Below are positions 1-64,000 of a stretch of 64,000 nucleotides of DNA, in pieces. Source of the stretch: Candidatus Poribacteria bacterium (GTDB taxonomy: Bacteria; Poribacteria; WGA-4E; WGA-3G). The stretch lies in the NCBI GenBank assembly GCA_028820635.1, contig JAPPIG010000108.1, positions 113,733 through 177,732 of the forward strand. Reading direction: 5' to 3'. A program made the position numbers and the translations under genes. Position 1 is the stretch's first letter. Each line of letters opens with the position of its first letter. The notes beneath the pieces were generated by a model, which saw only the letters and a program-made list of their open reading frames with translations, ran no database searches and was not told where the DNA came from.

Positions 1-838
1 TTGCACCTGCCGTTACAACGAACTTGTCGCGTGCTTTGTCGTAATCACCGAGTAGATATTGTCCACCGCTCATGTGACTGAAAAATAGGAGCATGTGTCG
101 ATCACCGATGGGCCAGAAATAGGGGCATGCGCCGTCATCACCGACTAATGTGTATTGATCATTTTCAACAAAGGGATGTAGGTAGACCCAGTTTGCCAAG
201 TCTGCTGAACGGAGCAGGAAGTTGGCGCGAACCGGTTTACCACCGGGACCGTGCGGTAGCGTTCCACCCGATAGTGAATAATACATGTCATCTTTCTTCC
301 AGATACACGGATCGAAAACACGGTAGATAGGTGTTGTGCCATCTGCATGTCTTGAGGGAATCACTGCTTTGCCAGACACCTTTTCCCAATTCAGAAGGAG
401 CGGGTCGCTTGACACTGCTACCATGTTACCGACAACCGTCCCGTGATACATCGCAATCACGCGGTCTTCTTCCACGAAGGTTGAACCGGAGAAACAGCAG
501 CGTTCAGGGTTCGGATAAATCGCGTAGGGCAAATCGCGCCAATGGATGAGGTCATCACTAACGGCGTGTCCCCAATGCTGACGTGTATCTTCTGGTGGAT
601 ATGCCTGATAGAAAAGATGCCACCGTCCTTGCCAGAAGCAGAGACCATTTGGATCATTGAGCATCGCTTCTGGGTTGATGTAATGGTAGATGGGACGGTG
701 TGGGTCGCCTTCATAAGTTTTGCGATAATCGTTTAACCGCTGCATCAACGGATTAGTTTTTAACTGTTCTTCCTGTTCTTCCAACGTTTCCGCGAAGGTA
801 TAATGCGGTACTTTAGAGGTAAAATCTTCGTTTGCCAT
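1..838 (-). CDS. Glycoside hydrolase, GH32-like five-bladed beta-propeller family (clan GH-J), N-terminal about 279 aa. The 3' end runs off the window start.
   Basis: I translated the minus strand manually from the ATG at 838..836, which is preceded by a GGAGG-type Shine-Dalgarno site (plus strand 841-850 cttctcctct). The frame stays open to position 1. The protein contains YINPEAMLNDPNGLCFWQGRWHLFYQ, the WMNDPNG-type signature of GH32. The RDP-like and EC-like motifs are divergent (FDP and ACP). The gene is missing from the ORF track because it has no stop inside the window. Confidence 0.5.
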   Translation of the reverse strand, partial: MANEDFTSKVPHYTFAETLEEQEEQLKTNPLMQRLNDYRKTYEGDPHRPIYHYINPEAMLNDPNGLCFWQGRWHLFYQAYPPEDTRQHWGHAVSDDLIHWRDLPYAIYPNPERCCFSGSTFVEEDRVIAMYHGTVVGNMVAVSSDPLLLNWEKVSGKAVIPSRHADGTTPIYRVFDPCIWKKDDMYYSLSGGTLPHGPGGKPVRANFLLRSADLANWVYLHPFVENDQYTLVGDDGACPYFWPIGDRHMLLFFSHMSGGQYLLGDYDKARDKFVVTAGA

Positions 839-1287
839 AGCTTCTCCTCTGCGTAATGTCTGTGAGATATATAGTGCTTAACATAACATGGTATGCGTTG
901 CTTGTCCAGAAAATTGTTGCTTATACGGAAGGATTCAGGTTAAACAGAGAGGGTGTTTTCGGTGAGAAAAGTAGAGGAATTGGTTTTCTGATATGAGAAG
1001 ATGGGGTTTGGTTGTGAAGGAATGATTAAATCAAAATTTGGAATTGGCTTTCAAGATATGGTCTCTGCTGAATAAAATTTAACGATTTCTTCTCACAGTA
1101 TGTCAATTGGGACTTATTGGATAAGTTTATTCTTCGAATTCCAGCGAATAAAGAGTTGAGCAGATATGAACTATTTTTTCGTTTTCTATAGTTATAGTGA
1201 CATTTAGAATTATTGATACATTTTTGTTTTTGTTAGAATGTGTTTCCCATAGCATATTCACCAGATTTACGAAGCGCATTTTAGATT

Positions 1288-2080
1288 TTGTTAAAACTGG
1301 CGGGAAAATCTGAAACTTTCCGCCTGTTTACCGTTGCACGCTCAACTATTGATAGGTGGTTAGCAGCTGAGAACCCGTTTGCAATTAGAAAAACGGTACC
1401 TAAAAATATGAGAGTGATTGATGAGAAGGCACTCAGAAAACATGTTGCTGATTTCCCCGACTTGACCCAAAAAGAGCGTGCTGCCCATTTCAAAGTTTCA
1501 GAGTTTTGCATCGGTTATGGATTACGTAAACTCGGTATCACGCGAAAAAAGACACTCGGATATAAGCAACGCTGTGATGAAAAACGAGCAACCTATCGGC
1601 AAGAACTCACAGTGAAAGAAGCAGAAGACAAGTCTACTGTTTATTTGGATGAATGTGGTTTTTGTGCCGAAAGTTTCAGAACTTATGCGTATGCCCAAAA
1701 GGGGAACCGACCTTTGGCTTAATATCAAGCCAGAGAAACCGGAAAACCACAATGGTAGCTGCGCGTATAGATGATACTTTTACAGCATTCTCCTTGTTTG
1801 AGGGAAGCTGCAATGCAGAACGCTTCAACGCCTGGCTTAGAGATGAACTTTGTCCAAAACTCTCTTCAAAACATTTAGTCATAATGGACAACGCACGGAT
1901 ACATAAGACAGAACTTACGCGTCAACTCATAGAAACTTGTGGGCGGAGTTATTGTTTCTGCCTCCTTATTCACCTAACTATAATCCAATCGAACACTACT
2001 TTGCAAACATCAAACGCCTCCGTGATTATAAGGCTGATATACCACTAAATGAAGTTATAAAAATGTATCAAAATTTCTAA
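1288..2080 (+). mobile_element. IS630-family transposase, disrupted across at least two frames (ORFs 1288..1722 and 1653..2048); probable degraded IS copy.
   Basis: ORF1 carries an HTH N-terminus and YLDECGF, the first Asp of the DDE triad. ORF2 carries IMDNARIHK, the second Asp. The expected LPPYSPDYNPIEHYFANIKRL block is present only out of frame, downstream of 1950. Terminal inverted repeats were not confidently located. Confidence 0.7.
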
Positions 2081-2128
2081 AGTTTACTATAAATCTGGTA
2101 TTACTACAGTTTTTTATTACGATTTGTG

Positions 2129-2920
2129 CTATTCTGGTTCGGGGGTGGTTAGATCACCGCTCAAAATTGAGGGACACCAGAATTTCTCAATATACTGAAC
2201 GACTAACTGCGTTCCTTCTTCATGGCTCACATAGGGAGGCTTGAAAGGATTATACATTGCATCAGTTAAATCGCGAACTAATACAACGTTAAACCCCCAT
2301 CGTACCATCTGCTTAATAGCAAAGGAACGACCCAGCACACACATATTGGTATGCACACCCATAATAATAATGTTCTGAATTCCTTTGTGAGCGAGCAGGT
2401 TGTACACCTCTTGCCCGTTATCACTGATGGCATCAGCGTCATCAATTTCAATTGCTGGATGTTGACGGTACCATGCGCCATACATGTTTGTTTCACCTGT
2501 GTCTGAACCGCCATCGGATGCATCTACAGGCTGAGGTGGATCTGGCATTTCACGTTCCTGTGGAGGTTCTGCCTTCGGAATTTCAAGTATAGAAGTGCGT
2601 GCAGGATGGTCCTTATAAAAATCCATTGTATCAGAAGGCGCGTGGATTATCTGAACACCGCGTTGCCTTGCACGTTGTAGCACAATGTTCATTCTCGGTG
2701 CCATAATGTTGACGCGTTCGGTTGCCCCCCATGACCAGTGTTTATTCCACATATCAACGACAATGATAGCGGTTTCGTTTGGCTGCCAGTTGGTTTCCTC
2801 TTCAATAATTCGCCATCCATTTCTACCAGCAGTGCGCGCTTCCTGCCTTCGGATTGAAAGCGAAAGCGTTTCTTCGGAAGGTGTTGCAGAAAAAGCAGAA
2901 CGTGCTATATTAAATATCAT
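2129..2920 (-). CDS. Isochorismatase-family (cysteine hydrolase) protein
   Basis: The IIVVDMWNKHW block resembles the isochorismatase N-terminal Asp region, and GVHTNMCVLG matches the catalytic Cys motif. Length is 263 aa, and it is an intact ORF. Confidence 0.7.
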   Translation of the reverse strand: MIFNIARSAFSATPSEETLSLSIRRQEARTAGRNGWRIIEEETNWQPNETAIIVVDMWNKHWSWGATERVNIMAPRMNIVLQRARQRGVQIIHAPSDTMDFYKDHPARTSILEIPKAEPPQEREMPDPPQPVDASDGGSDTGETNMYGAWYRQHPAIEIDDADAISDNGQEVYNLLAHKGIQNIIIMGVHTNMCVLGRSFAIKQMVRWGFNVVLVRDLTDAMYNPFKPPYVSHEEGTQLVVQYIEKFWCPSILSGDLTTPEPE

Positions 2921-2947
2921 AATTAATACCTCCTATTGTTTAGTGGT

Positions 2948-3370
2948 TTACTCGCTAAGTTTTAGACATGTTTCCATCACAGAACCGTAGGGTCCTAACT
3001 TATATAGAGGTTGCTCTTGCGGTTGTTTTTTCCAATGGTAAGGGTGCTTATGTGCGTTCCACCAACACACCGCACTCTCAAGCGCATCTGTCAGTTCCTC
3101 TTGCGTCTCAAACCTTCGTCCTTTCAGTGCCAAAGACTTCAACTGTTTCCACCAAGGTTCTATCAAGTTCAACCAACACGCATATTTCGGGATAAACTGC
3201 ACCCAAATCTCCGGCCACGCCAATAACGCCGTCTTCACATCACGACTATGGTGAGTAGAAAGATTGTCTTCAATCAGAAGCCACTTCTCTGATGGAAACT
3301 TCTCTATGACTTTCTCAATAATATTTTTTCTCTGGTTTGGCCGCTTTCTATTAACTTGATGAGGACTGCC
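2948..3370 (-). pseudogene. C-terminal fragment of a second, different IS630/Tc1-mariner transposase
   Basis: The 96-aa ORF 2948..3238 ends with the typical IS630 C-terminus ([17 protein letters not shown]...). Extending the frame upstream gives ...[10 protein letters not shown], the DDE-region motif. The N-terminal half and HTH are missing. The sequence is not identical to the 1288 element. Confidence 0.6.
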
Positions 3371-3382
3371 CGGAATACCTCT

Positions 3383-3980
3383 TCAAACCAATCTTGTGAG
3401 TACTATTGCGATGAGAGTTAAAACAGGCAGTGCAGCTAATCCACCTGCCATTCCAAGCGGTCCAAGAACAGCCAATGATGATGTCATAGCAGCTGCACCA
3501 TACCAAGGTGAAGCTGCCATTAACATAATCAATACAAGACCGGAAACGCCCAATGCTGCAATTATTTCTATCACCTTGTCAATAGCAAGATTAACCCTGA
3601 CCTTAGAGACATTTCGCGCTTTTTACCCTGTTTGTTTCCAAGATTCCATATTTATATCAGAAAACATACCATGCATGGTGTTTCTCAAATCCGACCACCA
3701 CTCACCTATAGAACCGAAGACATCACGCATATCTGGCATCTGCTCTTTGATTATCTTTGTTATAGCCTCTTTCAGATTTTGGATTGTCTCCCAATTTCTC
3801 TTTTCCTACCGTGATGATAGTACGAACAGTCCTTTTTAACTCCCTAATAACTTGTTTCGGGTCCGGCATCCGATCTTTGTCAATGGAAGGAAACGTCTTT
3901 ATCAACTCCCGAAATGCGTTTTTTAGTTCTTGTCCTAATTCACCGCAGTGCGAACCAAGTTTTTCAAAACCTGCCGCCAC
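3383..3980 (-). pseudogene. Fragmented gene of unknown function (85-aa and 63-aa pieces in different frames); possibly a small membrane/stress protein disrupted by frameshifts
   Basis: ORFs 3723..3980 and 3383..3574 are adjacent on the same strand but in different frames. The distal piece is a glycine-zipper-like TM segment. No intact ORF spans the region, which lies next to IS630 remnants. Confidence 0.25.
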
Positions 3981-4085
3981 CTCATAGTATTTCTCCTTTG
4001 AATTAAAAATGGTTAAGGAGTTTACCTAAAATTATTCCATTGTAACTCTTATCGTCCCGGTACAGAAAAGAATAAGAATTGCTAT

Positions 4086-4877
4086 CTATTTAGTTGTAAG
4101 TGGTGTTTTGAGATGTCCCCAAACGGTAGCAAGTTTACCTACGGGATCAACGGCAAGATTTATCGGTTCGTCGCCTTCATAGACGAGTAAATCGTCTACG
4201 TAACCGGGGGCAGCAATAGAATACACATGGAAAACAACCCATTTGGCGACAGGATTTACGGCAGCATTCCGAAAAGGCAGCCCTTTCTTGCCTCTTGCTT
4301 TCAGTGCCTCGTTTCTGTCGTTACCTGCATAAAATTCAAATTCACTTTTGCTGACATCTGCGATGAGGCGAACGTATTTCCATTCATCCGTATCAAAGTC
4401 GTCAATAAGTTGCCATGCAGCACCATCGAAAAGGCGAGCAGTTTTGGCATCCCAATTGAGGTAAACTCCACCATTGTTTTGGGCAATATTATCAGCGGTT
4501 ACAACTTTGAAATTGAATGATCTGCCACCGCCTCCTATATATACCCAAAATTCAACTGATATGATGGGATTGTCAGTTTCTATAGCAATTCCAGTCCTAT
4601 CATCATTGGCACCCCCTAAAATAGCGAGAGCTTTCTTATCAGTTTTGGCTTTATCATTTGTCACCTCAAAACCATCCCCTCTCACTTCCCAATCTTTTGG
4701 TGGTTTTCCAAGCGTTTCTTTTTCAAATCCGGTTTGCACAAATACTTTTTGTGCTATAGCGGTTTGTCCTAAAGTGAGACTCAAGGTAAGCACGATAGCA
4801 AACATGAATCCCATCAAAAGCTTAGCAGTTCCTATTTCTACTGAATTGAGTCTAATGCGGAATCGGTTTCGATCCAT
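4086..4877 (-). CDS. Secreted protein of unknown function, paralog 1 of a tandem pair. Signal peptide present; a jelly-roll/LamG-like fold is suspected but unverified.
   Basis: 263 aa with an N-terminal hydrophobic signal (…TAIAQK). It is strongly similar along its whole length to the product of 5121..5906. Shared blocks include AQKV(F/L)VQTGFE, DWEVRG, ILGGANDDR, ISVEFWVYI, NIAQN-GGVYLNW and VVFHVYS. Confidence 0.65.
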   Translation of the reverse strand: MDRNRFRIRLNSVEIGTAKLLMGFMFAIVLTLSLTLGQTAIAQKVFVQTGFEKETLGKPPKDWEVRGDGFEVTNDKAKTDKKALAILGGANDDRTGIAIETDNPIISVEFWVYIGGGGRSFNFKVVTADNIAQNNGGVYLNWDAKTARLFDGAAWQLIDDFDTDEWKYVRLIADVSKSEFEFYAGNDRNEALKARGKKGLPFRNAAVNPVAKWVVFHVYSIAAPGYVDDLLVYEGDEPINLAVDPVGKLATVWGHLKTPLTTK

Positions 4878-4953
4878 TATTTTCTCCTTGATAACGTGTA
4901 CATGTAACTGCTATAGTAGTCTATCCAGTCTAAAATTGTAGGTATTAGCAATA

Positions 4954-5058
4954 GTCGGGAATCCAAATCAACGGTATGAATGCCATTTAGGCATTCCCCG
5001 GAGTTCCCTGCTACAAAGAGCAAACGGTCTTGGTAGGAGCGATCTCCGAATCGCGACC
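4954..5058. repeat. Interspersed inverted-repeat element (family IR-1: GTCGGGAATCGGAGTTCCCTCCTAC … GTAGGAGCGATCTCCGAATCGCGAC). This copy carries a nested hairpin insert.
   Basis: Related copies occur at 7321..7390 and 12063..12118. This copy has an internal aaatcaacggtatgaatgccatttaggcattcc insert that resembles the 36314 palindrome and part of the 32.3 kb REP cluster. Confidence 0.6.
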
Positions 5059-5120
5059 TATACCTATAAATTTTTCGTAGACAAAGCAATAGGTTACTAT
5101 CCGCAAAGGAAATCACTCTA

Positions 5121-5906
5121 TCAAAACGAGGAGTGTTTCTTGACATGCCCCCAGAATGTTGCCAGTTTTCCTTTTGGATCCACAGGCGTGAGGTTTGCTG
5201 GTTCTCTACCTTCGTAGATAAGTAAGTCATCTACGAAGCCTTGTGCGACTGTAGAGTAAACGTGAAAAACGACCCACTGCGCGACGGGATTTGTCGCAGC
5301 TTTCCGAAATGCGAGGTCCGTTTTGGGTTCAGCTGTCAGTGCGCCATCCCTGTCATTTCCCACGTAATAGTCAAATACACTATTCTCAACATTGGCAACA
5401 ATTCGGACGTATTTCCAAGTTTCAAACGGGAAGTCATCCACTGGGACCCAAGCGGAACCATTGTAAAGACGGGTCGCATTTTCATTCCAATTCAGATAGA
5501 CTCCACCATCGTTTTGTGCAATGTTGTCATCAGAAACAACTTTGAGATTGAAGGAACGACCAGCTCCCTTAATATATACCCAAAATTCAACAGAGATGAC
5601 AGGATTTTCAGTTTCTATGGCAACTCCAACTCTATCGTCATTCGCGCCACCTAAGATGCCAAGCGATTTATCACCGGTTTTGACAGTGTCGTCTGTTACT
5701 TGCATCTGATTACCTCGGACCTCCCAATCTGTTGGTGGTTCACCTAAAGTGAATTCCTCAAATCCGGTTTGCACTAAAACCTTTTGTGCAATTGCGGTTT
5801 GGACTGAAAAGAAGGTAAAGGTAAGTGCCACAACTAATATAAACGGTTGAATAAGATGTGTAATTCTCATTGATTGTGACTTGATGTCGTATAGGTTTTG
5901 GTTCAT
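5121..5906 (-). CDS. Secreted protein of unknown function, paralog 2 of the tandem pair
   Basis: 261 aa with signal peptide, roughly 55-60% identical to the 4086..4877 product. Confidence 0.65.
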   Translation of the reverse strand: MNQNLYDIKSQSMRITHLIQPFILVVALTFTFFSVQTAIAQKVLVQTGFEEFTLGEPPTDWEVRGNQMQVTDDTVKTGDKSLGILGGANDDRVGVAIETENPVISVEFWVYIKGAGRSFNLKVVSDDNIAQNDGGVYLNWNENATRLYNGSAWVPVDDFPFETWKYVRIVANVENSVFDYYVGNDRDGALTAEPKTDLAFRKAATNPVAQWVVFHVYSTVAQGFVDDLLIYEGREPANLTPVDPKGKLATFWGHVKKHSSF

Positions 5907-6120
5907 TATATTCTCCTTTATTGCGAGTTATGAAGGTTACTACCTTCTAATGTTTGATTGGATAAATTGAGCCGTAAAATTTTAAGTAAATTTTATAATT
6001 TACAATATACTTCTGAACAGGCAAGGTTAGGAACCTCGCCTACCGAGAAACGAAAGTGTCAAATTATTTGATGATCCACCATAATAATTGAAATCTAAAA
6101 TACAGTTGTATTGTTGATTA

Positions 6121-6903
6121 TTATGGCATCCAGATATTCCATTCACCTTTTTTCTGCCATGCGCGGCAATCATAGCACAGACACATATAACGGATAGCGA
6201 AGCGCGGGGAAGAATCAACATTTAATGTGTTGGCATGTGGTAACAGATGATGGAACAGAAGCACATCACCTTGTTTCGCAACAACTTCCATCGGTTCGCC
6301 TAAATCTATCTGTGGTAACAGTTGCAGCATAGACCGAACATGGCTTGAAGAATGCGGATTCTTTTTGCGGAACTCCCGAATCCTTTGTGGTCCTTCGGGC
6401 CATATCATCGTCGCTCCTTGATGGGAATTGGCATCGGTGAGATAGGTTAAACTTGATGCTCGAAAAGTGCCTGGGTCTAAACTTAAATCCCTTGAGTACC
6501 CATCAAGGTGAGGTGAAGGCGTATTCCACTCAGCAGAAATAGGAAATTGATTCATTGCCCAGATACTATCTGGATGTTGGCTTTTACAGTGTGGAATTGT
6601 CGGATATCTTTCGGCAAGTTGATTAAGGACGGTAAGATAATCTGGCGTGCAACACGCCAACACATCTGGATGCGTTAATCCGAAAAGTTCAATGCGCTTC
6701 TCATTCCACATCTTCTGTATGTAAAAGCCGGTGAGAAATGGGCGTTGGAAGTGTTCCCATGTGTCAGGATCGTCCGAGTCCATACCCATTGAATGCCACA
6801 TTGCTTGTTCCGCTTGGACGATAGTGTCTTTTGGGATCAAACCGGAAAGCAACAGATATCCTTCTTCTTCAAATTGATTTAGCTGCGCTGTTGAAAGCAT
6901 CAA
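6121..6903 (-). CDS. Phytanoyl-CoA dioxygenase (PhyH)-family Fe(II)/2OG oxygenase-like protein
   Basis: The N-terminus (LSTAQLNQFEEEGYLLL) is typical of the PhyH family. Length is 260 aa. Confidence 0.6.
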   Translation of the reverse strand: MMLSTAQLNQFEEEGYLLLSGLIPKDTIVQAEQAMWHSMGMDSDDPDTWEHFQRPFLTGFYIQKMWNEKRIELFGLTHPDVLACCTPDYLTVLNQLAERYPTIPHCKSQHPDSIWAMNQFPISAEWNTPSPHLDGYSRDLSLDPGTFRASSLTYLTDANSHQGATMIWPEGPQRIREFRKKNPHSSSHVRSMLQLLPQIDLGEPMEVVAKQGDVLLFHHLLPHANTLNVDSSPRFAIRYMCLCYDCRAWQKKGEWNIWMP

Positions 6904-6955
6904 ATGTCCCTTATTGTTTCAATACCAACAAAACATGAATGTAATAGTTAGAAGA

Positions 6956-7252
6956 CTAATGCGTTTTCACATATATCCACATCAAAAATATTCCCCAGAA
7001 AACAGCCAAGATCAAAAATGAGATGTTTGCAATAACCTTCGGTGGGTCGATATCAGACTTCTTCGCATTCACGAACATTTGTGAAAAGGCACTCCAGAAT
7101 ACTACGATTGCCCCCAATCCTAAAAGCCACAAAGAATGACTTTCTGCCATACTCGCAATTTGCAGAATCACTCCCACGCAAATTAGTATTGAACCTGCCA
7201 ACATTACTATGTCTACGATTTTTTTATTATCGCTCAGGAGGTTGAATTTCAT
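6956..7252 (-). CDS. Small membrane protein (98 aa, 3 predicted TM segments)
   Basis: Hydrophobic ORF with an ATG start. No recognisable family. Confidence 0.4.
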   Translation of the reverse strand: MKFNLLSDNKKIVDIVMLAGSILICVGVILQIASMAESHSLWLLGLGAIVVFWSAFSQMFVNAKKSDIDPPKVIANISFLILAVFWGIFLMWIYVKTH

Positions 7253-7320
7253 AGTAAACTCCCAATTTTGCTAATCTACCAGAACCATTCAATTCTCCAA
7301 TAATCGCATAGACTACATCT

Positions 7321-7390
7321 GTTTCTTCTTGTAGAAGCGATCTTCAAATCACGACAAAACACAATGATAGTCGGGAATCGGAGTTCCCTC
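7321..7390. repeat. IR-1 family interspersed element copy
   Basis: Contains gtagaagcgatcttcaaatcacgac … gtcgggaatcggagttccctcctac. Confidence 0.55.
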
Positions 7391-7415
7391 CTACAATACA
7401 ATTAAAAGGCTCTGG

Positions 7416-8243
7416 CTAATCTACTGAAAGTATTGACACATCAGAAGTGGGTTTAGGGAATTTCATGTCTAACCCCTCAAGCGTTTTAACAATGCGTTCT
7501 GTGATAACAAGATTCCGATACCATTTTTTATTTGCAGGTATAATATGCCACGGTGCCCAATCGGTACTACATTTTTGAAGGACTGCTTCATAAGCCTGCA
7601 TGTAATCATCCCAATAGGCGCGTTCGCGAATGTCTGCTTCGGTGATTTTCCAATGCTTTGATGGATCGCTGATTCGAGATTCAAGACGTTCTTTTTGTTC
7701 GTCTTTAGAAATGTGTAGGAAAAATTTCAGGACAACCGTACCGTTTTCAACAAGCATTTTTTCAAAATCGTTAATTTGCTGGTAACGTTGTTTCCAAACC
7801 GATTTCGGCACAAGATCATGTACGCGAACAACAAGTACATCCTCATAATGCGAACGGTTGAAAATCCCGATTTTTCCTTTCTGCGGAACGGCTCTGTGCG
7901 CGCGCCATAAAAAATCGCGAGAAATCTCATCTGCTGAAGGAACTTTAAAGCTAACGACATCACAACCCTGCACATTGATACCAGCCATCACCTTTCGGAT
8001 AGTGCCATCCTTGCCGCATGTATCCATGCCTTGCAGGATAATCAGAAGTGCATGTTGATTCTCTGCGTAAAGCAACTCCTGAAGTTTGAGCATCTGTTTA
8101 TTGAGTTTCTTTAAAGGCTTTTTCGTTTCACCTTTTTTTCGGTAAGCCCCTGTATATTCTGGGGTGTGTTCAAGGTCACAACCCTTTCCAACCCCGTTCA
8201 GACTAATGTTATCTCCGGGCTTAACAATAAAAGGTCGTTCCAT
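7416..8243 (-). CDS. ppk2: Polyphosphate kinase 2 (PPK2, single-domain class)
   Basis: Walker A motif GMDTCGKDG, plus the PPK2 blocks FNRSHYEDVLVVRVH and WYRNLVI. Length is 275 aa. Confidence 0.85.
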   Translation of the reverse strand: MERPFIVKPGDNISLNGVGKGCDLEHTPEYTGAYRKKGETKKPLKKLNKQMLKLQELLYAENQHALLIILQGMDTCGKDGTIRKVMAGINVQGCDVVSFKVPSADEISRDFLWRAHRAVPQKGKIGIFNRSHYEDVLVVRVHDLVPKSVWKQRYQQINDFEKMLVENGTVVLKFFLHISKDEQKERLESRISDPSKHWKITEADIRERAYWDDYMQAYEAVLQKCSTDWAPWHIIPANKKWYRNLVITERIVKTLEGLDMKFPKPTSDVSILSVD

Positions 8244-8348
8244 AGTCCTCCTCCATTATATCAATAACTCTGTCTGCCAAAATTATGTAGGGACAACCGG
8301 ATTCTCTCCGCATTGTCCCTACATAATGGTTTACGTGTCAGAATTTAC

Positions 8349-11300
8349 CTACTTCGCTAAAGACTCGTAGTAATTATCAACAAGTCTACGATATTCAGGT
8401 GGAACATCCTCTTTCGCAACCTGTGCCAACTGTTTCATCTCTTGAAGCATATTGAGTCGTTCCTCTATAGCAGATTCCAGTTTCTGCAGGTCACGGATAA
8501 CGAGTTCATATTTCGGGAAGGGACGATTCCGATTTCCCGGAGGGGTCTGCATAGCATCAAGCATACCAAGCCACAACTCTTTAATCTCCTGATAGGATTC
8601 AGCACCGCCGCGAGCCAAGTCATTTTCATTTTCGCCTTGCCCTTGTTGTCCCTCTTGTCCAGGCTGTTGTCCTTCTTGCCCTTCCTGTCCGGGTTGTTGG
8701 CCTTGCTGGGCATTCTGCATAGCTTGCTGTGCTTGCTGCATCCGTTCCAGAAGCTGCTGCTGCTGTTCAGTGAGTTGCTGCTGCCGTTGTTGCTGTTCCT
8801 CTGTCTGCTCCTGTCCCTCCATCCCTTGAAGTTCACGATCCATATCTTGCATCTGTTCTTCAAAGTTTTGAAGTTGATCCAGGGCAGCTTCAAGTTGTTC
8901 CTCTTCAGTTTGCGCCATATTGGCTCTCGCCTGTTGAAGATCGGCTTGTGCTTCCTCTAATGTTTCAATCACCTCTTGCTGATTTAGGTCTGCGGACTGT
9001 AAGCTGCGCCATTGCAATGCGCGCTGTGCTGTTGCCATATCTTCCGCAGTCTGTTCTTCGTTGAGTCTTCTTGAAGCATCGCCAACATTTTGGGCAGCCT
9101 CAGGATTATCTTGATTGAGTTGCTGCTGAAGGTCACCCAAATCATTTTGAAGTGACTCTAAATCCTGTTGTAGCTGACGCTGCTGATTTGCGAGTTCAGA
9201 GGCTTGACGATAATCTTCAGGACGCATACCAGATTGCTGAGACTTATTCCTCAGTTCTTGTGTCTGCTGTTGCACACCAGATTGCTCCGCAGTCAACTGT
9301 TGGAGTTGTTGAGATGCTCTCTCTAACGCGTTGTCAGTGAATTCAGCGTCGGCTCTTTCAAGTTGATCGATGGCTTGTTCAAGCTTTTCTTCCGCTTTTC
9401 CACCCTTAGCGGCACTCATTTGGGGTTGTTGTTGTTGCATCCCTTGCGAAGCCTGTTGCATCTGTTCGCTTGCCTGTTGCATGGCTTGTCCCGCTTGACC
9501 TAAACGTTGTTCTTGTGTGCCTTGCGCATTACCTTGCATCTGGCTGAGTTGTTCTGACATCTGCTGTGCTTGCTGTGACAATTGTCCTTGCTGCTGACTG
9601 TTCTGTTGCATGTCACTTGGAGACGGTTGATTTTCTTTGCTCATTTGCTGGCTTTGTTCATTCAAATTCTGCTGTTGTGCCAACATTTCGCGTGCTTGTT
9701 CTAACATCTGCTGCGTCTGTTCCTGCAGCTCGCGCTCAAGTTCTTCTTGATCTTGTTCAAGCTCGCTTTGCAACTCCTCCATTTCCAATTCAAAATTTTC
9801 AGCAAGAGACGGATCCTCACTTTGCCTCGCTTGATTAAGTATTTTGGGTATTTCAAGATTAACTTTGATGAGCAGTTCAAGAGCTGCCTGTTCTGGTGGG
9901 ATGGCTACCAGTGGTTGAATAGCATCGAGATTACCTTTTGCTTCGCCCATCTTATCAATCGCCTCTTCAAGGTTCATCATAATTTCTGGGTCAACCTGCA
10001 TTTCCTGCATATCAAAGCTAAGCTCATCTGCCACACGTTGCGTTTTATCTTTCACTTCACCTTGCTTCTCACCGGTTTTCTTAACAGCAGAGTTATATTC
10101 TTCTGTAAGCGTTGAAGGTTGTGCGTTGGTGTGCTTCCATGTTTCTCGAATAACCTGCTTCTGAGAAGCGATTAACGTAAGGAATGGATTCGGTGTACCT
10201 ATTTCACATTCTCCCCCTTCTTCAAGTCTGCGATTGAAAGGGTTCACTTCTATGAAATAAATCTCGCTGCTTGCTTTACCGGGTCCTGTAAGGGTGTTAT
10301 TGTCAGTGGCATGTGCATAGTAAGAGATGACTTCACCCGGTTCAACATCAAATTCTTCCAAATAGAAGGTATAGGCACCAGTTTTAAGGTGTTTGCTATA
10401 TTGCCCATCAGTTTTTTCCGCAACAGGTTCACTGGTAGATTCCAAGGCAAGTTCCTTCAATTCGCCAGAACCGATGCGATACATTAAGTTAAACTGTTCA
10501 ATCCCGTAGTCATCTGTAGCCCCAGCAACGATTTTGACCTCTTCCAGTTTTGTTGCACTCACATCGCGACCGGGTTCTTTGATAACCACTACAGGGGCAT
10601 TATCTGGCATTGCTTTGATAGTATACTCAATCGGCACCTCATTATTGAACCCATCAATACAGAAAAGTTCAACAGTATATTGTCCATCTTCAGCAACTTC
10701 TAAGGTTTTCGTGAGTATATTACCGTCAGCAATGACCATTTCTGAGGATTTTAAAGCAACCGCTTCATTCGCACCCTCTTCTTCAACTACGGTTTCAGAT
10801 TCTGAATTTTGGTGCGTAAACGTTGCATTCTGGATAGCCTTATTCGCAGTGAGTCTGACTTCTGCGGTTGTGCCGACAACTGCTTGAATGTCTCCACTTC
10901 CTTGCTGCACAACCGGTTTGAGATTTGTATACTCAGGATAAGTATAAGAGACGGAAATTTCTTCCAATCGCGGCATTTCAAAAACTTCTACTGTGTAGCG
11001 TTCAGATGTCGTTTCATTTGCCACAACATAGTATTCCATATCCGCGTTAACATTGAAAATCTCATAAGCAAATCCGCGTTTATCCTCCGGATTCTGCACC
11101 ATATTAATTTCTTGCTTGCTACCCTCGTTTTCTGCAGTAGGCGGCGTATTCTTGTCATAATAAGCTAAGACAACCTTTTCTGCATCCTTGCCAGTGACGG
11201 TAACCTCAATAGGTAAACTTTTCCCACTTAGAATACGAGCATCACCAGGTGTAACATTCACCTTAGTCGTCAAAATGGGATCAGTTTTTTCCCACGGCGC

Positions 11301-11849
11301 AAATATCCGCATTAGGCTGGTATGTGTTTCGGTAGGAAATAGAAGCGTAAGCAACCCACACGCTGCAATAACTAAAGTTGCTATACCGACAAATTTTCGC
11401 GTCCGACTATGATCAATCGTTGCTTTGAAATCAATACCTTTTATCCGTTGCGTCGTATCTTCAAGTAATCGCTGAAGCATGTGTGCTTCAACTGGGTCAT
11501 CTGATTCACGGTCACCGAATTGCACGGCACTCACAAGTCTATCCTCAAGATTAGGATGGCTTTCTTCAACATTGAGCGCAACATCTCGGAGGGTTAGTGA
11601 GGATCTCATCGGTTGAATAAGATATTTGATAAGTAGATATAGCGTCGCACCGATGATACCCACAAGCAGGGCAATACGAACAGCACTTGGCATCGGCATC
11701 AACCAATCAACGATTGATTCTCCAACCAGAATCGCTAAGAAACCTATCAGTACAATAGCAGCCCCTGTCCAGAAGAGGCTACGTTTCCACACACGCCGTG
11801 CATCTAAAATCCTTGTTTGTAATTCTGCATAATTTTCTCTGGTACTCAT
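8349..11849 (-). CDS. Large (1166 aa) membrane-anchored protein with a roughly 500-aa Q/E-rich coiled-coil, low-complexity C-terminal region. Possibly DUF4175-like; that family guess is unverified.
   Basis: Two N-terminal TM helices at about residues 25-75, and a third near 155-175. The central region is beta-rich and Ig-like. The C-terminal half is dominated by Q, E, L and A with heptad-like periodicity. It ends in a conserved-looking tail, PPEYRRLVDNYYESLAK. A single uninterrupted ORF immediately upstream of ppk2. Confidence 0.8.
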   Translation of the reverse strand: MSTRENYAELQTRILDARRVWKRSLFWTGAAIVLIGFLAILVGESIVDWLMPMPSAVRIALLVGIIGATLYLLIKYLIQPMRSSLTLRDVALNVEESHPNLEDRLVSAVQFGDRESDDPVEAHMLQRLLEDTTQRIKGIDFKATIDHSRTRKFVGIATLVIAACGLLTLLFPTETHTSLMRIFAPWEKTDPILTTKVNVTPGDARILSGKSLPIEVTVTGKDAEKVVLAYYDKNTPPTAENEGSKQEINMVQNPEDKRGFAYEIFNVNADMEYYVVANETTSERYTVEVFEMPRLEEISVSYTYPEYTNLKPVVQQGSGDIQAVVGTTAEVRLTANKAIQNATFTHQNSESETVVEEEGANEAVALKSSEMVIADGNILTKTLEVAEDGQYTVELFCIDGFNNEVPIEYTIKAMPDNAPVVVIKEPGRDVSATKLEEVKIVAGATDDYGIEQFNLMYRIGSGELKELALESTSEPVAEKTDGQYSKHLKTGAYTFYLEEFDVEPGEVISYYAHATDNNTLTGPGKASSEIYFIEVNPFNRRLEEGGECEIGTPNPFLTLIASQKQVIRETWKHTNAQPSTLTEEYNSAVKKTGEKQGEVKDKTQRVADELSFDMQEMQVDPEIMMNLEEAIDKMGEAKGNLDAIQPLVAIPPEQAALELLIKVNLEIPKILNQARQSEDPSLAENFELEMEELQSELEQDQEELERELQEQTQQMLEQAREMLAQQQNLNEQSQQMSKENQPSPSDMQQNSQQQGQLSQQAQQMSEQLSQMQGNAQGTQEQRLGQAGQAMQQASEQMQQASQGMQQQQPQMSAAKGGKAEEKLEQAIDQLERADAEFTDNALERASQQLQQLTAEQSGVQQQTQELRNKSQQSGMRPEDYRQASELANQQRQLQQDLESLQNDLGDLQQQLNQDNPEAAQNVGDASRRLNEEQTAEDMATAQRALQWRSLQSADLNQQEVIETLEEAQADLQQARANMAQTEEEQLEAALDQLQNFEEQMQDMDRELQGMEGQEQTEEQQQRQQQLTEQQQQLLERMQQAQQAMQNAQQGQQPGQEGQEGQQPGQEGQQGQGENENDLARGGAESYQEIKELWLGMLDAMQTPPGNRNRPFPKYELVIRDLQKLESAIEERLNMLQEMKQLAQVAKEDVPPEYRRLVDNYYESLAK

Positions 11850-12062
11850 TAATTTTCTCCTTCACCCATCTGCCGAAAAGGCAGGCTGGGTCAACTTCCA
11901 GATGTCCACCTATATTTGACGACAGTTCTTGGTGTAAGTTTTTAAAGGACTATGTTAATCTCGCAAAATTGTTTTTAACTGAAAACTATTCCCGTGATAT
12001 TGAATACATTTAGAGCGTATCTCATAAATAGGATTTGTTGGTTCGTTATCAGTTGATTCTCT

Positions 12063-12118
12063 TTGTAGGAGGGAACTCCGATTCCCGACAAGTCGCGATT
12101 CAGAGATCGCTCCTACAG
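12063..12118. repeat. IR-1 family interspersed element copy (opposite orientation)
   Basis: Contains ttgtaggagggaactccgattcccgac aa gtcgcgattcagagatcgctcctacagg. Confidence 0.55.
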
Positions 12119-12457
12119 GATTTTGAAATCGGGGTTACAAACCCCTCCAACTATTTATGAGATAGGTTGTAGTAAAAGTTAGATTAAAAACAGAATATCA
12201 GTGCCAATTTAAATAAAAAGATGATTAGTGCTGTAAAATACGCCTTAACTTGACATATCCCTATGAATTAGACACAATTGTCCCGAAAAAGTTTGAAAAA
12301 ATGCAGTCCTGATGCACATTTCACGAAAAATCTATGTTTTTAAATAATATAACAGAATTCTATATAGAATAGCAAGGAATTTTTGATTAAAAAACCAAGC
12401 AGGCAAATTTTGCAGTTTTATCCTGATTTCTATGGCTTTGATGTCGATCTACGCAAA

Positions 12458-13657
12458 CTACTCTCGACTCTGATAACAAGCTTTGCCTTTACCCCGAATA
12501 ATACCGGATTGATGCCAAGTTTCGACTGTGCGACAAATAATATCGTTTTCACCGAGGTGATGTTGTAGTTGGGACTTTGTAAACCAATCGTAGTTATCAT
12601 TTGCCAGGGCATCGGTATCCAGTTCTTTGTCAGAAAAACCGTAGATGCGGCAGACACCATTTGTATCTTCAATATCCTCAATATAGGACATCCATGGCAC
12701 CTCTAACCCAAGCTGCGTTTGGGTGAGTTCTTGTAGCGATCCGATTCGTGAACCGACATCCCAACCGACCAATTTCTCTTCTTCCCATCCTTCGCCGCCT
12801 GGCAGTTCCCAAGTGTCGGTTTCAGCATCGCGATGTAGCAAAAATCTGGCTTCCTGACCTGCAGAACACTCAATGAGCAGACGTGTTGTCGTAATCGGTT
12901 TGTCAAAACAGATGGGAATGAGATGCTTGCCATCGTCGCTCAATGCGTCCAACGCGGCGGGACTGTAAGGATAATATCCTGCTGCGGGTGGTGCGTTTAC
13001 AGCACAGTATTTGTTGAAGATACCGCACCGATCTTCAGTCGTAGTGCCTGCAGGTGCTTTGTGCCATACATGTTCATTGACTATGAGTAAGTCACCTGCC
13101 TTGAGTTCAGGATCAATAAACGGAGGCAATTCTTCAGGATCAGGTTTTGTGATATCTAAAATATGTGCGTTAGGGTCAATAACTTGTGTCAATTTATGTG
13201 ATTTTGGAGATACAAGAAATGGACCGTATTCTGAATCAAAATCTGTGAGCGAAATGATGGCAAATACCCAGTTCATTGATGAACCGACAGGTCGCCACCG
13301 TTTATAGTCGCAATGTGCACCGGCACCCTTATCTCCCGGTGTTCGTAGATATGCAACATAAGCGGTGAGATACGCTGATTGACCAAACACTGATTCCACT
13401 GCTCCAATAATCGTGGGATGTTCTGCAATCGCGGCGAGTCCTGGATTAGCGAGTCGATTACCGCTAACTATATATTTTGCTGGCTGAGGATATATCAATG
13501 AGGACGGATAGGCTTCACGTTGTACCTGTTGGACGACAGTACGCCGAAGATCATCTGCTTCCTTTGTAGATAAGGCATTACGAATAATCAGATATCCATC
13601 TTCATGGTAGTCTGCGATCTGTTGTTCAGTAAGAGATGGAGTTGCATTTGTAGCCAT
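12458..13657 (-). CDS. PhyH-family dioxygenase-like protein with a C-terminal extension (399 aa)
   Basis: The N-terminus (LTEQQIADYHEDGYLIIRNAL) is PhyH-like. The size is longer than typical, so the true start or the C-terminal domain is uncertain. Confidence 0.6.
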   Translation of the reverse strand: MATNATPSLTEQQIADYHEDGYLIIRNALSTKEADDLRRTVVQQVQREAYPSSLIYPQPAKYIVSGNRLANPGLAAIAEHPTIIGAVESVFGQSAYLTAYVAYLRTPGDKGAGAHCDYKRWRPVGSSMNWVFAIISLTDFDSEYGPFLVSPKSHKLTQVIDPNAHILDITKPDPEELPPFIDPELKAGDLLIVNEHVWHKAPAGTTTEDRCGIFNKYCAVNAPPAAGYYPYSPAALDALSDDGKHLIPICFDKPITTTRLLIECSAGQEARFLLHRDAETDTWELPGGEGWEEEKLVGWDVGSRIGSLQELTQTQLGLEVPWMSYIEDIEDTNGVCRIYGFSDKELDTDALANDNYDWFTKSQLQHHLGENDIICRTVETWHQSGIIRGKGKACYQSRE

Positions 13658-13775
13658 AACAGAAACTCCTGGAAAGTTAGTAGCACTATCTATTGTACTT
13701 TCATTGTGGACGGCACGCGGAGCGTGCCTACTACTTTTAAGTTGATATTTGCTCTATTTTATGTATACGCCTCAA

Positions 13776-15827
13776 TTATTTTACCTTAATAACAACAAGT
13801 GTCACATCATCCGCCTGCGGTTCTCCGTCTGCCCACGAAGTGCTTTCTCTAAAGATATGTTTGATAATTGTCTTTGGAGATTTATCCGCAATTTCTGCAA
13901 ATAACTCTTTTGTCTTTGGATAGTCTAACATCTCGTTTTCAGGATTCAACATTTCCGGTAAACCATCACTCATAAGCAGGAGCGTATCGCCAGATTTAAG
14001 TTCAAACGTTGCTTCTTGTCGCTCAGATCCAATAACGCCGCCTAAAGGCATTCCTTCAAGAAGTATCTCCTCTACCATGTTTTCGTCTGAACGATAGATA
14101 AGCGTTGGCGGCATTCCGGCGGATGCAAGCGTTAGTGTATTGTCATTGAACGTAGCAAGGGTCATCGCCATATATAGCCGTTTTAGGTTCATGCTCTTAA
14201 TACCTTGCGAAATCCGTTCAAGCGTTTCCAAGTTACCTGCTTCTGGTGTAGATGTTTTGAAAAGACTTTTGACAGCGGAAACAACAAGTCCTGCGTTCAT
14301 ACCGTGTCCTGTAGCATCTCCAATTGCGATGGTGAGTTGACCGTCGTCAGTGAGATTGAAATCATAATAGTCGCCACCAACCTCTGTTGCTGGACGCATC
14401 TCAAAATCCACATCAAGATTCGGAAGTTCAGGTGGACCTTGTGGCAGCATTGACATCTGGAGTTCACGCGCTTCTTCCAACTCCTCTGTTTTACGGGTGT
14501 TTTCAACTTCCAAAAGTTGTCGCTCAAGTTCCTCTGTTTCAAGTTTTCGTCTGGTTCGGGAGAAGTTGCGAGCAAGATAAATCGACATTGAAAATAGTGG
14601 TGCAAGAAATAAAATGATTATTCCCAATTCCCAGTTAATTTTGAATCCTGTTCGCGCCGCAATAAAACCGAATATGAATGGCAGGATTATAGGGGCGAGT
14701 GAGCCAAGCCCAAATATCCACGCGCCATCTTTTTTCTTAAAGATTGCAACAATAATGATTCTGACAATCTCTAAGAACGCCAAAATCGTAAATAGAAATA
14801 AGAGAAGACCCCCTAATCCTCCGCTGATATTAGACACATAGGAACCCGTAATATTAAACGTGTATTTATCAATATCAATTAGATTTACACAAAGGGTAAC
14901 AACCCATCCTGTAAGAAAGAACCAAGAGAGTTTGGGCAACTTTGGATAAAAGAGGGTATAGAGGAATAACTTTCCCGACACAAATATTAGGACATATACG
15001 CAGATAAGTAGCCGAATTAAAAACAGAATTTGTGTGTTGCTTGTCGTCCACAGCGTAAATTGGAACGTGAGAAAAATAAATGCTCCGATGCTCCCTGTTG
15101 ATATCGCGAAATAGAGGTTTTCCTTTGCGCGGGGATAAAAGAAAAACAGCAATAGATGCTGCAGCATGAGGAAAACAGTAATCGCTGTCCATACCATCTG
15201 TAAAGTGGTGCCGTGGCGAATAATGTCAACGCGCGATTTAATGCTTTGCTCCAGTGGGGCAACTACAAACCAAAACCCAAACGGAGATGAGAAGTTGGAA
15301 TACCGAACTGCAATCACATGGTCGGTTTGACCTGAAAACGAGATGACCTGCGGGTTACGCTCCCAATAAGGTTCCTCTTCCTCTTTCCGCGTTCCCACTT
15401 TACCAAAGGCATAAATCAACTCTCCGTCAAGATAGATTTCAGAAGCCCCTGCCTGATACATCACCTGGAGCGCCAGCGGCACATTCCAGAGCTGCCTATC
15501 AGGAACGGACACGTGTAGTCTGAACCAACCGATGCCCTCCCACTCGCTTTCGAATCCTCCATTTTGAAGCACGAGTGTATTAAGTGTGCCGCCGGATTCC
15601 CACTCGGTATCATCAAAAGTTGGATTTGCCCATTCTGGATTATCGCCCGGATGATACTTCCAAGGATAAAGTCCAGTTCCAGAATCTACTACGACTCCAG
15701 AATTCAGTAAGTCTGATGTCAGCACAAGTTTGTCAGGAACAGTTTCACTGTCTTGTGCTGGCACTTCGGAGATGGATACACTTATCATTAAAATGAGATA
15801 GGATATTAGAATTATCTTATGTTTCAT
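13776..15827 (-). CDS. 7TM-DISM receptor (7TMR-DISMED2 extracellular domain plus 7 TM helices) with a PP2C/SpoIIE-type Ser/Thr phosphatase output domain
   Basis: After the signal peptide come a roughly 200-aa extracellular domain, 7 TM helices, a coiled-coil linker, and a C-terminal PP2C domain with GDATGHG and the DG metal-binding motifs. Length is 683 aa. Confidence 0.8.
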   Translation of the reverse strand: MKHKIILISYLILMISVSISEVPAQDSETVPDKLVLTSDLLNSGVVVDSGTGLYPWKYHPGDNPEWANPTFDDTEWESGGTLNTLVLQNGGFESEWEGIGWFRLHVSVPDRQLWNVPLALQVMYQAGASEIYLDGELIYAFGKVGTRKEEEEPYWERNPQVISFSGQTDHVIAVRYSNFSSPFGFWFVVAPLEQSIKSRVDIIRHGTTLQMVWTAITVFLMLQHLLLFFFYPRAKENLYFAISTGSIGAFIFLTFQFTLWTTSNTQILFLIRLLICVYVLIFVSGKLFLYTLFYPKLPKLSWFFLTGWVVTLCVNLIDIDKYTFNITGSYVSNISGGLGGLLLFLFTILAFLEIVRIIIVAIFKKKDGAWIFGLGSLAPIILPFIFGFIAARTGFKINWELGIIILFLAPLFSMSIYLARNFSRTRRKLETEELERQLLEVENTRKTEELEEARELQMSMLPQGPPELPNLDVDFEMRPATEVGGDYYDFNLTDDGQLTIAIGDATGHGMNAGLVVSAVKSLFKTSTPEAGNLETLERISQGIKSMNLKRLYMAMTLATFNDNTLTLASAGMPPTLIYRSDENMVEEILLEGMPLGGVIGSERQEATFELKSGDTLLLMSDGLPEMLNPENEMLDYPKTKELFAEIADKSPKTIIKHIFRESTSWADGEPQADDVTLVVIKVK

Positions 15828-15956
15828 AAGGGATACTTCCGTAAACTATAAAAATATAACAAATTTCTTATGAAAATAGCAAGGATATTTTAGGGTAGGA
15901 GATGAAGTGATAATTTGATTGTTTTCTGACGAGGCATGTGATATTATCTGTCTATT

Positions 15957-16511
15957 ATGGAAAGAACACCAGACATTATTCCGATTTACACCATAGGCTA
16001 CGGAAGCCGTTCCATAGCGGAATTTATTGAAGTGCTACAGCAATATGAAATTGCGTATCTCATAGATGTCCGCTCAATTCCGCATTCGGGTTATAAACCA
16101 GAATTTTCTAAAAACCCGCTTGCTAATGAAATGGAAAAGCACGGTATTCGCTATGTGTATATGGGAGACCTGCTCGGTGGGAAGCCTGATGATGAATCGT
16201 GCTACGTGAACGGGATAGTTGATTACGAAAAAGTTAAGGAGACAGAATTCTATCAGCGCGGTATTGAACGTCTTCGGACTGCCTTCTCTCAACAGCAGCG
16301 CGTTGCGCTTATGTGCAGCGAGGGAAAACCTGAACATTGCCACCGAACTAAACTGATTAGTACTACCCTTACTAATCAGGATTTACCTGTCGTTCATATT
16401 GATGAAAACAGTGAGCATAAGACGCAGGAAGAGATTATTGAGCGTATTACGGGTGGGCAGATGAATCTGTTTGGGGAGGAGATGTTTCACTCGCGGAAGA
16501 AACATACTTGA
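15957..16511 (+). CDS. DUF488-family protein
   Basis: The N-terminus (IYTIGYGSRSIAEFIEVLQQYEIAYLIDVRSIPHSGYKPEFSK) matches the DUF488 pattern. Length is 184 aa. Confidence 0.65.
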   Translation: MERTPDIIPIYTIGYGSRSIAEFIEVLQQYEIAYLIDVRSIPHSGYKPEFSKNPLANEMEKHGIRYVYMGDLLGGKPDDESCYVNGIVDYEKVKETEFYQRGIERLRTAFSQQQRVALMCSEGKPEHCHRTKLISTTLTNQDLPVVHIDENSEHKTQEEIIERITGGQMNLFGEEMFHSRKKHT

Positions 16512-16537
16512 GTGACAGATAGAAGATCATTTGCAAA

Positions 16538-17281
16538 CTAATCATTATGTTCTGTGTTTGTGTTCATAAACTCAGAAAATAATTGTTTAGCGTATGCTTC
16601 ACCATTGTGTTTGAGAATTGGTTTTCGAAATAGAAACACAATCAAATTAAGAAAAAACAAAAATCCTAAGATAAGAATAAGGACTTTATTGTCTTCAACA
16701 GAGTGCCATCCTATGAAGATACCAATGATACAAACAGGCATTGCAACCAATGTGCCACCAATCAAATTCCTAAACAACCCAAACCAGACATTATGTTTCA
16801 AAACTAAGTATCCATTCTTAACATCCAATCTTACAAAGCCTGCTGCTTCGTGAAGACGTTTTTTGGCATCACTTGGATCTGCTATTTCTTCCTCTTTATT
16901 CAAAAGATCAAACCCAAACCGTTCTGAGACAAACTTTCGGTACTTTTCTTTATAACTGTCTGATAATGAGTTGTCAGCAAATGTCATTAAATACGTAGTC
17001 GGAAATCCATTTGCCTTATCACCAGTAAAATACTGTCTTTGAAAAAACTTAGATATCTCACGTATGATTAAACTATAAATATACAGCAAGACAAATGAAA
17101 GAGTTAATCCCTCTATTCCAATTATCTTAATACTTAGTATGAAGGACACTAACCCCTCAAGTTGTACGTTACCTGAAAGAAAGTACCAAAGCACAAAAAA
17201 CGGTAATGCAGTAAAAAGTGCTGGAAAGAATCGTGCAAAGATTACATAGGTATTACAGTGTTTTTTTATAAATTCTTGCAT
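16538..17281 (-). CDS. Membrane protein of unknown function (4 predicted TM segments: two N-terminal, two C-terminal)
   Basis: 247 aa. It ends 22 bp downstream of the MBL gene on the same strand, so the two are probably co-transcribed. Confidence 0.55.
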   Translation of the reverse strand: MQEFIKKHCNTYVIFARFFPALFTALPFFVLWYFLSGNVQLEGLVSFILSIKIIGIEGLTLSFVLLYIYSLIIREISKFFQRQYFTGDKANGFPTTYLMTFADNSLSDSYKEKYRKFVSERFGFDLLNKEEEIADPSDAKKRLHEAAGFVRLDVKNGYLVLKHNVWFGLFRNLIGGTLVAMPVCIIGIFIGWHSVEDNKVLILILGFLFFLNLIVFLFRKPILKHNGEAYAKQLFSEFMNTNTEHND

Positions 17282-17303
17282 TTGTTCAGATCAGATTTAC
17301 GGT

Positions 17304-18311
17304 TTAATCCTTCAAATCCCAACCAGTGATTTCTTTAAGAAACCAAGCATCATATTCGTCTGAATAAGACGTATCTGAATTATTTTCTTTTGTGTATGCT
17401 CTTGCAAAACTTTCGTTGGTAACATATAGGGATAAATTATTCCCACTACAGTCAACCACCATACAGTTCGCTTGGTTATTAGTGATTTTCTCAAGTTTTC
17501 GGTTGTTCCACGCGGCATATGCTAAATTATCTGAAGGTGCAATCCCAAAAAATGTCATCTTAGGATTTACTGTATCAAGAAATTGGAAGTTCATGTCAGA
17601 GTGTCTACCATGATGAGGAGCTATGAGCAAATCTACATCCTTTACGTAATCTTCCCAGTTTTCCAAAATGTGCTCCCAAGTTTTGTCATGAGAATCACCA
17701 CTCAGAAGTATCCTACCACCTTGCCCAGAGTACAGAATAACGTAGGATGCATCGTTGTAATCATCCTTGTCTTTTGCTTGTTCGATTAAACCTGAAGTTG
17801 GAGATAGAATATAGAGGGCATCTCCAGGAATTTGTCCATTAGTATCTTGTGCCCAATACTTTCCTTTATCACCTGAGTATAATACCAGTCGTTTGGGATC
17901 AGTTTGTGAATTGCTGTCGCGAATATTCTTATAGAAATTCCAGTCTTCTTCATTGTACTTCGAGTCTTCTTCAAAATCCAATTCCTTCTCGTTATCTGTA
18001 TCCCAAAAGTTAATCGGATTAAAGTGCTCAAAAAAATCTTTGATACCATCCATGTGATCCATGTCTGGATGCGTTAGTATAAAACGGAAGACACGACTAC
18101 TAGTAAACTTGTTTAGATATTCAATAGGATTTACTGGATGTTTATTCTGTTGAAAGTTACCTAAGACTCTTGATTTTTCTGTAAAAGTCTGTGTTATCTT
18201 TTCGGCATTACATACATCAATTACCGATACGTGTCCTGAACCATGTTCAATTATTGAACAATCTCCATTTTTTACGTTTAAGAAGTGAAAAGTGTGTGTA
18301 GGCATAGGCAC
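17304..18311 (-). CDS. MBL-fold metallo-hydrolase, ComEC-C-terminal-like
   Basis: The motif THPDMDHMDG is a H-x-D-x-D-H variant of the MBL HxHxDH signature, as seen in the ComEC nuclease domain. A later APHHGRHSD motif is also ComEC-like. Length is 335 aa. Confidence 0.6.
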   Translation of the reverse strand: MPMPTHTFHFLNVKNGDCSIIEHGSGHVSVIDVCNAEKITQTFTEKSRVLGNFQQNKHPVNPIEYLNKFTSSRVFRFILTHPDMDHMDGIKDFFEHFNPINFWDTDNEKELDFEEDSKYNEEDWNFYKNIRDSNSQTDPKRLVLYSGDKGKYWAQDTNGQIPGDALYILSPTSGLIEQAKDKDDYNDASYVILYSGQGGRILLSGDSHDKTWEHILENWEDYVKDVDLLIAPHHGRHSDMNFQFLDTVNPKMTFFGIAPSDNLAYAAWNNRKLEKITNNQANCMVVDCSGNNLSLYVTNESFARAYTKENNSDTSYSDEYDAWFLKEITGWDLKD

Positions 18312-18356
18312 CTCTTTTTAAGTTGTTTAATTTGTTACGGTGAAATCTATTTTAAA

Positions 18357-18505
18357 TAAGACTTACACAAAACATCCGCCATGAATTGACCAAAGCGAAG
18401 GTATATAATACCTTTCATAATTCATGACACAGTATTATGTCGAAAAGGGTGCATAAAATGAAAAAATAGAGAAATATTATCTTCAATGTATATTGTGTAA
18501 GTCTT
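18357..18505. repeat. MITE-like unit bounded by 14-16 bp terminal inverted repeats (aataagacttacacaa … ttgtgtaagtcttaat)
   Basis: A perfect 14-bp inverted repeat sits about 120 bp apart in the MBL-hsdS intergenic region. An internal ggtatataatacc palindrome is also present. Confidence 0.4.
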
Positions 18506-18551
18506 AATAAATTATAACACAATCCAACAAACACTTCAAAATAATCGGCAC

Positions 18552-19926
18552 TTATGCCTCCGTCAACAGAATCTGCTCAACCCTCTCCTTCGCCTGCTCC
18601 ACAATAAAATCCGCTTCTTGCTTAAGTTCTGCAACGCGTGCTAAACGGTTATCAACTTCTGCTACAATCCTATTTTGAACGTCAAGCGGCGGTAAAGGAA
18701 TCTCAAGTGACTGAAATTCTTTTGAATTGATATTAGGTTGTGCAGCGGTCCTTTGAATTAACTGTAGCCATAATTTGTAAACTTTTGTGAAACTATAATA
18801 CAACACAAATGAAGGATTTACTTTTTCGGGATCAAACTTGAATCGAATCATGTAGCCTGCAAAAATAGCCTTACCTAATTCGCTTTTATAGATAAACGCG
18901 CGTCCCACCGATCCACTTCTTGCAAAGAGAACATCATCATCTTCAAGTAGGTATTTAGATTGTATTGTTTCTGCAGTTTTCCAATCATCAAGAAGATTCC
19001 CGTAATCATCTATATCAGTAATCCGAATGTACCGAATGTCTGTTTCAGGGTTTCCATCAATTGCACGCTCGTTTGCGCCATACTGCGGTTTCTTAATCAG
19101 AAGTTTCCCCAATGGAGTCAGAGAATATAGAGTTTTAAGGTTTCTAATGTAGGAAATATTTCTCATGTATAAAGGGTCAACACGCCCTTCAATTTCTCCT
19201 GCATAAACAACAAAGTACTTCTTTTCTTCAACCTCTGGCATCTTAATTCCCAATTCTGTCAGCACATAACAATCAATTGAAGCCAAAGATCCTCTGCTTC
19301 TTGTTCTTTTTGCTTTTTCTGTGCATAAGCAGAACGCATAAAATTGCTGATATGGTTTTGGATGCTGGGCCGAGGGATTGGAATAAGAATCCGCATCAAT
19401 TGATCTGTTGTTATAGCGGGGTAATTTCCGCCACTACTTCGCTGAAGCATTTGATTTAAACAAAATTGACTTCGGAGAACAGAATAAAGATACGTACGAT
19501 TTAGTGTACGGTCTTTGATTTCTCTGAGGACCGCAAATCCTGTTGAAGCAATGCAGCCATCTAAATCATTATCAATCAGCGCAATAGAACCGTGATGAGG
19601 CCTCGTTAGACTGATAATAATGTCATCTTTGTGAACTATATGTTGGGCGCGACTCGGAGCCTCCTTAGTCAAAGTATCAGAATAAGATGCTTCTCCTGTC
19701 TCTCGACTTACGCTACTGATTTCAATGTATCTAAACTTATCTTCTTGGTGTTCCTCTGGATCCCATCTTTGGTGACACAGTTTAGCGATATTTCCTAATA
19801 TTTCATGATTGCTTCGGTGTAAGGCAGAAACTAACTTTTCAAAACGTGGGTGATAGAAGTGTGGATCAAGTCTGTCGCTTATCTCGCCCCGATAGGTGAG
19901 AAAAATCTGATTTTCTCTATCAGGGC
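18552..19926 (-). pseudogene. hsdS: Type I restriction-modification specificity subunit HsdS, frameshifted or split. ORFs 19259..19672 and 18552..19286 lie in different frames, and about 250 bp of the upstream TRD1 are not in frame.
   Basis: ORF1 ends in the central conserved region (IPIPRPSIQ…LWLQL). ORF2 carries TRD2 plus the C-terminal conserved helix (LPPLDVQNRIVAEVDNRL). The two overlap by 27 nt with a 1-nt frame offset, and ORF2 can only start at TTG. The N-terminal part of TRD1 is absent from ORF1. Confidence 0.6.
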
Positions 19927-22194
19927 TTACCCGAAAAAATCTGGGTTCTCAGTAAATTTTCGGTATTCCTTACAGATGGCGTTAAGGTCGTTAATCGGGT
20001 CTTTACGTCCTGTTGCGTCATAACCGATACGTTCAGCGATTGCCATAAAGATTGGATGATTGGCATTTTTCCGAACCCATTCTCGGATGTCCTCTGTGTT
20101 CTTATCAGTCCATTCCTCTTTAACAGCGTCAATCTTTTCCTTGTATGCTGCTTTTATTTTACTTTCCCACTCTGGATCGGCGGCATTTCTGAATGCTGCG
20201 CGGTATTCTTTCTCTAACGTGTTCAGATCGCTTGTTTGTGCCTTAAGTTCTGCACGTGCGGTTTGCGGGTCGAACAATTCAAATTCTGTGGTAGGCGTAG
20301 ACTCAATTTCTGGGAAGAAAAAAGCACTGAGGTCTTGGACCTTTTTGGTTGGTACTTTCTCAAGTTTCTGATTTAAGGCATCAATATTGTCCAAAATTGA
20401 GATGAATTGCTGTCTATAGTTTTCTGTTACGTCAACCTGTGCTGGAGAACCTTTTGCAATAATAGTTTGTCGTTCATTTTCAAGTTCCTCAATCTTGGGT
20501 GTATAGATTGTTTTATTTTTACTCTCGATTTGATCAATTGCATCTTGATAGCGTTCAAATTCCTGTTCCGAAAACTTTTGGAGGAATAGGATAGACGTTT
20601 TCACACCCGCACCATAATGTGAGAAAGCAATTTGTGGGAGCGAAACAACAGCGAGGATTTTAAAGTGGCGTTCAATGTAATCACGAACATATTGCAGTGA
20701 GGAGTTGGTCAAAATTCCATCTGGTAGGATAATCGCGAGTTTGCCTGTTTTCCACTTGAGAAAATCAAAACAACGTTCAAGAAACAGAATTTCTGTTTTT
20801 TGAGATGTGCCATTTTTACCAAGTTCATAATCTCTAAGATACGGAAGTTCTGACTGTTTGATAACTGCACCGAAAGGTGGATTAGTAAGGATTATATCAA
20901 ACTGATCCTTTTCAAATTCGCTATGCTGGTTGTAGAGGATATCAAAACCGACAAGCGCGTCATTACTGATAACGTTGCTATGCCCATCGTCATGGATAAT
21001 CATATTCATCTTAGCAACGCGGGCAATTGAGTCGTTAACTTCTATTCCGAAGAGACGTTTTTCAGCAAAGTCGTGCCAGTAGAGAAAATGATCACGACTT
21101 TCAGTTTCTTCATCGTAGAACTCGGATGCCTGTTTTCGGATGTAATCCATGGCGTGCAACAGAAAACCACCTGAACCGCAAGCGGGATCGAGGATTCGTT
21201 CTTCATGATCAGGTTTAACCATATCCACCATAAACTCAACCACATTGCGTGGTGTGAAAAACTGCCCGATTTCGCCTTTAAAAAAGTTTCCTAAAAACCG
21301 CTCAAATGCAACGCCTTTCACATCCAAATCGGTTTGGCTGAGACTAATTCCTTGCAAATGATTGACAACAGAAAACAAGAGATTATCATCGATTTCAATA
21401 TTCTCTGTAAATACCTCAGGGTCTAATGTTTTTGCCTCTTGATAGAGGCTGCTAATTCGGTTCGCAACGGATTCCGGTTTTTCATGTGTTTTAATTTGAA
21501 AATCGTAGGGTTTACCTTTTCGTCTCGACTTTTTCTCATCTCTAATTTTTATAAAAAGAATTTTGGCGAGTTCATCAAACGCTTGTGTAGGTGCAAATTT
21601 CCCACCTTGCCAAAGCGTATCGTGGCATTTCTCAAGGACACGGATGAGTTCGCCTCTTTCAATGACAGACAGTTCTGATTGTGGGACACCCTTTAGATAT
21701 CGCCACTCTTGAACTTTGCCATATCTGACTGGTGGATCGGCAATGATGTTTTGTGAACGTTCGCCCGGTTCATGGTTTTTGACATCAAAAGGTCTACGCG
21801 TATTTCCCGCAACGACAACGGCAAAATATCCACCCAAAGAGTTGCAGTTGCCAAAAACCTGTTCAATTGCCTGATTGAATTCTGCGTCAGAAATACCATC
21901 TTTTTTGCATTCAACCACAATAAAAGGGTCTTTCTTATCATCGTCTCGGAAAACGACAATATCGGCAAGATCAGAAGGGGTTCGACGTGGAACAGTTACC
22001 TCTAAATCAATTCGGTTTGGAGGGTATTGATAATGCTCAATTAACTCAACGTAAAATTTTGCGCGGACCTTTTCTTCAGGGTCAGTAAATCTATAATTTT
22101 TGTCGGGGGCTACGTAATGGATTCTTTTTCCATCATTAAGGAATTTGATGTATCCTTTTTGTTCTCCGATTTGGAGAAAGTCAGTTTGGTTCAT
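19927..22194 (-). CDS. hsdM: Type I R-M system DNA methyltransferase subunit HsdM (N6-adenine MTase), 755 aa with N- and C-terminal extensions
   Basis: Has the NPPFG catalytic motif (IILTNPPFGAV) and an AdoMet motif (LDPACGSGGFL). It is followed directly by hsdS. Confidence 0.85.
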   Translation of the reverse strand: MNQTDFLQIGEQKGYIKFLNDGKRIHYVAPDKNYRFTDPEEKVRAKFYVELIEHYQYPPNRIDLEVTVPRRTPSDLADIVVFRDDDKKDPFIVVECKKDGISDAEFNQAIEQVFGNCNSLGGYFAVVVAGNTRRPFDVKNHEPGERSQNIIADPPVRYGKVQEWRYLKGVPQSELSVIERGELIRVLEKCHDTLWQGGKFAPTQAFDELAKILFIKIRDEKKSRRKGKPYDFQIKTHEKPESVANRISSLYQEAKTLDPEVFTENIEIDDNLLFSVVNHLQGISLSQTDLDVKGVAFERFLGNFFKGEIGQFFTPRNVVEFMVDMVKPDHEERILDPACGSGGFLLHAMDYIRKQASEFYDEETESRDHFLYWHDFAEKRLFGIEVNDSIARVAKMNMIIHDDGHSNVISNDALVGFDILYNQHSEFEKDQFDIILTNPPFGAVIKQSELPYLRDYELGKNGTSQKTEILFLERCFDFLKWKTGKLAIILPDGILTNSSLQYVRDYIERHFKILAVVSLPQIAFSHYGAGVKTSILFLQKFSEQEFERYQDAIDQIESKNKTIYTPKIEELENERQTIIAKGSPAQVDVTENYRQQFISILDNIDALNQKLEKVPTKKVQDLSAFFFPEIESTPTTEFELFDPQTARAELKAQTSDLNTLEKEYRAAFRNAADPEWESKIKAAYKEKIDAVKEEWTDKNTEDIREWVRKNANHPIFMAIAERIGYDATGRKDPINDLNAICKEYRKFTENPDFFG

Positions 22195-22297
22195 TTCACT
22201 TGTACCTATCTATTGCTTAACAAAATTATCACGATTATAGAGGTTCTGAAAATGTTTGTCAAGTCCGAAATTACCGAGTTGTTATCAACTCGCTGCC

Positions 22298-23965
22298 TCA
22301 CGAAACTAAAGAACCTGAAGGCATCTCCTGCATCACAGGAATAACATAACTCCGAATCGTTAAACCCTCTATCGTTTCCGTTTCTACCTGCGGCTCTGGA
22401 TTCTCGCGATGATCAAAGACAATGTAATATCCCTCCGTTACGCCCTCAGTATTGAGATATACTGAAAGTTGCTTTTTGCCTGCCTGATAACGATTATCAC
22501 CTCTCCAAATTTTTGTTTCTACGATATATTTTCGCTGATTGTGAGTGATAATGATGTCCATTCTACCTCTGCCGGTCTGCACCTCAATATGCATAAAACC
22601 GCCAATGAGTTTAACAAATTGATCGAGATATGCAAGCAAAAGATGTCTGCCAACAGATTCTTGTGGCGTATCGGGGACTTGTAAAATCCTGAACCCTACA
22701 CGTGCGATAAAATCACGGAAGTTATCAAGTAATGACTCCATATCAATATGTCCGGCGGGTGTGAGATAATCAAGAAAACCTTCGCTATTACCTTCGGATA
22801 AGTAATCTTCTTCCAATCCATTCACAACTGCCTTGAATGCTTGTAAAATGCAATACAGATAAATTGGATTAATTATTTCACACATACCGTCATTACTTCT
22901 GGCAATGACACCATAAGTGGCAAGTTCACTGATAACGTCACTACGTAGATTAAAATCAACACCGTCCTCCCGTGCCATAATTCGCATCAGAACACTTTCA
23001 AAGCGTGGGTCTCTGCGGATATTGGTTGTTAGATGTGTAAGGTTAACGTTATCTTCCTCAAGGAGTTGTGCATGTGCTTTTGAGAAGTGTGCAAGCGTAA
23101 TCGGTTCAGTTTTCGGGATATCCAGTTCTTCGGTGAGAATCTGTGCAAATCGGTTGACAAGCACGGGTTGCCCAGCGGTTTGTTTATGAATGGATGTTAT
23201 AACTTCTGATGCGAAGGGTTGCCCGACTTCATCTGTATATTGCCCAAGCAGTTCCTGAACTTGTTCAAGCGTAAAGTTGGGTAGGTGGAACTCATCTTGG
23301 ATATTGAATGGAGAAATTGAGCGGTCATAGTTGAGCTGCGCAATACTCTTAACCCCGACGATACCGACACTATGTGGACATCGCGGCTTGCCCGCAATAT
23401 AGATATGACGAAGTGTATGCAGAAAATCGCTTACTGCGACTTGAGGAATGCCATCAAATTCGTCAATGACAAGAACAAACTGCTGCCCAGCATACTCAGA
23501 GTCTAAAAAACTCGAGAGCCGTTTAAAAAACGATAACATTGAAAGGTGGTTTGTTAATGTCGTGTTCTCCAAAAATTGATGTAAATTCGCAGAAGGGACA
23601 ATACCACGTTTTTGAAAGACTGCTTCTATTTCTTCACGAATCTGTTCGGACAAATGTGCATAAAATGCCGACAAGTCAAGGTTTTTATAGATGTCAAAAT
23701 TTAGTTGAATAGGGAGGCAGTTAAATTTTGGATCAGATTTGACTTGCGTAGCAGAAGCGTTTGGCATAGTGCCGACAGTGAGAGTTTCTAATGCAGCTTG
23801 GAAGAAGGTCGTTTTGCCTGTTTGACGTGGTGCGAAAAGGACAACATATTTGCCTTGTTCGACACGTTTAATGTAGTCGACAATTTCTTCGGTTCGCGAA
23901 ACGACATAATGCTCTTGAGGGTTTACGGGACCTTGTGTGCCAAAACGTCTCATTTTTTTCTCCAT
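22298..23965 (-). CDS. AAA-ATPase-like protein with a C-terminal PD-(D/E)xK nuclease-like domain
   Basis: Walker A motif (APRQTGKTTF) and Walker B motif (FVLVIDEFD). A C-terminal D…E-x-K arrangement (MDIIITH … YIVETK) suggests a PD-(D/E)xK domain. Length is 555 aa. Confidence 0.65.
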   Translation of the reverse strand: MEKKMRRFGTQGPVNPQEHYVVSRTEEIVDYIKRVEQGKYVVLFAPRQTGKTTFFQAALETLTVGTMPNASATQVKSDPKFNCLPIQLNFDIYKNLDLSAFYAHLSEQIREEIEAVFQKRGIVPSANLHQFLENTTLTNHLSMLSFFKRLSSFLDSEYAGQQFVLVIDEFDGIPQVAVSDFLHTLRHIYIAGKPRCPHSVGIVGVKSIAQLNYDRSISPFNIQDEFHLPNFTLEQVQELLGQYTDEVGQPFASEVITSIHKQTAGQPVLVNRFAQILTEELDIPKTEPITLAHFSKAHAQLLEEDNVNLTHLTTNIRRDPRFESVLMRIMAREDGVDFNLRSDVISELATYGVIARSNDGMCEIINPIYLYCILQAFKAVVNGLEEDYLSEGNSEGFLDYLTPAGHIDMESLLDNFRDFIARVGFRILQVPDTPQESVGRHLLLAYLDQFVKLIGGFMHIEVQTGRGRMDIIITHNQRKYIVETKIWRGDNRYQAGKKQLSVYLNTEGVTEGYYIVFDHRENPEPQVETETIEGLTIRSYVIPVMQEMPSGSLVS

Positions 23966-24051
23966 TCCACAAACAACGCATTAATGAATTATTTTATCAG
24001 TTTTGCTTGATGAAATCAAGGGTCGTGTTTTGGCACGGTTTCAAACCGCGT

Positions 24052-24975
24052 CTACAAAGGAATATGGATATTCCCCAAGATATATCCAACAACGTTCGGT
24101 GTTGATTCCCGATCCAGCCATTCAATTCGCTTATCCTTACGAAACCATGTCAGCTGCCGTTTTGCAAATCGTCGTGTGTTCTGCTTTAATTGCTCAATCG
24201 CTTTCAGATATGTACATTTGCCATCAAGATAAGCAATCAACTCTTTATAGCCGAAACTTTGAAGTGCAAAAGTATCACGGGAATATCCCGCCGCTAACAA
24301 CGATTCAACCTCTGCGATCAATCCATTTGCAAGCATTATATCTACGCGTTGTTCAATACGGTGGTAAAGTTGTGCACGTTGCATCGTCAACCCAAAGGCG
24401 ATAAATGGATACCGTGGATTTTCAGGATTCCACTGCTGCTGGTGTTCGGACATGGGAATGCCTGTTAATTCATAGACTTCAAGGGCGCGTATAACGCGAG
24501 TTAAGTTGTTGGGGTGGATACGTTCAGCAGACTCTGAATCACAAGCGCGGAGACGATTGTGAAGGACATCCGCACCTTGCTGTGCTGCCTCTTGTTCCAG
24601 TTTTTTTCTGAGCGAAACATCTGCCCCCGGTCCTTCAAACAAGCCATCAACAATGGAGCGAAAGTAGAGACCCGCACCGCCAACAAGTAAAACTTGTTTA
24701 CCTCTATTTTGTATATCTTTGATCGCTATGTCAGCAAGGGATTGATAGTCGGCAACGGAGAAGGGTTGGGAAATATCTACGCAATCTATGAGATGATGAC
24801 GTGCTGCTTGCTGTTCTTCGGGGGTAGGCTTAGCAGTGCCAATGTCCATCTGCCGATAGATTTGGCGGGAATCAACGGAGACAATTTCAGCATCAAGGTG
24901 TTGTGCAAGTTGAATCGCTACCTCCGTTTTACCGACTGCTGTAGGCCCGAGCAGGCAGAGGAGTTTAGATTTCAT
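24052..24975 (-). CDS. miaA: tRNA dimethylallyltransferase MiaA
   Basis: P-loop LLGPTAVGKTE, plus conserved IVSVDSRQIYR and DIGTAKP blocks. Length is 307 aa. Confidence 0.9.
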   Translation of the reverse strand: MKSKLLCLLGPTAVGKTEVAIQLAQHLDAEIVSVDSRQIYRQMDIGTAKPTPEEQQAARHHLIDCVDISQPFSVADYQSLADIAIKDIQNRGKQVLLVGGAGLYFRSIVDGLFEGPGADVSLRKKLEQEAAQQGADVLHNRLRACDSESAERIHPNNLTRVIRALEVYELTGIPMSEHQQQWNPENPRYPFIAFGLTMQRAQLYHRIEQRVDIMLANGLIAEVESLLAAGYSRDTFALQSFGYKELIAYLDGKCTYLKAIEQLKQNTRRFAKRQLTWFRKDKRIEWLDRESTPNVVGYILGNIHIPL

Positions 24976-24985
24976 CTATCAAATT

Positions 24986-25537
24986 CTATTGCGAAGAAAT
25001 GGAATCAGTCAACTTTGGGAACCACCGTGAAAAGAAATCGATCGCCTCAGCATCCTGGCGATGGGGGGCAAGCTGATATCTACCTATGCAGGATTCTGAA
25101 TAAGATATGGCATAGATACCAATAACATTTACGCCAATCGCGACAACACCAACGGCATTACAACCGATTGCGATCACTCCAACTGCGTTTGTACCGATAG
25201 CAACAATCCCTAAAGCGTTGACACCGAATGCAAACCCGCCGACCACATTAATCCCCATAGCGATTATGCCAACGGAAAAAATGCCTAATGTGAAAATGCC
25301 GAGGGTACGAATGCCTAATGTAATAACACTATAATGAATGTTCTTTCCTTCAAGTGTAGCCCCCATATCCATAAACCAAGAAATGAGTAGTTGTGAAAAC
25401 TCCCAGTTAGTTATAGATATGCAAACAGTAATGAAAGTAATGAATGTTATTATTATTGCATAAACGATACTCAATCTAATCAAATATGGTTTCAACAAAT
25501 TTTTAAAGTTTGTTATATCTTGCGGGGTATCTTTCAT
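24986..25537 (-). CDS. Membrane protein with tandem 8-residue repeats (consensus roughly AIGxNAxG, about 8-9 copies)
   Basis: 183 aa with an N-terminal TM segment. The C-terminal half reads GINVVGGFAFGVNALGIVAIGTNAVGVIAIGCNAVGVVAIGVNVIGIYAI. The underlying DNA shows a 24-bp periodicity. Confidence 0.5.
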   Translation of the reverse strand: MKDTPQDITNFKNLLKPYLIRLSIVYAIIITFITFITVCISITNWEFSQLLISWFMDMGATLEGKNIHYSVITLGIRTLGIFTLGIFSVGIIAMGINVVGGFAFGVNALGIVAIGTNAVGVIAIGCNAVGVVAIGVNVIGIYAISYSESCIGRYQLAPHRQDAEAIDFFSRWFPKLTDSISSQ

Positions 25538-25550
25538 CTAAGTTGTTTCC

Positions 25551-26648
25551 TTATTTTAGCTGGGTGTTGCCAGAATTAACAATCCATCCACCACCAAGAA
25601 CATATTCACCGTCATAAAAGACGGTAGCTTGACCTGGGGTAATTGCACGACGAGGTTCATCAAACTTAACAACTGCTTCTGTATCACTAAAGGGAGTAAT
25701 TGTCGCTGGACCACCTTCATCGCGAGAACGGATTTTGACGTGCGCGCGTATCGGTTCCGTCAACTTTTCAATAGCAATAAGATTGATACGTTCAACATGC
25801 ATAGTATCTTCAAGGAGATCGTCCGGTTCGCCGACAACGACAGTATTATCTTTCGCGTTGATCTGCGTTACATAGAGTGGTTTGCCAACTGCGATGCCAA
25901 GACCGCGCCGTTGCCCGACGGTGTAAAATGGTACGCCTTGATGCTTGCCGAGAACTTTGCCTTCCTTGTCAATAATATCACCGCTTTCAATCTTTTCAGG
26001 AATTCTGTCTTGAAGAAAACGTCTATAATTGGTATCTGCCACGAAGCAAAGTTCTTGGCTTTCAATCTTTTCGGCAGTTCGCAACTGATACTTTCGGGCA
26101 AGGTCGCGCACCTCAGTTTTCGTGTATTCACCGAGGGGCATCAGGGCACATCGCAATTGTTCCTGTGTTAACGCAGCGAGGAAATAGGATTGATCTTTGC
26201 TGACATCAAGTGCTTTTCTTAACAGATAACGTCCTGTTTCAGGATGCTGCTCAATTCGGGCATAGTGTCCAGTTGCAATTGCTTCACATTCCAATGTTTT
26301 TGCGAGGTCAAGCAGCTTTCCAAATTTGAGTTCTCGATTACATACCATGCATGGACTGGGTGTGCGACCAACCAGATATTCTTCCACAAAGTAGTCAATA
26401 ATCTGTTCTTGGAAAATATCCTCATAGTTCACACCGTAGAAAGGGATGCTAAGTTGTGTAGCAACACGCCTTGCATCCTCTATGCCTTCAAGTGAGCAGC
26501 AGTTGGGACGTTCCGGTTCAACCTCTATTGTATCGGGTGCACCAAGACGCATCGTGATGCCAGTGACATCATAACCTGCATCAACCATCATGGCAGCGGT
26601 AACGGAACTATCTACACCACCGCTCATTGCGACGAGAATCTTTTTCAT
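25551..26648 (-). CDS. mnmA: tRNA-specific 2-thiouridylase MnmA
   Basis: PP-loop motif MSGGVDSSV, and a conserved Cys in the CMVCN block. Length is 365 aa. Confidence 0.9.
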   Translation of the reverse strand: MKKILVAMSGGVDSSVTAAMMVDAGYDVTGITMRLGAPDTIEVEPERPNCCSLEGIEDARRVATQLSIPFYGVNYEDIFQEQIIDYFVEEYLVGRTPSPCMVCNRELKFGKLLDLAKTLECEAIATGHYARIEQHPETGRYLLRKALDVSKDQSYFLAALTQEQLRCALMPLGEYTKTEVRDLARKYQLRTAEKIESQELCFVADTNYRRFLQDRIPEKIESGDIIDKEGKVLGKHQGVPFYTVGQRRGLGIAVGKPLYVTQINAKDNTVVVGEPDDLLEDTMHVERINLIAIEKLTEPIRAHVKIRSRDEGGPATITPFSDTEAVVKFDEPRRAITPGQATVFYDGEYVLGGGWIVNSGNTQLK

Positions 26649-26967
26649 GGGACTACCCAGTTAGGTTAGAAATTTGGTGTAAAATACAGTACGCTTAAGC
26701 CAGCGGTGTATCTATCGATTTGCTTATAATTATACCACATAATAGCGGATTTGTCAGGAAAAATTCTTGGACTATTAGAAAGGAATCGGACCATTATAGG
26801 GTTAATCCGGCACAGCAAGCGGTTAGCGGAAAGGAAAAAGAGAGTCGTTTTCAGAATATCATTAGTTAGGCAATACCTTCCAATAAAAAGCCAGCCGAGA
26901 TGGCTGGCTTTGCTCTTTAGACTCTTTAGTGTGCTGGTACTGAAGAAGTAGCTGAAAGTCATTTTCT

Positions 26968-27621
26968 TTAGCGATTGCTCTTTAATTTACCCCATGTCGT
27001 CGTGAGTTTGTCCGTTGCCTCCACAGCAGCCCCTTCGACACCACGCGTTAGGAACACCCAGTACATCGGAGCCAAGTTTGCAGGTGCATCGTTATTACCA
27101 CCGAGAGATATGTCACCTGCGGAAAACTCCTTGTTCAGAAGGACGAAAATATCTGTATCCTCCTCATTGGTTTGGACCAAATAATCAGGCTGCTCTTTCC
27201 ATCCATTACCGTCTGAGGCCCATTTTGGCGGATTTCCCCATCTTTTGTCAGTAGCCAGCCAAACGACTATAGGGACTTTAACTCTAAATGTGATGAAATC
27301 AGCACCTTTAGAACGTTCATCCTCCATTGCTGTCATGATAAACGTTGCGCCTTCGAACTCTTCTGACATATCCTTAACAAAATAATCCCTGTCAATGAGA
27401 TAGACACTACCTAATTCAAGGCCCTCCTCGCCCACAACGTACTTGCCGACAACACTTCTCGATTTGAGATCAATGACTTCTATATCCTCGACAATTATAT
27501 CTTGTGCCAGAACTTCAGGAAAATAAAAAGATGCCAAGATAAAACAAGGCAAAATTAAACACGCAAATCTTTTGATATACATCATACACTTCCCCTTTTT
27601 TCTGTTCATATAGTAAAACAT
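26968..27621 (-). CDS. Secreted protein of unknown function (217 aa, signal peptide)
   Basis: N-terminal hydrophobic segment followed by AQD. No recognisable family. It lies inside a segment bounded by the mnmA 5'-end duplication. Confidence 0.5.
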   Translation of the reverse strand: MFYYMNRKKGKCMMYIKRFACLILPCFILASFYFPEVLAQDIIVEDIEVIDLKSRSVVGKYVVGEEGLELGSVYLIDRDYFVKDMSEEFEGATFIMTAMEDERSKGADFITFRVKVPIVVWLATDKRWGNPPKWASDGNGWKEQPDYLVQTNEEDTDIFVLLNKEFSAGDISLGGNNDAPANLAPMYWVFLTRGVEGAAVEATDKLTTTWGKLKSNR

Positions 27622-27653
27622 ATAATTACTTGAACACTATTGGTGGCGCGCTT

Positions 27654-27708
27654 ACAAAGCGTGCCTACCTGTGAATGTCCAAGGCGCAATGAATTGCGCG
27701 ACTACAAA
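27654..27708. repeat. Adjacent REP-A hairpin (ggcgcgcttacaaagcgtgcc) and REP-B hairpin (gcgcaatgaattgcgcgactacaa)
   Basis: REP-B copies are also at 36172..36198 and 41413..41438. REP-A copies are also at 13706..13730 and three times in 32271..32398. Confidence 0.6.
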
Positions 27709-27775
27709 CGCCGCTAACCTAAATAAAATGTAAAGATATATTTAGATTTCACTATATACCGCTGCAAGCAATGCC

Positions 27776-27830
27776 AGAACTATCTACGCCACCGCTCATT
27801 GCGACGAGAACTTTCTTCATGGGATTACCC
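27776..27830. repeat. Roughly 55-bp duplicated copy of the mnmA 5' end (start codon plus first about 15 codons), forming an imperfect direct repeat with 26604..26659
   Basis: Alignment of ggaactatctacaccaccgctcattgcgacgagaatctttttcatgggactaccc against agaactatctacgccaccgctcattgcgacgagaactttcttcatgggattaccc gives about 50 of 55 identities. The second copy encodes only MKKVLVAMSGGVDSSGIACSGI and then a stop. Confidence 0.75.
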
Positions 27831-27861
27831 GGGAGTTATGACACACGGTCTGTGCCTACTA

Positions 27862-29025
27862 TTATGAGACTTGCCAATGCTCATTACCAGCGTAACGGGC
27901 ATCATACACATCTTGATTGAATTCTAAACCGAGTCCGGGGGTATCAGGTACTGTGAACGTACCATCGTTGAATCCGTAGCCAGAAACATCAATCACATCA
28001 CTGGTGAGGGTTGCGACTTCTCCATAGAGAAAATGCGGGATCGTCTTTGCGAATTGGAGGCTGAGGAAAAAACCGAGCAGAGAACCCCAGTTATGCGGTG
28101 CACATTTGACGTTGCCCGCAGCAGCCATATCGGCAAGCCGCCGCCAACCCGTAACGCCAAGACCTTTCATATCATGTTGGATAACATCAATTACACCTGC
28201 TTCAAAGAACGGATCGTAGAATTCAAGCGGAGCACGGGTGCGGGTCTCGCCATCAGCGATTAAAGTCTTCAATCCCTTTTCTTGGATATAAGCCTTCAGA
28301 TTGCGGTATAACTCAACATCCTCTTCAAACATCTCCTCAATCCAGAACACATCACAGTTGCTTGTCTCATTCAGAAAGGTAATAACTTCATCATAAGTAT
28401 ACGCGTTGTTCGCATCAACAAGGATATTAAAATCTTCCCCAGCAGTGCTACGTGCAAGTTGGACAACTTCTATATCACGCTGTAATCCTGCTTTGCGTTC
28501 CATAAGATGATTCCCGCGTCCCATTTTCATTTTGCACGCTGTAAATCCATCAGCCAAACTCTTTTTGACATCATCCTCAATCCGCTTAAGCCCTTCAGCT
28601 TCCGTTTCGTAAAGGAGATCGTTAAAATATATGGTGCTATCGTAAGCGGGTAATCCATTGCCGTAGGATTCAGTTCCCATGAGTTGATAAGCGGGTTTTT
28701 CAAGGATTTTTCCTATAGTATCCCACAGAGCATTTTCAAATCCGCGGTATGCTTCAACGACTCCATTTTCAGGATTCAACAGTTCAAAAGGATTCTTGTT
28801 TAGAGCAGATTTTGCTTCTTCAGCAGAAGAACCCCAACTGGTAGGTCCCCATCCAAGTGTGCCATCGTTGGTGTAGATACGGGTAATTCCTTCACGCCAC
28901 TTCCCATTTGGGTCTGGCTGTTTTATCTCTTTGGCACCAGAGTTGCAACCGATGGCGGGTTGGTCAATCTCAACTGTAACCTGCTCAATTTTGGTAATTT
29001 TGATGTCCGATGGATAGTTCGGCAT
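27862..29025 (-). CDS. Enolase-superfamily enzyme (mandelate racemase / muconate lactonizing enzyme / acid-sugar dehydratase family)
   Basis: 387 aa. Contains the MR-family KMKMG(R)G region and D/E/D metal-ligand-like blocks (ILVDANNAY, WIEE, LIADGE). Confidence 0.65.
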   Translation of the reverse strand: MPNYPSDIKITKIEQVTVEIDQPAIGCNSGAKEIKQPDPNGKWREGITRIYTNDGTLGWGPTSWGSSAEEAKSALNKNPFELLNPENGVVEAYRGFENALWDTIGKILEKPAYQLMGTESYGNGLPAYDSTIYFNDLLYETEAEGLKRIEDDVKKSLADGFTACKMKMGRGNHLMERKAGLQRDIEVVQLARSTAGEDFNILVDANNAYTYDEVITFLNETSNCDVFWIEEMFEEDVELYRNLKAYIQEKGLKTLIADGETRTRAPLEFYDPFFEAGVIDVIQHDMKGLGVTGWRRLADMAAAGNVKCAPHNWGSLLGFFLSLQFAKTIPHFLYGEVATLTSDVIDVSGYGFNDGTFTVPDTPGLGLEFNQDVYDARYAGNEHWQVS

Positions 29026-29131
29026 GGGTTTTCTCCTTGTTAGCGATGAAAACTCAACTATCAGAGAAGAGAGCGATGATTGTAGTAATTCCTACAAAAG
29101 TTATGATAATCCACGATTATACATTTTCTAC

Positions 29132-30352
29132 TTATTCTTCAGTCTCATCCTTTTCAAGCTCAAGAAGTAGTTCGTTGAGCACACCATTTACCGTGGGGTT
29201 AGTTTCTTTATTTCTATAATAATCGTCGAGTTTATGCGGTAAATTATCATAGGGGTCTGCTGTTTGAATTTGCTTGATCAGTGCTGGTTTTTTAAGCAAT
29301 TGGACAATAAAAACTCTATCTTCGTGATTAGAGATAGAAATCTCGATGTCTATCAACAACTTGATTAAACGTGATGCCAATCCGTCTGCAAGACCAATTT
29401 CAGCATAGTGACTTAGGGTTTCTACAACAGTCCTTTTCGTGTTAATACTGGAATCGTTGGTTAGCATACTAAACAAGTTATCTACTGCGTTTTTATCAGT
29501 ATGTTTTTCTAATGCTTGGACAATAGCTAACCGAACTGTATCATCAGCGTCCTTAAGTGCCTTGATCATTTTGTCAGTAGACGGTTGATTGAGCAATATC
29601 ATTGATCTCGCGGCGGCTTGGCGTGCTAAAACATTATTATCGGTCAAAGCTGCCTCAATGTCTTTTTGGTATGCTTTATTGCCGAGTCGATATAGGGCGG
29701 AAAGAATCTCTATCTTCAACCCAGTATCCAATACTGTGTTTTTAAGAGATTCTAACCTTTCCTGGGCCGAAGGATCTCCGATATCTGCGATAATACGTAT
29801 CAATCTATCCCTGACTGGAATAGAGGTATCTGCGTTATCTACTGCGGTGAAGAGTTCATCAATGCCTTTGCTGCCGATCTGTGTCAGGATATAGTCGAAA
29901 TCTTTATGGGCATCGGAATACTTTTTTTCAATAAAACTCTTCAAAATGAGTGGTATGACAGGGATACCTTTATCAATTAGGATTTGTCTGACATCATTTT
30001 GAAAGAGATGTCTCTCATTAAGGATTTGAAAGATTTCTTCCGTCTCAGATGTGTTCAGTTCAGCAAGACGCCGTGCCCGTTCATTCCGATATTCGGTTTC
30101 CAAATTGTTGCTCTTTAGCCACGTGGCATCCGCAGAAAGTGCGTAACTATACGCAATTAGCAGGAGTGCCCGAGGTTCATCCTTATTTTTTTCTTCTATT
30201 TCGGCAAGTTTGAGATGGCTAACTGCTTCTATTGCGAGACCAGCTAATAATTTTTGTCTGCCCGGTTTAAGTTCAGGAATGATTTTTTCCTGCTTACAGC
30301 CAAACGACACAACCCATGTTAAAACGAGGCATATCGTTAAAAGTTTTTTCAT
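29132..30352 (-). CDS. HEAT/PBS-lyase-type repeat lipoprotein, paralog 1
   Basis: Lipobox (VSFGC). Repeated about 30-aa helical units with D/N-x-x-V-R-x-x-A-x-x-A-L signatures. Length is 406 aa. Confidence 0.65.
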   Translation of the reverse strand: MKKLLTICLVLTWVVSFGCKQEKIIPELKPGRQKLLAGLAIEAVSHLKLAEIEEKNKDEPRALLLIAYSYALSADATWLKSNNLETEYRNERARRLAELNTSETEEIFQILNERHLFQNDVRQILIDKGIPVIPLILKSFIEKKYSDAHKDFDYILTQIGSKGIDELFTAVDNADTSIPVRDRLIRIIADIGDPSAQERLESLKNTVLDTGLKIEILSALYRLGNKAYQKDIEAALTDNNVLARQAAARSMILLNQPSTDKMIKALKDADDTVRLAIVQALEKHTDKNAVDNLFSMLTNDSSINTKRTVVETLSHYAEIGLADGLASRLIKLLIDIEISISNHEDRVFIVQLLKKPALIKQIQTADPYDNLPHKLDDYYRNKETNPTVNGVLNELLLELEKDETEE

Positions 30353-30646
30353 GTTAACTTCGTTTTCCTCCTAACATCAACGTAAATGTCAAATCTGTGT
30401 ATAGTATAAATTCAGATAGATTAACTTTCGTCGAGAATCCGAGAGATTAGTATACAGAAGTATGATAAAACAGATACATTTTTGTGTCAAGAAAATTTTA
30501 ATATAGCGTTGCTTAAATAAAAACGTAGTATTTACAACGACATCAAAGGAGTTGCCTTTATCCAACAAAATTTGAACCTCTCCCATAATTATGAGAGAGG
30601 TCGCATAATTTAAATCCGTATACAGAATTCACATCTACAGAGAAAA

Positions 30647-31852
30647 CTATTTTCTAATATCGTTGAGTAGTTCATTGAGTTCAACTTTTACAAATGCACT
30701 CTCTTCTTCATTTTGGATATAATTGTAAAGTTTAGTTTCAAGTTCATCATCAAATAACGTTGCTGCCTTTAGCTGCTTCACCATCCGTTTTTTGAGAAAT
30801 TGCACTAACATCAAGCGGTCATCTGAATTGTTCACCTCTTTATTGATAAGTAAATACGTCATGCGACTTGCTAACCCTCTTGTAAGACCGCCGCCTGCTT
30901 CAATATAGGTAGCAAGCGTATTTAAGACAGCTTGCTTCGCTTTTGAGCTATGCTCACTTTTGATTATATTTACAAATGGTTCTACAGCATTTTTGGTTTT
31001 GTGTACAGATAAAGCCTTTGCAATGTCAGTAACTACCTGGGAATCATCGTCTTTAAGTGCCGTGATAAGCATGCTTGTGTTGACATTTTTAAGGTTAGCC
31101 ATTGCTTTTGCTGCAGCACGTCGCACCTCTACTTCATTTGCTGTTAGTCCTGCAAGAATTTCAGTTTTATATTTTCTATCACCGAGTTGATAAAGGGTCG
31201 TATAAACTGCCATTTTGAGCGCATCGCTCATGCCGGTTGTATCAATAGATTTTAATCTTTCAGCCGCTTTCTCATCCCCAATTTCGCCGAGCACCTGAAT
31301 TAGTTTCATTTTTATAGCAGGATTCACCTCTGCATCGGCTATGCTATCTAAGATAGGCTCAATCGTCTTAGTTCCCATTTGCTCAAGTGCCGAAATAAGA
31401 TTCTTCTGTATATCTGGATATAAACCTTGGGCAAGATTATCAATTATTAAAATAGCAGCGTCTGTTCCTTTCTGAACCAATGCTTGAAACCCAGCTTGTT
31501 GGATTTCCGAACGTTTGTTGAGAATTTCGATCATTTTGTTGATCTCTGCTTCATTCAAGGCTGCTATTCTTTGAGTTTTCTGTTTTTTATATTCTGATTC
31601 AAAATCCTGTCCCTTTGTCGCATCTGATGCAAGCGCGTGTGAGTATGCTATTACGAGCAGTGCACGCGGCTCTGTTTTATCTTCCTCTTTTTTCTCTGCC
31701 TCTATGAGAAGATTAATAGCTTCAACAGCGTTTCCACTTTCAATAAGTTTATCTCGCCCAACCGACAGATAACTGGGACCTTTCTGTTTCGTATCACAAC
31801 CAAAGCAAATAAATAAGATTAAAATCAGTGGAATAATTGCAAGATTTTTCAT
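30647..31852 (-). CDS. HEAT/PBS-lyase-type repeat lipoprotein, paralog 2
   Basis: Lipobox (CFGC). Same architecture as the neighbouring gene, with shared blocks such as EPRALL(L/V)IAYS(Y/H)AL(S/A)(A/D)AT and VR..AA.(S/A)M. Length is 401 aa. Confidence 0.65.
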   Translation of the reverse strand: MKNLAIIPLILILFICFGCDTKQKGPSYLSVGRDKLIESGNAVEAINLLIEAEKKEEDKTEPRALLVIAYSHALASDATKGQDFESEYKKQKTQRIAALNEAEINKMIEILNKRSEIQQAGFQALVQKGTDAAILIIDNLAQGLYPDIQKNLISALEQMGTKTIEPILDSIADAEVNPAIKMKLIQVLGEIGDEKAAERLKSIDTTGMSDALKMAVYTTLYQLGDRKYKTEILAGLTANEVEVRRAAAKAMANLKNVNTSMLITALKDDDSQVVTDIAKALSVHKTKNAVEPFVNIIKSEHSSKAKQAVLNTLATYIEAGGGLTRGLASRMTYLLINKEVNNSDDRLMLVQFLKKRMVKQLKAATLFDDELETKLYNYIQNEEESAFVKVELNELLNDIRK

Positions 31853-32270
31853 AAAACCTTCTGTGTGCCTCCCATAACAAATTCAAGCCAAATTTCAGAT
31901 AACCAGTTTGAATGTCAAATTAACCGATATATAGATAATCCAAGGTGCTCAAACTTTTGCCTAATGAACACTCAGTACCAAACGATTCACGATAATCACA
32001 AACTTTACAAGTAGTTCATGTTATAAAAAATACCACAAAAAACCAGAAATGTCAAATCAAATACAGGGTTATTCAGTTTCTATATTTTTTTACAAGTGTT
32101 TATTTTTATGAAAAGCAGATATAGTGTGTTTTTTTTACCCCATATCTGCTATACATAAATATTAACAACTGTGATAGAAACTGCCCGAAAAACATAAAAC
32201 TAAATAACCCTGGAGAGTTTCTTGTTGGAAGGCTTTGTAAGCCCGATTTATTACCCAAAGTAGGCGCGTT

Positions 32271-32398
32271 TTTTAAACGCGCCGAACTCAGACATTAGAT
32301 GCTATAAATGGCGCGTTTACAAAACGCGCCTATCATGTGGGGCAAGACTTAGAAAACGCCAAATCAACGCTGAATGCGCGTTTGCAAAACGCGCTTAC
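32271..32398. repeat. Cluster of three REP-A hairpins (GGCGCGTTT-ACAAA-ACGCGCC-TAYC type) in a 640-bp AT-rich intergenic region
   Basis: The three units are ggcgcgttttttaaacgcgcc, ggcgcgtttacaaaacgcgcctatc and tgcgcgtttgcaaaacgcgcttacc. Confidence 0.65.
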
Positions 32399-32495
32399 CA
32401 CAAGAAGGTTTGAGTTAATTTGAAATGACATGTCTTTCAAGATATGGTATCATGAAGAAGTAAATTTAAAATATACAAAAGGAGCGGTCCCGTAA

Positions 32496-33320
32496 ATGGC
32501 GGATCAATCTTCTAAAAGTTGGGCAGAATCGTATATCAATGACGGATATTTATTAGTTCCAGACCTCGTTACACCGCAAGAATGTGAAGAAATCAAATTA
32601 GAAATGCTAAAAATCTTTCGTGGCGATTATGAATGTAAAGCGATTCCGTCAATGCCCGAAAATGCGACAGAAACTGAGATATTGGATCGGATTATGTGTG
32701 TCGGTGAACCACATACATTTAGTCCGCTCGTCCATCGTTATGTTGAACATCCAAAAATCTGTGCGGTGCTCCAAGAGATAGTCGGTGCGCATATCCCGTT
32801 TTGGGATGGCGGTATAAAGTGTATGCAGTCCATGATGTTGGGTAAGGTGCCAGGACATACGGGTAATCCGTGGCATCAAGATGAACACCCGATACCGACG
32901 CGCGACCGATCACTTGTCGGTGCTTGGATTGCCTTGGATGATGCCACTATTGATAATGGATGTCTGTGGGTATTGCCCAACAGCCATCGTTCCGGCGTAA
33001 TTTATGATCGGCACCCGCATAATAAACGCGACGAGTTTGACAGTTGCCACGAGGCGATGGGTTTTGATGATTCTGATGAAATCCCAATTGAGATGACTGC
33101 CGGAAGCGTTCTCTTTTTCAACGGTTACCTTTTACATCGCTCTAAGAAAAACCGGAGCGATAGTTATCGTCGTGTTTTGGTAAGCCATTATTGTTCAACA
33201 GCGTCGTGGATTGGATGGAAGGGACAACGTAATTATCGCGGTGTGATCGTTGTTTCAGGTAATGATCCTTATTCTGACGAAGGTTATGTTACGCCAAATG
33301 CTTGGGCGCGTTGGGAATAA
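32496..33320 (+). CDS. Phytanoyl-CoA dioxygenase (PhyH)-family Fe(II)/2OG oxygenase
   Basis: The N-terminus (SYINDGYLLVPDLV) and an H-x-D … H pattern (WHQDEH … H near LHRSKKN) fit the family. Length is 274 aa. Confidence 0.75.
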   Translation: MADQSSKSWAESYINDGYLLVPDLVTPQECEEIKLEMLKIFRGDYECKAIPSMPENATETEILDRIMCVGEPHTFSPLVHRYVEHPKICAVLQEIVGAHIPFWDGGIKCMQSMMLGKVPGHTGNPWHQDEHPIPTRDRSLVGAWIALDDATIDNGCLWVLPNSHRSGVIYDRHPHNKRDEFDSCHEAMGFDDSDEIPIEMTAGSVLFFNGYLLHRSKKNRSDSYRRVLVSHYCSTASWIGWKGQRNYRGVIVVSGNDPYSDEGYVTPNAWARWE

Positions 33321-34147
33321 CAACCACAAATATTATGAACGAACAATTATCAGTAGAAACCCCAGAACAGATTGACATCAACTATCAGAAAGCAGGTATA
33401 GGATCGCGTTTCTATGCGGCACTGCTTGACACTTTATTACTTGTACTGATAATACTTGTCGGCACTTACGTCAATATCAAATTTGTCACTGAACTTGGAG
33501 ATATACTTGGTAACTGGCTGAGAGCAGTTGGTGGTATTATTGTTTTTGCCTTGTTCTGGGGGTACTATATGGTATTTGAGATTACGACGAACGGTCAATC
33601 CCCTGGGAAACTTGCACTCGGATTACGCGTCATCAAAGAAGGCGGTTACCCGATTAGTTTCGCTGATTCAGCTATCCGTAATTTAGTGCGGGTCGTCGAT
33701 TTTCTGCCGTTCTGCTATGGTGCAGGGTTGTTCGTTATGCTGATAAATAAGAATTGGCAAAGGTTAGGCGACTTAGCTGCAGGCACGCTTGTCGTTAAAA
33801 CATCGCGAAAAAGTCGCGAATATACTGGTATTAATTCAAAGGTTTCTACCCCTGCGGTCAACATCTCACGAGAAGAATCACTCTATACTGACTGGATAAA
33901 ACCGGAATTGGTAACAGAGTCGGAGTTAGGCATGATACGTGAATATCTTTTACGTCGTTCCACACTTTCTACTATCCGTCTTACGGACCTCGCCCGAACC
34001 ATTGGTTACCCTATTGCCGAAAAGATGGGAAGGGGCGGTGATATTCGCTACGATAAATTTTTAGAAGAAGTCTACACGCTGAAGACATCAGAGTCTCCTA
34101 AACCTGTTCAGGAAAAGAGTGATAGCCCATCTGAATCTACAGAGTAG
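33302..34147 (+). CDS. RDD-family membrane protein
   Basis: Shows the RFYAALLDTLLL and VVDFLPF-YG blocks and 3 TM segments. The true start is probably a few codons inside the ORF. Confidence 0.65.
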   Translation: MGALGITTTNIMNEQLSVETPEQIDINYQKAGIGSRFYAALLDTLLLVLIILVGTYVNIKFVTELGDILGNWLRAVGGIIVFALFWGYYMVFEITTNGQSPGKLALGLRVIKEGGYPISFADSAIRNLVRVVDFLPFCYGAGLFVMLINKNWQRLGDLAAGTLVVKTSRKSREYTGINSKVSTPAVNISREESLYTDWIKPELVTESELGMIREYLLRRSTLSTIRLTDLARTIGYPIAEKMGRGGDIRYDKFLEEVYTLKTSESPKPVQEKSDSPSESTE

Positions 34148-34155
34148 AACAGATT

Positions 34156-35115
34156 ATGGAAATTGAATCACCGACAACAATTGAAAACACCTCTCCTATA
34201 CCGCGTTCGATGGGTTTCGGTGAACTTCTTGATGCAACGTTTAGTTTCTACCGTACACATTTCCTGCGATTTCTTGGTATAACATCAATCTATCTTCTCG
34301 CAATGCTCATCGGATTTTCAATCTGCCTTTTGGACGATTCGGTAGGGCGAAATGAAAGGATAGCAATCTGGATCACAATGACAGGTGTTCTTTTTGGTGT
34401 TTCAATTTTCGTTGCAAGCAGCCTCATGTTCGCAACTTCCCAAGCCTATCTTGATGGTGTTATTAGAATAGGTGCAGTGTTAAAACTGGGTATACGGCAA
34501 TTTATTACATGTTTTGTCGGTGCGTTTCTTTTTGGATTGATCGCTATTATCACCACAACTCTCGTAGGACTTTTCTTTAGTGGACCTCTCAGTTTTTTAA
34601 TGCAGATTCCTTTCAATTTCTTCTTAACTTTTGTTTTGTCACTACTATCTTCTGTGATTGTGATTTTTGTAGCAGTCTATTTCATAAGCCATTGGTGTTT
34701 CTTCGCTGCTGCAGTTTTAGTAGAAGGAAAATCTATATGGGACGGTATACGGCGTAGAGGTGAATTAATCAGGCGTAGGTCTTTGCAAATCGCCAGCATA
34801 ATGACAGCAATTTTTCTGCTATATTTAGCTGTCAATTTTATATTCCGATTTGGCTTCGGTTTTCTGTTTATTTTAACGGAACACACCAACTTTGAAGAGT
34901 TAAGAAACGTGCTTCAGCCGGTATGGCTCATGCAGCTCCCTGTTTTTCAAAATGAACTTCGGCTTTCGCACCAACTCATGCATCTAATCTATTTAGGTAT
35001 TGATACCATAACGATGCCGATCTGGGTTATCGGCGCGACACTCCTCTATTTTGATCAACGTATTCGGAGGGAAGGATTTGATATTGAAATGATGGCAGCG
35101 CGCCAAGGTGGGTAG
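34156..35115 (+). CDS. Polytopic membrane protein of unknown function (about 6-7 TM segments)
   Basis: 319-aa hydrophobic ORF starting 9 bp after the RDD gene. Confidence 0.55.
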   Translation: MEIESPTTIENTSPIPRSMGFGELLDATFSFYRTHFLRFLGITSIYLLAMLIGFSICLLDDSVGRNERIAIWITMTGVLFGVSIFVASSLMFATSQAYLDGVIRIGAVLKLGIRQFITCFVGAFLFGLIAIITTTLVGLFFSGPLSFLMQIPFNFFLTFVLSLLSSVIVIFVAVYFISHWCFFAAAVLVEGKSIWDGIRRRGELIRRRSLQIASIMTAIFLLYLAVNFIFRFGFGFLFILTEHTNFEELRNVLQPVWLMQLPVFQNELRLSHQLMHLIYLGIDTITMPIWVIGATLLYFDQRIRREGFDIEMMAARQGG

Positions 35116-35244
35116 AAAATGATAGGTTTTAGTAAAATCTAAATTTACTTTTACAGTTCTTTATAGGTTTGATGCGTTTATAGTAAAATCCAAAATATGT
35201 TCACATTACAATGAATGCTGTCATTGTGAACGTCAGTTATTTCA

Positions 35245-36087
35245 TCAATTAGAGTCTTCCGTTTTCAGATATTTTAACGGACTTTCGACAATATAATCCC
35301 CTGAGTCCTCAAGGAACTGCTGAACCAGAAAGACGTGTCCGCCACCAATAATTAACAATATCCGGTCCTCTTCAGATTCGGTGATACGCGTCAGATTGAC
35401 AAAAATTTTGAGATTACGGGCATACCAACGATGCACAAGCCAGTTCGCCCCGGGGTATTGATCGCTTAATCCAATCCGTGCACCGCGTAGGTATAACTGG
35501 TGGTCGGCGCGCCTGCCTTCAGGTTCGTTGCCGCGTATGTACATATCAATGAGTGATTCGTATTTCACGGGTACAATCCAGACTCTGCCATCTTCTTCCT
35601 CATGGAATTCCACGTCGCCATCAGGATAATAGTCCTCTATGCTTGACAACAAGTGCTCTTGATTGTGTTCCTTTGCGAATTTATCAGCATCGGTCAAATC
35701 CGAGTCAAAATCTTCTGGAAAAAATGGGTTATGCTTTGGCCAATAATCAACACCGTACAACTTCTGATGTTCCATCTGCTTAGCTAATCTAAACCCAATT
35801 TGGTCACCTTCTCCACGTTTGAGTTCGTAGGTGCCTTCCAGATAACCTTGGTAGTTCGCATTAATTTCAGACATAAACCTTTCATCTGCCTCAAGGGCAA
35901 TCTTAGTCGGACGAAACGGTTTAAGTAGTGTCACAAGTTGTTCTATTTCGCTTTGGCGTTTAGGCGCGAGCACATCGTCCATTTTGAAATTGTATGCATC
36001 CGCGCCAGGGTTCGCTAAGTGTCCACTTCCGAGAATCATGATTGTTGGTTTCATAGGGGTATTTTCTCCTTTTGATATTTCAAACAT
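35245..36087 (-). CDS. Hypothetical protein (280 aa); TraB/GumN-like fold is possible but unverified
   Basis: Intact ORF with conserved-looking ILGSGHLANPG and LIIGGGH blocks. Confidence 0.5.
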   Translation of the reverse strand: MFEISKGENTPMKPTIMILGSGHLANPGADAYNFKMDDVLAPKRQSEIEQLVTLLKPFRPTKIALEADERFMSEINANYQGYLEGTYELKRGEGDQIGFRLAKQMEHQKLYGVDYWPKHNPFFPEDFDSDLTDADKFAKEHNQEHLLSSIEDYYPDGDVEFHEEEDGRVWIVPVKYESLIDMYIRGNEPEGRRADHQLYLRGARIGLSDQYPGANWLVHRWYARNLKIFVNLTRITESEEDRILLIIGGGHVFLVQQFLEDSGDYIVESPLKYLKTEDSN

Positions 36088-36313
36088 TATAGCACGCTTG
36101 AAAAACCGATGCTATTGTAAAACTAATACCAATTCTATAAATTATTTTCTCTTTTGAAAAGAAATGTAAGAGGCGCAATGAATTGCGCGACTACAAAGGG
36201 TCTATTTCTTTAAGAGTAGTTATTTTTTAGGAATGGTATAACAGTAGGAAGCCATTCAGTTTTATGTTTATGAGTATAGAGGCTGCTATGTGCCCTGTTT
36301 AGAAACAACGATG

Positions 36314-36362
36314 CACTAAATCAACACCGAATGCGCGTATGGCATTCGGTGTTGATTTAGTG
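36314..36362. terminator. Perfect 21-bp stem / 7-nt loop hairpin (cactaaatcaacaccgaatgc-gcgtatg-gcattcggtgttgatttagtg). Candidate transcriptional terminator or REP downstream of the ECF cluster.
   Basis: The stem-loop was read directly from the sequence. It lies 86 bp past the stop of the lipoprotein gene at 36448 on the minus strand. It is related to the insert inside the IR-1 copy at 4964-5000. Confidence 0.4.
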
Positions 36363-36447
36363 CGATTACCTACATTTGAATTTTGTATTCAACTCACGTT
36401 ACACTTTAGACAAGTATCTTGAGCAAGACAACAGCTTAATTATAGGG

Positions 36448-36978
36448 TTACGACCCATTAGGTTTAGAACTGGAGACAGACTTTGATGTGCCATCGTATC
36501 GGCTAAATCTGCTTCGTACGTTTATTGTTGTGCCTACTTTAACAGGCAGAACTTCGTTATGATTTCCTCTATAGAAATTTCCGTCTCCGTTAAAGCGGAT
36601 AATTAGACGAATTGAATCGGAACTGTCTTCACTTGTGGAACCAACGTGAGTACAAATTAGACCGAGATCGATGGTAGGTTCTTCCACTTCTAACGGAAAT
36701 GTCTTGTTGAAGTTCTGGGTAACAGTATATTCCTCGCTGTAATTGTGAACGATGACTATAGCCCCCAAATTGTCTTTATGTTGACTGTAGTCAGTGGAAA
36801 TATCGAGGTCAAATGATGCGCCTTCGGGGACATGTTTAATCATAACGGTTACGCTTTCAGGTATATCAGTATGAGGGAACCTCATCTCGCGATCCCTTTC
36901 GCTGCAGCTGATAAGAAAAGGCAACGTAAACAGAGAAACAAAAACGGCAAGTTTTAAAGACTGATTCAATTTTTTCAT
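36448..36978 (-). CDS. Lipoprotein of unknown function (176 aa)
   Basis: Signal peptide with lipobox LISC. Confidence 0.55.
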   Translation of the reverse strand: MKKLNQSLKLAVFVSLFTLPFLISCSERDREMRFPHTDIPESVTVMIKHVPEGASFDLDISTDYSQHKDNLGAIVIVHNYSEEYTVTQNFNKTFPLEVEEPTIDLGLICTHVGSTSEDSSDSIRLIIRFNGDGNFYRGNHNEVLPVKVGTTINVRSRFSRYDGTSKSVSSSKPNGS

Positions 36979-37005
36979 TGGACTCTCCTTTCAATTTCAG
37001 TAAGT

Positions 37006-39513
37006 TTAAAACGTGCGGGACCATTTAAAATTGGCTTGATATCCTCGGTCCCTCTCAAGAGCTCTTGCGAAGTTCAACCTGAAGATACCGAATTGGAAAC
37101 CGATGCCAAGGTTAGCCTTTGGATAAATATTCTTTATATCTTCCAAATTATCCCATGCTTGTCCTATATCTACAAAAGGCACAACGAAAATCTTACTTGT
37201 TAAACTATGAACATACTCCAAATTGAAGAGAAACCCATGGTCGCCCGCAAATTCGTAGAGCGAGTATCCGCGTAAAGTTCCGGTGCCACCCAGCACAAAT
37301 TGGCGTTGATAAGGCAACCAATACTGAGTAGCAGCTAACCCGACTTTTAAACGGGTATCAAGCCAGTTTTCTCCAATGGGATGGTAGTTGCGGAGGTGTA
37401 TCACAAAACGCGCGAAATCATAATCTGAACCGATTTCAGAAGCAGAAAACTCACCAAGAAATGTGTTATACCACTCGTTATTGTTTCCTCGGTTTCCCAA
37501 GTCGTATCTAACTTTGGTGTTTTCCCGAGTATCAAAATCGTATTTTATAGAGATACTATGCATTCTGCCATCGTATATTAGAGAATTCGCTCTTGCAAGT
37601 GTGCTTACATCTAAATGATAATTTGAGGTGCCGATTCTTAAGTCAGAATGGCCGTGATTGAAAATGGTTTCATGTTCTTCCAATAGAAGCGATAGTCCCA
37701 GCGTATGCTTCAATGTCGGATTCTGCCATTGCAGTGCCATCACGCCTCCTTGTCTGGTATAGTAGTCATTGAAGTCTGCACCAGTGAATGCTCTCAAGAA
37801 TTGTTCGCTGCCGCTCAATAAGAGGTCTCTGTCCCTGACAGATGTTAGTCTATGAATTTGGGCACTATATGTCAGATTTGATTTCTCACCGAATATGACA
37901 CCGCCACCAAGCCGATAATTGAGAGTTTCTGTTTGAGTAGCAAAACTCATACTACCGAATACAAAAGGCATCGGTCCTAAGTGGGAACGTATTGGGACTG
38001 AGTCACCGTTTACATTTCGTCGAATCGTTTCGCCGGATCTTTCAAAAAAGAGTGGGTCGTAATACCATCTTTTGCCAAGTTCAAATCCGCCACCGAGTCT
38101 TAGTCCATCAACAGGATTTAAACCGCTGGTATTCAAGAGGCGAAAGAAATTCTTGTCAGTGAGAGAAACTTGGTTGCCTTGGGTAAAAACGCCTGCGGGA
38201 TTGTATCTGTCTTTTTCAAATGCGTCTAACATGCCTTGCATAAGTGACGATTTTGATGGTGGTAGAACCTGCATCCAATTGCCGTCGTTACTGTATAGTT
38301 TTTCAACACCAACATTTGACCACCAAGAATGCTCACCTGTGCGTTGTTGTTTTCTGTCAAAGTTAATACCCATCAGAATTGGCTCAGTGGTATCGGGATA
38401 ATCCAGTATCTGCCAAGGAATTTCCATCTCCACAACCCATCCGTCATCAACAATTTTTGATGCGACTTTCCACTGATCTGCCCATTCGGGATTCTTTGGA
38501 CGCGCTGTAGCAAAATGCACATATTTTTTTCCAAGTGGATTTGCCATAAACAAGGTACGATGTTCGGGTTTGCGTGTGTGAAATGGGTCAATGCTGAAGC
38601 AGACTGAATCTTCGTTTACGAAACGAACATGGTCTTTGGTTTGAAGTGCTACGATTTTTTGGGGTTGGGAATCGTAAAGATGCCACGCAACGTAGATTGA
38701 TTTGTCGGTATAAACCAGTTTGACTGTGGTCTGATCTTTGACCGGTTTTTCGGTGCTCACATGCGTAAATTTGTCTGCTTCAGGTGCTATTTTCCAGCTG
38801 TTATCATCAAGTTTTCCGTCAATTTTTGGCGGTTTTTCGATTTTAACCGCAAGCATTTCTTTTTCAACGGTGCCTCTATCTGGGTTTGGTTCTACCTTTA
38901 CCTTCAATTTGTCACCGAGATCAATATCTGTAGTTCCAAAATTGCTCAAATTTCCAAGCAAATCGCTAATCCGTTCTGTAGCGATTTTGCCGACAATGTT
39001 AACAAAGGTAACTTCCTTACGCTTTTCAGGCTTATCGGTAACCGCAATGGCAAAGATTCCGTAAGCTACATCTTCATCATATAGCAGACTTACTTCAACC
39101 ATTTCGTTCGCTTCCTTGATTTTGACGAAAACTTCCCACTCCTCTTTTCTAAGCTTATCCTGATAGTATTCAACAAACTTCGACCCGTCAGTGGTTATAG
39201 AACTATCATAAGTGCGGACATAGATACCATCAAGCATCTGGACCATCTCTTTCACCTCTGGTGACAAACTCATGGATTTGGTGACCAGATTGATAAGTTT
39301 GTCTGTCAAGTTGACTTCAACCTTTGCTTCGGGACTTCTCGGGTGGTCAAAGAGGATACGTCCTTTCTTCTTTGTTTTTTCAGACTGTTCTTTTTCCGCT
39401 AATACCTGATGGATCGGTAAAATCCAGAATGCTAAACAGAACGTTGTGAAGAACAGTGTAAGGTGTCTTTGCAGTTTCATTGTGTTATTCTCCTTTTTTA
39501 TATAATGCTTCAA
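37006..39513 (-). CDS. Outer-membrane beta-barrel protein (835 aa). It has an N-terminal DUF4252-like domain fused to a CBM9-like region and a DUF5916-type barrel.
   Basis: Signal peptide present. Residues about 80-200 align with the adjacent stand-alone 180-aa protein (VEMIEGVFIRSY…VSLLFADNPDVLHGIFIVL…TFVNIFGKI versus VQMLDGIYVRTY…VSLLYDEDVAYGIFAIAV…TFVNIVGKI). A DGKLDDNSWKIAPEADKF block is CBM9-like. The C-terminal half has alternating-hydrophobic beta-strands ending in …FKWSRTF, an aromatic terminus typical of OM barrels. Confidence 0.7.
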   Translation of the reverse strand: MKHYIKKENNTMKLQRHLTLFFTTFCLAFWILPIHQVLAEKEQSEKTKKKGRILFDHPRSPEAKVEVNLTDKLINLVTKSMSLSPEVKEMVQMLDGIYVRTYDSSITTDGSKFVEYYQDKLRKEEWEVFVKIKEANEMVEVSLLYDEDVAYGIFAIAVTDKPEKRKEVTFVNIVGKIATERISDLLGNLSNFGTTDIDLGDKLKVKVEPNPDRGTVEKEMLAVKIEKPPKIDGKLDDNSWKIAPEADKFTHVSTEKPVKDQTTVKLVYTDKSIYVAWHLYDSQPQKIVALQTKDHVRFVNEDSVCFSIDPFHTRKPEHRTLFMANPLGKKYVHFATARPKNPEWADQWKVASKIVDDGWVVEMEIPWQILDYPDTTEPILMGINFDRKQQRTGEHSWWSNVGVEKLYSNDGNWMQVLPPSKSSLMQGMLDAFEKDRYNPAGVFTQGNQVSLTDKNFFRLLNTSGLNPVDGLRLGGGFELGKRWYYDPLFFERSGETIRRNVNGDSVPIRSHLGPMPFVFGSMSFATQTETLNYRLGGGVIFGEKSNLTYSAQIHRLTSVRDRDLLLSGSEQFLRAFTGADFNDYYTRQGGVMALQWQNPTLKHTLGLSLLLEEHETIFNHGHSDLRIGTSNYHLDVSTLARANSLIYDGRMHSISIKYDFDTRENTKVRYDLGNRGNNNEWYNTFLGEFSASEIGSDYDFARFVIHLRNYHPIGENWLDTRLKVGLAATQYWLPYQRQFVLGGTGTLRGYSLYEFAGDHGFLFNLEYVHSLTSKIFVVPFVDIGQAWDNLEDIKNIYPKANLGIGFQFGIFRLNFARALERDRGYQANFKWSRTF

Positions 39514-39562
39514 TTAACAGGAAACTTTGCTTGTGCGTGAAATGTGTTTGCATCTTGGTTTT

Positions 39563-40105
39563 TTATTTTTCCCTACGGAATTTTATGTCAAACTTAAAGT
39601 CTTCCCAAAACTCTGGTTTCGATTCCTTAAGTTTTCCAAAGAGGATTCCGAGTTTCTGAAAATCTATCTTCCCAAAAATGTTCACAAAAGTAGTGTTATT
39701 CTCGTCAATCAAGACGATAAAGATTCCATGTAATACATCGGGGTTATCGGCAAAGAGCAGGCTGACGTGAAGTTGGTCCTTAACCTTGATAAACTTCTCC
39801 CACTTTTCCGTTTTGAGAATGTTCTGGTAATGGCGTGTAATTTCAATTAAGTTCCCGGCTTCTTTACTATAACTGCGGATGAAAACACCCTCTATCATCT
39901 CCACGTACTCCGCATGTTCCGGTAAATTTATCGTAGAATTGAAAAAGCGGTTGAAAAATGTCTTATCTAAGTTGATTTCTAAATTAAGTACTGAAGGGTT
40001 CGGTAAGTTCATCTCTATTTTGCCACGAATTGCGTCGGTTTCTGCTATGCCATTGCTAAAAAAGCAGAAAGCGAGTAGAAGGGTTATCAGGCTAAATCGT
40101 CTCAT
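39563..40105 (-). CDS. DUF4252-like secreted protein
   Basis: 180 aa with a signal peptide. It overlaps the anti-sigma gene by 4 nt (ATGA) and is homologous to the N-terminal domain of 37006..39513. Confidence 0.6.
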   Translation of the reverse strand: MRRFSLITLLLAFCFFSNGIAETDAIRGKIEMNLPNPSVLNLEINLDKTFFNRFFNSTINLPEHAEYVEMIEGVFIRSYSKEAGNLIEITRHYQNILKTEKWEKFIKVKDQLHVSLLFADNPDVLHGIFIVLIDENNTTFVNIFGKIDFQKLGILFGKLKESKPEFWEDFKFDIKFRREK

Positions 40106-40779
40106 TGTGTACTTCCTCCTGGAATTGATGAATTAGGTTTTATAGAAAAATTTGTATGTTTGGTTTTAGGTGGAATTGTCTCTGAATCCGGTTGATCACC
40201 AGTTAGGCGGTTTAGTATACCTAAGCTTTTATCGATTGCTGAAGATATTTTTGATGTTGATTTGAAAACACTGCGTGATGCTTCGTCAATCTTAAGAGAT
40301 GTAAAACTATCGTTTACTGCAAGACCTGTTTTATGGACTGCGTACTCCATCTTACGCATTGCGTAGTTGAAGTCGCTTTTTGCTTGTTCTATTTCAACAT
40401 GCCTTTGATGTTGATGGATACCAAATAATACTATTCCGACAAGACAGGTAAGGGCACTTACACGAAGAATTAGTTGGCGCGAGTTTTCCCAAGCGAATAC
40501 ATTGAAAAAACGATCCATCCAATTATCGTTGTGAGGATGCGTCTGAATATAAGCCGTAACCTCACTTAATATGTCGGGTGGGGACGTTGGTTTTGGCAGA
40601 TCGTCCAACACCACATCAATTGTTTGTGCCAAATTGAATTCGTGCTGACATGTGTTACATGTAGCGAGGTGAGATGTGATAGCAGATTCAATGGCGGTAT
40701 CCAATTCCCCCGCAATGTATTCTTCAATTTGCGCTTGGCAGTCTGTGCAAGTTATTTCGTGTGATAGATTTTGAGGCAT
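40102..40779 (-). CDS. Anti-sigma factor, zinc-finger (zf-HC2-like) single-pass membrane protein
   Basis: Has CTDCQ … HLATCNTCQ zinc-binding motifs and one TM segment (LTCLVGIVLFGI). It lies immediately downstream of the ECF sigma gene. Confidence 0.7.
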   Translation of the reverse strand: MPQNLSHEITCTDCQAQIEEYIAGELDTAIESAITSHLATCNTCQHEFNLAQTIDVVLDDLPKPTSPPDILSEVTAYIQTHPHNDNWMDRFFNVFAWENSRQLILRVSALTCLVGIVLFGIHQHQRHVEIEQAKSDFNYAMRKMEYAVHKTGLAVNDSFTSLKIDEASRSVFKSTSKISSAIDKSLGILNRLTGDQPDSETIPPKTKHTNFSIKPNSSIPGGSTQ

Positions 40780-40782
40780 CGG

Positions 40783-41358
40783 TTATGTCTCCAGTAGGCG
40801 GTTCAATATTTCCCGCAATTTCTTACGAGCACGAAATACGGTTGATTTGATGGTGTTTTCAGATTGTTTTAAGACCTGTGCAATTTCTTTATAACTCATC
40901 TCTTCTAATTCCCGCATAATTACGATTGATCGCATGGATGGCGGTAATTCGTCAATCGCTTGATGCACTAACTGCTTATGTTCTTGCTTAATGGCAGTCT
41001 CCTCTGGGGTTGGATTTGACTGATATGAATGTGTATGCAGTAGCATTTCAAGCGTTTCACCATCTTCTTCGGATAAATGCACCCGAAATTTTCGGCGTTT
41101 TAGTTGATTAAAACAGAGATTCTGTACACATTTCAGCAACCATGAGCGAACGGTTTCCTGCTTTAATTTCCTGTGATGTTGCCATGCCTTGATAAAGGTT
41201 TCTTGTGTCATATCTTTTGCGTCTTCACTGTTTTTGAGTAGATAGAAGGCATGCCGATAAACCTGATCTTGATGTTTGCGGACCAGTTCAAGGAATTCAT
41301 CTTCTGTCATGTGGCAACTCCGCGCGCTCGGGTTAACGCTACTACAAACAAGTTGCAA
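40783..41358 (-). CDS. ECF-family RNA polymerase sigma-70 factor
   Basis: Region 2 (…YRHAFYLLKNSEDAKDMTQETFIKAW) and region 4 (MSYKEIAQVL…SENTIKSTVFRARKKL) are present. The true start is probably the MTEDEF internal Met. Confidence 0.85.
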   Translation of the reverse strand: MQLVCSSVNPSARSCHMTEDEFLELVRKHQDQVYRHAFYLLKNSEDAKDMTQETFIKAWQHHRKLKQETVRSWLLKCVQNLCFNQLKRRKFRVHLSEEDGETLEMLLHTHSYQSNPTPEETAIKQEHKQLVHQAIDELPPSMRSIVIMRELEEMSYKEIAQVLKQSENTIKSTVFRARKKLREILNRLLET

Positions 41359-41538
41359 AAAAGTTGCATCTTTTTTTGTATTTCTTGAATAATTTGTAAA
41401 AATAATGTAAGAAGCGCAATGAATTGCGCGACTACAACGCTACAAGAAAAAACCTTAATGACAATTTTGAAGGTCTAAACCTACATAAACCGACATTAAG
41501 GTTATTGTGAAATATCTTTTACGATTTGAGTTGATTAG

Positions 41539-43008
41539 TTATAGCACAGCATTTTGCGCGGGATTGAGCAGTAGCGATGGCAAAATACCGATGAGCAAAA
41601 CGCCAATTGCAGCAAGGGCTAATCCGATGACTAAGGTTGAGGGGTATGGATTGAATTCCAACTCTTCTTCAGGTTCACGCATATACATTGTTACGACAAC
41701 GCGTAGATAATAGAAAGCTGAAATCGCAGTATTGACAGCACCAACGATGACAAGTGAGACAAGCCAAGTGTTAACTACATCTGGTTGAACAGCGGCTTGA
41801 ACAGCAGATTTGAAGATATAAAATTTTCCGACAAACCCTGCAGTTGGCGGAAAACCCGCAAGGGATAGAAGCATTAGCGTCATAAATATGCCGAGCAGAG
41901 GCTTACGGAAACCGAGTCCTGCGTAATCGGAAATCGTTAAACTTTCTCCATCAGCGGTTCTCGCTAAGATAACCGCACCGAAAGCACCGATATTCATAAC
42001 GCAGTAAACAAGGAGATAGAGCATTGCGCTTGATGTACCATCATCGTTTGCTGCAGCTAAACCTATTAACACATAACCTGCATGTGCAATACTTGAATAG
42101 GCGAGCATCCGTTTGATGTTTGTTTGCGCTATAGCAATAACATTACCAACTGTCATCGTCAACATCGCCAACAACACGATTACACCTGTCCATTCAGACT
42201 GTATATCTGGCAACGCTTCCATAAAAATCCTAATAAATGCTGCAAATCCAGCTGCTTTTGGTCCCGCAGAGATGAAGGCAGCGATTGTGGTAGGTGCGCC
42301 TTCGTAAACATCTGGTGCCCATTGGTGGAACGGAACGATAGCAACCTTAAACCCAAACCCAACGATAAGTAGGAATGTCCCTGCTAAGAGAAGTGGGGAT
42401 TGACTCTCAGTGGTGAGTTTCTCTGCAATCCCTGGAATACTTGTTGTTCCAGCAGCACCGTAAATTAAAGCGATTCCATAGAGGAAAAAGGCACTTGCAA
42501 ACGCACCAAGCAATAGATATTTCATTCCTGCTTCACTTGAAGCAGGGCTTTCACGGAAATAGCCTGCTAACACATACAACGACAACGACATTAGTTCTAA
42601 GCCGAGGAAAATGATAATCAACTCATTGCCAGCAGCCATTAACATCATGCCGAGCGTTGCAAGCAGGATAAGCAGATAGTACGGTCCCTGTTTTTTATCG
42701 CCTTTCCCTAAATAACTAATTGAGATGAGGGCAACCAAAATTGTTGAAACGAGGAAGATAATGTTGAAAAAGAGGGAGTAACTATCTATCCTGAACATGT
42801 CGTTGAACTGGGTTTGATCTGTCCCGGCTTGCAGCAGATTAATAGATGCCCATAAGGCAATCACTGCACCAACAATTGTCATCCATCCCAATGTCTTTTT
42901 TGAAATAGAGTCAATCATGTCAAAGACAAGGACAATAAGCAACGTTGAAACAATGACAAGTTGCGGCATTAACAATGACCAATTAATCTCAGGTATCTCA
43001 ACTGGCAT
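41539..43008 (-). CDS. nuoN: NADH-quinone oxidoreductase subunit N
   Basis: 489-aa polytopic membrane protein of the NuoN/ND2 family. It is the last gene of the nuo cluster. Confidence 0.85.
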   Translation of the reverse strand: MPVEIPEINWSLLMPQLVIVSTLLIVLVFDMIDSISKKTLGWMTIVGAVIALWASINLLQAGTDQTQFNDMFRIDSYSLFFNIIFLVSTILVALISISYLGKGDKKQGPYYLLILLATLGMMLMAAGNELIIIFLGLELMSLSLYVLAGYFRESPASSEAGMKYLLLGAFASAFFLYGIALIYGAAGTTSIPGIAEKLTTESQSPLLLAGTFLLIVGFGFKVAIVPFHQWAPDVYEGAPTTIAAFISAGPKAAGFAAFIRIFMEALPDIQSEWTGVIVLLAMLTMTVGNVIAIAQTNIKRMLAYSSIAHAGYVLIGLAAANDDGTSSAMLYLLVYCVMNIGAFGAVILARTADGESLTISDYAGLGFRKPLLGIFMTLMLLSLAGFPPTAGFVGKFYIFKSAVQAAVQPDVVNTWLVSLVIVGAVNTAISAFYYLRVVVTMYMREPEEELEFNPYPSTLVIGLALAAIGVLLIGILPSLLLNPAQNAVL

Positions 43009-43077
43009 TCAAAACCTCCGTTTTTAAACTCCGAAATAACAATAAATCATGAGCGTCAAACTTCATATATTTTTCTT

Positions 43078-44562
43078 CTAACGTAGGAACACGAATGTAA
43101 CGACCACAAAAAGCGGGAATAAAATAGCAACGGACCATAACATGTATCCAAAGAAACTCGGCATGCGGATACCGCTCTGTTCGGCAATTGATTTAACCAT
43201 AAAATTCGGTGCATTTCCGATATATGTATTTGCACCCATGAAAACTGCCCCGACAGATATTGCAGTTAGCAATCTGACAAACTCAAGGTGATGGGGCTCA
43301 GTCAATTGTCCTGACAAAATTTGTGGAACAACCGCCTCAGTAAGCTCTAATTTTCCAAGTGCGGTGTTGAAAAATGTTAAATAGGTTGGCGCATTATCTA
43401 AGAAACTGGACAAGATCCCAGTTATCCAGAAGTAGTGAGAGGGTTGCTGAATTGCCCCGATTAACCCGCTCAGTGCGCCTTTTGTACCGACACCGAGAAT
43501 TGTCAATGCCGGAATAATCGTCATAAAGATGCCAGCAAATACTTTTGCGACTTCTTCGATTGGTTCCCATGAGAACTCGTTTGATTGGCGTAATTCACCG
43601 CTAAAGGGCGTAAACTTGAGGGATAATAAACCCATCACGACAATCAACACGTCGCGTGCGATATTCTGCCAATATACATGAACACCGAGTACGTTGATAT
43701 CTCCCCACTTGAAAGAGCCACTCATTAAGACTGCCGCAACGATACCAAAGAGGAAAACGAGATTAAAAAGACCTTCAACACGAATCGGTTCGTTGACTCC
43801 ATCATCTGGGACGACACCACCTTCTCGTTTGAACATGAATGTGTCTATTATGAAAAAGAGAACGATTAAAATGACACTAATAAATACCATGTGTGGAAAG
43901 AGTGCGGTTGTTGTCCAGAAGAAAGGCACGCCGTGTAGAAATCCAAGAAAAAGTGGTGGATCGCCAAGAGGGGTTAAGGAACCACCGATATTGCTTACTA
44001 AAAAGATGAAGAAGACAATTAAATGCACCTTACTCTTTCGGTACGCATTTGCTTTAATCAACGGACGGATAAGGAGCATTGATGCGCCTGTTGTTCCTAT
44101 CCATGAGGCAATTACAGTGCCGATTAGCAATAACAGCGTGTTAACCATCGGTGTGCCGCGCAATGTTCCTCTGACGAGTATCCCGCCTGCAACCGTGAAC
44201 AAACCCCATAACAGTATGATGAACGGAATGTAGTCTATTAAGTAGATGTATAAAATATCGTGAAAAGCGTCACCTCTGAAAACGACAAGATATGGGATTG
44301 CGAATAATAACGCCCATGCCAATGACATTTTTCCACCATGGTGGACAAGAAAATGGGAATCTAACAGGAGTGGGAAAAGTGCGATTGAGAGGAGAATTCC
44401 TACAAAGGGAATAATGCTCCAGATAGGTAGTATGGAACCATCTACGCGAAAGTGTCCACCCTCGCCATGTGTCTCATCAGCAGCGAAGGTTTCCATTGAA
44501 ACTACTAAAGTAAGCCCCACGATGATGCATAATATAAGAAAAGAGGCAAGTTTTGACTTCAC
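43078..44562 (-). CDS. Ion-transporter-superfamily permease (ArsB/NhaD/CitMHS-like), embedded between nuoM and nuoN
   Basis: 494 aa with about 12 TM segments. The SLTPLGDPPLFLGF block resembles the ArsB/NhaD family. Its stop codon abuts the nuoM start at 44562. Confidence 0.5.
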   Translation of the reverse strand: MKSKLASFLILCIIVGLTLVVSMETFAADETHGEGGHFRVDGSILPIWSIIPFVGILLSIALFPLLLDSHFLVHHGGKMSLAWALLFAIPYLVVFRGDAFHDILYIYLIDYIPFIILLWGLFTVAGGILVRGTLRGTPMVNTLLLLIGTVIASWIGTTGASMLLIRPLIKANAYRKSKVHLIVFFIFLVSNIGGSLTPLGDPPLFLGFLHGVPFFWTTTALFPHMVFISVILIVLFFIIDTFMFKREGGVVPDDGVNEPIRVEGLFNLVFLFGIVAAVLMSGSFKWGDINVLGVHVYWQNIARDVLIVVMGLLSLKFTPFSGELRQSNEFSWEPIEEVAKVFAGIFMTIIPALTILGVGTKGALSGLIGAIQQPSHYFWITGILSSFLDNAPTYLTFFNTALGKLELTEAVVPQILSGQLTEPHHLEFVRLLTAISVGAVFMGANTYIGNAPNFMVKSIAEQSGIRMPSFFGYMLWSVAILFPLFVVVTFVFLR

Positions 44563-46160
44563 TATTTCGTCTGTGCCTCCTCTTCAATCAGTTGTAGGGT
44601 TGCGGTTTCGACTTTCAGAATAACAGGGTCTTGAGTTTCACCATCAATAATTACTTGTCCAACCTCTGGCGTATTGTCAGATTCATTTACTTTTACTTTT
44701 TCAGTAACCACACCCACTGATGCTTTCATCGGTTTCAGGAATGTATTCGGATGTACACCAATCCATACAATGAAAAGCAGTATCGGCAGTAAGACAACTA
44801 TTTCACGCGGTTTCAGGTCAGGCAAAGATGCGTTTGTGTTGTCTGGTGTACCAAACATGACCCGCTGGAACATCCATAGCATATAAACTGCTGCCAAGAT
44901 TACGCCTGTTGTTGCGAAGACCACGTACCATTTGGAGAATGCCCCGCCAACAAAACTGCCAAGCAATATCATAAATTCACCTACGAATCCGTTGAGTCCC
45001 GGCAGTCCGATGGATGACAGTGTTACAATCAAAAAGATGGTAGCGAAGATAGGCATTTTCTTTGCCAGTCCACCGAAGTCAACGATCATTCGGCTGTGCC
45101 GCCGTTCATAAATCATGCCGACCAAAAGGAACAGTGCGCCAGTGCTTAATCCGTGATTGATCATTTGCAAAACGCTTCCCTGAATACCTAAATGACTTTT
45201 TGAAAAAAGACCTAATACTACGAAACCGAGGTGACTGACACTGGAATATGCGACAAGTTTTTTCAGGTCCGGTTGTACCATTGCTACTAATGCCCCGTAA
45301 ATTATACCGATAATTGCAAGTGGCACTATCCAAGGTGTAGCGTCAGCTGCAGCTTGTGGGAAAAGCGGTAGGCAGAAGCGGACTATCCCGTACGTCCCCA
45401 TTTTAAGCAGCACCCCTGCCAGGATCACACTTCCGACTGTAGGTGCTTCAACGTGTGCATCTGGTAGCCATGTATGGAATGGGAAAAGAGGCACTTTAAT
45501 CGCAAAAGCAATGAAAAATGCAAGGAATAATAGATAGGAATGATCAAATGTGCCTTCTGTTGCTAATAGTGTTACGAGATCAAAGCTGTTACCGTTTTGG
45601 AAGTATAGTGCTAAAATGCCGACTAACATGAGCGCACTGCCTGCCATTGTGTAAAGTACGAACTTGATAGTGGCATAGATTCTACGTTCACCACCCCATA
45701 TTCCGATAAGGAAATACATCGGGATTAACATTGCCTCCCAGAACACAAAGAACAAGAATAGGTCTAAGGCACAGAAAACACCCAGCATTCCAGTTTCCAG
45801 CGCGAGGAGCGACATCATAAAACCGCTCAATCCTTTCTCAACCGAATTCCAAGCGGCGAGAATACATATTGGCGTTAGGAAAGTTGTAAGTAGCACTAAC
45901 CACAACGAAATACCGTCAATGCCGATGTGGTAACTTATACCTAAACCGGCAATCCACGGCAGTTTCTGGTAGAGTTGTGAGTCAGTTTGGAAACCATCAA
46001 TTCCTGCCTCAAATCCGGTGTAAAGCCCTATTGAGACAACGAATGTCAACAAACTGATGACGAGCGCGATGCCTTTAATAGCAGATGCGCCCATATTTCT
46101 GAGCAATGCTATCGCTATCACACCAAGCAGTGGTAAAAAAATAACTATTGAAAGTAGCAA
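44562..46160 (-). CDS. nuoM: NADH-quinone oxidoreductase subunit M
   Basis: 532-aa NuoM/ND4 family antiporter-like subunit (…WLPDAHVEAPT…). Confidence 0.9.
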   Translation of the reverse strand: MLLSIVIFLPLLGVIAIALLRNMGASAIKGIALVISLLTFVVSIGLYTGFEAGIDGFQTDSQLYQKLPWIAGLGISYHIGIDGISLWLVLLTTFLTPICILAAWNSVEKGLSGFMMSLLALETGMLGVFCALDLFLFFVFWEAMLIPMYFLIGIWGGERRIYATIKFVLYTMAGSALMLVGILALYFQNGNSFDLVTLLATEGTFDHSYLLFLAFFIAFAIKVPLFPFHTWLPDAHVEAPTVGSVILAGVLLKMGTYGIVRFCLPLFPQAAADATPWIVPLAIIGIIYGALVAMVQPDLKKLVAYSSVSHLGFVVLGLFSKSHLGIQGSVLQMINHGLSTGALFLLVGMIYERRHSRMIVDFGGLAKKMPIFATIFLIVTLSSIGLPGLNGFVGEFMILLGSFVGGAFSKWYVVFATTGVILAAVYMLWMFQRVMFGTPDNTNASLPDLKPREIVVLLPILLFIVWIGVHPNTFLKPMKASVGVVTEKVKVNESDNTPEVGQVIIDGETQDPVILKVETATLQLIEEEAQTK

Positions 46161-46191
46161 AAAAATCTCCTTTAGAATAACTTAACTTTCA

Positions 46192-46617
46192 TCAACCGGA
46201 ACCAATAATCATCAATAATACCGAGTCCATCCCAGATGACTCGGATGATTCTCTGCGGCGTGCCAATTCGCGACGACGCCTTGAATAAGTGCCACGAGGC
46301 ATTTTGCTCTGCCACCAAAACTTTAGTTTACGATTGAATTTCGATATTTCCTCAGACGACCTACTGCAGTTGTCCAGAACCCATGCCCCTAAACTAATAT
46401 CGTTGTCAATCCGGACAGATGCCTCCTGAAATGAATCCGCTGAAATGCCAAGGAAGGATAATATTCCAGTATCTTGTTCAGAATCAGCACCGTATTTATA
46501 ACTTCCAATTTCTCCTGCATGGGCAGCTCGTGCCTTATCTGTCAGTCTTGCAACACCGCAGATGCCAGCAACTTCTTTGTTTAGCAAATCCCGTGGTCGA
46601 AAAGTATTCTGTTTCAT
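46192..46617 (-). CDS. Small soluble protein, paralog 1 of a tandem pair between nuoL and nuoM. Possibly DUF5069-like; unverified.
   Basis: 141 aa. About 75% identical to the 46754..47200 product; shared text includes FRPRDLLN-E(V/I)AGICGVARLTDKARA-H-GEIGSYKYGADSEQDT-ILSFLGISA. Confidence 0.55.
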   Translation of the reverse strand: MKQNTFRPRDLLNKEVAGICGVARLTDKARAAHAGEIGSYKYGADSEQDTGILSFLGISADSFQEASVRIDNDISLGAWVLDNCSRSSEEISKFNRKLKFWWQSKMPRGTYSRRRRELARRRESSESSGMDSVLLMIIGSG

Positions 46618-46753
46618 CTTTTCCTCTGTTCGTATTTTGTAAAAAGAAATTTTATGGAAACTATTCTACATCACGAAACAATCAATTAGCAAAAATCCCT
46701 TCTAATAGGGTATACTCACTTTGTAGTAACAAAACTGCAAATCTCTATCTTTT

Positions 46754-47200
46754 CTATCTTTTGAAGATTTTCGATAGTAACCACCACTGAGGTGAAACCC
46801 AAAAAGGAATAGATGGTTCTTCAGCATTTAATTCGCGGCGGCGTTTTGAAAATCCATTTTGAGGCATTTTACGCTGCCACTGATGTTTCAACTTCCGATT
46901 GAACTTAGATACTTCCTCAGATGATTTATCACAGTTGTTCAGAATCCATGCACCCAGTTTGAGATCGTTGTTGAGTCTGACTGCTGCATCTTTGAAAACT
47001 TCCGCTGAAATACCGAGGAACGATAGAATCTCTGTATCTTGTTCAGAATCAGCACCGTATTTATAACTTCCAATTTCTCCTACATGGTCAGCCCGCGCTT
47101 TATCTGTCAGTCTTGCAACACCGCAGATGCCAGCAATTTCTTGATTTAGCAAATCCCGTGGTCGAAAATTACTCTGTTTCATTTCTTCCTCCGTTAGCAT
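46754..47200 (-). CDS. Small soluble protein, paralog 2 of the tandem pair
   Basis: 148 aa. See paralog 1. Confidence 0.55.
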   Translation of the reverse strand: MLTEEEMKQSNFRPRDLLNQEIAGICGVARLTDKARADHVGEIGSYKYGADSEQDTEILSFLGISAEVFKDAAVRLNNDLKLGAWILNNCDKSSEEVSKFNRKLKHQWQRKMPQNGFSKRRRELNAEEPSIPFWVSPQWWLLSKIFKR

Positions 47201-47246
47201 TTCCTAAAAAAGATCGTGGGAACTGGTCTACATTATAAGACAATTT

Positions 47247-49154
47247 TTAAGCAAAAAACAGATAGTACGCGAGGAATAACACGATTCCTAGGACCATTGA
47301 CACAATATATACTTGGACAAGACCTGTTTGTAATCTTCGCAAAGTTCCGCCAATCACTCGGATAAGTGCAGCCACGCCATTAACAATTCCGTCAATAATC
47401 CCTGTATCAAACAATTTCCATAACAGAAAATGGGAAGCGTTTTTGATTGGCTGGACGATAAAAGTATTGTATAGCTCATCAATATAGAATTTGTTGGCAA
47501 CGAGTTTCTGTAATGCGTTGGTAGGTTCTGCAGAAGGCACACGATTCTTATAGCGTGTCCACGCAAATGTGATGCCTGCTATCCCAATGACTGATGAAAT
47601 TACCATGAACGGTATCGGACTACCCAATGCTTCGCCATGCCCGCCTTTAAAACCTGCTACTTTTTCAGTAAAGTGATGAAACCAACTATTGTGTCCGCCC
47701 ACCCCTAACAGCAATCCGATTAGGGCAGAGGGAATAGCAAGAATAGCCAACGGAATCCACATCACCGCAGGTGATTCATGCAGATGTGAAGCAACCTCAG
47801 GTTCAACGCGAGATTTCCCATAAAAAGTCACAAAGATTAGACGGAACATGTAGAACGCTGTCAGGAATGCAGTAATCAATCCAATGATGTAGATCGCTTT
47901 TCCGCTTCCCCATGTAACTCCCCACGCGCTATGTAAAATTTCATCCTTACTCCAGAAACCACTTAAGAACGGGGCACCTGCAATTGCCAACGCGCCAACC
48001 AAAAATGTAGCATGGGTTATCGGCAATTTGTTTCGCAATCCTCCCATTTTTCGTATATCTAATTCATTCGCCATTGCGTGCATCACGCTGCCAGCAGTCA
48101 AGAACATCAGCCCTTTAAAGAATGCATGTGTTACCAAATGGAAAATACCGGAAGCATACGCACCGACACCGACACCGACAAACATATACCCCAATTGGCT
48201 TACGGTGGAATAGGCGAGAATTCGTTTAATGTCATTCTGTTTGAGGGCTATTATTGCGGCGAACAAAGCGGTTAGGACACCGATCCAAGCGACAACTACT
48301 CCTGTTTCTGCGATGTTATACAGCACAGCGGAACGTGCAATCATATAGACACCCGCGGTAACCATTGTGGCGGCGTGTATTAATGCACTAACAGGGGTTG
48401 GACCTTCCATTGCATCTGGCAGCCAAACATAAAGAGGGAGCTGTGCGGATTTACCAACTGCTCCAACAAAGAGGAGCAAAGTCGCAAGCATAATTCCGTT
48501 TACACCAAAAACTATCTCATCACTTTTTGCTTCAGCTCCAGAAAATATCGTTGAGAAGTCAAGGGAGTTGAACACAGCAAACAACGTGAACATCCCTAAC
48601 AGAAAACCGAAATCACCGATTCTGTTGACAATAAACGCCTTTTTACCTGCATCCGTAGCGGATTGTTTCTCATACCAGAATCCTATTAGCAGATAGGAGC
48701 AGAGTCCAACACCTTCCCAACCAACAAACATCATCAGATAGTTGTTGCCGAGAACGAGGATAAGCATCGCGAAGACAAATAAATTTAGGTAGGCAAAATA
48801 GCGGGTATAGCCTGCATCTCCGTGCATATATCCGATGGAATATACGTGGATGAGAAATCCAACACCTGTAATTACCAACAACATCACAGTTGTCAAGGCA
48901 TCAACGTGGAAGCCGATGTTGAAAGTGAACGATTCACCTGCAATCCATGAATAAAGCACCTCATTGAACGGTTTCTCACTGCCCTGTACATTTACAAAAG
49001 CGATAATTGAACAGATTAAGGATACGAGTACGGCAAGTGCACCGATTGTCCCACTGAGTTTCTCGTTACCTTTTAACCATTTGCCAAACAATCCGTTAAT
49101 CAGAAACCCAACAAGTGGCGAAATTAATAAGATAATAATTAGACTATTTGACAT
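47247..49154 (-). CDS. nuoL: NADH-quinone oxidoreductase subunit L
   Basis: 635-aa NuoL/ND5 family protein (…WLPDAMEGPTPVSALIHAATMVTAG…). Confidence 0.9.
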   Translation of the reverse strand: MSNSLIIILLISPLVGFLINGLFGKWLKGNEKLSGTIGALAVLVSLICSIIAFVNVQGSEKPFNEVLYSWIAGESFTFNIGFHVDALTTVMLLVITGVGFLIHVYSIGYMHGDAGYTRYFAYLNLFVFAMLILVLGNNYLMMFVGWEGVGLCSYLLIGFWYEKQSATDAGKKAFIVNRIGDFGFLLGMFTLFAVFNSLDFSTIFSGAEAKSDEIVFGVNGIMLATLLLFVGAVGKSAQLPLYVWLPDAMEGPTPVSALIHAATMVTAGVYMIARSAVLYNIAETGVVVAWIGVLTALFAAIIALKQNDIKRILAYSTVSQLGYMFVGVGVGAYASGIFHLVTHAFFKGLMFLTAGSVMHAMANELDIRKMGGLRNKLPITHATFLVGALAIAGAPFLSGFWSKDEILHSAWGVTWGSGKAIYIIGLITAFLTAFYMFRLIFVTFYGKSRVEPEVASHLHESPAVMWIPLAILAIPSALIGLLLGVGGHNSWFHHFTEKVAGFKGGHGEALGSPIPFMVISSVIGIAGITFAWTRYKNRVPSAEPTNALQKLVANKFYIDELYNTFIVQPIKNASHFLLWKLFDTGIIDGIVNGVAALIRVIGGTLRRLQTGLVQVYIVSMVLGIVLFLAYYLFFA

Positions 49155-49157
49155 GTT

Positions 49158-49457
49158 TTATCCTTTCAGCGAATTAACTTCATCCACATTAATTGTTTCG
49201 CGATGCTTGAAAACACTTACAATAATTGCTAATCCGATTGCGACTTCCGCAGCAGCAACAGCCATCACAAAAAAGACGAACAACTGCCCCTCCACTTGAC
49301 CGAGGCTACGACTGATCGCTACAAAGGCGAGATTTGCTGCGTTTAGCATCAATTCAATACACATAAAGATGATAATCGCGTTTCTGCGGATGAGTACACC
49401 GATAACGCCTATTGTAAATAAGAGCGCGCTCAAGATGAGATAATACTCTAATGACAT
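49158..49457 (-). CDS. nuoK: NADH-quinone oxidoreductase subunit K
   Basis: 99-aa NuoK/ND4L family protein with 3 TM segments. Confidence 0.9.
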
Positions 49458-49458
49458 A

Positions 49459-49490
49459 TTAGTTGTCAGTTGTCAGTTGTCAGTTGTCAG
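49459..49490. repeat. Perfect tandem heptanucleotide repeat (AGTTGTC x4) immediately 5' of the nuoK start codon
   Basis: The sequence att-agttgtc-agttgtc-agttgtc-agttgtc-agagg abuts the nuoK ATG at 49457. Confidence 0.8.
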
Positions 49491-49618
49491 AGGATGGATT
49501 GTTAACCGTCCTCCTTCTGTCGTAACACACGAGTTCTGTAGGTGTTAGACAAGTTGAAAACTGATACCAATAACCGATGACTCCTTTGTTGTTGTAGGCA
49601 CTATCGCCTAAATCTGTT

Positions 49619-50167
49619 TTAGTTTTCAGTTTGGTTTTCGCGTTTTACCAAGACAATTACGCCAATCAATGCTGCCAACAAAATAAGCGAGGTAACCTCA
49701 AACGGTAAAAGGTATTTGCTGAACAAAAGTTCACCAATATCATAAGTTTCAATCGGATTATTAGTGAGAGCAGCTGCCTTTTCCTGTGCTGCTTCCGATC
49801 CAACCTCAGTATTATTGAGGGCATTCACCGCAATATAGATGCCTTGAGCAGCCAAGAGGATACCCAAAATTATCGCAACACCTTTCAGTTTCCCTGTGAG
49901 AGCACCTTTCGCAGAGAGTGTGCCAAGGTTCAGCAGCATAATTACAAAGAGGAACAATACCATGATTGCTCCAGCATACACAATAACCTGAACAGCAGCG
50001 ACGAAGTGTGCGCCCAAAATCACAAACAACCCTGCTTGTGCGAAAAACGTTACAATAAGCGAAAGCGCACTATATATCGGGTGCCGAAACGAGATAACAG
50101 CGATTGCACCAATTAGTGACACAGCACCAAAGATAAAAAATAGAATCATTTCTGGATTCATTTGCAC
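49619..50167 (-). CDS. nuoJ: NADH-quinone oxidoreductase subunit J
   Basis: 182-aa NuoJ/ND6 family protein. Confidence 0.85.
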   Translation of the reverse strand: MQMNPEMILFFIFGAVSLIGAIAVISFRHPIYSALSLIVTFFAQAGLFVILGAHFVAAVQVIVYAGAIMVLFLFVIMLLNLGTLSAKGALTGKLKGVAIILGILLAAQGIYIAVNALNNTEVGSEAAQEKAAALTNNPIETYDIGELLFSKYLLPFEVTSLILLAALIGVIVLVKRENQTEN

Positions 50168-50172
50168 GCCTC

Positions 50173-51411
50173 CTATTCTACTGCGTCCAAGCCGCGCAGT
50201 GGTGCTGCGGCGGGAGTGTTTTGCGCTGCAGATTTACTGTTATTGTCCATAGCAAGCATCCCTGCTACGATTGCTACGACAATAAACGCTGCAACTACAT
50301 TGCCAACACCTATCCAAAGACGATTACCTTTCGTTATTATATATAATGTGCCGGTAACAACGATTGACGATAAGGCAACAGGCAACAAGAATTTCCAACC
50401 GAAATTCATGAGTTGGTCATAGCGGAAACGCGGAAGTGTCCAGCGTACCCAGATGAAAACAAACAAGAAAATTCCTGTTTTAACAAAGAAGATAGCAAAC
50501 GAGATAAGTCCAGCAAGTACGGATCCCTCTCCACCTATGTTTTCCAATCCGAAAAAGTGCCAACCGCCTAAGAACAGTGTTACAACCACTGCCGAACCGA
50601 CAATCATGCTCATATATTCTGCCATAAAGAATATAGCGAATTTCATACTGCTGTATTCGGTGTGGTAACCTGCGACAAGTTCCTGCTCTGCTTCAGCAAG
50701 GTCAAATGGCAATCGGTTTGTTTCTGCGAACACTGCTGTTGTAAACGCAAGAAATGCTGGAAAGTGTATCAGGAAATTCCATTCCCACGGGTTTGCACCC
50801 TGTCCCTCTGCAATTTCCCGAAGTTTGAGCGATTCGGAGAGCATCAAAACACCGATAATTGCCAATCCGAGCGTCAATTCGTAACTTATCATCTGCGCGG
50901 ATGAACGCAAACCACCCAAAAGTGAGTATTTGTTGTTTGATGCCCACGCACCTATAACAACACCATACACACCGAGAGACGTTATTGCTAAGATATATAA
51001 AATGCCTATATTGAGGTCAGCGATCTGAAGCGGAATTTCATATCCTGCTATCGTCATAGAACTTCCGAATGGTACGACAGCTACTATAATCATTGCTGGG
51101 ACCAGAAGCATTGCTGGGGCAAGCACGTAAAGTGGCTTATCTACGTGATTTGGGATGAGGTCTTCCTTAAAGAGGAACTTAATCCCATCTGCAATAGGTT
51201 GAAGTAGTCCTTGTGGTCCGACGCGATTCGGTCCGAGTCGATCCTGCATCCATCCGCTCACACGGCGTTCAGACCAAATCATCGCCATCACACCAATAAT
51301 CAGCAGATGTGCAACGATGAGAATTTTGACGATTGAACTGATGATAAAAACGTGAAGAGGTAAACTTTCCATATTTCTCCTTCTTGATGACGCGCAGATT
51401 GAAATTAGCAA
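50173..51411 (-). CDS. nuoH: NADH-quinone oxidoreductase subunit H (with N- and C-terminal extensions)
   Basis: NuoH/ND1 blocks (MQDRLGPNRVGP, LAEAEQELVAGYHTEYS) are present. At 412 aa it is about 70 aa longer than typical. The true start may be the internal MESLP. Confidence 0.85.
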   Translation of the reverse strand: MLISICASSRRRNMESLPLHVFIISSIVKILIVAHLLIIGVMAMIWSERRVSGWMQDRLGPNRVGPQGLLQPIADGIKFLFKEDLIPNHVDKPLYVLAPAMLLVPAMIIVAVVPFGSSMTIAGYEIPLQIADLNIGILYILAITSLGVYGVVIGAWASNNKYSLLGGLRSSAQMISYELTLGLAIIGVLMLSESLKLREIAEGQGANPWEWNFLIHFPAFLAFTTAVFAETNRLPFDLAEAEQELVAGYHTEYSSMKFAIFFMAEYMSMIVGSAVVVTLFLGGWHFFGLENIGGEGSVLAGLISFAIFFVKTGIFLFVFIWVRWTLPRFRYDQLMNFGWKFLLPVALSSIVVTGTLYIITKGNRLWIGVGNVVAAFIVVAIVAGMLAMDNNSKSAAQNTPAAAPLRGLDAVE

Positions 51412-51412
51412 G

Positions 51413-53068
51413 TTAGTCTAACTTAATGCCTGCATCTCCTATGTTTTGATGTGTTGCGTCACCGTAACCCGCTACATTCTCTGCAATTGCTATGGCAATT
51501 TCACCCGCGAAATGGTAATCAATTTCTCCACCGAGTCGCTTCGCAAGCTGCTGCGTAATCTGCCAATCTACTTGTGCTTCACCTGGAGGGTCAATTGTCT
51601 TTCGAATCCGTTGCACCCATCCGGTAGAATTGGTAAACGTGCCATCTTTTTCTGCGAAAGTTGTTCCCGGTAGTACCACATCGGCTAATTCCGTAACCGC
51701 TGATGGTAAAACATCTTGCACGATGAGAAAATCAACCTTTTCTAATGCGTTTCTTTCGGTATCTTCAAGCGCGCGTTCTGGCACACCACTAACGATATAA
51801 ACGACTTTCGCACTTGCGACCTTTTCCCAAAGTGCATCGCCTTCTAAAACGACATTTCCGTTTGCAGAGCCGAGTATTGTTCGCGCACCTGCGGTGTTTG
51901 GATTCTTGTCCGCTTCTATGGTAAATTGTGGGAATTTGTGCTCTTCACCGGGTAGTTGCCCAAAGAGCCCCAATTGTGTTGTCTTTAGCACATCGTGTGC
52001 AAACTGCTGTAAAACATAGTTGTCTTCATTCGTGCCTTGTGCAGAACCGATAACAACAATATCTGCAGCATCAACTTCGGATAAATTTTCGGTAATTAAC
52101 GTCAACGCATCTGCCCACTGCGTTGTTACAAGTTCGCCATCAACCTTCTTAAGGGGTAGTTGGAGACGGTCATCGCTGTTGACATAGTGGTAACCGAGTC
52201 TGCCATCATCACACATCCAGTGTTGGTTAATATCTTCATGGAAGCGAGGTTTGATACGGTACACACCGTCTGCCTTATACTCAACCGTGACATTACATCC
52301 GACGCTACATCCTGAACAGATACTATTCGCCTTTTCCATAAACCACGGACGAGATTTGAACAAAAAATCTTTGCTAATCAACGCACCGACAGGACAAATA
52401 TCAACGACATTTCCAGCGAGTTTATTATCAAGAAGTTGTATGGGAGTTCCTTCATGGCTTCGGGGAATGTCAATCTCATCGTGGGAACCGCGATTTATCA
52501 ACCCAAGTTCACCACTGCCTGAAACCTCATCACAGAATCGGATACACCGCGTGCAAACGATACAACGTGTGGAATAGAGCAAAATATCCGGCCCCAGGTC
52601 TTTTTTCGGAGGCACGTTTTTGACTTCTATATAGCGGCTTTTATCGTGCCCATGCCGGTAGCTGAAGTCTTGCAGGTCGCATTCACCTGCTTGGTCACAG
52701 ACGGGGCAATCAAGAGGATGATGTACGAGCAAGAATTCCAAAATATCTTCTCTTGCCTTTATGACACGGGAACTGTCTGTTCGGACGATAGCGTCATATT
52801 TTTCTTCTAACTTTCTTTCTGGTGGTGCGGATCGGACTGTCAGTGTACAACCCGTAGCTAATTGTCGGGCTGGACCGATTGTACCTGGGGGAGCACCTGG
52901 TATGGGACCGTAAGGTTCAACGAGGCACATCCGGCAATTCGCTGGACGACTCAACCCTGCGTGGTAGCAGTAGTGAGGCACCTCAATGCCGTGTTCCCGT
53001 GCAGCCTCAACTATATTTGTTCCGTCTTCAACCTCTATTTCAAGGTCATTCAGTTTAATAAACGCCAT
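51413..53068 (-). CDS. nuoG: NADH-quinone oxidoreductase subunit G (short 551-aa form)
   Basis: Has the N-terminal 2Fe-2S and 4Fe-4S cysteine clusters (CYHAGLSRPANCRMCLVE, …CPVCDQAGEC…, CIVCTRCIRFC). It lacks the long C-terminal domain of the 900-aa forms. Confidence 0.85.
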   Translation of the reverse strand: MAFIKLNDLEIEVEDGTNIVEAAREHGIEVPHYCYHAGLSRPANCRMCLVEPYGPIPGAPPGTIGPARQLATGCTLTVRSAPPERKLEEKYDAIVRTDSSRVIKAREDILEFLLVHHPLDCPVCDQAGECDLQDFSYRHGHDKSRYIEVKNVPPKKDLGPDILLYSTRCIVCTRCIRFCDEVSGSGELGLINRGSHDEIDIPRSHEGTPIQLLDNKLAGNVVDICPVGALISKDFLFKSRPWFMEKANSICSGCSVGCNVTVEYKADGVYRIKPRFHEDINQHWMCDDGRLGYHYVNSDDRLQLPLKKVDGELVTTQWADALTLITENLSEVDAADIVVIGSAQGTNEDNYVLQQFAHDVLKTTQLGLFGQLPGEEHKFPQFTIEADKNPNTAGARTILGSANGNVVLEGDALWEKVASAKVVYIVSGVPERALEDTERNALEKVDFLIVQDVLPSAVTELADVVLPGTTFAEKDGTFTNSTGWVQRIRKTIDPPGEAQVDWQITQQLAKRLGGEIDYHFAGEIAIAIAENVAGYGDATHQNIGDAGIKLD

Positions 53069-53135
53069 AAATATTACTCCAATGACTTGGCATAGCCCTC
53101 AATATTCTGTCAGTTTCCAACTGGGATAATCAGTT

Positions 53136-54611
53136 CTACAGGTCAGCAAACTCCTTTGGAATAAACCGCTGTTGATACGCGTAATTTTCCTCTGGCGGCA
53201 CTGTCGCTTCAGCAACAGGTAGCGTAACCAATTTACCTTCTCGTATTGCGGCTTCAAATTCAGGTCTGAACTTGCGCATATAACTGACTGCCGGCCACGA
53301 AACAGCAATACCAAAGACGCAGATAGTATTCCATGTCATTGTATCCACATTCGCAATGTTGTTCGCAACGTTTTCCAGCAGATCAAGGTCTTCGTAGATT
53401 TCCTCTGTTTCACCAGTATCACCCCATCTGCCGCTTTCGGTGACACCGAACTTGGGTCGTGTGATAGTGGTTTGTCTGCCTTCTCCATCGGCAATCCGTT
53501 GGACAATATCACGGACCCACGGTGTGCCCCATCGACACGGTGTGCACTGCCCACACGATTCATGCGCGTAGAATTTCATGATATTGAGTAAGCAGTCAAC
53601 GATATTCCGGGTCTCATTCATTACAATGATGCCACCCGAACCTAACATTGATTTTGCAAGTGTGAGCGATGTAAAATCAAGTCGTGTATCTAACTCGTAA
53701 TGCGTCAAAATCGGTGCGGAACTTCCACCAGGGATCACCGCTTTGACCTCTTCACCACGCAAACCGCCTGCTACCTCAATAAGCTCTGTGCTTGTCAAAC
53801 CGAGTTCCAATTCATATACACCCGGTTCGTTGACATCGCCGCTGATACAGTAGAGTTTTGTGCCTGTATTTGGATCCGCTTTTGGTGGGTCAAATCGCGT
53901 ATCACCGTACGTCGGTCCCATCTGTGTGTACCATTCTACACCATTCCCTACGATAAAGGGTAGGTTGCACAAGGTCTCCACATTCTGCACGACGGTGGGT
54001 TTCATAAACACACCTTGAACAGCAGGGAAAGGCGGTTTGTTGCGAGGTTGCCCTCGTTTCCCCTCAAGGGATTCAATCAATCCTGTCTCTTCACCACAAA
54101 TATATGCACCAGCACCCGGATGTGAATAGATGTTAATATTTAGCCCCGTGTCTCGAACATTTTCACCAAGGTAACCCTGTTCGTAAGCCTCCTTAATGGC
54201 GGTATCTAACATCTTTTTTCCAAGTGTGAATTCACCGCGAATGTAAACATAAGTGGTCTCAATTCCCATTGCGTAGCAACAGATTAAGATACCTTCTATC
54301 AACAGATGTGGGTTTTTCTCTAAGACGTAGCGGTTGCTGAAGGTGCCGGGCTCGCTTTCGTCAGCGTTGCAACAAAGATAGCGCGGCTCAATATCCCTTG
54401 GGACAAAACTCCATTTTTCCCCAGTAGAAAAGCCGGCACCGCCTCTGCCTTTCAACCCCGCATCCCACACCATTTGCGCGATTTCTTCAGGTTGATATTC
54501 GGCAATCGCCTTTTCAAAACGGGTGTAACCCTCATATTGTCTAAAGACATCAAAGGTGTTTATATTCGGTACATCCAGATGCTCGTAGAGAATCCGTCTT
54601 TCTTGAACCAT
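53136..54611 (-). CDS. nuoF: NADH-quinone oxidoreductase subunit F
   Basis: 51-kDa subunit blocks (GRGGAGFSTGEKW, CGQCTPCR). Length is 491 aa. Confidence 0.9.
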   Translation of the reverse strand: MVQERRILYEHLDVPNINTFDVFRQYEGYTRFEKAIAEYQPEEIAQMVWDAGLKGRGGAGFSTGEKWSFVPRDIEPRYLCCNADESEPGTFSNRYVLEKNPHLLIEGILICCYAMGIETTYVYIRGEFTLGKKMLDTAIKEAYEQGYLGENVRDTGLNINIYSHPGAGAYICGEETGLIESLEGKRGQPRNKPPFPAVQGVFMKPTVVQNVETLCNLPFIVGNGVEWYTQMGPTYGDTRFDPPKADPNTGTKLYCISGDVNEPGVYELELGLTSTELIEVAGGLRGEEVKAVIPGGSSAPILTHYELDTRLDFTSLTLAKSMLGSGGIIVMNETRNIVDCLLNIMKFYAHESCGQCTPCRWGTPWVRDIVQRIADGEGRQTTITRPKFGVTESGRWGDTGETEEIYEDLDLLENVANNIANVDTMTWNTICVFGIAVSWPAVSYMRKFRPEFEAAIREGKLVTLPVAEATVPPEENYAYQQRFIPKEFADL

Positions 54612-54699
54612 ATTTTTCCTCTACATATTGTCTCTTATAATTTTGTAGGTTGGGTAGAACACAGTGAAACCCAACAAGTTCCGATTTATGACATTTCCT

Positions 54700-55224
54700 C
54701 TAATTGGGAAGTTGCTCTAATATTTCATCAACCTTTTCGGGTGTCAAATTTTTATATAAATCGTCATTCACCATGATAACGGGGGCGACATCACACGATG
54801 CAAGGCACTCAACTTTCATCAAGGTGAACTTGCCATCATCAGTAGTGCCTTTTGCGAGATTTGTTTCTGATGCCACGTCAGTACTCAGTTTTTCTTTCAG
54901 ATGATCCAAAACTACTTTACAGTCGCGCAATGCACACGGCAGCGTATGACAGACGCGAATAACATATTTCCCCACCGGTTCCTCAAAGAACATCGGATAG
55001 AAGGTTACCACGTCTTTTACCTTCATCACAGAAAGTTCCAACAGTTCCGCTACATACTTCATGACTGCAGGCGTAATATAACCTTCCTGCCGTTGTGCCA
55101 GGTGGAGCGTTGGCAGCATCGCTGCTTCTTTGACGGGATACCGACCAATCAGTTCGTCAAATTCTCGTTTGTTTTCTTCGTTAAACTGAAATGGTGTTTC
55201 GATTTGTATTATTTCATCTGACAT
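54700..55224 (-). CDS. nuoE: NADH-quinone oxidoreductase subunit E
   Basis: 24-kDa subunit thioredoxin-like 2Fe-2S protein (…VCHTLPCALRDC…ECLASCDVAPV…). Confidence 0.9.
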   Translation of the reverse strand: MSDEIIQIETPFQFNEENKREFDELIGRYPVKEAAMLPTLHLAQRQEGYITPAVMKYVAELLELSVMKVKDVVTFYPMFFEEPVGKYVIRVCHTLPCALRDCKVVLDHLKEKLSTDVASETNLAKGTTDDGKFTLMKVECLASCDVAPVIMVNDDLYKNLTPEKVDEILEQLPN

Positions 55225-55376
55225 CTATGTTTTCCTTTTCTTGGCTATCAGCCGTCAGCAACAGTGTTAGCATCTACTACGGATAACACCCTTCAATTGC
55301 CTCATAAATGTTTTCAAGCAATTCTTCAAAAGTGTTACTTTGTGTAGCACAAGCGGTGATTTTTAGTTCATGGTAT

Positions 55377-56177
55377 TTAACTGCGTGCTTTCAAACGTGC
55401 AATTTCTTCACGAAGTTGTGCGACTTCTGCTTCAGCGTTTTCTGCGCGTGTGGCTTCTTGCTCTGCGCGTGTTTCTGCATTTTCTCGTGCGATGGTTTCC
55501 TGTTCAGCGTGTGCCTCTGCAATTTCTGTGCGTTCTGCACGTGTCTGAAGCCATTCACCCGCAACAGGATCATAAATCGCTATCTCTCCATCGCGAATAT
55601 GGAAATCCAAATCCAAAACTGAGGCACGAAAACCTCCCCGTTCATCCGCAGAAATAGCGACATACTCACCATCCACTAACGTAAATCCCATCATCGGAGA
55701 TGGTAAATACAACCCCTCTGCATCATATAAGAAGTAATTCTGTATTCCCAATGAAGCATAAACATCCTTCTTCTCACCTAAGTCTTTATCGTAAGTGCTT
55801 TTACTGGAGAACTCCATCACGAAATCGGGTGCTTTTCCTTCCTCCCATGTTTTATACGTCAGACGCAGCTTTGGGTTTATACCAAAACAGACGAGCACAT
55901 CCGGAGATATAGACTTCCGGGGATCCCCTTCGCTGTAATACATCATTAGGTCGCCAGAGATATAGACTTCCGGATTTTGTGCGAAATGTGTCTCAAGTGC
56001 TTGCAGCGTCCATATTAGTAATCTTAAATGATAATCGCTTGCTGCCATCGGCTTTCCATCTTCAGAAGGGTAAAGGTCAACATCGTCAGTAGGGACATAA
56101 GGAATAAAGGTATCTTTTGAATACGGGCGTGCCATTATGTTTCTCCTTTGTTGTCCGATGCGTAAAAACGAAGACAA
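55377..56177 (-). CDS. Uma2-family (DUF820) restriction-endonuclease-fold protein, copy A. The true start is probably the internal MARPY Met at about 56135.
   Basis: Uma2 core (…DVLVCFGI…PDFVMEFSS…) with an A/E/R-rich coiled C-terminal tail. It is about 97% identical at the DNA level over roughly 600 bp to copy B. Confidence 0.7.
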   Translation of the reverse strand: MSSFLRIGQQRRNIMARPYSKDTFIPYVPTDDVDLYPSEDGKPMAASDYHLRLLIWTLQALETHFAQNPEVYISGDLMMYYSEGDPRKSISPDVLVCFGINPKLRLTYKTWEEGKAPDFVMEFSSKSTYDKDLGEKKDVYASLGIQNYFLYDAEGLYLPSPMMGFTLVDGEYVAISADERGGFRASVLDLDFHIRDGEIAIYDPVAGEWLQTRAERTEIAEAHAEQETIARENAETRAEQEATRAENAEAEVAQLREEIARLKARS

Positions 56178-56199
56178 TTAGTTTCATGTAATTTTAGTA

Positions 56200-56859
56200 T
56201 CACTTTTTCTTGAGAACCATTTTCTGATCAGAATAAGTCAGCGTTAACGTATCTCCTGTGACGTTCCATGTATATTCAATTCCGCTGTCGAATATAAAAT
56301 CTGAAGGATTCTGTTCAAATCCACTTTTCGATTCCGCTGCCAAATCCGCTTCTAACTGTTCTACGGTTTTACCTACTATTTGTGCTGCCCATACCTCTTT
56401 TGGTTCAAGCGTTACTTCAACATCCATTTTGATATCTTCTGTAGTGATTTTTAAGGTTTCCTCATCTGCAATATACATTCCTGCTATAGTTTGAGTGAGT
56501 TTCTGGGTCATTGACGAAGCAGGTGGTCCCGGGTATTTCTCTGATACCTCGAACGCTAAATTACCTGTCAAAGAACCATCATCTTCAAAAACCCAATTAT
56601 TTGAAATAAGTGTGGATTCTTGTTCAGCTTCTATATCGTCCGATTGTTCAGGTGCGACATTTTGGGAGAAAAATGTTTCAAACATTTCACCATTAATTGA
56701 GACAATTTCCCAAGAACTTCCAACAAAGTCGAAGTCCACAATAACATCTTCTTTTTTCTTTTCTTCATCTTCACTGCAACCGACCGCGAAAATGGAGAAC
56801 AAACTTATCAAGACTATAGCCGAGGTTGTAAAAAGTAGTTTCATGCTAATTTCAGCCAT
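56200..56859 (-). CDS. Lipoprotein of unknown function (219 aa), flanked by the two Uma2 genes
   Basis: Signal peptide plus lipobox (FAVGCSE), followed by an acidic, serine-rich mature region. Confidence 0.55.
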   Translation of the reverse strand: MAEISMKLLFTTSAIVLISLFSIFAVGCSEDEEKKKEDVIVDFDFVGSSWEIVSINGEMFETFFSQNVAPEQSDDIEAEQESTLISNNWVFEDDGSLTGNLAFEVSEKYPGPPASSMTQKLTQTIAGMYIADEETLKITTEDIKMDVEVTLEPKEVWAAQIVGKTVEQLEADLAAESKSGFEQNPSDFIFDSGIEYTWNVTGDTLTLTYSDQKMVLKKK

Positions 56860-56973
56860 GAGTTAGTATTTTCCCAAACTGAATCCTGTTTTTCTCAGGG
56901 TCTCTCATGTCAAAACACGCGAGACCATCTTCATTCTTCAAAGAATTATACCGCCAAGATGCATAATTGTCTG

Positions 56974-57864
56974 TTACTCCGTACGCAGGCGTTTAATTTC
57001 TGCTAAAGCCTTAGCGAGTTCTGCCTCAGCGTTTTGCCGTGCGTTAGTTTCTTGTTCGGCGTGTGCTTCAGCGTTTTCTGCGCGTGCTTCAGCGTTTTCT
57101 GCGCGTGCTTCAGCAATTTCTGTACGTTCTGCACGCGTCTGAAGCCATTCACCCACAATAGGATCATAAATCGCTATCTCTCCATCACGAATATGGAAAT
57201 CCAAATCCAAAACCGAAGCGCGAAAACCTCCTCGTTCATCCGCAGAAATAGCGACATACTCACCATCCACTAACGTGAACCCCATCATCGGAGATGGTAA
57301 ATACAAACCCTCTGCATCATATAAGAAGTAATTCTGTATTCTCAATGAAGCATAAACATCCTTCTTCTCGCCTAAGTCTTTATCATAAGTGCTTTTACTG
57401 GAGAACTCCATCACGAAATCGGGTGCTTTTCCTTCCTCCCATGTTTTATACGTCAGACGCAGCTTTGGGTTTATACCAAAACAGACGAGCACATCCGGAG
57501 ATATAGACTTCCGGGGATCCCCTTCGCTGTAATACATCATTAGGTCGCCAGAGATATAGACTTCCGGATTTTGTGCGAAATGTGTCTCAAGTGCTTGCAG
57601 CGTCCATATTAGTAATCTTAAATGATAATCGCTTGCTGCCATCGGCTTTCCATCTTCAGAAGGGTAAAGGTCTATATCGTCAGTAGGGGCATAAGGAATA
57701 GAGGTATCTTTTGCATAAGGGCGTGCCATTATGTTTCTCCTTAAAAAGTTTATACTACTTTCGTTCCTATTTCCCAACTTCATCCATAAGTTAGTATTTT
57801 CCCACAAACTGAATTCGGTTTTTCTCAGGGTCTCTGATATCAAAAATCCCATAACCACCATCAT
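56974..57864 (-). CDS. Uma2-family (DUF820) protein, copy B. The annotated long ORF probably starts at the internal MARPY Met, about 57730.
   Basis: Near-identical to copy A across the core. Its C-terminal tail is built from 21-bp DNA repeats (gcgtgcttcagcgttttctgc x about 3) that encode AENAEARAENAEARAENAEA. Confidence 0.7.
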   Translation of the reverse strand: MMVVMGFLISETLRKTEFSLWENTNLWMKLGNRNESSINFLRRNIMARPYAKDTSIPYAPTDDIDLYPSEDGKPMAASDYHLRLLIWTLQALETHFAQNPEVYISGDLMMYYSEGDPRKSISPDVLVCFGINPKLRLTYKTWEEGKAPDFVMEFSSKSTYDKDLGEKKDVYASLRIQNYFLYDAEGLYLPSPMMGFTLVDGEYVAISADERGGFRASVLDLDFHIRDGEIAIYDPIVGEWLQTRAERTEIAEARAENAEARAENAEAHAEQETNARQNAEAELAKALAEIKRLRTE

Positions 57865-58147
57865 TTTCCAAAGGTCTTAAACGTAACCCCTTTGACTTTA
57901 AATGTTGGTGCATTGCATTCACACTTTCAACCTGAAGCATTAACTTTTGCCTACCCTCATTTGGTTTACTTGCACTATGGAGACACAGTTTACACTCGCC
58001 TGTATCAAACCGGTAAAAACGATTTTCTGGAAATGGTTGATCTTCTTCTGGTGTTAATCCGATTACATCTCTATAAAATGCAATGACCTTTTTCATATCT
58101 TTTACAAAAAGCATGACTCCGCCAAGACTAACTTTGATTTCTGACAT
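57791..58147 (-). CDS. VOC-family (glyoxalase/bleomycin-resistance/dioxygenase fold) small protein
   Basis: 118 aa. VMLFVKDMKKVIAFYRDVIGL is a typical VOC beta-alpha-beta-beta-beta N-terminus. It may overlap the Uma2-B ORF only because that ORF is over-extended. Confidence 0.6.
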   Translation of the reverse strand: MSEIKVSLGGVMLFVKDMKKVIAFYRDVIGLTPEEDQPFPENRFYRFDTGECKLCLHSASKPNEGRQKLMLQVESVNAMHQHLKSKGLRLRPLENDGGYGIFDIRDPEKNRIQFVGKY

Positions 58148-58215
58148 ATCTGTACCTCTATCGTATCTATACCATTTAAGGGGCGATCCAATTTCTCTTC
58201 TATGTAAGGTTATTA

Positions 58216-59412
58216 TTACCTATCCAACTCTCCGGCAATTACATTTAAACTTCCCAACACAGCCACCGTATCCGATACCATGCCGCCTTCCAACATGTGC
58301 GGCAGTGCTTGGAAATGGAAGAAACTCGGTGGACGAATTCTAATACGATAGGCAGTCCCGCTTCCATCGCTCACAATATAAAACCCTAATTCTCCATTTG
58401 GCGATTCTGTGGCGCAATAATGGTCACCTTTGGGAGGCTGCACACCGTGTCCATCCATAACAATTTTGAAATGATGGATTAATCCTTCTATATGCCCATA
58501 AGCATCCGATTTGTCTGGCATCATGATTTTGTTGTCTTCTACACTAAATGGACCATCCGGCAGATTATCCAATGCTTGTCCAACGATACCGCAGCTTTGA
58601 ATCATCTCCTCCATTCGGACTAAATATCGGTCATACGCATCACCGTTGGTCCCAACTGGCACATCAAATTTTATTTCATTGTAAGAGGAATAAGGCTCCG
58701 CCTTGCGGATATCGTGTGCGATACCTGTTGCACGTAGACAGGGACCGGTTAACCCATAATTAATCGCATCTTCAGAGGAAATTGTGCCAACCCCTTTTGT
58801 TCTATCCATCCAAATTCGGTTGCGGGTTAACAACGTATGCGTTTCTTTCAACGCTTTTGGGAAATTGGTAATGAAATCACGGGTATCCGTTTCAAATCCA
58901 TCATAAAGATCGCGAAAAACACCACCGACACGGGTGTAACTTGTTGTCAACCGTGCGCCTGTGGTTTTCTCAAAAATACTGTAGAGTTTTTCGCGCTCGC
59001 GGAAACTGTAGAGAAATACTGAAAACGCCCCTAAATCCAATGCTGCAGTACCAAGCCATAGCAGATGGTCAGCCAGTCGAGAAAGTTCTGCCATCAAAAT
59101 TCGGATGTATTGACACCGCTTTGGCACTTCAATACCGAGCAATTGTTCCACTGCAAGCACATACCCAAAATTGTTAGACAATGGCGACAGATAATTCATC
59201 CGGTCAGTAACAACGATGTACTGATTGTAGTCTAAATGTTCACCCAGTTTCTCAAACCCAGTATGTAAGTATCCAGCGTGTGGTGTTGCCTTCAAAATGG
59301 TTTCACCATCAAGTTCCAATACGATACGAAGGGTGCCGTGTGTAGCAGGGTGTTGCGGTCCGAAGTTGAGAACCATCTTCTCGCCTGTTGTGCGTTCCAT
59401 CCCACCTTGCAT
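58216..59412 (-). CDS. nuoD: NADH-quinone oxidoreductase subunit D
   Basis: 49-kDa subunit (…FGPQHPATHGTLR…). Length is 398 aa. Confidence 0.9.
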   Translation of the reverse strand: MQGGMERTTGEKMVLNFGPQHPATHGTLRIVLELDGETILKATPHAGYLHTGFEKLGEHLDYNQYIVVTDRMNYLSPLSNNFGYVLAVEQLLGIEVPKRCQYIRILMAELSRLADHLLWLGTAALDLGAFSVFLYSFREREKLYSIFEKTTGARLTTSYTRVGGVFRDLYDGFETDTRDFITNFPKALKETHTLLTRNRIWMDRTKGVGTISSEDAINYGLTGPCLRATGIAHDIRKAEPYSSYNEIKFDVPVGTNGDAYDRYLVRMEEMIQSCGIVGQALDNLPDGPFSVEDNKIMMPDKSDAYGHIEGLIHHFKIVMDGHGVQPPKGDHYCATESPNGELGFYIVSDGSGTAYRIRIRPPSFFHFQALPHMLEGGMVSDTVAVLGSLNVIAGELDR

Positions 59413-59424
59413 AGATTGCTCCTT

Positions 59425-59547
59425 TTATAAAATTGACTTACGCTTTTCCGTTTTGAGTTGTTGATATTTATTTTGAACAAGTCCTAAAACTTTGCATACA
59501 ACACCTATCCAAACACAAGCGAAAAAAGTTAAAATAATTACACCCAT
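59425..59547 (-). CDS. Candidate small hydrophobic peptide (40 aa, MGVIILTFFACVWIGVVCKVLGLVQNKYQQLKTEKRKSIL) in the nuoC-nuoD spacer
   Basis: I translated this ORF manually. It has a GAGG motif 8 nt upstream of the ATG, is single-TM-like, and falls below the ORF-track length cutoff. Confidence 0.25.
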   Translation of the reverse strand: MGVIILTFFACVWIGVVCKVLGLVQNKYQQLKTEKRKSIL

Positions 59548-59591
59548 AATTCTAACCTCAATATTTTCAATACTATTCGTTGCATTTTAAA

Positions 59592-59729
59592 CTATTGTGG
59601 GGGTGAATTAAAGTGTTTATACAACCACCGCACAAGATCCGCGCAAAAGTAAACAAACGCCCAGAATACATAGACTGTCCCGATAACCAAGAATGACATT
59701 TTGACGGTATTCAAAATCTTTCTTTTCAT
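59592..59729 (-). CDS. Candidate small hydrophobic peptide (45 aa, MKRKILNTVKMSFLVIGTVYVFWAFVYFCADLVRWLYKHFNSPPQ) in the nuoC-nuoD spacer
   Basis: I translated this ORF manually. It has no clear Shine-Dalgarno site and is single-TM-like. Confidence 0.2.
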   Translation of the reverse strand: MKRKILNTVKMSFLVIGTVYVFWAFVYFCADLVRWLYKHFNSPPQ

Positions 59730-59843
59730 TTTTTCGAAATACCAGTTCTAAATGTATCAATGAACCATTCATTAGCGTTTGATTTTAATGTAGTTTCCGT
59801 CTATCCAACCTATAACAAAATGTCTTCTTTTTCAAACTCAAGG

Positions 59844-60422
59844 CTACACGTTCTGCTTTTCAAAATTGAAACTTTCGCGCTCACCACGCCCACGTAGCGG
59901 ATAATCCTTGCGAAGTGGATGTCCCTCAAAATCATCCGGCATTAAAATTCGACGCAGATCAGGGTGTCCTTCAAAGTCTATTCCGAACATATCGTGGGTT
60001 TCCCGCTCCAACCAGTTGGCACCCTTCCATAACTTCGTCACCGAGGGAACCTTCAAATCTTTTTCATGCACTGGCACTTTAACCCGAATACGAGGCGTTT
60101 CCCCTTCAAAGGTGTAAAGGTGATAGACAACCATGAATCGGGCATAGTCATACTGCATCAATTCCGATTCCAAATTGGAATTGTCAACTGCTGTTACGTC
60201 AATAAGAAACGTATATGCAAGTTCTGTCTTTAGATACTCTAACAGCGCGTAAATGTGTTCTTTGCCTACAACAACAGCAACACCGTTACTGGTTTCTGTA
60301 TCTGCTAAGAGGACATCTGCAAACTTTTCTTGTAGTTTTTCAAGTACAAGCGGTTGCGTTTCTTCCGTAATCTCTTTTTCTTCATTCATTATATGCGACC
60401 TCAGAACCTTTGGGGAGCTCAC
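59844..60422 (-). CDS. nuoC: NADH-quinone oxidoreductase subunit C
   Basis: 30-kDa subunit, 192 aa. It is not fused to nuoD. The true start is probably the internal MNEEK Met. Confidence 0.85.
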
Positions 60423-60930
60423 CTTTTTGGATTTGCCGTTGTACTTGCATCACAGCATCAATCAAATCTTCTGGTCGTGGTGGGCATCCGGGAATATAGA
60501 CATCAACAGGAAGGAATTGGTCAACGCCTTGTATTAAGGTATAAGTATCAAAGACACCGCCGCAGGATGCACATGCACCCATTGAGATAACCCACTTCGG
60601 TTCTGGCATCTGGTCATAAATACGTTTTAGTACCGGCATCATTTTAATTGAAATCCGTCCTGAAACGATGAGTAGGTCAGATTGGCGTGGAGAGAAACGA
60701 ATTGCCTCAGAACCGAATCGAGAGAGGTCGAATTTGGAAGCCAAGGTCGCCATCATCTCAATCGCACAGCAGGCGGTACCGAACGGCATCGGCCACAAGG
60801 AATTCTTTCGTCCCCAATTGACAACTTTGTCAATAGTTGTTGTGATGATATTACCATCAGTTTGTTCGGTGCTTGATCCACTTTGTATATGGGTTTTGGC
60901 TAATCCCATGTTAAGCCTCCTTTTTTCCAA
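60382..60930 (-). CDS. nuoB: NADH-quinone oxidoreductase subunit B
   Basis: 20-kDa subunit with conserved 4Fe-4S cluster-ligand blocks ([28 protein letters not shown]). Confidence 0.9.
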
Positions 60931-61265
60931 GCGTAGATGTAGCCGAGAAGGAGAATACCGATAAACACCAGCATCTCAACTAAAATAAATAAACCGTTAT
61001 CTGCAGACATTTTCTTAAAGACCACTGCCCACGGATAGAGAAAGACGACTTCAATATCAAAGATGATAAAGAGCATAGCGATGAGGTCGAACCGGATGGA
61101 GAACCTTTGTCTGGCATCACCGACCGGTTGCACACCAGATTCGTAGACAGATAGTTTAACACGTGTGGGTTTTTTAGGTCCAAGAAGATGGGTCAGGGCG
61201 AGATTAACACCTGCAAAGAGGACTGCAAAGAGTCCTAAAAATACTATTGGAAGATAATCTAACAT
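60900..61265 (-). CDS. nuoA: NADH-quinone oxidoreductase subunit A
   Basis: NuoA/ND3 family protein with 3 TM segments, 121 aa. It is the first gene of the cluster. Confidence 0.85.
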
Positions 61266-61559
61266 TTGCTCTAATCTATTTAAGCCTCCGGCAAACGACA
61301 GATATTAACGTCATCTATTATTACTTTTGTCGGATGGACTTCTGACGTTGCTAATAATTAACTTAGTTTGTGTTCAAATTTGCAAACGAATTTGTTAAAC
61401 GTGCTTATAATTTTACATATTTAGAGAAAAGTGTCAAGTTTTTTTTATAAATATTACGATTTTTTGAAATATAATAAAAAATGAGAAATAAGATTATTTA
61501 TGTAGGTTTGTAAGGTTTTTATAGAAGACATAACATTTGTCGCTATTCAGTGGTATGCT
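61266..61559 (-). promoter_or_regulatory. AT-rich leader or promoter region upstream of nuoA
   Basis: About 290 bp of roughly 75% A+T non-coding sequence precedes the first nuo gene. No specific -35/-10 assignment was attempted. Confidence 0.3.
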
Positions 61560-61946
61560 TCACCATTGCCGATAATAGGTTAAAATAATAACAGGGACAG
61601 CAAGCGTGTCATCAAGATATTGAAAACCACTGCAATCTGGTTCTGTAAAAACCTGTAATAATTCTAAAGAAAATTCCCAGGATTTACGTGTTAACTTCCA
61701 TCTGAATTGATTTTTGGTCTTATCTATCAAAACTGCTCCATCATCTTGTTCCGCAATCTGTGCCGAAAGTTTACACCCGTCTACCGGAGTTATAAATGGC
61801 AAAGTGTGAATATCAAGCGTTTCACCAGAACCCAATATGACATCTTGTATCGCTTTTTGTAATTGTTCTGCCTTCGTTGGAATGATTGGAGACATAATTA
61901 TCAATGGGCTGTAATGACCCACATCTGGTATATATTCAAGTTCCAT
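61560..61946 (-). CDS. Hypothetical protein (128 aa)
   Basis: Intact ORF with no recognisable motifs. Confidence 0.4.
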   Translation of the reverse strand: MELEYIPDVGHYSPLIIMSPIIPTKAEQLQKAIQDVILGSGETLDIHTLPFITPVDGCKLSAQIAEQDDGAVLIDKTKNQFRWKLTRKSWEFSLELLQVFTEPDCSGFQYLDDTLAVPVIILTYYRQW

Positions 61947-62034
61947 AATATCTCCTTTTCAATAATGTTTCTTGCAAAGTTATTAAGAATGGTAGTCCCA
62001 GAAAACCTTGTTGTAGTTAGGAGCAAGTCATATA

Positions 62035-62676
62035 TCAAGGTGATAATCTTTTAATTTCCCAGTTTCCAGTGTCTTTTAAGATATAACGAATCCTATCATG
62101 TAAACGGTTTGGACACCCTTGCCAAAATTCAAACATGTTTGGAATCAGTCTGTAGCCGCCCCAATGAGATGGTCGTGGAATATCTTTATCAGAATAAGTC
62201 AACTTCGCTTTCTCAAAGTTTTCCTCCAGATGTCCTCGCCCAGGAATAACGATGCTTTGCCGTTCTGTTTGGACAGCAAGTTGACTATCAATTGGACGAC
62301 TGGCGAAATATGCATCCGATTCAACCTTTGTCATCTTTTTTACAATGCCATTGCTTCTCACCTGTCGATCATGTTCCCGCCAATAGAAAACAAGTGCTGC
62401 ATGTGGGTTCTCTGCCAATTCTTTTCCTTTTTGACTGTCATAGTCCGTATAGAAACAGAACCCATTTGTGTCAAAACCTCTGAGGACTACCATACGGGCA
62501 GAAGGGATACCGTCTGGCGTTGCGGTTGCAAGTGTCATTGCATCTGGCAGATCAATGCCTGCTTCTGTGGCATCGGTAAACCATTTTTCAAATTGGTCAA
62601 AGGGGTTTTTAGCGATATTGTCTTCGGTCAATCCACCATGTGATTGATATTCTCTGCGGAGTTTATCAGCGTTCAT
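62035..62676 (-). CDS. pdxH: Pyridoxamine 5'-phosphate oxidase PdxH
   Basis: RMVVLRGFDTNGFCFYTDYDSQKGKELAENPHAALVFYW matches the PdxH FMN-binding core. Length is 213 aa. Confidence 0.85.
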   Translation of the reverse strand: MNADKLRREYQSHGGLTEDNIAKNPFDQFEKWFTDATEAGIDLPDAMTLATATPDGIPSARMVVLRGFDTNGFCFYTDYDSQKGKELAENPHAALVFYWREHDRQVRSNGIVKKMTKVESDAYFASRPIDSQLAVQTERQSIVIPGRGHLEENFEKAKLTYSDKDIPRPSHWGGYRLIPNMFEFWQGCPNRLHDRIRYILKDTGNWEIKRLSP

Positions 62677-62677
62677 A

Positions 62678-64000
62678 TTATTTTTTCCAATAATTCGGTG
62701 AAAAGAGAATAAGTACAGTATAGAGTTCTAAGCGGCCGAGTAACATGCAGAAAGTCAGGACAATTTTACCTGCAGTGTGGATATGTGCGTAATTATCAAT
62801 AGGACCTACATCACCGAGTCCGGGTCCGATGTTTCCCATCGTAGCAATTGTGCATCCTGCAGCAGTGATTAAATCCAAGCCCAAGGTCGTCATGATACAG
62901 GTGACGATAGCAAAAATACCAATAAAAAAGAAGAAAAAGCCGAGGACGTGTGTAAGCACTTCGGGGGGCACGACTCTGTCATTGACTCGAACGGGCAGAA
63001 CAGCATGTGGAAAAATTAGCCGCTTGATTTCAGCACCACTTTGTTTGATAAGGAGTAAAAAGCGAAGTTGTTTCATGCCTCCACCCGTTGATCCAGCACA
63101 TCCACCGTAGAACATCAGCGTGACTAAAATGAATTGGGATAGATAGGGCCACATTTCAAAATCAGCAGAGCCATAACCGGTTGTAGTGGTTATAGATAAA
63201 ACTTGGAATGCGGCGTAGCGGATTCCATCCCCCATGGAATCGTAAGGTATCTGTTTATCAACGTTTTCAAATCTCACTGTATTCCAAGAAACAAGAAGAA
63301 TGCTCGCAAGAATCACGACACAGTAGAATCGGAATTCGGTGTCTTTAAAATAACTTTTGACATCACCGCGGAGTGCCCGATAGTGCAAGGCAAAATTTGT
63401 GCCTGCAAGGAACATAAAGACCATTATGACCGTTTCGATATAGACGCTATTGTAGTGAGCAATGCTGGCGTTTTTGGTTGAAAATCCGCCAGTAGCCATT
63501 GTGCCAAAGGTATGGCAGAGCGCATCGAAAAGGGTCATGTCCCCGAGCCAAAGCAGCAGTGTCTCTAATACAGAGAGTAAGATGTAGACTCCCCAGAGCA
63601 ATTTGGCTGTTTGTGCGATACGTGGTGTGAGTCGGTCTGTTTGGGGGCCAGGTGCCTCTGCGCGAAACAGCTGCATTCCACCCACACCAAGCATCGGGAG
63701 AATCGCTACAGCAAGCACAACAATTCCCATGCCGCCAAGCCAATGGCTGAAACTTCGCCAAAACAGCATGGCATGTGAAAGATGTTCAATTTCTGTTAAA
63801 ACTGTGGCACCGGTTGTTGAGAAACCGGACATAGATTCAAAATAGCAGAATGTGAATTCTTCTAAAGGAGTACGACCTTCTGCTGAGAAAACATCAGCAA
63901 AAAGATAAGGAAAAGAACCAAAGAGCGCTACAAAAACCCATCCTAAAGCGACAATTGCGAACCCTTCACGTATACCGAGTTCTGGTTCTGAGGGTCTAAT
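62678..64000 (-). CDS. trkH: TrkH/KtrB-family potassium uptake membrane protein. The 5' end lies beyond the window edge.
   Basis: Repeated GxGxG pore-loop-like motifs (TTTGYG, SGFSTTGATV). The frame remains open upstream of the listed Met to position 64000. Confidence 0.75.
   Translation of the reverse strand: MRPSEPELGIREGFAIVALGWVFVALFGSFPYLFADVFSAEGRTPLEEFTFCYFESMSGFSTTGATVLTEIEHLSHAMLFWRSFSHWLGGMGIVVLAVAILPMLGVGGMQLFRAEAPGPQTDRLTPRIAQTAKLLWGVYILLSVLETLLLWLGDMTLFDALCHTFGTMATGGFSTKNASIAHYNSVYIETVIMVFMFLAGTNFALHYRALRGDVKSYFKDTEFRFYCVVILASILLVSWNTVRFENVDKQIPYDSMGDGIRYAAFQVLSITTTTGYGSADFEMWPYLSQFILVTLMFYGGCAGSTGGGMKQLRFLLLIKQSGAEIKRLIFPHAVLPVRVNDRVVPPEVLTHVLGFFFFFIGIFAIVTCIMTTLGLDLITAAGCTIATMGNIGPGLGDVGPIDNYAHIHTAGKIVLTFCMLLGRLELYTVLILFSPNYWKK

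Follow-up and report, generated by a model that had tools for sequence, protein, structure and literature searches.

The genome of a Candidatus Poribacteria bacterium carries an open reading frame for a 1166-aa protein, one half of which is extremely rich in glutamine and glutamate, next to a gene for polyphosphate kinase 2 (PPK2), and this raises the questions of what such a protein might be and whether the two genes belong together. An initial annotation of the DNA had described the large protein as encoded upstream of a co-oriented PPK2 gene, and both reading frames are indeed present in the 64-kb stretch that was analysed (the window), where they share orientation and are separated by 105 nt. 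The ATG of the larger gene is preceded, 8 nt to its 5' side, by an AGGAG ribosome-binding site, and a chance reading frame is ruled out because homologues align with the protein from end to end, with E values of 0 to 1e-60. The features discussed below are listed in Table 1.

Table 1. Features of the DUF4175-PPK2 locus, with positions in the window
Feature	Position	Strand	Basis
PPK2 gene, 275 aa	7416..8243	-	ORF list, Pfam, NCBIfam
Terminator-like hairpin, AUUAUGUAGGGACAAU...UUGUCCCUACAUAAU then UUUU	8279..8327	-	RNA fold -35.8 kcal/mol, z -4.98
Gene for DUF4175-family protein, predicted in inner membrane, 1166 aa	8349..11849	-	ORF list, Pfam DUF4175, full-length homologues
C-terminal family motif VPPEYRRLVDNYYESLAK ([VI]PxxY[RK]xLVxxYYxxL[AS])	8352..8405	-	Homologue alignments
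Q/E-rich half, entirely helical, residues 555-1165; antiparallel bundles in tandem in the model	8355..10187	-	
Disordered, indel-prone GQ(E/P) patch, residues ~1049-1080	8610..8705	-	pLDDT <50; TRF repeats 8637-8704
Helical repeat 3, residues ~872-1002	8844..9236	-	HHalign vs repeat 1: 79%, E 1.5e-5
Helical repeat 2, residues ~739-850, most Q-rich part	9300..9635	-	HHalign vs repeat 3: 96%, E 1e-8
Helical repeat 1, residues ~581-688	9786..10109	-	HHalign vs repeat 2: 95%, E 4e-8
Three tandem Ig-like beta-sandwich domains, residues 196-290, 295-414, 420-536	10242..11264	-	
TM3, residues ~152-172	11334..11396	-	Hydropathy; conserved TM at ~147 in homologues
Presumed cytoplasmic loop, residues 76-151	11397..11624	-	Family alignments; topology by positive-inside rule
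TM1-TM2 hairpin, residues ~24-75	11625..11780	-	Hydropathy; AF2 helices 2-50, 55-82

The suspicion that the protein is of DUF4175 type was borne out. It scores 29.5 bits with Pfam DUF4175 (PF13779), just above the gathering threshold of 27.3 (E 2.6e-7), a marginal match in which residues 283-457 align with model positions 182-321, or 140 of 825, and 29 of 30 aligned homologues match the same model, the best at 5.8e-16. No NCBIfam family was matched at E <= 0.01, including TIGR02302, which we take to be the NCBIfam counterpart of PF13779, an alphaproteobacterial DUF4175-type protein. The architecture is that of the PF13779/TIGR02302 family, with N-terminal transmembrane segments (starting at ~24, 50 and 152), a long extracytoplasmic part with a beta-rich middle, a long, polar, helical C-terminal half of low-complexity appearance, and a similar total length (about 0.8-1.2 kb of protein). 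Judged by sequence, it is the orthologue, in Poribacteria, of a widespread inner-membrane family of DUF4175 type that has thousands of members, and the branch comprising Poribacteria, Acidobacteriota, Bacteroidota, Gemmatimonadota, Calditrichota, Latescibacterota, Zixibacteria and KSB1 is best placed as a distant subfamily of the seed family, because the PF13779 match is marginal and partial and TIGR02302 is unmatched. A literature search on DUF4175 and associated families yielded passing mentions and no functional study of the protein. AdvA, an essential division protein of Acinetobacter baumannii, is described with a DUF4175 annotation beside two predicted transmembrane helices, upstream of residues 203-238 (PMC7481262); its link to the 1166-aa protein, as far as shown, is the shared annotation.

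The N-terminal transmembrane hairpin of the initial annotation is present and is joined by a third hydrophobic segment, the hydropathy scan giving residues ~24-45, 50-75 and 152-172. Segments at ~22 and ~50 occur in nearly all homologues, and three transmembrane segments and the same length are common to ~130 distant representatives. The N-terminus is predicted to be cytoplasmic from its richness in R and K, and by the positive-inside rule the loop between TM2 and TM3 should also face the cytoplasm. This loop carries the family motif EExxPxLEDRLVSAVE, here EESHPNLEDRLVSAVQ, and its residues A91, E95, P99, L101 and R104 are invariant or almost so in family alignments. Because of TM3, the ~990 residues that follow it come to lie outside the cytoplasm, and the predicted periplasmic share of the protein is ~85%.

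The ectodomain was modelled with AF2 from an alignment of 30 sequences only, with a pTM of 0.40, and the arrangement of domains and the rod length are thus tentative; the alignment is shallow because the profile search yielded mostly Poribacteria and only ~12 other sequences. The model shows three Ig-like sandwiches, in agreement with the Ig-like, beta-rich middle noted earlier and carrying the motifs PGD201, PGRDxxAT426, DDYG446 and PGxxISYYAxAxD504, followed by what appears to be a rod in which antiparallel helical bundles succeed one another in tandem. The long Q/E-rich coiled coil proposed initially was not recovered: uninterrupted heptad helices of more than ~100 residues in a parallel oligomer are lacking, and helices of 20-64 residues, linked by short turns, fold into bundles that match four-helix bundles. 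The rod consists of three repeats of ~110-130 residues and a C-terminal bundle, and HHalign comparisons show the three repeats to be homologous, reversed-profile controls giving ~1% for repeats 1 and 2, 15-17% for repeats 2 and 3, and <1% for repeats 3 and 1. The conserved-looking tail pointed out earlier, PPEYRRLVDNYYESLAK, is present; the C-terminal family motif, an invariant YRxLVxxYY helix at the end of the ectodomain, closes nearly all full-length representatives in many phyla, with P1150, Y1153, V1157, Y1160 and L1164 invariant in family alignments A2/A3. A solved homologue was sought in the PDB and not found: protein and profile searches matched designed helical bundles, SNAREs, huntingtin polyQ fusions and MafG by composition alone.

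In its modelled fold class the helical half resembles talin rod domains, vinculin, alpha-catenin and generic four-helix bundles; the likeness is one of fold class and not of family, the bacterial protein being periplasmic and unrelated in sequence. It also recalls TolA domain II and the Lpp 'ruler', which combine an inner-membrane anchor with a long, polar, helical periplasmic segment of constrained length. Those two, however, form a single long helix or a trimeric coiled coil, whereas here the helices fold back into bundles and are preceded by three Ig-like domains, and no homology was detected.

A possible function is suggested by the neighbourhood of the gene in other phyla, where it lies directly after genes for MoxR (AAA_3), DUF58 and a BatA-N/VWA membrane protein of ~700 aa. 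This position is fixed in at least eight phyla, BatA/VWA being the immediate upstream gene at 25 of 29 loci; DUF4159 and VWA/GATase1-like genes are often found there too, and TPR genes also occur. The same MoxR-DUF58-VWA core is described for the Bat-type (Bacteroides aerotolerance) clusters (PMC5700661, PMC3557215), which comprise BatA-E, Borrelia bb0170-bb0176 and Rhizobium RL3499-RL3502. The reported members of classical Bat operons are BatA, BatB, BatC (TPR), BatD and BatE (SH3) and do not include a DUF4175 gene. The window differs from these operons in holding no Bat partner: neither in its 64 kb nor in the Poribacteria flanks was a homologue of MoxR, DUF58, BatA/VWA, DUF4159 or the VWA/GATase1-like protein found. 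A stand-alone DUF58 gene is located on the same chromosome as one PPK2-linked locus, and in one clade a 335-aa BatA-N (weak)/VWA gene occurs ~8 kb away.

On balance, we consider it probable that the Poribacteria orthologue acts as a subunit, in the role of structural scaffold or stalk, in a Bat-like MoxR/VWA envelope complex, its pairing with PPK2 being inherited synteny. The cytoplasmic loop would dock the MoxR/DUF58 machinery, while the Ig-like domains and the helical rod, conserved in length, would project into the periplasm. In Poribacteria the MoxR/VWA operon would have been scattered, leaving DUF58 to stand alone and no partner within 64 kb, and in one sub-clade a PPK2 gene would have been placed 3' of the DUF4175 gene, with a terminator-like hairpin between them. 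This putative scaffold role is read from architecture and gene neighbourhood.

The same architecture could also belong to a transmembrane sensor, in which the Ig-like domains and four-helix bundles perceive a signal that TM3 relays to the loop, and the loop controls MoxR/DUF58. Four-helix-bundle sensors exist in the form of the 4HB chemoreceptor ligand-binding domains, but we think this reading unlikely, given that no output domain (HAMP, kinase, GGDEF, anti-sigma) was recognised, that the four-helix-bundle matches are generic, with de novo designed bundles the best, and that the conserved length and threefold repeat look structural.

The PPK2 neighbour matches PF03976 at 4e-74 and TIGR03709 with 387 bits (cut-off 247), and among PDB chains it comes closest to two polyphosphate:AMP phosphotransferases, 5lc9 and 5o6k (E 2e-91). 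We classify it from sequence as a class-III-like, single-domain, presumably cytoplasmic polyphosphate:AMP/ADP phosphotransferase; because it falls below the cut-offs of the equivalog models for ADP-polyphosphate phosphotransferase and PAP, its substrate preference is left unassigned. The conservation of its linkage was followed through related loci, searched with a 10-sequence alignment. PPK2 is linked in 45 of 51 Poribacteria species loci, directly downstream and co-oriented in 42 of the 45 and 1-3 kb off in the other three, and is absent from the six deeper Poribacteria loci and from all 29 loci of other phyla. The adjacency across divergent lineages that would mark a two-gene module was thus not found, and the pairing noted earlier is confined to a sub-clade.

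Between the two genes lies a strong stem-loop followed by a run of U, and 3' of it, before the PPK2 ATG, the sequence TGaTATAAT, whose TATAAT lies at ~8255, followed by GGAGGAGG, provides a possible extended -10 box and a separate ribosome-binding site. The hairpin narrowly misses the terminator rule, with four U against five, and a scan for consensus promoters and terminators gave sites no more frequent than in shuffled sequence. It falls outside known RNA families, as an Rfam scan of 7000-12600 returned no matches. A dispersed repeat was considered and rejected, because the window holds a single copy of the hairpin and each related Poribacteria locus also has one, always in the same position; other clades carry different hairpins.

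These data bear on whether the DUF4175 protein, freed from the MoxR operon, was re-wired in sponge-associated Poribacteria to work with PPK2, the loop, for example, anchoring or regulating polyphosphate-dependent nucleotide regeneration at the inner membrane or coupling the envelope state to polyphosphate use. The near-invariable downstream position speaks for such a partnership, and adjacency is kept over 65-97% identity while upstream genes are reshuffled, so that selection on the pair keeps a certain plausibility. The conserved block, however, also retains unrelated genes (PhyH-like, secreted unknowns and a sulfatase), PPK2 is cytoplasmic while most of the large protein is predicted to be periplasmic, and the sequence motifs of the family are unchanged in the PPK2-linked clade. 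With the restricted distribution and the intergenic signals added, we regard re-wiring as quite unlikely. Inherited synteny is preferred to a functional module because PPK2 was placed in one sub-clade, with a terminator-like hairpin between the genes; PPK2 is a neighbour of DUF4175 and only a putative member of the same system.

The Q/E richness first reported is real, but the ~500 residues of Q, E, L and A assigned to it reduce to a strong stretch of ~425 (residues 651-1075; Q+E 32-56% and Q+E+L+A 52-70% in every 50-residue block) within an all-helical half of ~600. Glutamine content is 19-23% in sponge-associated Poribacteria against 4-21% elsewhere and appears to reflect an R-to-Q compositional shift within a segment where all members of the family are rich in Q, E, R and A. 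The extra glutamine and the PPK2 neighbour are traits of one lineage and not a new system. A polyQ slippage tract was rejected: the longest Q run is four, Gln codons are mixed (CAA/CAG 68/50), DNA tandem repeats (TRF) are restricted to 8637-8788, the GQE/GQP patch, and indels among homologues to residues 1051-1075. This patch, with 33% gaps across Poribacteria homologues, is the sole truly low-complexity, repeat-bearing segment. The initial annotation envisaged homologues without the Q-rich half; the helical half is present in all phyla, and its length there is nearly constant. It is therefore very improbable, despite the lineage's high glutamine content and the length-variable patch, that this half is a low-complexity expansion or a loose, fast-evolving coiled-coil fibril or adhesin, perhaps for host contact, a reading largely refuted by the near-constant length, by a position-wise identity of 0.72-0.85 in Poribacteria that is almost gap-free and equals that of the folded domains, and by the anciently duplicated repeats, and further opposed by the lack of long Q runs, of DNA repeats outside residues 1049-1080 and of an export signal beyond the inner membrane.

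A bolder and distinctly speculative proposal, which we consider improbable, is that in sponge-associated Poribacteria the rod was released from the MoxR/VWA operon and co-opted with the class-III PPK2 into a lineage-specific envelope-polyphosphate function, the glutamine enrichment serving new, possibly host-related interactions, and that the family may represent, in many diderm phyla, an unrecognised 'talin-like' rod that spans the periplasm and is constrained in length.

For the window, the outcome is mainly one of clarification: an odd, Q-rich giant protein finds its place in a known DUF family, and its pairing with PPK2 becomes synteny specific to one clade. Of wider use is the account of the family, with its conserved topology, three Ig-like domains, three ancient helical repeats of constrained total length, two invariant motifs and fixed operon position, an account for which the literature searched offers no precedent. 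The DUF4175 subunit would be the largest and most distinctive periplasmic component of the Bat-like operons in these phyla, and its family features may therefore provide experimental handles on them.

The proposal of a long membrane protein encoded next to a polyphosphate kinase 2 (PPK2) gene was well founded: the two ORFs are real and co-oriented, with PPK2 second and a spacer of 105 nt between them. The smaller product is a single-domain PPK2 (Pfam PF03976, 4e-74; NCBIfam TIGR03709, 387 bits, cut-off 247), and among solved structures it is closest to the polyphosphate:AMP phosphotransferases 5lc9 and 5o6k (E ~1e-91). The larger protein had been suspected to be of DUF4175 type, and the Pfam family does match it, just above threshold (29.5 versus 27.3 bits) and over residues 283-457 only, while 29 of 30 aligned homologues also match (best 5.8e-16). 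Together with the lack of a match of the protein to NCBIfam TIGR02302, these scores indicate a divergent DUF4175 member. We are highly confident of the joint statement that the protein belongs to the DUF4175 family and that its adjacency to PPK2 is clade-specific synteny.

Features of the DUF4175-PPK2 locus and of the DUF4175 protein
Feature	Position	Strand	Source
DUF4175-family gene, 1166 aa	8349-11849	minus	ORF list
Perfect 16-bp hairpin then UUUU, directly after DUF4175 stop codon	8279-8327	minus	
PPK2 gene, 275 aa	7416-8243	minus	ORF list, Pfam, NCBIfam
Membrane and cytoplasmic helices	residues 1-183		AlphaFold2 model
Three beta-sandwiches	residues 196-290, 295-414, 420-536		AlphaFold2 model
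Seventeen helices, each 20-64 residues, short turns between, pLDDT mostly 85-95	residues 555-1165		AlphaFold2 model
Disordered patch	residues 1049-1080		AlphaFold2 model
Motif EExxPxLEDRLVSAVE	loop between TM2 and TM3		family alignments
Motif PGD	residue 201		family alignments
Motif PGRDxxAT	residue 426		family alignments
Motif DDYG	residue 446		family alignments
Motif PGDxISYYAxAxD	residue 504		family alignments
Motif SDIYFxExRPF			family alignments
Motif QKxIIxxTWK	residue 563		family alignments

The best 120 homologues, the named ones being Candidatus Poribacteria, are 1149-1208 aa long and 65-97% identical; in this set residues 700-1050 of the Q/E-rich half are conserved equally to the N-terminal domains (identity 0.72-0.85 per position), gaps are almost absent and indel variation is restricted to residues 1051-1075. 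Searched exhaustively with HMMER, 1.84 billion cluster representatives gave 895 proteins at E<=1e-30, many of them 1100-1200 aa long and matching the query over its whole length (5-1166) with 25-30% identity. TM segments at ~22, 50 and 147 recur in nearly all of them, as does the C-terminus [VI]PxxY[RK]xLVxxYYxxL[AS], so that the tail, earlier described as sharply conserved-looking, is a family signature.

Three hydrophobic segments (~24-45, 50-75 and 152-172) occur where the initial annotation had placed an N-terminal TM hairpin, which thus accounts for only part of the membrane region. An AlphaFold2 model built from a 30-sequence alignment bears out the Ig-like, beta-rich middle as three sandwiches, and its pTM of 0.40 (mean pLDDT 79.8) and shallow alignment leave domain arrangement and rod length not established. 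In many windows along the protein the hydrophobic positions recur with a significant period of 3.5-3.6 residues, and profile-profile comparison of family sub-alignments revealed three homologous modules (~581-688, 739-850 and 872-1002; probabilities 95% for the first and second, 96% for the second and third and 79% for the third and first), with reversed-profile controls reaching at most 17%. Given the short-turn helices and these modules, the supposed coiled-coil half, although helical and periodic, is better described as a predicted string of antiparallel bundles derived from an ancient triplication.

Neighbourhoods were analysed by clustering of adjacent ORFs and Pfam scans, one genome per species, in 51 Poribacteria loci and 29 from other phyla (Acidobacteriota, Cytophagia, Rhodothermales, Gemmatimonadota, Calditrichaceae, KSB1, Zixibacteriota and Latescibacterota). 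Outside the Poribacteria, the canonical array comprises TPR/peptidase-MA, DUF4159 (one or two copies), MoxR (AAA_3), DUF58, BatA-N/VWA (~700 aa), DUF4175, VWA/GATase1-like (~760 aa) and an uncharacterised ~350-aa protein. BatA/VWA lies directly upstream of DUF4175 in 25 of these 29 loci, the upstream sequence of the other four being too short or unresolved by the ORF caller, and the MoxR-DUF58-BatA/VWA neighbourhood was seen in eight or more phyla. Latescibacterota-type loci retain the upstream core and carry a histone-deacetylase-like gene and an aldo-keto reductase downstream; the DUF4175 gene thus keeps its upstream partners, and what follows it depends on the lineage.

The array partners were found neither in the 64-kb window nor in Poribacteria flanks, and DUF58 is stand-alone in Poribacteria, also where its chromosome carries a PPK2-linked locus. 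Such DUF58 genes, normally fused into MoxR operons, lie at 562-1443 in locus L043 and at 10001-10876 in L086, the latter flanked by a DDE transposase and an ABC ATPase. One Poribacteria clade encodes a 335-aa BatA-N(weak)/VWA protein ~8 kb upstream of DUF4175 on the opposite strand (L001 1215-3385; L005 1207-3380), beside a 385-aa uncharacterised protein with a weak DUF8173 match, and this pair is possibly what is left of the ancestral operon. The VWA/GATase1-like partner, which follows DUF4175 in many phyla, shows a weak MG2 (alpha-2-macroglobulin) match in locus L063 (13583-15865); a resemblance to complement MG domains is also seen in the Ig-like domains of DUF4175, and this may be a structural theme common to the complex.

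Bat-type MoxR/VWA clusters are conserved, with function undefined, and at least one VWA component resides in the inner membrane with a periplasmic VWA domain (PMC5700661, PMC3557215). By the positive-inside rule, the N-terminus and 76-151 loop of the DUF4175 protein would be cytoplasmic and the ~990-residue remainder periplasmic. A plausible, if tentative, mechanism is that the protein would act as scaffold or stalk of an envelope complex assembled by the MoxR/VWA genes, with the invariant cytoplasmic motif contacting MoxR/DUF58 and the C-terminal YRxLVxxYY helix providing a distal docking element. Published work, that on the Bat-type clusters included, supports this mechanism only indirectly: a TIGR02302 gene appears in a table of CenR-bound sites in Rhodobacter sphaeroides, where the CenR two-component system regulates cell division and envelope biosynthesis (PMC9275681), and in Acinetobacter AdvA a DUF4175 annotation lies close to the TM helices (PMC7481262). 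That the protein is instead a transmembrane sensor is unlikely, since it lacks a recognisable output domain and its four-helix-bundle resemblance is generic only.

The linkage to PPK2 is conserved in part. Of the 51 Poribacteria loci, 45 have PPK2 downstream, namely every locus with at least 65% identity; it is directly adjacent in 42, and one to three ORFs intervene in L023, L026 and L048. The remaining six loci, from deeper Poribacteria (54-55% and 36% identity), lack PPK2 in the fetched flanks, as do all 29 loci of other phyla, 20 of them with at least 2 kb of downstream sequence. Deep Poribacteria show the order miaA - DUF4175 - PhyH-like, and the PPK2-linked clade (Yip1) - DUF4175 - PPK2 - (98 aa) - PhyH-like - two secreted unknowns - PhyH - sulfatase, so that, judged from gene order, PPK2 looks inserted into a pre-existing block; given the constant upstream partners and lineage-specific downstream neighbours, it is the Poribacteria version of the variable neighbour. 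The whole block is conserved in the PPK2-linked clade despite its functionally heterogeneous genes. PhyH (phytanoyl-CoA dioxygenase-like) genes (clusters c2 and c5) are abundant across the block, and in the window the pair lies between two of them (6121-6903 and 12458-13657, minus strand). Two tandem ~262-aa paralogues (4086-4877 and 5121-5906, minus strand) have N-terminal hydrophobic segments and no Pfam match; their homologues (cluster c1) are kept downstream of PPK2 in most Poribacteria loci.

The spacer folds into the 16-bp stem plus an inner stem (-35.8 kcal/mol, z -4.98), and 3' of its UUUU come TGaTATAAT and then GGAGGAGG, ahead of the PPK2 start codon. At least eight related Poribacteria loci each have a single copy of this GTAGGGACAA...TTGTCCCTAC hairpin at the equivalent position, its outer stem invariant and its inner stem variable yet paired; other clades carry different hairpins there. 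Its single occurrence and constant place exclude a dispersed repeat, and Rfam yielded no known RNA family match. The sequence is consistent with two genes under separate regulation, the hairpin between them serving as a terminator or else in processing or stabilisation. A true functional pairing of DUF4175 with PPK2 in sponge Poribacteria would account for an adjacency stable across considerable divergence but appears quite improbable, given the taxonomically restricted linkage, the intervening hairpin, the different cellular compartments of the two proteins and the equal conservation of unrelated neighbours. Upstream of the DUF4175 gene, a gap of 600 nt holds a nested palindrome at 11990-12200 (fold z-score -4.27), with CTCATAAATAG...CTATTTATGAG flanking CCTGTAGGAGCGATCTCTGAATCGCGAC...GGGAATCGGAGTTCCCTCCTACA; since L018 intergenic DNA has a similar GGGAATCGGAGTTCCCTCCTAC string, the palindrome is possibly a MITE- or REP-like repeat of Poribacteria.

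The extreme Q, E, L and A richness reported earlier was confirmed, each 50-residue block of residues 651-1075 containing 32-56% Q+E and 52-70% Q+E+L+A. A slippage-type polyQ tract was ruled out by a longest Q run of four, mixed glutamine codons (CAA/CAG 68/50) and DNA tandem repeats only at 8637-8788, the GQ(E/P) patch. Measured from the QKxIIxxTW anchor to the C-terminal YRxLVxxYY anchor, the helical half has a median length of 579 residues (IQR 577-592) in Poribacteria-like proteins and 618 (IQR 589-641) in 115 proteins of other lineages; homologues devoid of this half, which had been envisaged, were thus not what other lineages yielded, and a lineage-specific expansion was rejected. Q and R contents are 17-23% and 4-7% in PPK2-linked Poribacteria, 14-18% and 7-8% in deep Poribacteria, and 4-21% and 7-20% in other lineages, which indicates an R-to-Q shift: the half is polar throughout the family, with Poribacteria at its Q-rich end. 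Conserved length, position-wise conservation and ancient repeats make a functionless low-complexity expansion or surface fibre very hard to credit.

Elsewhere in the window, restriction-modification genes (18552-22194, minus strand; a Methylase_S specificity subunit and a 755-aa N6_Mtase with HSDR_N) have no counterpart in locus L004, which is otherwise syntenic and encodes a 97% identical DUF4175 protein, and are therefore probably a recent insertion. A DDE-type transposase fragment (2948-3238, minus strand; L004 counterparts at 18473-20229 match DDE_3) beside an isochorismatase-family gene suggests local rearrangement. Within Complex I (nuo-like) genes (41539-54611, minus strand), a CitMHS_2 transporter gene (43078-44562) lies between two Proton_antipo_M subunit genes.

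The locus holds no categorically new content: DUF4175 is an already known yet uncharacterised family, of which the window protein is a further member, and the features that drew attention either occur across the whole family (tail, helical half, Ig-like domains) or are quantitative peculiarities of the lineage (Q enrichment, PPK2 neighbour). The family-level description may help researchers working on MoxR/Bat envelope operons.

Follow-up and report, generated by a model that had tools for sequence, protein, structure and literature searches.

The locus described here, which follows miaA in a Candidatus Poribacteria MAG, is a variable defence-type island made up of independent modules. [quoted passage not shown] The DNA analysed is a stretch of 64,000 nucleotides, hereafter the window. 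In it, a sequence-only reading had noted hsdM, split S, MBL, membrane, AAA, and DUF488 genes, all of which were found where they had been placed, the island being on the (-) strand (Table 1 gives the strand of each feature). The absence of hsdR was also confirmed, no HsdR-like helicase being present among window ORFs of at least 490 aa. The PADLOC search that had been proposed was run, and its matches for the RM, MBL, and DUF488 genes are included in the table.

Table 1. Features of the island, in window coordinates.
Feature	Position	Strand	Evidence
DUF488 gene, island edge	15957..16511	+	Pfam DUF488 3.9e-22; PADLOC PDC-M45B 8.7e-52
Membrane protein, 247 aa: two TM helices, helical soluble domain, two TM helices	16538..17281	-	Hydropathy scan and AF2
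MBL-fold hydrolase, 333 aa from ATG 18305 (335 aa from 18311)	17304..18305/18311	-	PADLOC PDC-M48B 5.1e-31
MBL invariant motifs HPDMDH; SGDSHD; APHHGR	18054-18071; 17685-17702; 17604-17621	-	
S part 2: TRD2 and C-terminal conserved helix	18552..19286	-	Methylase_S 3.4e-13
S part 1, -1 frame relative to RM: linker RVSPDRENQ, TRD1, part of central helix; ends WLQLIVMC*	19259..19939	-	Methylase_S 1.3e-10 (fragment 19259-19672)
Lineage-specific 1-nt deletion site, T3 run (T4 in relatives); splits TRD1 from TRD2	19285..19287	-	Alignment with L083, L085, L086, L088, L089
Stem-loop GCCCUGAUAGAGAAAAU...AUUUUUCUC...CUAUCGGGGC, directly after the stop; candidate frameshift stimulator	19886..19926	-	MFE -25.1 kcal/mol, z -3.5
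RM 0-frame stop TAA, one codon past the heptamer; stop and that codon form a 6-nt spacer	19927..19929	-	
Slippery heptamer T_TTT_TTC, X_XXY_YYZ register of the RM frame (GA T TTT TTC GGG TAA)	19933..19939	-	
RM gene, 755 aa	19927..22194	-	Pfam HSDR_N_2 2.6e-15 and N6_Mtase 3.2e-41; PADLOC MTase_I PDLC03030 6e-139
RM PD-(D/E)xK nuclease domain, N-terminal	aa 39-138, nt 21781-22080	-	D78, E95-C-K97 at nt 21901-21969
RM gamma-type N6-adenine methyltransferase	aa 291-574, nt 20473-21324	-	N6_Mtase
RM methyltransferase motif I DPACGSGGF	21163-21189	-	
RM methyltransferase motif IV NPPF	20872-20883	-	
AAA_35-type ATPase, C-terminal PD-(D/E)xK-like motif	22298..23965	-	Pfam AAA_35 3.2e-11; PDDEXK_9 0.0012, below cut-off; precomputed DUF8371
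AAA protein motifs: Walker A GKTT; Walker B VIDEFD; D470 ... E483-T-K485	aa 50; aa 166; aa 470-485	-	

The presumed hsdM product is indeed a methyltransferase but not a plain HsdM, since its N-terminal HSDR_N_2 PD-(D/E)xK domain had been overlooked. None of 14 homologues departs from the nuclease residues D78, E95, and K97. Among solved structures in the PDB, the Type IIB enzyme RM.BsaXI matches best, with an E-value of 1.5e-44 where Type I HsdM reaches about 1e-24; a Pfam domain search found no HsdM_N domain in the protein. From these domains, the 'orphan methylase' is predicted to be a self-sufficient Type IIB-like restriction-modification enzyme. HsdR would not be needed, because one polypeptide carries both nuclease and methyltransferase, and its absence is expected for a protein that lacks HsdM_N and has an intact nuclease motif. 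Over 100 sponge-metagenome clusters contain the RM/S cassette, as does a 55%-identical clade whose source names are Ruminococcus, Oscillospiraceae, or Clostridia. The clusters with these names have 1351, 823, and 287 members (602 or 618 aa in most full-length members among those listed), and one exact protein among them is present on at least 1000 contigs.

Many genomes share the RM/S junction, another point missed by the sequence-only reading. In 18 of 18 distinct junctions, drawn from two clades at about 55% RM identity, the heptamer register and the position of the stop are the same, the T run is always 6 long (or 7, as UUUUUUU), and the conserved hairpin is present; the base preceding the heptamer is T whichever codon is used (GAT, CCT, or TCT). 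Of the 120 best homologue clusters, about 108 terminate in FF, one further residue, and the stop. Covariation supports the hairpin, with 93% of cells paired as against 46-63% when the structure is slid and seven pairs with compensatory change, in a set that comprises essentially two or three clades, thus few independent lineages, and from whose alignment the structure itself was derived. The 52 nt past the stop have a mean folding energy of -21.3 kcal/mol (z -3.9) in heptamer-type loci and of -6.1 kcal/mol (z +0.1) in 32 relatives with an ATG-started S; both heptamer and hairpin are absent from the relatives in which S has its own ATG. A covariance model of the hairpin, run over about 1 Mb, gave matches at RM/S junctions only. 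By the same model, the hairpin persists in L086 and L172, the alleles fused in frame; its retention could in part be due to coding constraint or to a recent origin, and the stem sequence doubles as coding for a conserved peptide. In the heptamer-type locus L154 an ATG overlaps the RM stop, and independent initiation of S is therefore possible in some members. Taken as a whole, the conserved junction looks, on sequence evidence, like programmed -1 frameshifting that would yield RM and an RM-S fusion.

Concerning the split S gene, the fragments are real; what had escaped notice is that the S frame stays open from 19948 through the RM stop, overlapping the RM 3' end in the -1 frame, with no ATG, GTG, or TTG before 19672. 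Upstream of any start codon, 7 of the 11 variable sites of this frame are at third codon positions. The peptide FFRVSPDRENQIFLTYRGE of S part 1 is common to two in-frame fusions, P0121 (L086, T8, 1210 aa) and P0122 (L172, T7, reading PDFFRVSPDRENQ), which both have exactly the predicted junction; the in-frame R-M-S allele of L156 has 1076 aa. Fusions of RM to S and to half-S are recurrent in the family, and in most heptamer-type loci the S ORF that follows has its full length of about 460-480 codons. The frameshift within S that the earlier reading described is genuine: the window reads CTTTGG at a place where CTTTTGG stands in five relatives, and an independent Logan assembly, apparently of the same sample judging from the identical sequence and the run/sample numbering, is 100% identical to the window over 6.2 kb. 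As a result of this 1-nt deletion, the predicted trans-frame product of the window (RM-S', about 978 aa) is cut short after TRD1; with an intact S, the predicted RM-S would have about 1214 aa. S part 2, which by eye closely resembles TRD2 of L083 and L086, might give a half-S from its own starts, TTG 19286 (244 aa) or ATG 19241 (229 aa, the length of the Logan gene call). Since the S of the window copy is broken by this further deletion, its activity or specificity is uncertain and it may be inactive.

The proposal that the locus is a decaying Type I system, in which HsdR was lost, hsdS was pseudogenised by frameshifts, and hsdM survived as an orphan methylase, proved largely wrong and is very unlikely. 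It can call on the missing HsdR, on the 'MTase_I' label of the best PADLOC model for RM, and on the deletion that interrupts S at 19285-19287, which is the sole possible sign of decay. Nonetheless, RM is a nuclease-methyltransferase fusion with invariant catalytic residues and without HsdM_N, its nearest solved relative is RM.BsaXI, and none of the about 90 related RM loci examined has an adjacent HsdR. Moreover, over 100 clusters and a second, distant clade share the junction 'frameshift', with intact S ORFs behind it, which is incompatible with decay. Production of S by other routes, namely RNA-polymerase slippage on T6/T7, termination-reinitiation at a non-canonical start, or phase variation at the DNA level, is improbable. 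The homopolymeric site, the in-frame T7 (L172) and T8 (L086) alleles, and the ATGA overlap of L154, together with the ATA that the GCATAA clade has in place of the L154 ATG, speak for such routes. A T6 run, however, is short for efficient transcriptional slippage in bacteria; a run length fixed in 18 of 18 junctions and a stop position fixed in hundreds of proteins are unlike phase-variable tracts; and no near-cognate start codon is consistent across clades. A hairpin placed 6 nt past an in-register X_XXY_YYZ is the classical layout of -1 programmed frameshifting and has otherwise no obvious role.

The presence of the MBL/membrane pair and of the AAA-nuclease gene varies from locus to locus independently of RM. 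The loci in which they accompany RM are three or four in number, all of them poribacterial and closely related; RM and S are found without either in L086 and L170, which occupy the same miaA site as the window, and in L171, L173, and 78 metagenomic loci, while L088 has RM and S without MBL/TM and keeps the AAA gene. This gene, a variable, single-gene accessory module of the island, is present in L083, L085, and L088 and absent from L086, L170, and other RM loci; DUF488 homologues occur at the corresponding locus in L083, L086, and L088. It had been suggested that the pair or the ATPase-nuclease replaces HsdR as the restriction arm of the methylase, in a new composite system. This is extremely unlikely, given that RM already has its own nuclease domain, that so many RM loci lack these genes, and that MBL/TM genes occur in hundreds of genomes, mostly without an RM of this type (the MBL family is found at 453 genome loci). 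In the window, as in L083 and L085, the genes do lie close together on one strand, Type I M/S genes are near some MBL loci, and PDC candidates were first found embedded in R-M, BREX, and DISARM loci; but the gap between S and MBL is AT-rich and 240 bp long, and G+C is lower across the MBL/TM genes.

The idea of an independent two-gene module held as regards conserved linkage and island context, but the module is not wholly undescribed, as the MBL matches a PADLOC candidate, PDC-M48B. By its sequence, the pair would be a variant of PDC-M48, for which no experimental test was found in the literature. The MBL has 1919 homologues across phyla (55-83% identity among the 120 matches listed). Co-occurrence was checked as proposed: the MBL adjoins some membrane protein in about 67 of 80 genome loci, and a member of the 247-aa membrane family lies directly beside it in about 45 of 80. 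The AF2 model of the MBL (pLDDT 86.5) has as its best PDB fold the ComEC beta-lactamase-like domain (9ic4, E 8e-13), followed by phosphodiesterases such as Pce. For the membrane protein (AF2 pLDDT 86.6), the model search gave no significant PDB fold match; it has no Pfam model, no PADLOC match even at E <= 10, and no detectable sequence relationship with PDC-M48A (hhalign probability 3%). Avs-associated MBLs are Zn-dependent dsDNA nucleases (PMC12642450). The MBL is a probable ComEC-like nuclease effector on the basis of its model: in the cytoplasm it would act as a metal-dependent nuclease partnered with a 4-TM membrane sensor or anchor, and the pair may have an anti-phage role. That the pair is instead a module for DNA uptake, housekeeping, or metabolic hydrolysis that travels on mobile elements is possible but doubtful. 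The ComEC and phosphodiesterase fold matches speak for this reading, as does the fruitless search for an experimental test of PDC-M48. Against it, the MBL has no ComEC channel or competence domain; its family is patchy across phyla, including CPR bacteria, at high identity; 53 plasmid records (10 conjugative, 28 mobilizable, and 15 non-mobilizable) carry it, adjoining R-M and protease-MBL modules; R-M, E1/E2/JAB, and recombinase genes are among the neighbours of the pair, in a survey made without a matched background control; and its profile is weakly similar to those of LmuA, RTasMBL, Avs1a, and 6A-MBL.

Compared with known systems, the pair and PDC-M48 (A, a membrane protein of about 165 aa; B, an MBL hydrolase) have in common the two-gene organisation and the defence or mobile island context; the membrane partner of the window, however, belongs to a different family without a PADLOC model. 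The gene order is MBL then TM in the window and mostly the reverse elsewhere, and many relatives add a second MBL paralogue of about 270 aa that the window lacks. With the nuclease domain of ComEC/Rec2 the MBL shares fold and conserved metal-binding motifs but not the channel domains. Unlike the MBL effectors of Avs, Lamassu, and DRT systems, it has no protease, STAND, RT, or SMC partner, and its scores fall well short of the family cut-offs (6A-MBL, 46.9 against 220 bits; Avs1a, 22 against 420). MADS resembles the RM system in MAD2, with a nuclease-like N-terminus and a methyltransferase, and in MAD5, an S subunit; the scores are under the equivalog cut-offs (308.7 against 720 and 55 against 400), and the window has no other MAD genes.

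The closest relatives of the RM system are the Type IIB enzymes BcgI (A2B) and BsaXI ((RM)2S, PDB 8w0p), which likewise join PD-(D/E)xK and gamma-class N6-adenine methyltransferase in one RM chain, have a Type I-like, two-TRD S, and lack a helicase subunit. The window differs in that S has no initiation codon and lies in the -1 frame behind a heptamer and hairpin, with an RM-S fusion predicted beside free RM, and in that RM has an extra insertion of an estimated 170 aa (about aa 575-740), missing from the relatives of about 600 aa. In the single-chain Type IIB/IIG enzymes AloI, TstI, and CjeI, R, M, and S form one polypeptide in the same order as in the predicted trans-frame product, whereas most alleles of the window family keep a stop between RM and S, so that RM and RM-S are both predicted to be made. 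The in-register X_XXY_YYZ heptamer, the 6-nt spacer, the downstream stem-loop, and the 0-frame stop just past the site are those of dnaX (A_AAA_AAG plus stem-loop), the IS911/IS3 transposases, and the phage tail chaperone G/GT. These cassettes give two products with a common N-terminus in a set ratio, and the same is predicted for RM and RM-S. The window differs from them in its heptamer type, U_UUU_UUC/U, and in its host gene, a restriction-modification enzyme; a literature search found no paper describing recoding in R-M systems. In the proposed mechanism, a fraction of ribosomes would slip -1 on U_UUU_UUC, stimulated by the hairpin 6 nt downstream, and read S as a C-terminal extension of RM, while the non-slipping ribosomes would stop one codon later. 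A single mRNA would thereby supply both RM and RM-S, a mix that would match the (RM)2S composition of BcgI and BsaXI.

Candidatus Poribacteria are sponge symbionts. The island belongs to a Candidatus Poribacteria MAG obtained from a metagenome (ENA ERZ23495530), on a scaffold of 194 kb. Its flanks carry housekeeping genes, miaA and mnmA at one end and a SpoIIE-type phosphatase and PhyH at the other, and a nuo operon lies farther off. Every gene named in the sequence-only reading was found, all on the minus strand except DUF488, and its finer descriptions also held, namely a membrane protein with two TM pairs, an MBL-fold protein with a ComEC-type fold and an AAA-ATPase with a PD-(D/E)xK-like C-terminus (D470...E483-x-K485). 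This last protein has Walker A and B motifs and sub-threshold family matches only, with no PDB sequence relative, no NCBIfam match and only weak matches to PADLOC PDC-S. Over the whole window, Rfam gave zero matches at gathering thresholds.

Positions in the window of the island genes and of other features discussed in the text
Feature	Position	Strand
ORF, 1166 aa	8349-11849	minus
DUF488	15957-16511	plus
Membrane protein, 247 aa	16538-17281	minus
MBL-fold protein	17304-18305	minus
AT-rich gap, 240 bp	18312-18551	
Methylase_S fragments, two	18552-19286 and 19259-19672	minus
1-nt deletion within S	19285-19287	
Predicted hairpin	19926-19886	
N6_Mtase protein (RM), 755 aa	19927-22194	minus
AAA_35 ATPase, 555 aa	22298-23965	minus

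At the edge of the island, the DUF488 gene matches the PADLOC candidate PDC-M45B (8.7e-52) and is duplicated in two of the related loci compared, L086 (17530-18580) and L088 (11668-13261). The L086 copies adjoin a RecQ-like helicase (DuOB/DEAD/RQC/HRDC) interrupted by an IS element; in L170 the helicase is unbroken at the same site, and DUF488 and the helicase may form a module. The 1166-aa ORF, with a weak DUF4175 match only, is also kept beside the island in relatives (L083, 18679-22158).

The protein previously called HsdM (RM) carries by Pfam a PD-(D/E)xK nuclease domain, HSDR_N_2 (aa 39-138), followed by N6_Mtase (aa 291-574), and lacks HsdM_N in the same search. The nuclease residues D78 and E95-C-K97, as well as methyltransferase motif I (DPACGSGGF) and, after it, motif IV (NPPF), are invariant in 14 homologues with identity down to 71%. 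The closest solved relative (E 1.5e-44) is RM.BsaXI, a Type IIB enzyme of (RM)2S composition; Type I HsdM proteins reach ~1e-24. As in Type IIB enzymes, the nuclease is N-terminal to a gamma-class N6-adenine methyltransferase in one polypeptide, and the specificity gene (S) is Type I-like, with two Methylase_S domains and two target-recognition parts (TRD1 and TRD2). By domain order and kinship, the product of 'hsdM' is a Type IIB-like R-M fusion enzyme. HsdR (ResIII/Helicase_C) was found neither in the region nor among window ORFs of at least 490 aa, nor adjacent in the related loci, so that by this search no HsdR is encoded with hsdM and hsdS; nor is RM an HsdM with HsdM_N and no nuclease domain (TIGR00497 60.7 bits, cut-off 242.75). 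RM stays far under the cut-off of every Type I, MADS and BREX model. Membership of Type I was rejected on these scores and on missing partners, and that of MADS on MAD2 (308.7 vs 720 bits) and MAD5 (55.5 vs 400 bits), with no further mad matches in the window. Since RM carries its own nuclease, of the Type IIB kind, the absence of HsdR, which had been read as a puzzle or as possible decay of a Type I system, is expected rather than anomalous and in this window is no sign of a novel composite system. In Poribacteria-type RM proteins, an estimated ~170 extra residues (~aa 575-740; window 20473-19930 = aa ~575-755) separate the methyltransferase core from the conserved C-terminus; the ~600-aa relatives lack them.

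Three-frame translation shows S to be broken at two places, one of which is its junction with RM. The RM gene ends in GA T TTT TTC GGG TAA, and the S frame is open from 19948, overlapping the RM 3′ end in the -1 frame, with no ATG, GTG or TTG until 19672, well within TRD1. A -1 shift on T_TTT_TTC is predicted to link ...NPDFF to RVSPDRENQIFLTYRGE... The same heptamer, followed by one codon, the stop and a start-less -1 S ORF of ~460-480 codons, is found at the miaA locus of L083, L085 and L170, and the same layout recurs at other loci (L088, L089, L171 and L173). Among the 120 top-ranking homologue clusters, at 70-92% identity, about 108 end in FF-x-stop, and T_TTT_TTC or T_TTT_TTT stands in the 0-frame register at 18 of 18 distinct junctions. 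A second clade with only ~55% RM identity, including contigs from human gut metagenomes and source names such as Ruminococcus, Oscillospiraceae or Clostridia, has the junction CC T TTT TTC GTC TAA, then CCCCCG..., with S again in the -1 frame and no start nearby. Its RM clusters count 1351, 823 and 287 members, mostly of 602 or 618 aa among the full-length ones listed, and one exact RM sequence occurs on at least 1000 contigs; the junction DNA gave zero matches against plasmids. In ~45 other homologues (~57% identity), S has an ordinary ATG start (MECFAV...) that lies at the RM stop or overlaps it. Among the heptamer-type loci, in which S lacks a start codon, the sole exception is L154 (7794-7815), where in T_TTT_TTT GTA TGA an S-frame ATG overlaps the RM stop (ATGA); this locus may stand midway between coupled translation and expression that depends on a frameshift.

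Downstream of the heptamer, a stem begins after 6 nt, right past the stop codon, at all 18 distinct heptamer-type junctions. The window hairpin has an MFE of -25.1 kcal/mol (z -3.5). Over the 52 nt past the stop, 15 heptamer-type loci have a mean of -21.3 kcal/mol (z -3.9), and 32 loci in which S has its own ATG, where the hairpin is absent, have a mean of -6.1 (z +0.1). The RNAalifold consensus contains 14 pairs with 93% of cells paired, which falls to 46-63% when the pairing partners are slid by 1-3 columns; compensatory changes occur at seven pairs, and the covariation score is 0.459 (at most 0.168 in the slid controls), although it derives from few independent lineages and from a stem that also encodes a conserved peptide. 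A covariance model of heptamer and hairpin, searched over ~1 Mb of related and unrelated loci, matches RM/S junctions only. Furthermore, 11 sites vary within the Poribacteria-type group from the heptamer to the end of the hairpin, and 7 of them are third codon positions of the S frame, which fits translation in this frame upstream of any start codon.

The classical bacterial layout for -1 programmed frameshifting, known from dnaX and the IS3 family, consists of an in-register heptamer, a spacer and a stem-loop. The RM/S junction shares with these cases the X_XXY_YYZ heptamer in register, the 6-nt spacer and the stem-loop, a conserved structure of stimulatory type within the 5-9 nt range to which covariation lends support, and a start-less -1 ORF apparently under purifying selection, with the ATG of L154 as the one exception. 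Indirect support for the trans-frame product comes from natural alleles in which the two genes are in frame with the junction exactly as predicted: L172 (protein cluster P0122), with T7, reads PDFFRVSPDRENQ, and L086 (P0121, 1210 aa) has T8. RM-S and RM-half-S fusions in frame recur elsewhere in the family and resemble the single-chain enzymes AloI and TstI. A caveat is that the fused alleles keep the hairpin. The fused members of cluster 4 (850 aa) have a different junction and are uninformative on frameshifting.

Two other accounts of the broken S, error and decay, were weighed. At the RM/S junction, an error of sequencing or assembly was rejected because the junction is kept in hundreds of sequences, and by the same distribution the junction is conserved rather than decayed. 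The second break, between TRD1 and TRD2, has GAT CTT TGG in the window and CTTTTGG in five relatives; by this comparison it is a lineage-specific 1-nt deletion, which splits an S that is contiguous and intact in L083, L085, L088 and L170-L173. Over 6.2 kb that take in the S region, the Logan assembly SRR10996926, whose sample appears to be that of the window, matches the window at 100% identity, and on this agreement of the two assemblies an error of sequencing or assembly was rejected here too. Thus, the split and frameshifted hsdS of the sequence-only reading is genuine as regards the mid-S deletion, while the junction break, shared by most homologue clusters, is not decay. RM and the proposed frameshift cassette are intact in the window copy, and the predicted trans-frame product, shortened by the mid-S deletion, would be of ~978 aa, ending after TRD1 and a shortened central helix; TRD2 and the C-terminal helix are left in a separate ORF of 229-244 aa that has a TTG or ATG start. 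Natural RM-half-S fusions of ~990 aa carry a TRD that by eye resembles TRD1. The window copy may be inactive, may work with split S halves or may have changed its specificity.

Taken at its conserved junction, RM is probably coupled to S by a programmed -1 frameshift. Part of the ribosomes would slip by -1 and yield RM-S, while the remainder would terminate and yield RM; one RM plus one RM-S would then give two RM units per S, as in BcgI and BsaXI. We infer this mechanism for the RM system from sequence. In its full form, the proposal is that in a widespread Type IIB-like clade of thousands of sequences, from sponge-symbiont Poribacteria and from bacteria named as Ruminococcus, Oscillospiraceae or Clostridia, S is expressed only through programmed -1 frameshifting at U_UUU_UUC plus hairpin, with free RM and RM-S in a set ratio building (RM)2S from one ORF pair; a probability of roughly 0.6 is assigned to it. 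In the literature, no paper was found that describes recoding in R-M systems or specificity subunits, and a recoding review and the GeneTack survey mention for R-M only the phase variation of Type III methylases.

The remaining genes of the island are distributed independently of RM-S. The MBL gene and its membrane partner (the MBL/TM pair) lie 3′ of RM-S only in the window, L083 and L085. L088 has the AAA gene, RM and S and lacks the pair; in L086 and L170, which share the window's miaA site, RM(S) occurs with neither the AAA gene nor the pair; and none of 78 more distant RM loci carries any of the three genes. At other loci, a TIR-domain gene of CAP12-PCTIR type (L171, 9712-10809) or a DUF2971 gene (L173, 9720-10496) follows the frameshift-type S, so that the defence-type cargo 3′ of S differs among genomes. 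The G+C content of 0.355-0.378 in 2-kb windows over ~16000-20000, covering the pair and S, versus ~0.42 elsewhere, together with the AT-rich gap between the S stop and the MBL gene, fits a separate acquisition of the pair. The island is therefore a hotspot with exchangeable cargo and not one composite system, and the suggestion that a non-HsdR nuclease acts with the methyltransferase finds no support, given the RM loci that lack MBL, TM and AAA genes.

The MBL protein belongs to a family with 1919 detectable homologues (55-83% identity among the 120 listed) from very different phyla, among them CPR bacteria, Chloroflexota, Clostridia and Legionella, with HPDMDH, SGDSHD and APHHGR as invariant motifs. 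A fold search with the AF2 model (pLDDT 86.5) puts the ComEC beta-lactamase-like nuclease domain first (9ic4, E 8e-13), followed by phosphodiesterases and RNase Z/J. Avs-associated MBLs are Zn-dependent dsDNA nucleases (PMC12642450). Only the MBL part of ComEC/Rec2 is matched (TIGR00361 25.7 vs 190 bits, profile positions 494-629); DUF4131 and Competence channel domains are absent, the 333-aa protein has no TM segment in its model, and membership of ComEC was rejected. The 6A-MBL model (NF058524) was rejected at 46.9 bits versus a cut-off of 220, with no E1/E2/JAB-type partners in the window, and Avs1a on score cut-offs or missing partner genes. The PADLOC comparison matches the protein to component B of the phage-defence candidate PDC-M48 (PDLC04673, 5.1e-31).

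The membrane partner has neither a Pfam match nor a PADLOC match at E <= 10, and hhalign gives 3% probability against an alignment of PDC-M48A-type proteins; two of its homologues match DUF2207_C below threshold. Its AF2 model (pLDDT 86.6) is all-helical, with the TM pairs around a helical domain, and has no significant PDB fold match; the best are MotA/PomA/ExbB-like (E >= 0.2, TM <= 0.3), and a stator-like reading was rejected as unsupported on these values. This 247-aa family is directly beside MBL in ~45 of 80 genome loci, mostly 5′ of it at a distance of a few bases; an unrelated ~165-aa membrane protein (PDC-M48A) adjoins MBL in ~22, and a second, ~270-aa MBL paralogue (PDC-M48B model PDLC04674) then follows in ~20 of the 80. 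The window, unlike these ~20 loci (within L003-L082), lacks the second MBL. Where present, its gene shares ~39 nt with the 3′ end of the first MBL gene, giving TM-MBL-MBL2 triplets (L006 10960-11760, L037 6073-6852).

Among 116 large ORFs around 72 MBL loci, seven match models of Type I methyltransferases, four of S subunits, ~15 of recombinases or transposases and two of AbiEii-like ATPases. Another five of the 116 match E1/E2 (ThiF, Prok-E2_A) or JAB (alignment A4), which places some family members beside ubiquitin-like systems of 6A-MBL type. On the Runella slithyformis conjugative plasmid pRUNSL03 (L168), the pair has a Dcm/MvaI R-M system on one side and a protease-MBL module on the other. 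Three MBL-type modules stand there in a row beside this R-M system (29164-44156): MBL with a SEC-C protein, a 236-aa hypothetical protein with MBL, and MBL with a 1363-aa serine protease. The pair is plausibly an independent defence-type module in which the membrane protein would hold or control the MBL, a putative nuclease effector. The idea of an independent two-gene module is supported by the adjacency and the defence or mobile context, but the pair is not undescribed, being a variant of PDC-M48. No paper was found that names PDC-M48; PDC systems are candidates predicted from their embedding in R-M, BREX and DISARM loci ('guilt by embedding'). The present comparison widens this untested candidate to take in a larger clade, in which the membrane partner differs, and supplies putative catalytic residues for mutation.

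The frameshift coupling of RM and S is the most interesting result, and it lies beyond the hypotheses of the sequence-only reading. If true, recoding would be described for the first time in an R-M system, and many annotations of an orphan methylase with a start-less S would be intact restriction enzymes. The coupling would also add a new class of bacterial chromosomal -1 frameshifting, abundant and easy to test, and mend a systematic mis-annotation, in which RM passes for an orphan Type I methylase and S is either started at an internal codon or marked as a pseudogene. This bears on the defence-system censuses of PADLOC, DefenseFinder and REBASE in genomes derived from sponge and other metagenomes. 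For the family itself, the coupling would offer a translational explanation for the fixed 2:1 subunit ratio of a two-subunit Type IIB enzyme.

Follow-up and report, generated by a model that had tools for sequence, protein, structure and literature searches.

Two alleles of the mnmA 5' end bracket a gene cassette that was probably exchanged between Poribacteria species

The first 54 nt of mnmA, with a leader of about 10 nt, are present twice in the 64,000-nt stretch analysed here (the window), which comes from a scaffold of Candidatus Poribacteria, a phylum of sponge symbionts, and the two copies bracket a cassette of about 1.16 kb. This cassette has probably been mobilised between species by homologous recombination at a variable hotspot, with a portable pseudo-5' end of mnmA serving as its left arm. 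The evidence throughout is comparative sequence analysis of assemblies. The comparison panel comprises 80 related species loci (L-numbers below), in 76 of which an enolase-family gene is found upstream of mnmA; loci are referred to different species on the grounds of being separate GTDB species representatives and of the divergence of four flanking genes.

The repeated mnmA start and the segment between its copies

A repeat search of the window aligned positions 26605-26658 with 27777-27830 as an ungapped 54-nt direct repeat, identical at 49 of 54 positions (91%) and spaced by 1172 nt, in agreement with the first-pass annotation, which had reported the mnmA 5' end as recurring in the same orientation some 1.17 kb away at about 91% identity. 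An alignment artefact, a concern raised at the same time, can be set aside, as a pattern search allowing three mismatches found no match in 100 shuffles. The repeat spans -10 to +44 of mnmA on the minus strand. Inside it, three of the four coding differences between the copies are synonymous, and the 9% divergence is an allelic difference between two once-functional mnmA alleles of different lineages, not decay that followed a duplication.

On the minus strand, the enolase-family gene is followed by a native spacer, the mnmA' remnant, a non-mnmA junction sequence (J), a REP-like insert, a gene for a 205-aa protein (p205), a terminator, the upstream region P_B and live mnmA (table 1). NCBIfam dehydratase matches of the enolase-family gene remain below threshold.

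Table 1. Features of the mnmA locus in the window.
Feature	Position	Strand	Basis or remark
Enolase-superfamily gene (MR_MLE, sugar-acid dehydratase-like)	27862..29025	-	Conserved left flank of the putative hotspot; Pfam MR_MLE_C 4.5e-41
Native enolase-mnmA spacer, 41 nt, A-type, with small hairpin	27821..27861	-	L006, L013 and L041 (insert-free sisters) have a spacer of equal length and similar sequence
mnmA' remnant, mnmA nt 1-54	27767..27820	-	nhmmer E 6e-14 over positions 1-54 of a profile built from 80 live mnmA starts
Junction J (tgcagcggtatat), non-mnmA sequence joined after nt 54	27754..27766	-	Common to remnants of other lineages
Hairpin-rich insert, 142 nt, REP/MITE-like	27612..27753	-	Window's clade only; TATAT on both sides
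p205, 205-aa protein with signal-peptide-like N-terminal segment and beta-rich fold	26968..27585	-	Restricted to Poribacteria-type metagenomes
'agaaaATGA' right after p205 stop	26959..26967	-	Alignment of p205 3' flanks
98-aa ORF, not a gene	26666..26962	-	Spans terminator and promoter; no family match
Intrinsic-terminator-like hairpin, AAAGCCAGCC-ATCTC-GGCTGGCTTT then TTTATT	26887..26911	-	Downstream of p205
P_B, mnmA upstream region of the other (B-type) Poribacteria lineage	26649..26854	-	Homology and promoter scan
Live mnmA (tRNA 2-thiouridine synthase)	25551..26648	-	Pfam tRNA_Me_trans 2.5e-72, with M and C domains
Putative lateral-exchange unit	26617..27773	-	Near-identical between species with diverged flanks

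The upstream copy had been described as a dead 22-codon remnant, and indeed an ATG at 27820 opens an ORF of just 22 codons (27820..27752; translation MKKVLVAMSGGVDSSGIACSGI*). This ATG lies exactly 44 nt past the last enolase codon, the position of the live mnmA start in the insert-free sisters L006, L013 and L041, whose enolase-mnmA gap is 44 nt with the stop codon counted. Nucleotides 1-44 of the remnant are identical to live mnmA of L013, and from about nt 48 the sequence is of the cassette type, with a derived CATTGCT in common with L003, L007 and L011. The comparison indicates that the remnant is the old mnmA start, still at its ancestral native position, and that the live start and its promoter arrived with the insert. 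A decay mutation, SGG>SRG, or a close variant of it occurs in all remnants except those of the window and L014 and the truncated one of L070. The window remnant, free of this decay, is best read as a chimera of a native functional allele (nt 1-44) and the cassette's decayed remnant (from about nt 48).

In other lineages J runs directly into the ribosome-binding site of p205; L018 and L083, for example, lack the hairpin-rich insert, and J passes straight into the p205 upstream region. The hairpins already noticed between the repeat copies are present, and they can now be placed in this insert (DNA fold -20.2 kcal/mol, z -3.5), a 27-nt core of which is found again at positions 36171-36197 and 41414-41437 of the window and in L019 (four times), L015, L006 and L011. 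It is this core only, and not the full 142 nt, that shows the dispersed copies characteristic of REP and MITE elements. The hairpins match no known RNA, an Rfam scan across the whole window having returned no family.

The cargo had been annotated as a secreted protein of 217 aa. We instead assign it 205 aa (204 from the second ATG), because gene callers use this start and a conserved ribosome-binding site precedes it. An exact-sequence look-up of the 217-aa ORF gave nothing, and p205 has no matches in Pfam, NCBIfam or PADLOC. In a scan of metagenome contigs p205 turned up at two loci only (L085 and L086), both with the B-type arrangement, and a distant homologue, P0044, sits in an unrelated context. 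The 98-aa ORF, which had been called dubious, is spurious: L011 and L003 have stops in its frame, and in L007 it is truncated.

Directly after the p205 stop, the ATGA of the window coincides exactly with the mnmA ATGA of L018, L042 and L070, in which p205 and mnmA abut; a longer, window-like 3' flank of p205 (actttcag...) also occurs in L048, L058, L052 and L023. A scheme in which the abutting form is ancestral and the window form is derived from it via circularisation at ATGA was considered and rejected. The abutting form would rather be derived, by microhomology deletion, because the 3' flank agaaaATGActttcag is common to several non-abutting lineages.

P_B contains a predicted sigma-70-like promoter (CTGACA-17-TATAAT, TG-extended, 26757..26729; scan score 11/12), and we infer that this region now drives live mnmA. 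Its homology to the sequence that precedes the remnant is 86-92% in L018 and L083 and weaker in L059 and L052 (71-77%), and it also has homology to the live-mnmA upstream region in the cassette-free L020, L029, L047, L051, L055 and L068. The position of P_B is circularly permuted between the two types: in the window it follows p205, and in B-type carriers it precedes the remnant. Searches outside the window's clade turned up no donor having the exact long form (p205-terminator-full P_B-mnmA). The second repeat copy is nt 1-54 of live mnmA (26648..26595), of which nt 1-32 are part of the block that was exchanged.

Distribution of the junction and of empty sites

The first-pass annotation assumed that relatives would lack the duplicated arrangement. 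The same boundary between remnant and J, after nt 54, nevertheless recurs in at least 12 other species or contigs, belonging to deeply diverged lineages and mostly bearing common decay mutations. J itself is the same in L003, L007, L011, L014, L018, L083 and L052, with variants in L048, L058, L085, L042, L073 and L059, and shows no mnmA homology past nt 54. The junction is never seen without p205, and extra copies of the core (the repeated mnmA start) are confined to p205-bearing loci: 10 of 18 carriers have one at E<1e-3, as do L083 and L085, and the profile search found none among the 62 non-carriers. All strong core matches (E<1e-4) extend to profile position 54 and no further, which leaves about 35 nt to p205. 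Upstream of the remnant, the window's clade has the enolase spacer, L018, L083, L052 and L059 have P_B, and L070 has a LamG gene, which makes three contexts. The L070 remnant, which ends at nt 26, was considered as an independent junction and rejected as such; a hairpin-repeat insertion or a deletion in the same junction is simpler, since the downstream 'atagtgaaat' is common to L070 and the window. On this evidence the remnant-J junction is ancient and travels with p205 across many Poribacteria lineages.

As had been expected, mnmA adjoins the enolase-family gene in many relatives, the two being within 100 nt of each other in 27 of 76 species and exactly 44 nt apart in 13. The site is empty in L024, a close relative of the carrier L042. 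Across the 80 species at least seven different cargos occupy the enolase-mnmA junction, its contents being nothing (27 species), p205 (18), an RM methylase with a partner, TnpB, TauD, LamG, or ABC-2 with an ECF sigma factor, and we infer that it is a recombination hotspot of the minimal-mobile-element type. Relative to these relatives, the segment is evidently an insertion, and p205 a gene gained in the window's clade. The first-pass notion of a recent gene gain beside mnmA thus holds as regards a gain in the clade, with empty sites in 27 of 76 species, but the event was not recent or private to the window, given the junction's presence in at least 12 other species or contigs. The five A-type carriers form one monophyletic group in the enolase tree, so that a single ancestral gain is possible and later homogenisation, as opposed to repeated de novo insertion, could explain the near-identity of their cassettes.

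Lateral exchange and its alternatives

Against flanks that are 12-15% divergent, the block differs from its counterparts in L007, L011 and L014 by 1.9%, 3.0% and 0.3%, respectively, and the contrast between block and flanks is highly significant for L007 and L011 (Fisher p 3e-35 and 3e-24). Nucleotide identity between the window and these two loci is 72-73% in heat406, 88% in the enolase-family gene, 97-98% in p205, 98-99% in P_B and 84-89% in mnmA. Non-coding parts of the block are equally conserved, with 1-2 mismatches in 155 positions and 5-10 in about 309. Synonymous divergence follows the same pattern: within the clade, dS is 0.07-0.08 for p205 vs 0.29-1.06 for flanking genes, the latter range being 0.6-1.06 when the window is compared with L007 and L011, and between clades it is 0.28-0.43 vs 1.1 to more than 2.5. 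The block between the cores is far more similar across species than its flanks, which argues that it has been laterally exchanged.

The breakpoints of identity are located inside both core copies. The left one lies at nt 30-47 in the window and L014, and at or before about nt 10 in L003, L007 and L011; compared with the latter three, near-identity of the window begins at remnant nt 48. The right breakpoint lies at nt 15 or earlier in some comparisons and as late as nt 33 in others. Between the window and L014 there are 5 mismatches in 1,333 nt through live nt +32, and from +33 about one per 10 nt. Mosaicism along mnmA gave too weak a signal past the first ~60 nt to place the right crossover, since all relatives show a uniform 80-90% identity to it. 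The one conserved ORF of the block is p205. The block contains no mobility genes (transposase, integrase), no terminal inverted repeats were detected at or near 26650-26660 or 27760-27775, and no tyrosine or serine recombinase is encoded in or beside the block in the window and some 20 carrier loci.

We envisage that donor DNA consisting of remnant, J, p205, terminator, P_B and the mnmA 5' end would have undergone RecA-type homologous recombination with an insert-free chromosome, with the left crossover in the 54-nt core (nt 30-47) and the right one in or just past the live core. Because the left arm copies the right-flank gene's own 5' end, the outcome would be insertion with a duplicated core, not replacement, and a recipient would need mnmA only, regardless of the sequence upstream of it. 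As the cassette supplies its own promoter and 5' codons, mnmA would be left intact. The founding junction was probably made once, when a p205...mnmA fragment entered mnmA at nt 54 by homology-facilitated illegitimate recombination (HFIR); this event is ancient, and no remnant-free donor turned up beside mnmA. One-step HFIR directly into the window's lineage was rejected, as the nt 54-J junction is common to distant lineages. The illegitimate recombination junction that the first-pass annotation offered as one of two readings is therefore probable for a single ancient founding event, but not for the event in the window's lineage, where homology appears to have been used at both ends. For RecA-dependent exchange to be efficient, an arm of 54 nt (30-47 nt in practice) is short, and the permuted P_B could equally well be due to a circular intermediate or to a recombinase acting in trans.

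One may ask, then, whether a site-specific recombinase encoded at another locus moves the block, which would then be a small integrative element or what is left of one, such that the mnmA 5' end is attB, an element attP mimics the promoter and 5' codons, and integration of a circle yields attL (the remnant) and attR (the live start). Such an element would account for the direct repeats of the target on both sides, for an insert that provides a predicted promoter and new in-frame 5' codons, for the permuted P_B, which is the prediction for an integrated circle (core-J-p205-t-P_B), and for the use of one site in three upstream contexts. We nevertheless consider it unlikely in view of the lack of an integrase or recombinase gene at all these carrier loci, of a crossover position that is not fixed (left and right breakpoints both differ among lineages), and of the short B-type form, with p205 abutting mnmA, which entered the new L070 context without P_B, as a linear double crossover would explain better. 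Less probable still is an ancestral arrangement passed on vertically without any lateral transfer, the insert-free genomes having arisen by repeated deletion between the direct repeats. Direct repeats do favour precise deletion, deletion remnants exist in the B-type L028, L053, L061 and L064 (where the last 33 nt of p205 abut mnmA), the abutting form resembles an ATGA-microhomology deletion, and the A-type carriers are monophyletic. This scenario is, however, at odds with cassette dS values 8-13 times below those of the flanks within the clade and at least 3-6 times below between clades, and with non-coding cassette DNA that is 97-99% identical between the window and L007 or L011 while the flanks are 85-88% identical. 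Nor does it fit the intact, native-type nt 1-44 of the window remnant, free of the old common decay mutations, or the presence upstream of the window's live mnmA of a P_B sequence that belongs to the other clade.

The remaining two alternatives deserve very little credence. A recent, private transposable-element insertion with a target-site duplication of about 55 bp would produce same-orientation repeats around a gene-bearing segment and leave an empty site in relatives. Target duplications generated by transposases, however, are typically 2-15 bp, far shorter than 54 nt; moreover, transposase and terminal inverted repeats are both lacking, the substitutions that separate the copies have been allelic and mostly synonymous from the start, and the junction is common to many species, with older decay states. 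The insertion that duplicated its target, which was the other first-pass reading, fails on the same evidence, including the occurrence of the junction in distant lineages. Equally hard to credit is an assembly or binning artefact joining the contigs of co-occurring strains at the conserved mnmA start, even though the window stems from a metagenome assembly and the sharp breakpoint between it and L014 falls inside the highly conserved 54-nt stretch: the same arrangement exists in at least six assemblies from different samples, including chromosome-level records of 4-5 Mb (among them L003, OZ244889.1, 5.24 Mb) and a separate Logan assembly identical to the window, and in every case remnant and cassette share one contig with both flanks.

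Exchange of the cassette by homologous recombination, with the mnmA pseudo-copy as the left arm, thus remains our preferred reading. A tentative and rather doubtful extension of it is that the p205 cassette may be a recombinase-free 'homing' unit, with a decoy 54-nt left arm and a right arm made up of a replacement promoter and 5' end, which would insert harmlessly upstream of mnmA in any Poribacteria genome, independently of the neighbouring gene, would regenerate its own arms, possibly via a circle, and would have swept through sympatric sponge-symbiont species. If so, the sweep may reflect a host advantage of a secreted, possibly glycan-binding protein. More broadly, the locus offers a sequence-level case of probable gene exchange between species of an uncultivated sponge-symbiont phylum without mobile-element machinery, in which the putative crossover is visible in a 54-nt repeat, and it marks the enolase-mnmA junction as a likely hotspot of gene flow in Poribacteria. 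The lineage-restricted, predicted secreted p205, apparently spreading faster than host genomes diverge, is a candidate symbiosis factor. For annotation, the lesson is that a short duplicated gene start beside a housekeeping gene may be a portable homology arm and not a transposon scar.

Relation to known systems

In concept, the cassette goes only a little beyond minimal mobile elements and insertion-duplication recombination. The minimal mobile elements of Neisseria (Saunders & Snyder 2002), as defined in PMC3787668, resemble the cassette in that gene content differs between the same conserved flanks in close relatives, whereas organisation is identical in distant genomes, and in that mobility genes are lacking and movement proceeds, in our case probably, via homologous recombination in the flanks. 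They differ in that the left arm of the cassette is not a neighbouring gene but an internal 54-nt pseudo-copy of the 5' end of the right-flank gene; because the cassette carries this arm, its integration would duplicate the core and be independent of the upstream neighbour.

SXT/R391 integrative conjugative elements use the 5' end of prfC. Like them, the cassette is inserted at the 5' end of a translation-related housekeeping gene, is flanked by direct repeats of the target, and seems to keep the gene functional by means of a new promoter and new 5' codons; unlike them, it is only 1.2 kb long, has no integrase or conjugation genes, and exhibits variable crossovers within a diverged repeat of 54 nt instead of a short identical core. 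Campbell-type ('ends-in', insertion-duplication) integration would also yield the order target-insert-target with hybrid repeats, as the product of a single crossover between circle and chromosome, and the permuted P_B fits this model. A single crossover predicts, however, that the left and right breakpoints coincide, unless changed later, and those of the window (about nt 47 vs nt 32 or earlier) do not.

HFIR (de Vries & Wackernagel 2002; Prudhomme et al. 2002), in the model summarised in PMC5361080, could account for the junction's single ancient origin and nothing later, as the later spread, including the event in the window's lineage, appears to have relied on homology at both ends, and the displaced fragment is here the 5' end and not the 3' end of the gene. 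As regards that origin, the points in common are that a conserved gene, mnmA, would anchor one end and that the other is joined without homology, at nt 54 and J, leaving a displaced gene fragment beside the new module, as do the orphan fragments in T6SS and Rhs arrays.

The duplicated mnmA start and its surroundings

A repeat search recovered an ungapped direct repeat of 54 nt (26605-26658 and 27777-27830; 49/54 identical, spacing 1172 nt), covering mnmA positions -10 to +44 (numbered from the start codon) on the minus strand; 100 shuffles of the window gave 0 chance matches, and the duplication noted in the first-pass annotation is thus real. The upstream copy is aligned over nt 1-54 by a profile of 80 live mnmA starts (E 6e-14) and indeed carries a dead 22-codon ORF (ATG at 27820, reading MKKVLVAMSGGVDSSGIACSGI*). 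We call this copy the remnant and the non-mnmA sequence joined after its nt 54 J. The predicted secreted protein encoded between the copies, originally given as 217 aa, is 205 aa long according to the gene callers and the conserved ribosome-binding site (p205), and the 98-aa ORF already regarded as dubious is not conserved: among the closest relatives compared, L011 and L003 have a broken frame and L007 a truncated one.

Features of the enolase-mnmA locus (minus-strand order) and of related elements. Coordinates termed "locus" refer to the reverse-complemented window (window position = 32649 - locus position).
Feature	Position	Strand	Remark
HEAT-repeat genes (two)	29132-30352; 30647-31852		upstream of enolase
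Enolase-family gene	29025..27862	-	first in order
Spacer, 41 nt		-	enolase to remnant
Remnant, then junction J		-	3' of spacer
Hairpin-rich insert, 142 nt	27753..27612	-	follows J
27-nt hairpin core	27682-27708; 36171-36197; 41414-41437		
p205	27585..26968	-	gene-caller start, conserved ribosome-binding site ahead
C-terminal tail of p205	26968-27000		
Terminator-like hairpin	26911..26887	-	after p205
Promoter-like CTGACA-17-TATAAT	26757..26729	-	11/12 against consensus
P_B, ~200 nt	26649-26854	-	directly upstream of live mnmA
mnmA, live	26648..25551	-	last in order
183-aa membrane-protein gene	24986-25537		between mnmA and miaA
ATPase and MmeI-type pair	19927-22194; 22298-23953	-	3' of miaA
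C-terminal tail, other loci	L045/L060/L066/L072/L075 about 5900-5965		
C-terminal-tail ORFs	L006 11310-12173; L032 8172-9038; L053 2557-3459; L061 6535-7413	-	

The hairpin-bearing insert between J and p205 was added in the window's clade, in all five carriers of which it is 98.6-100% identical. TATAT occurs on both its sides (cggTATAT/agtgaaatc ... gttttacTATAT/gaacag), resembling the short target duplication that a MITE-like element leaves. The GC-rich hairpin core (GCGCAATTCATTGCGC type) is also scattered through further Poribacteria genomes (L019 has four copies) and constitutes a REP-like family; no Rfam entry was found for it. A near-identical C-terminal tail (...AVEA.(D/G)KL(T/A)(T/I)TWG.LK..) is carried by p205, a LamG/Laminin_G_3 protein and an ORF of roughly 290 aa, all unrelated predicted secreted proteins, and may be a Poribacteria-specific sorting or anchoring tag.

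The enolase-mnmA junction across Poribacteria

The locus was fetched from 80 Poribacteria species representatives by searching with mnmA, so that insert carriers were not favoured, and annotated by tblastn, blastn and an nhmmer search with a profile of mnmA starts. The enolase gene is present in 76 loci, in 27 of which mnmA follows within 100 nt, as the first-pass annotation had predicted for the empty site. The gap from the last enolase codon to mnmA is 44 nt in 13 of these 27, and the ATG of the window's remnant lies exactly 44 nt past the last enolase codon, so the remnant marks the ancestral mnmA start.

The junction is a hotspot: p205 occupies it in 18 species, and other cargo at the same site comprises a TaqI/Eco57I-type N6-methylase with a partner ORF, TnpB (OrfB_IS605), a TauD dioxygenase, a LamG lectin-like secreted protein, and an ABC-2 permease with an ECF sigma factor. 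The TnpB genes (OrfB_IS605 with Cas12f1-like TNB), four different ones, lie in L018, L028, L034 and L048; in L018 the element splits p205 (~4160-5600). The mnmA-miaA interval is a second variable junction, and its 183-aa membrane-protein gene is absent from L014 and many other species. Annotation of L001 places an AAA_35/DUF8371 ATPase gene and an MmeI-type (N6_Mtase/Eco57I/MmeI_Mtase) restriction-modification gene 3' of miaA, the latter also following miaA in the metagenome contig L083; the two are likely a defence islet beside the hotspot. The tandem HEAT-repeat paralogues (406 and 401 aa) both have lipoprotein-like N-termini, and the 406-aa one diverges very rapidly from species to species (dN 0.2-0.37 vs 0.02-0.1 for enolase).

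Age of the junction and exchange of the cassette

Extra copies of the mnmA start are restricted to p205-bearing loci (10 of the 18 carriers at E<1e-3, weaker copies in L042 and L073, and others in the metagenome contigs L083 and L085), the nhmmer profile detecting none in the 62 non-carrier loci. All strong matches (E<1e-4) stop at profile position 54, the L070 remnant is cut off at about nt 26, and the sequence past nt 54 is common to all remnants (...CACTGCT/tgYagcgg.atat). Outside the window's clade, J is followed directly by the p205 ribosome-binding site and ATG. A disabling SGG>SRG change (AGCAGAGG) or a close variant marks the remnants other than those of the window, L014 and the truncated L070. 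The remnant-J junction is old and was not made in the window's genome.

The spacer and nt 1-44 of the window's remnant match the live junction of insert-free sisters (over nt 1-44, L013 is identical and L006 has one mismatch). P_B, the region ahead of live mnmA, belongs to the other major clade (B-type): it matches the region 5' of the remnant in L018 and L083 at 86-92% identity, more weakly in L059 and L052 (71-77%), and also the live-mnmA upstream region of the cassette-free L020, L029, L047, L051, L055 and L068. Given a native-type remnant and an other-clade P_B, the five differences between the window's copies (AAG AAA GTT...GGC vs AAA AAG ATT...GGT; 3/4 coding changes synonymous) are allelic, separating two once-functional leaders and 5' ends, and do not reflect post-duplication decay. 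The first-pass annotation had taken the arrangement for a recent gene gain, by either a target-duplicating insertion or illegitimate recombination, and would abandon an insertion junction if relatives shared the arrangement; since remnant and J recur in other p205 carriers, distant ones included, and the copy differences are allelic, we abandon target duplication. An insertion and a gene gain for the window's clade stand, with a junction neither private nor recent.

Nucleotide identity of the window to L007 and L011 is 72-73% in the HEAT-repeat gene, 88% in enolase, 97-98% in p205, 98-99% in P_B, 84-89% in mnmA and 85-86% in miaA. Mismatch in the block 27773..26617 is 1.9% against 12.6% in the left and 15.2% in the right flank for L007 (Fisher p 3e-35), and 3.0% against 12.1% and 14.2% for L011 (p 3e-24). 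Conservation is just as high in the block's non-coding parts and cannot, therefore, be due to selection on the protein. For p205, dS is 0.07-0.08 within the clade (0.29-1.06 for four flanking genes) and 0.28-0.43 between clades (1.1 to saturation for flanking genes), with dN/dS of 0.15-0.32, i.e. purifying selection. These values argue for a cassette that moves between species.

The window is near-identical to L003, L007 and L011 from remnant nt 48 on. In the window and L014, remnant nt 1-44 are of the native functional type, lacking the old decay mutations, and the cassette's derived CATTGCT begins at about nt 48; with breakpoints lying inside the repeats, this remnant is a recombinant with a crossover between nt 30 and 47. 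Left flank and cassette are 97-100% identical between these two genomes, with 5 mismatches in 1,333 nt up to live mnmA nt +32 and about one per ten bases beyond. Identity drops from ~99.6% to ~86% exactly at the mnmA start, from window 26616 (nt +33) rightwards, and dS is 0.71 in mnmA and <=0.11 leftwards; hence the mnmA start also bounds a larger recombination tract. The remnant is preceded by the enolase spacer in the window's clade, by P_B in the other clade and by a LamG-gene stop codon in L070, three lineage-specific contexts indicating that integration would require the mnmA core only.

Routes of integration and known mobile systems

Gene, domain and repeat searches found no transposase, integrase or terminal inverted repeats in the block, which makes homologous recombination the best-supported candidate mechanism. 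The left arm would be the cassette-borne pseudo-5' end of mnmA and the right arm the live mnmA 5' end, also cassette-borne; because both match the same recipient sequence, the outcome would be an insertion with a duplicated core, i.e. an insertion-duplication product. Given the promoter-like site in P_B and the p205 terminator, mnmA would now be under a promoter of its own; insert-free sisters, with only 41 nt between enolase and mnmA, presumably express it by read-through from enolase.

The junction was probably founded once, when homology-facilitated illegitimate recombination (as defined in the literature summary within PMC5361080) inserted a p205...mnmA fragment at nt 54 of mnmA. A distant p205 homologue in L084 (2199-2825, 55% identity) lies away from mnmA, beside a DUF5060/apiosidase-like glycosidase gene and a GFO_IDH_MocA oxidoreductase gene, so the family exists apart from mnmA; this context is a hint that the role is related to carbohydrates and that the family may have started out in such a setting. 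p205 and mnmA are directly adjacent in several B-type genomes, where they meet at a common ATGA; this form was probably derived by microhomology deletion, since the longer p205 3' flank is common to other lineages. In other genomes p205 is reduced to its last 33 nt, which means that cassette losses occurred too.

P_B is circularly permuted relative to B-type carriers, lying downstream of p205 in the window's clade and not upstream of the remnant. Such an order fits a transient ancestor in which P_B lay on either side, and it fits integration of a circular core-J-p205-terminator-P_B molecule. A circle might conceivably have been inserted by a site-specific recombinase acting in trans (compare SXT at prfC), but we consider this improbable because the breakpoint positions vary and the cassette has no linked recombinase.

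The repeat is not a transposon target-site duplication, none of the three defining features that we tested being present, nor is the window's cassette demonstrably an integrase-type island. Minimal mobile elements (PMC3787668) are characterized by content that varies between fixed conserved genes in close relatives, by an organisation that is the same in distant genomes, and by exchange through homology in the flanks. The locus fits this definition, but the window's cassette differs in that a portable pseudo-copy, 54 nt long, of the start of the right-flank gene serves as its left arm.
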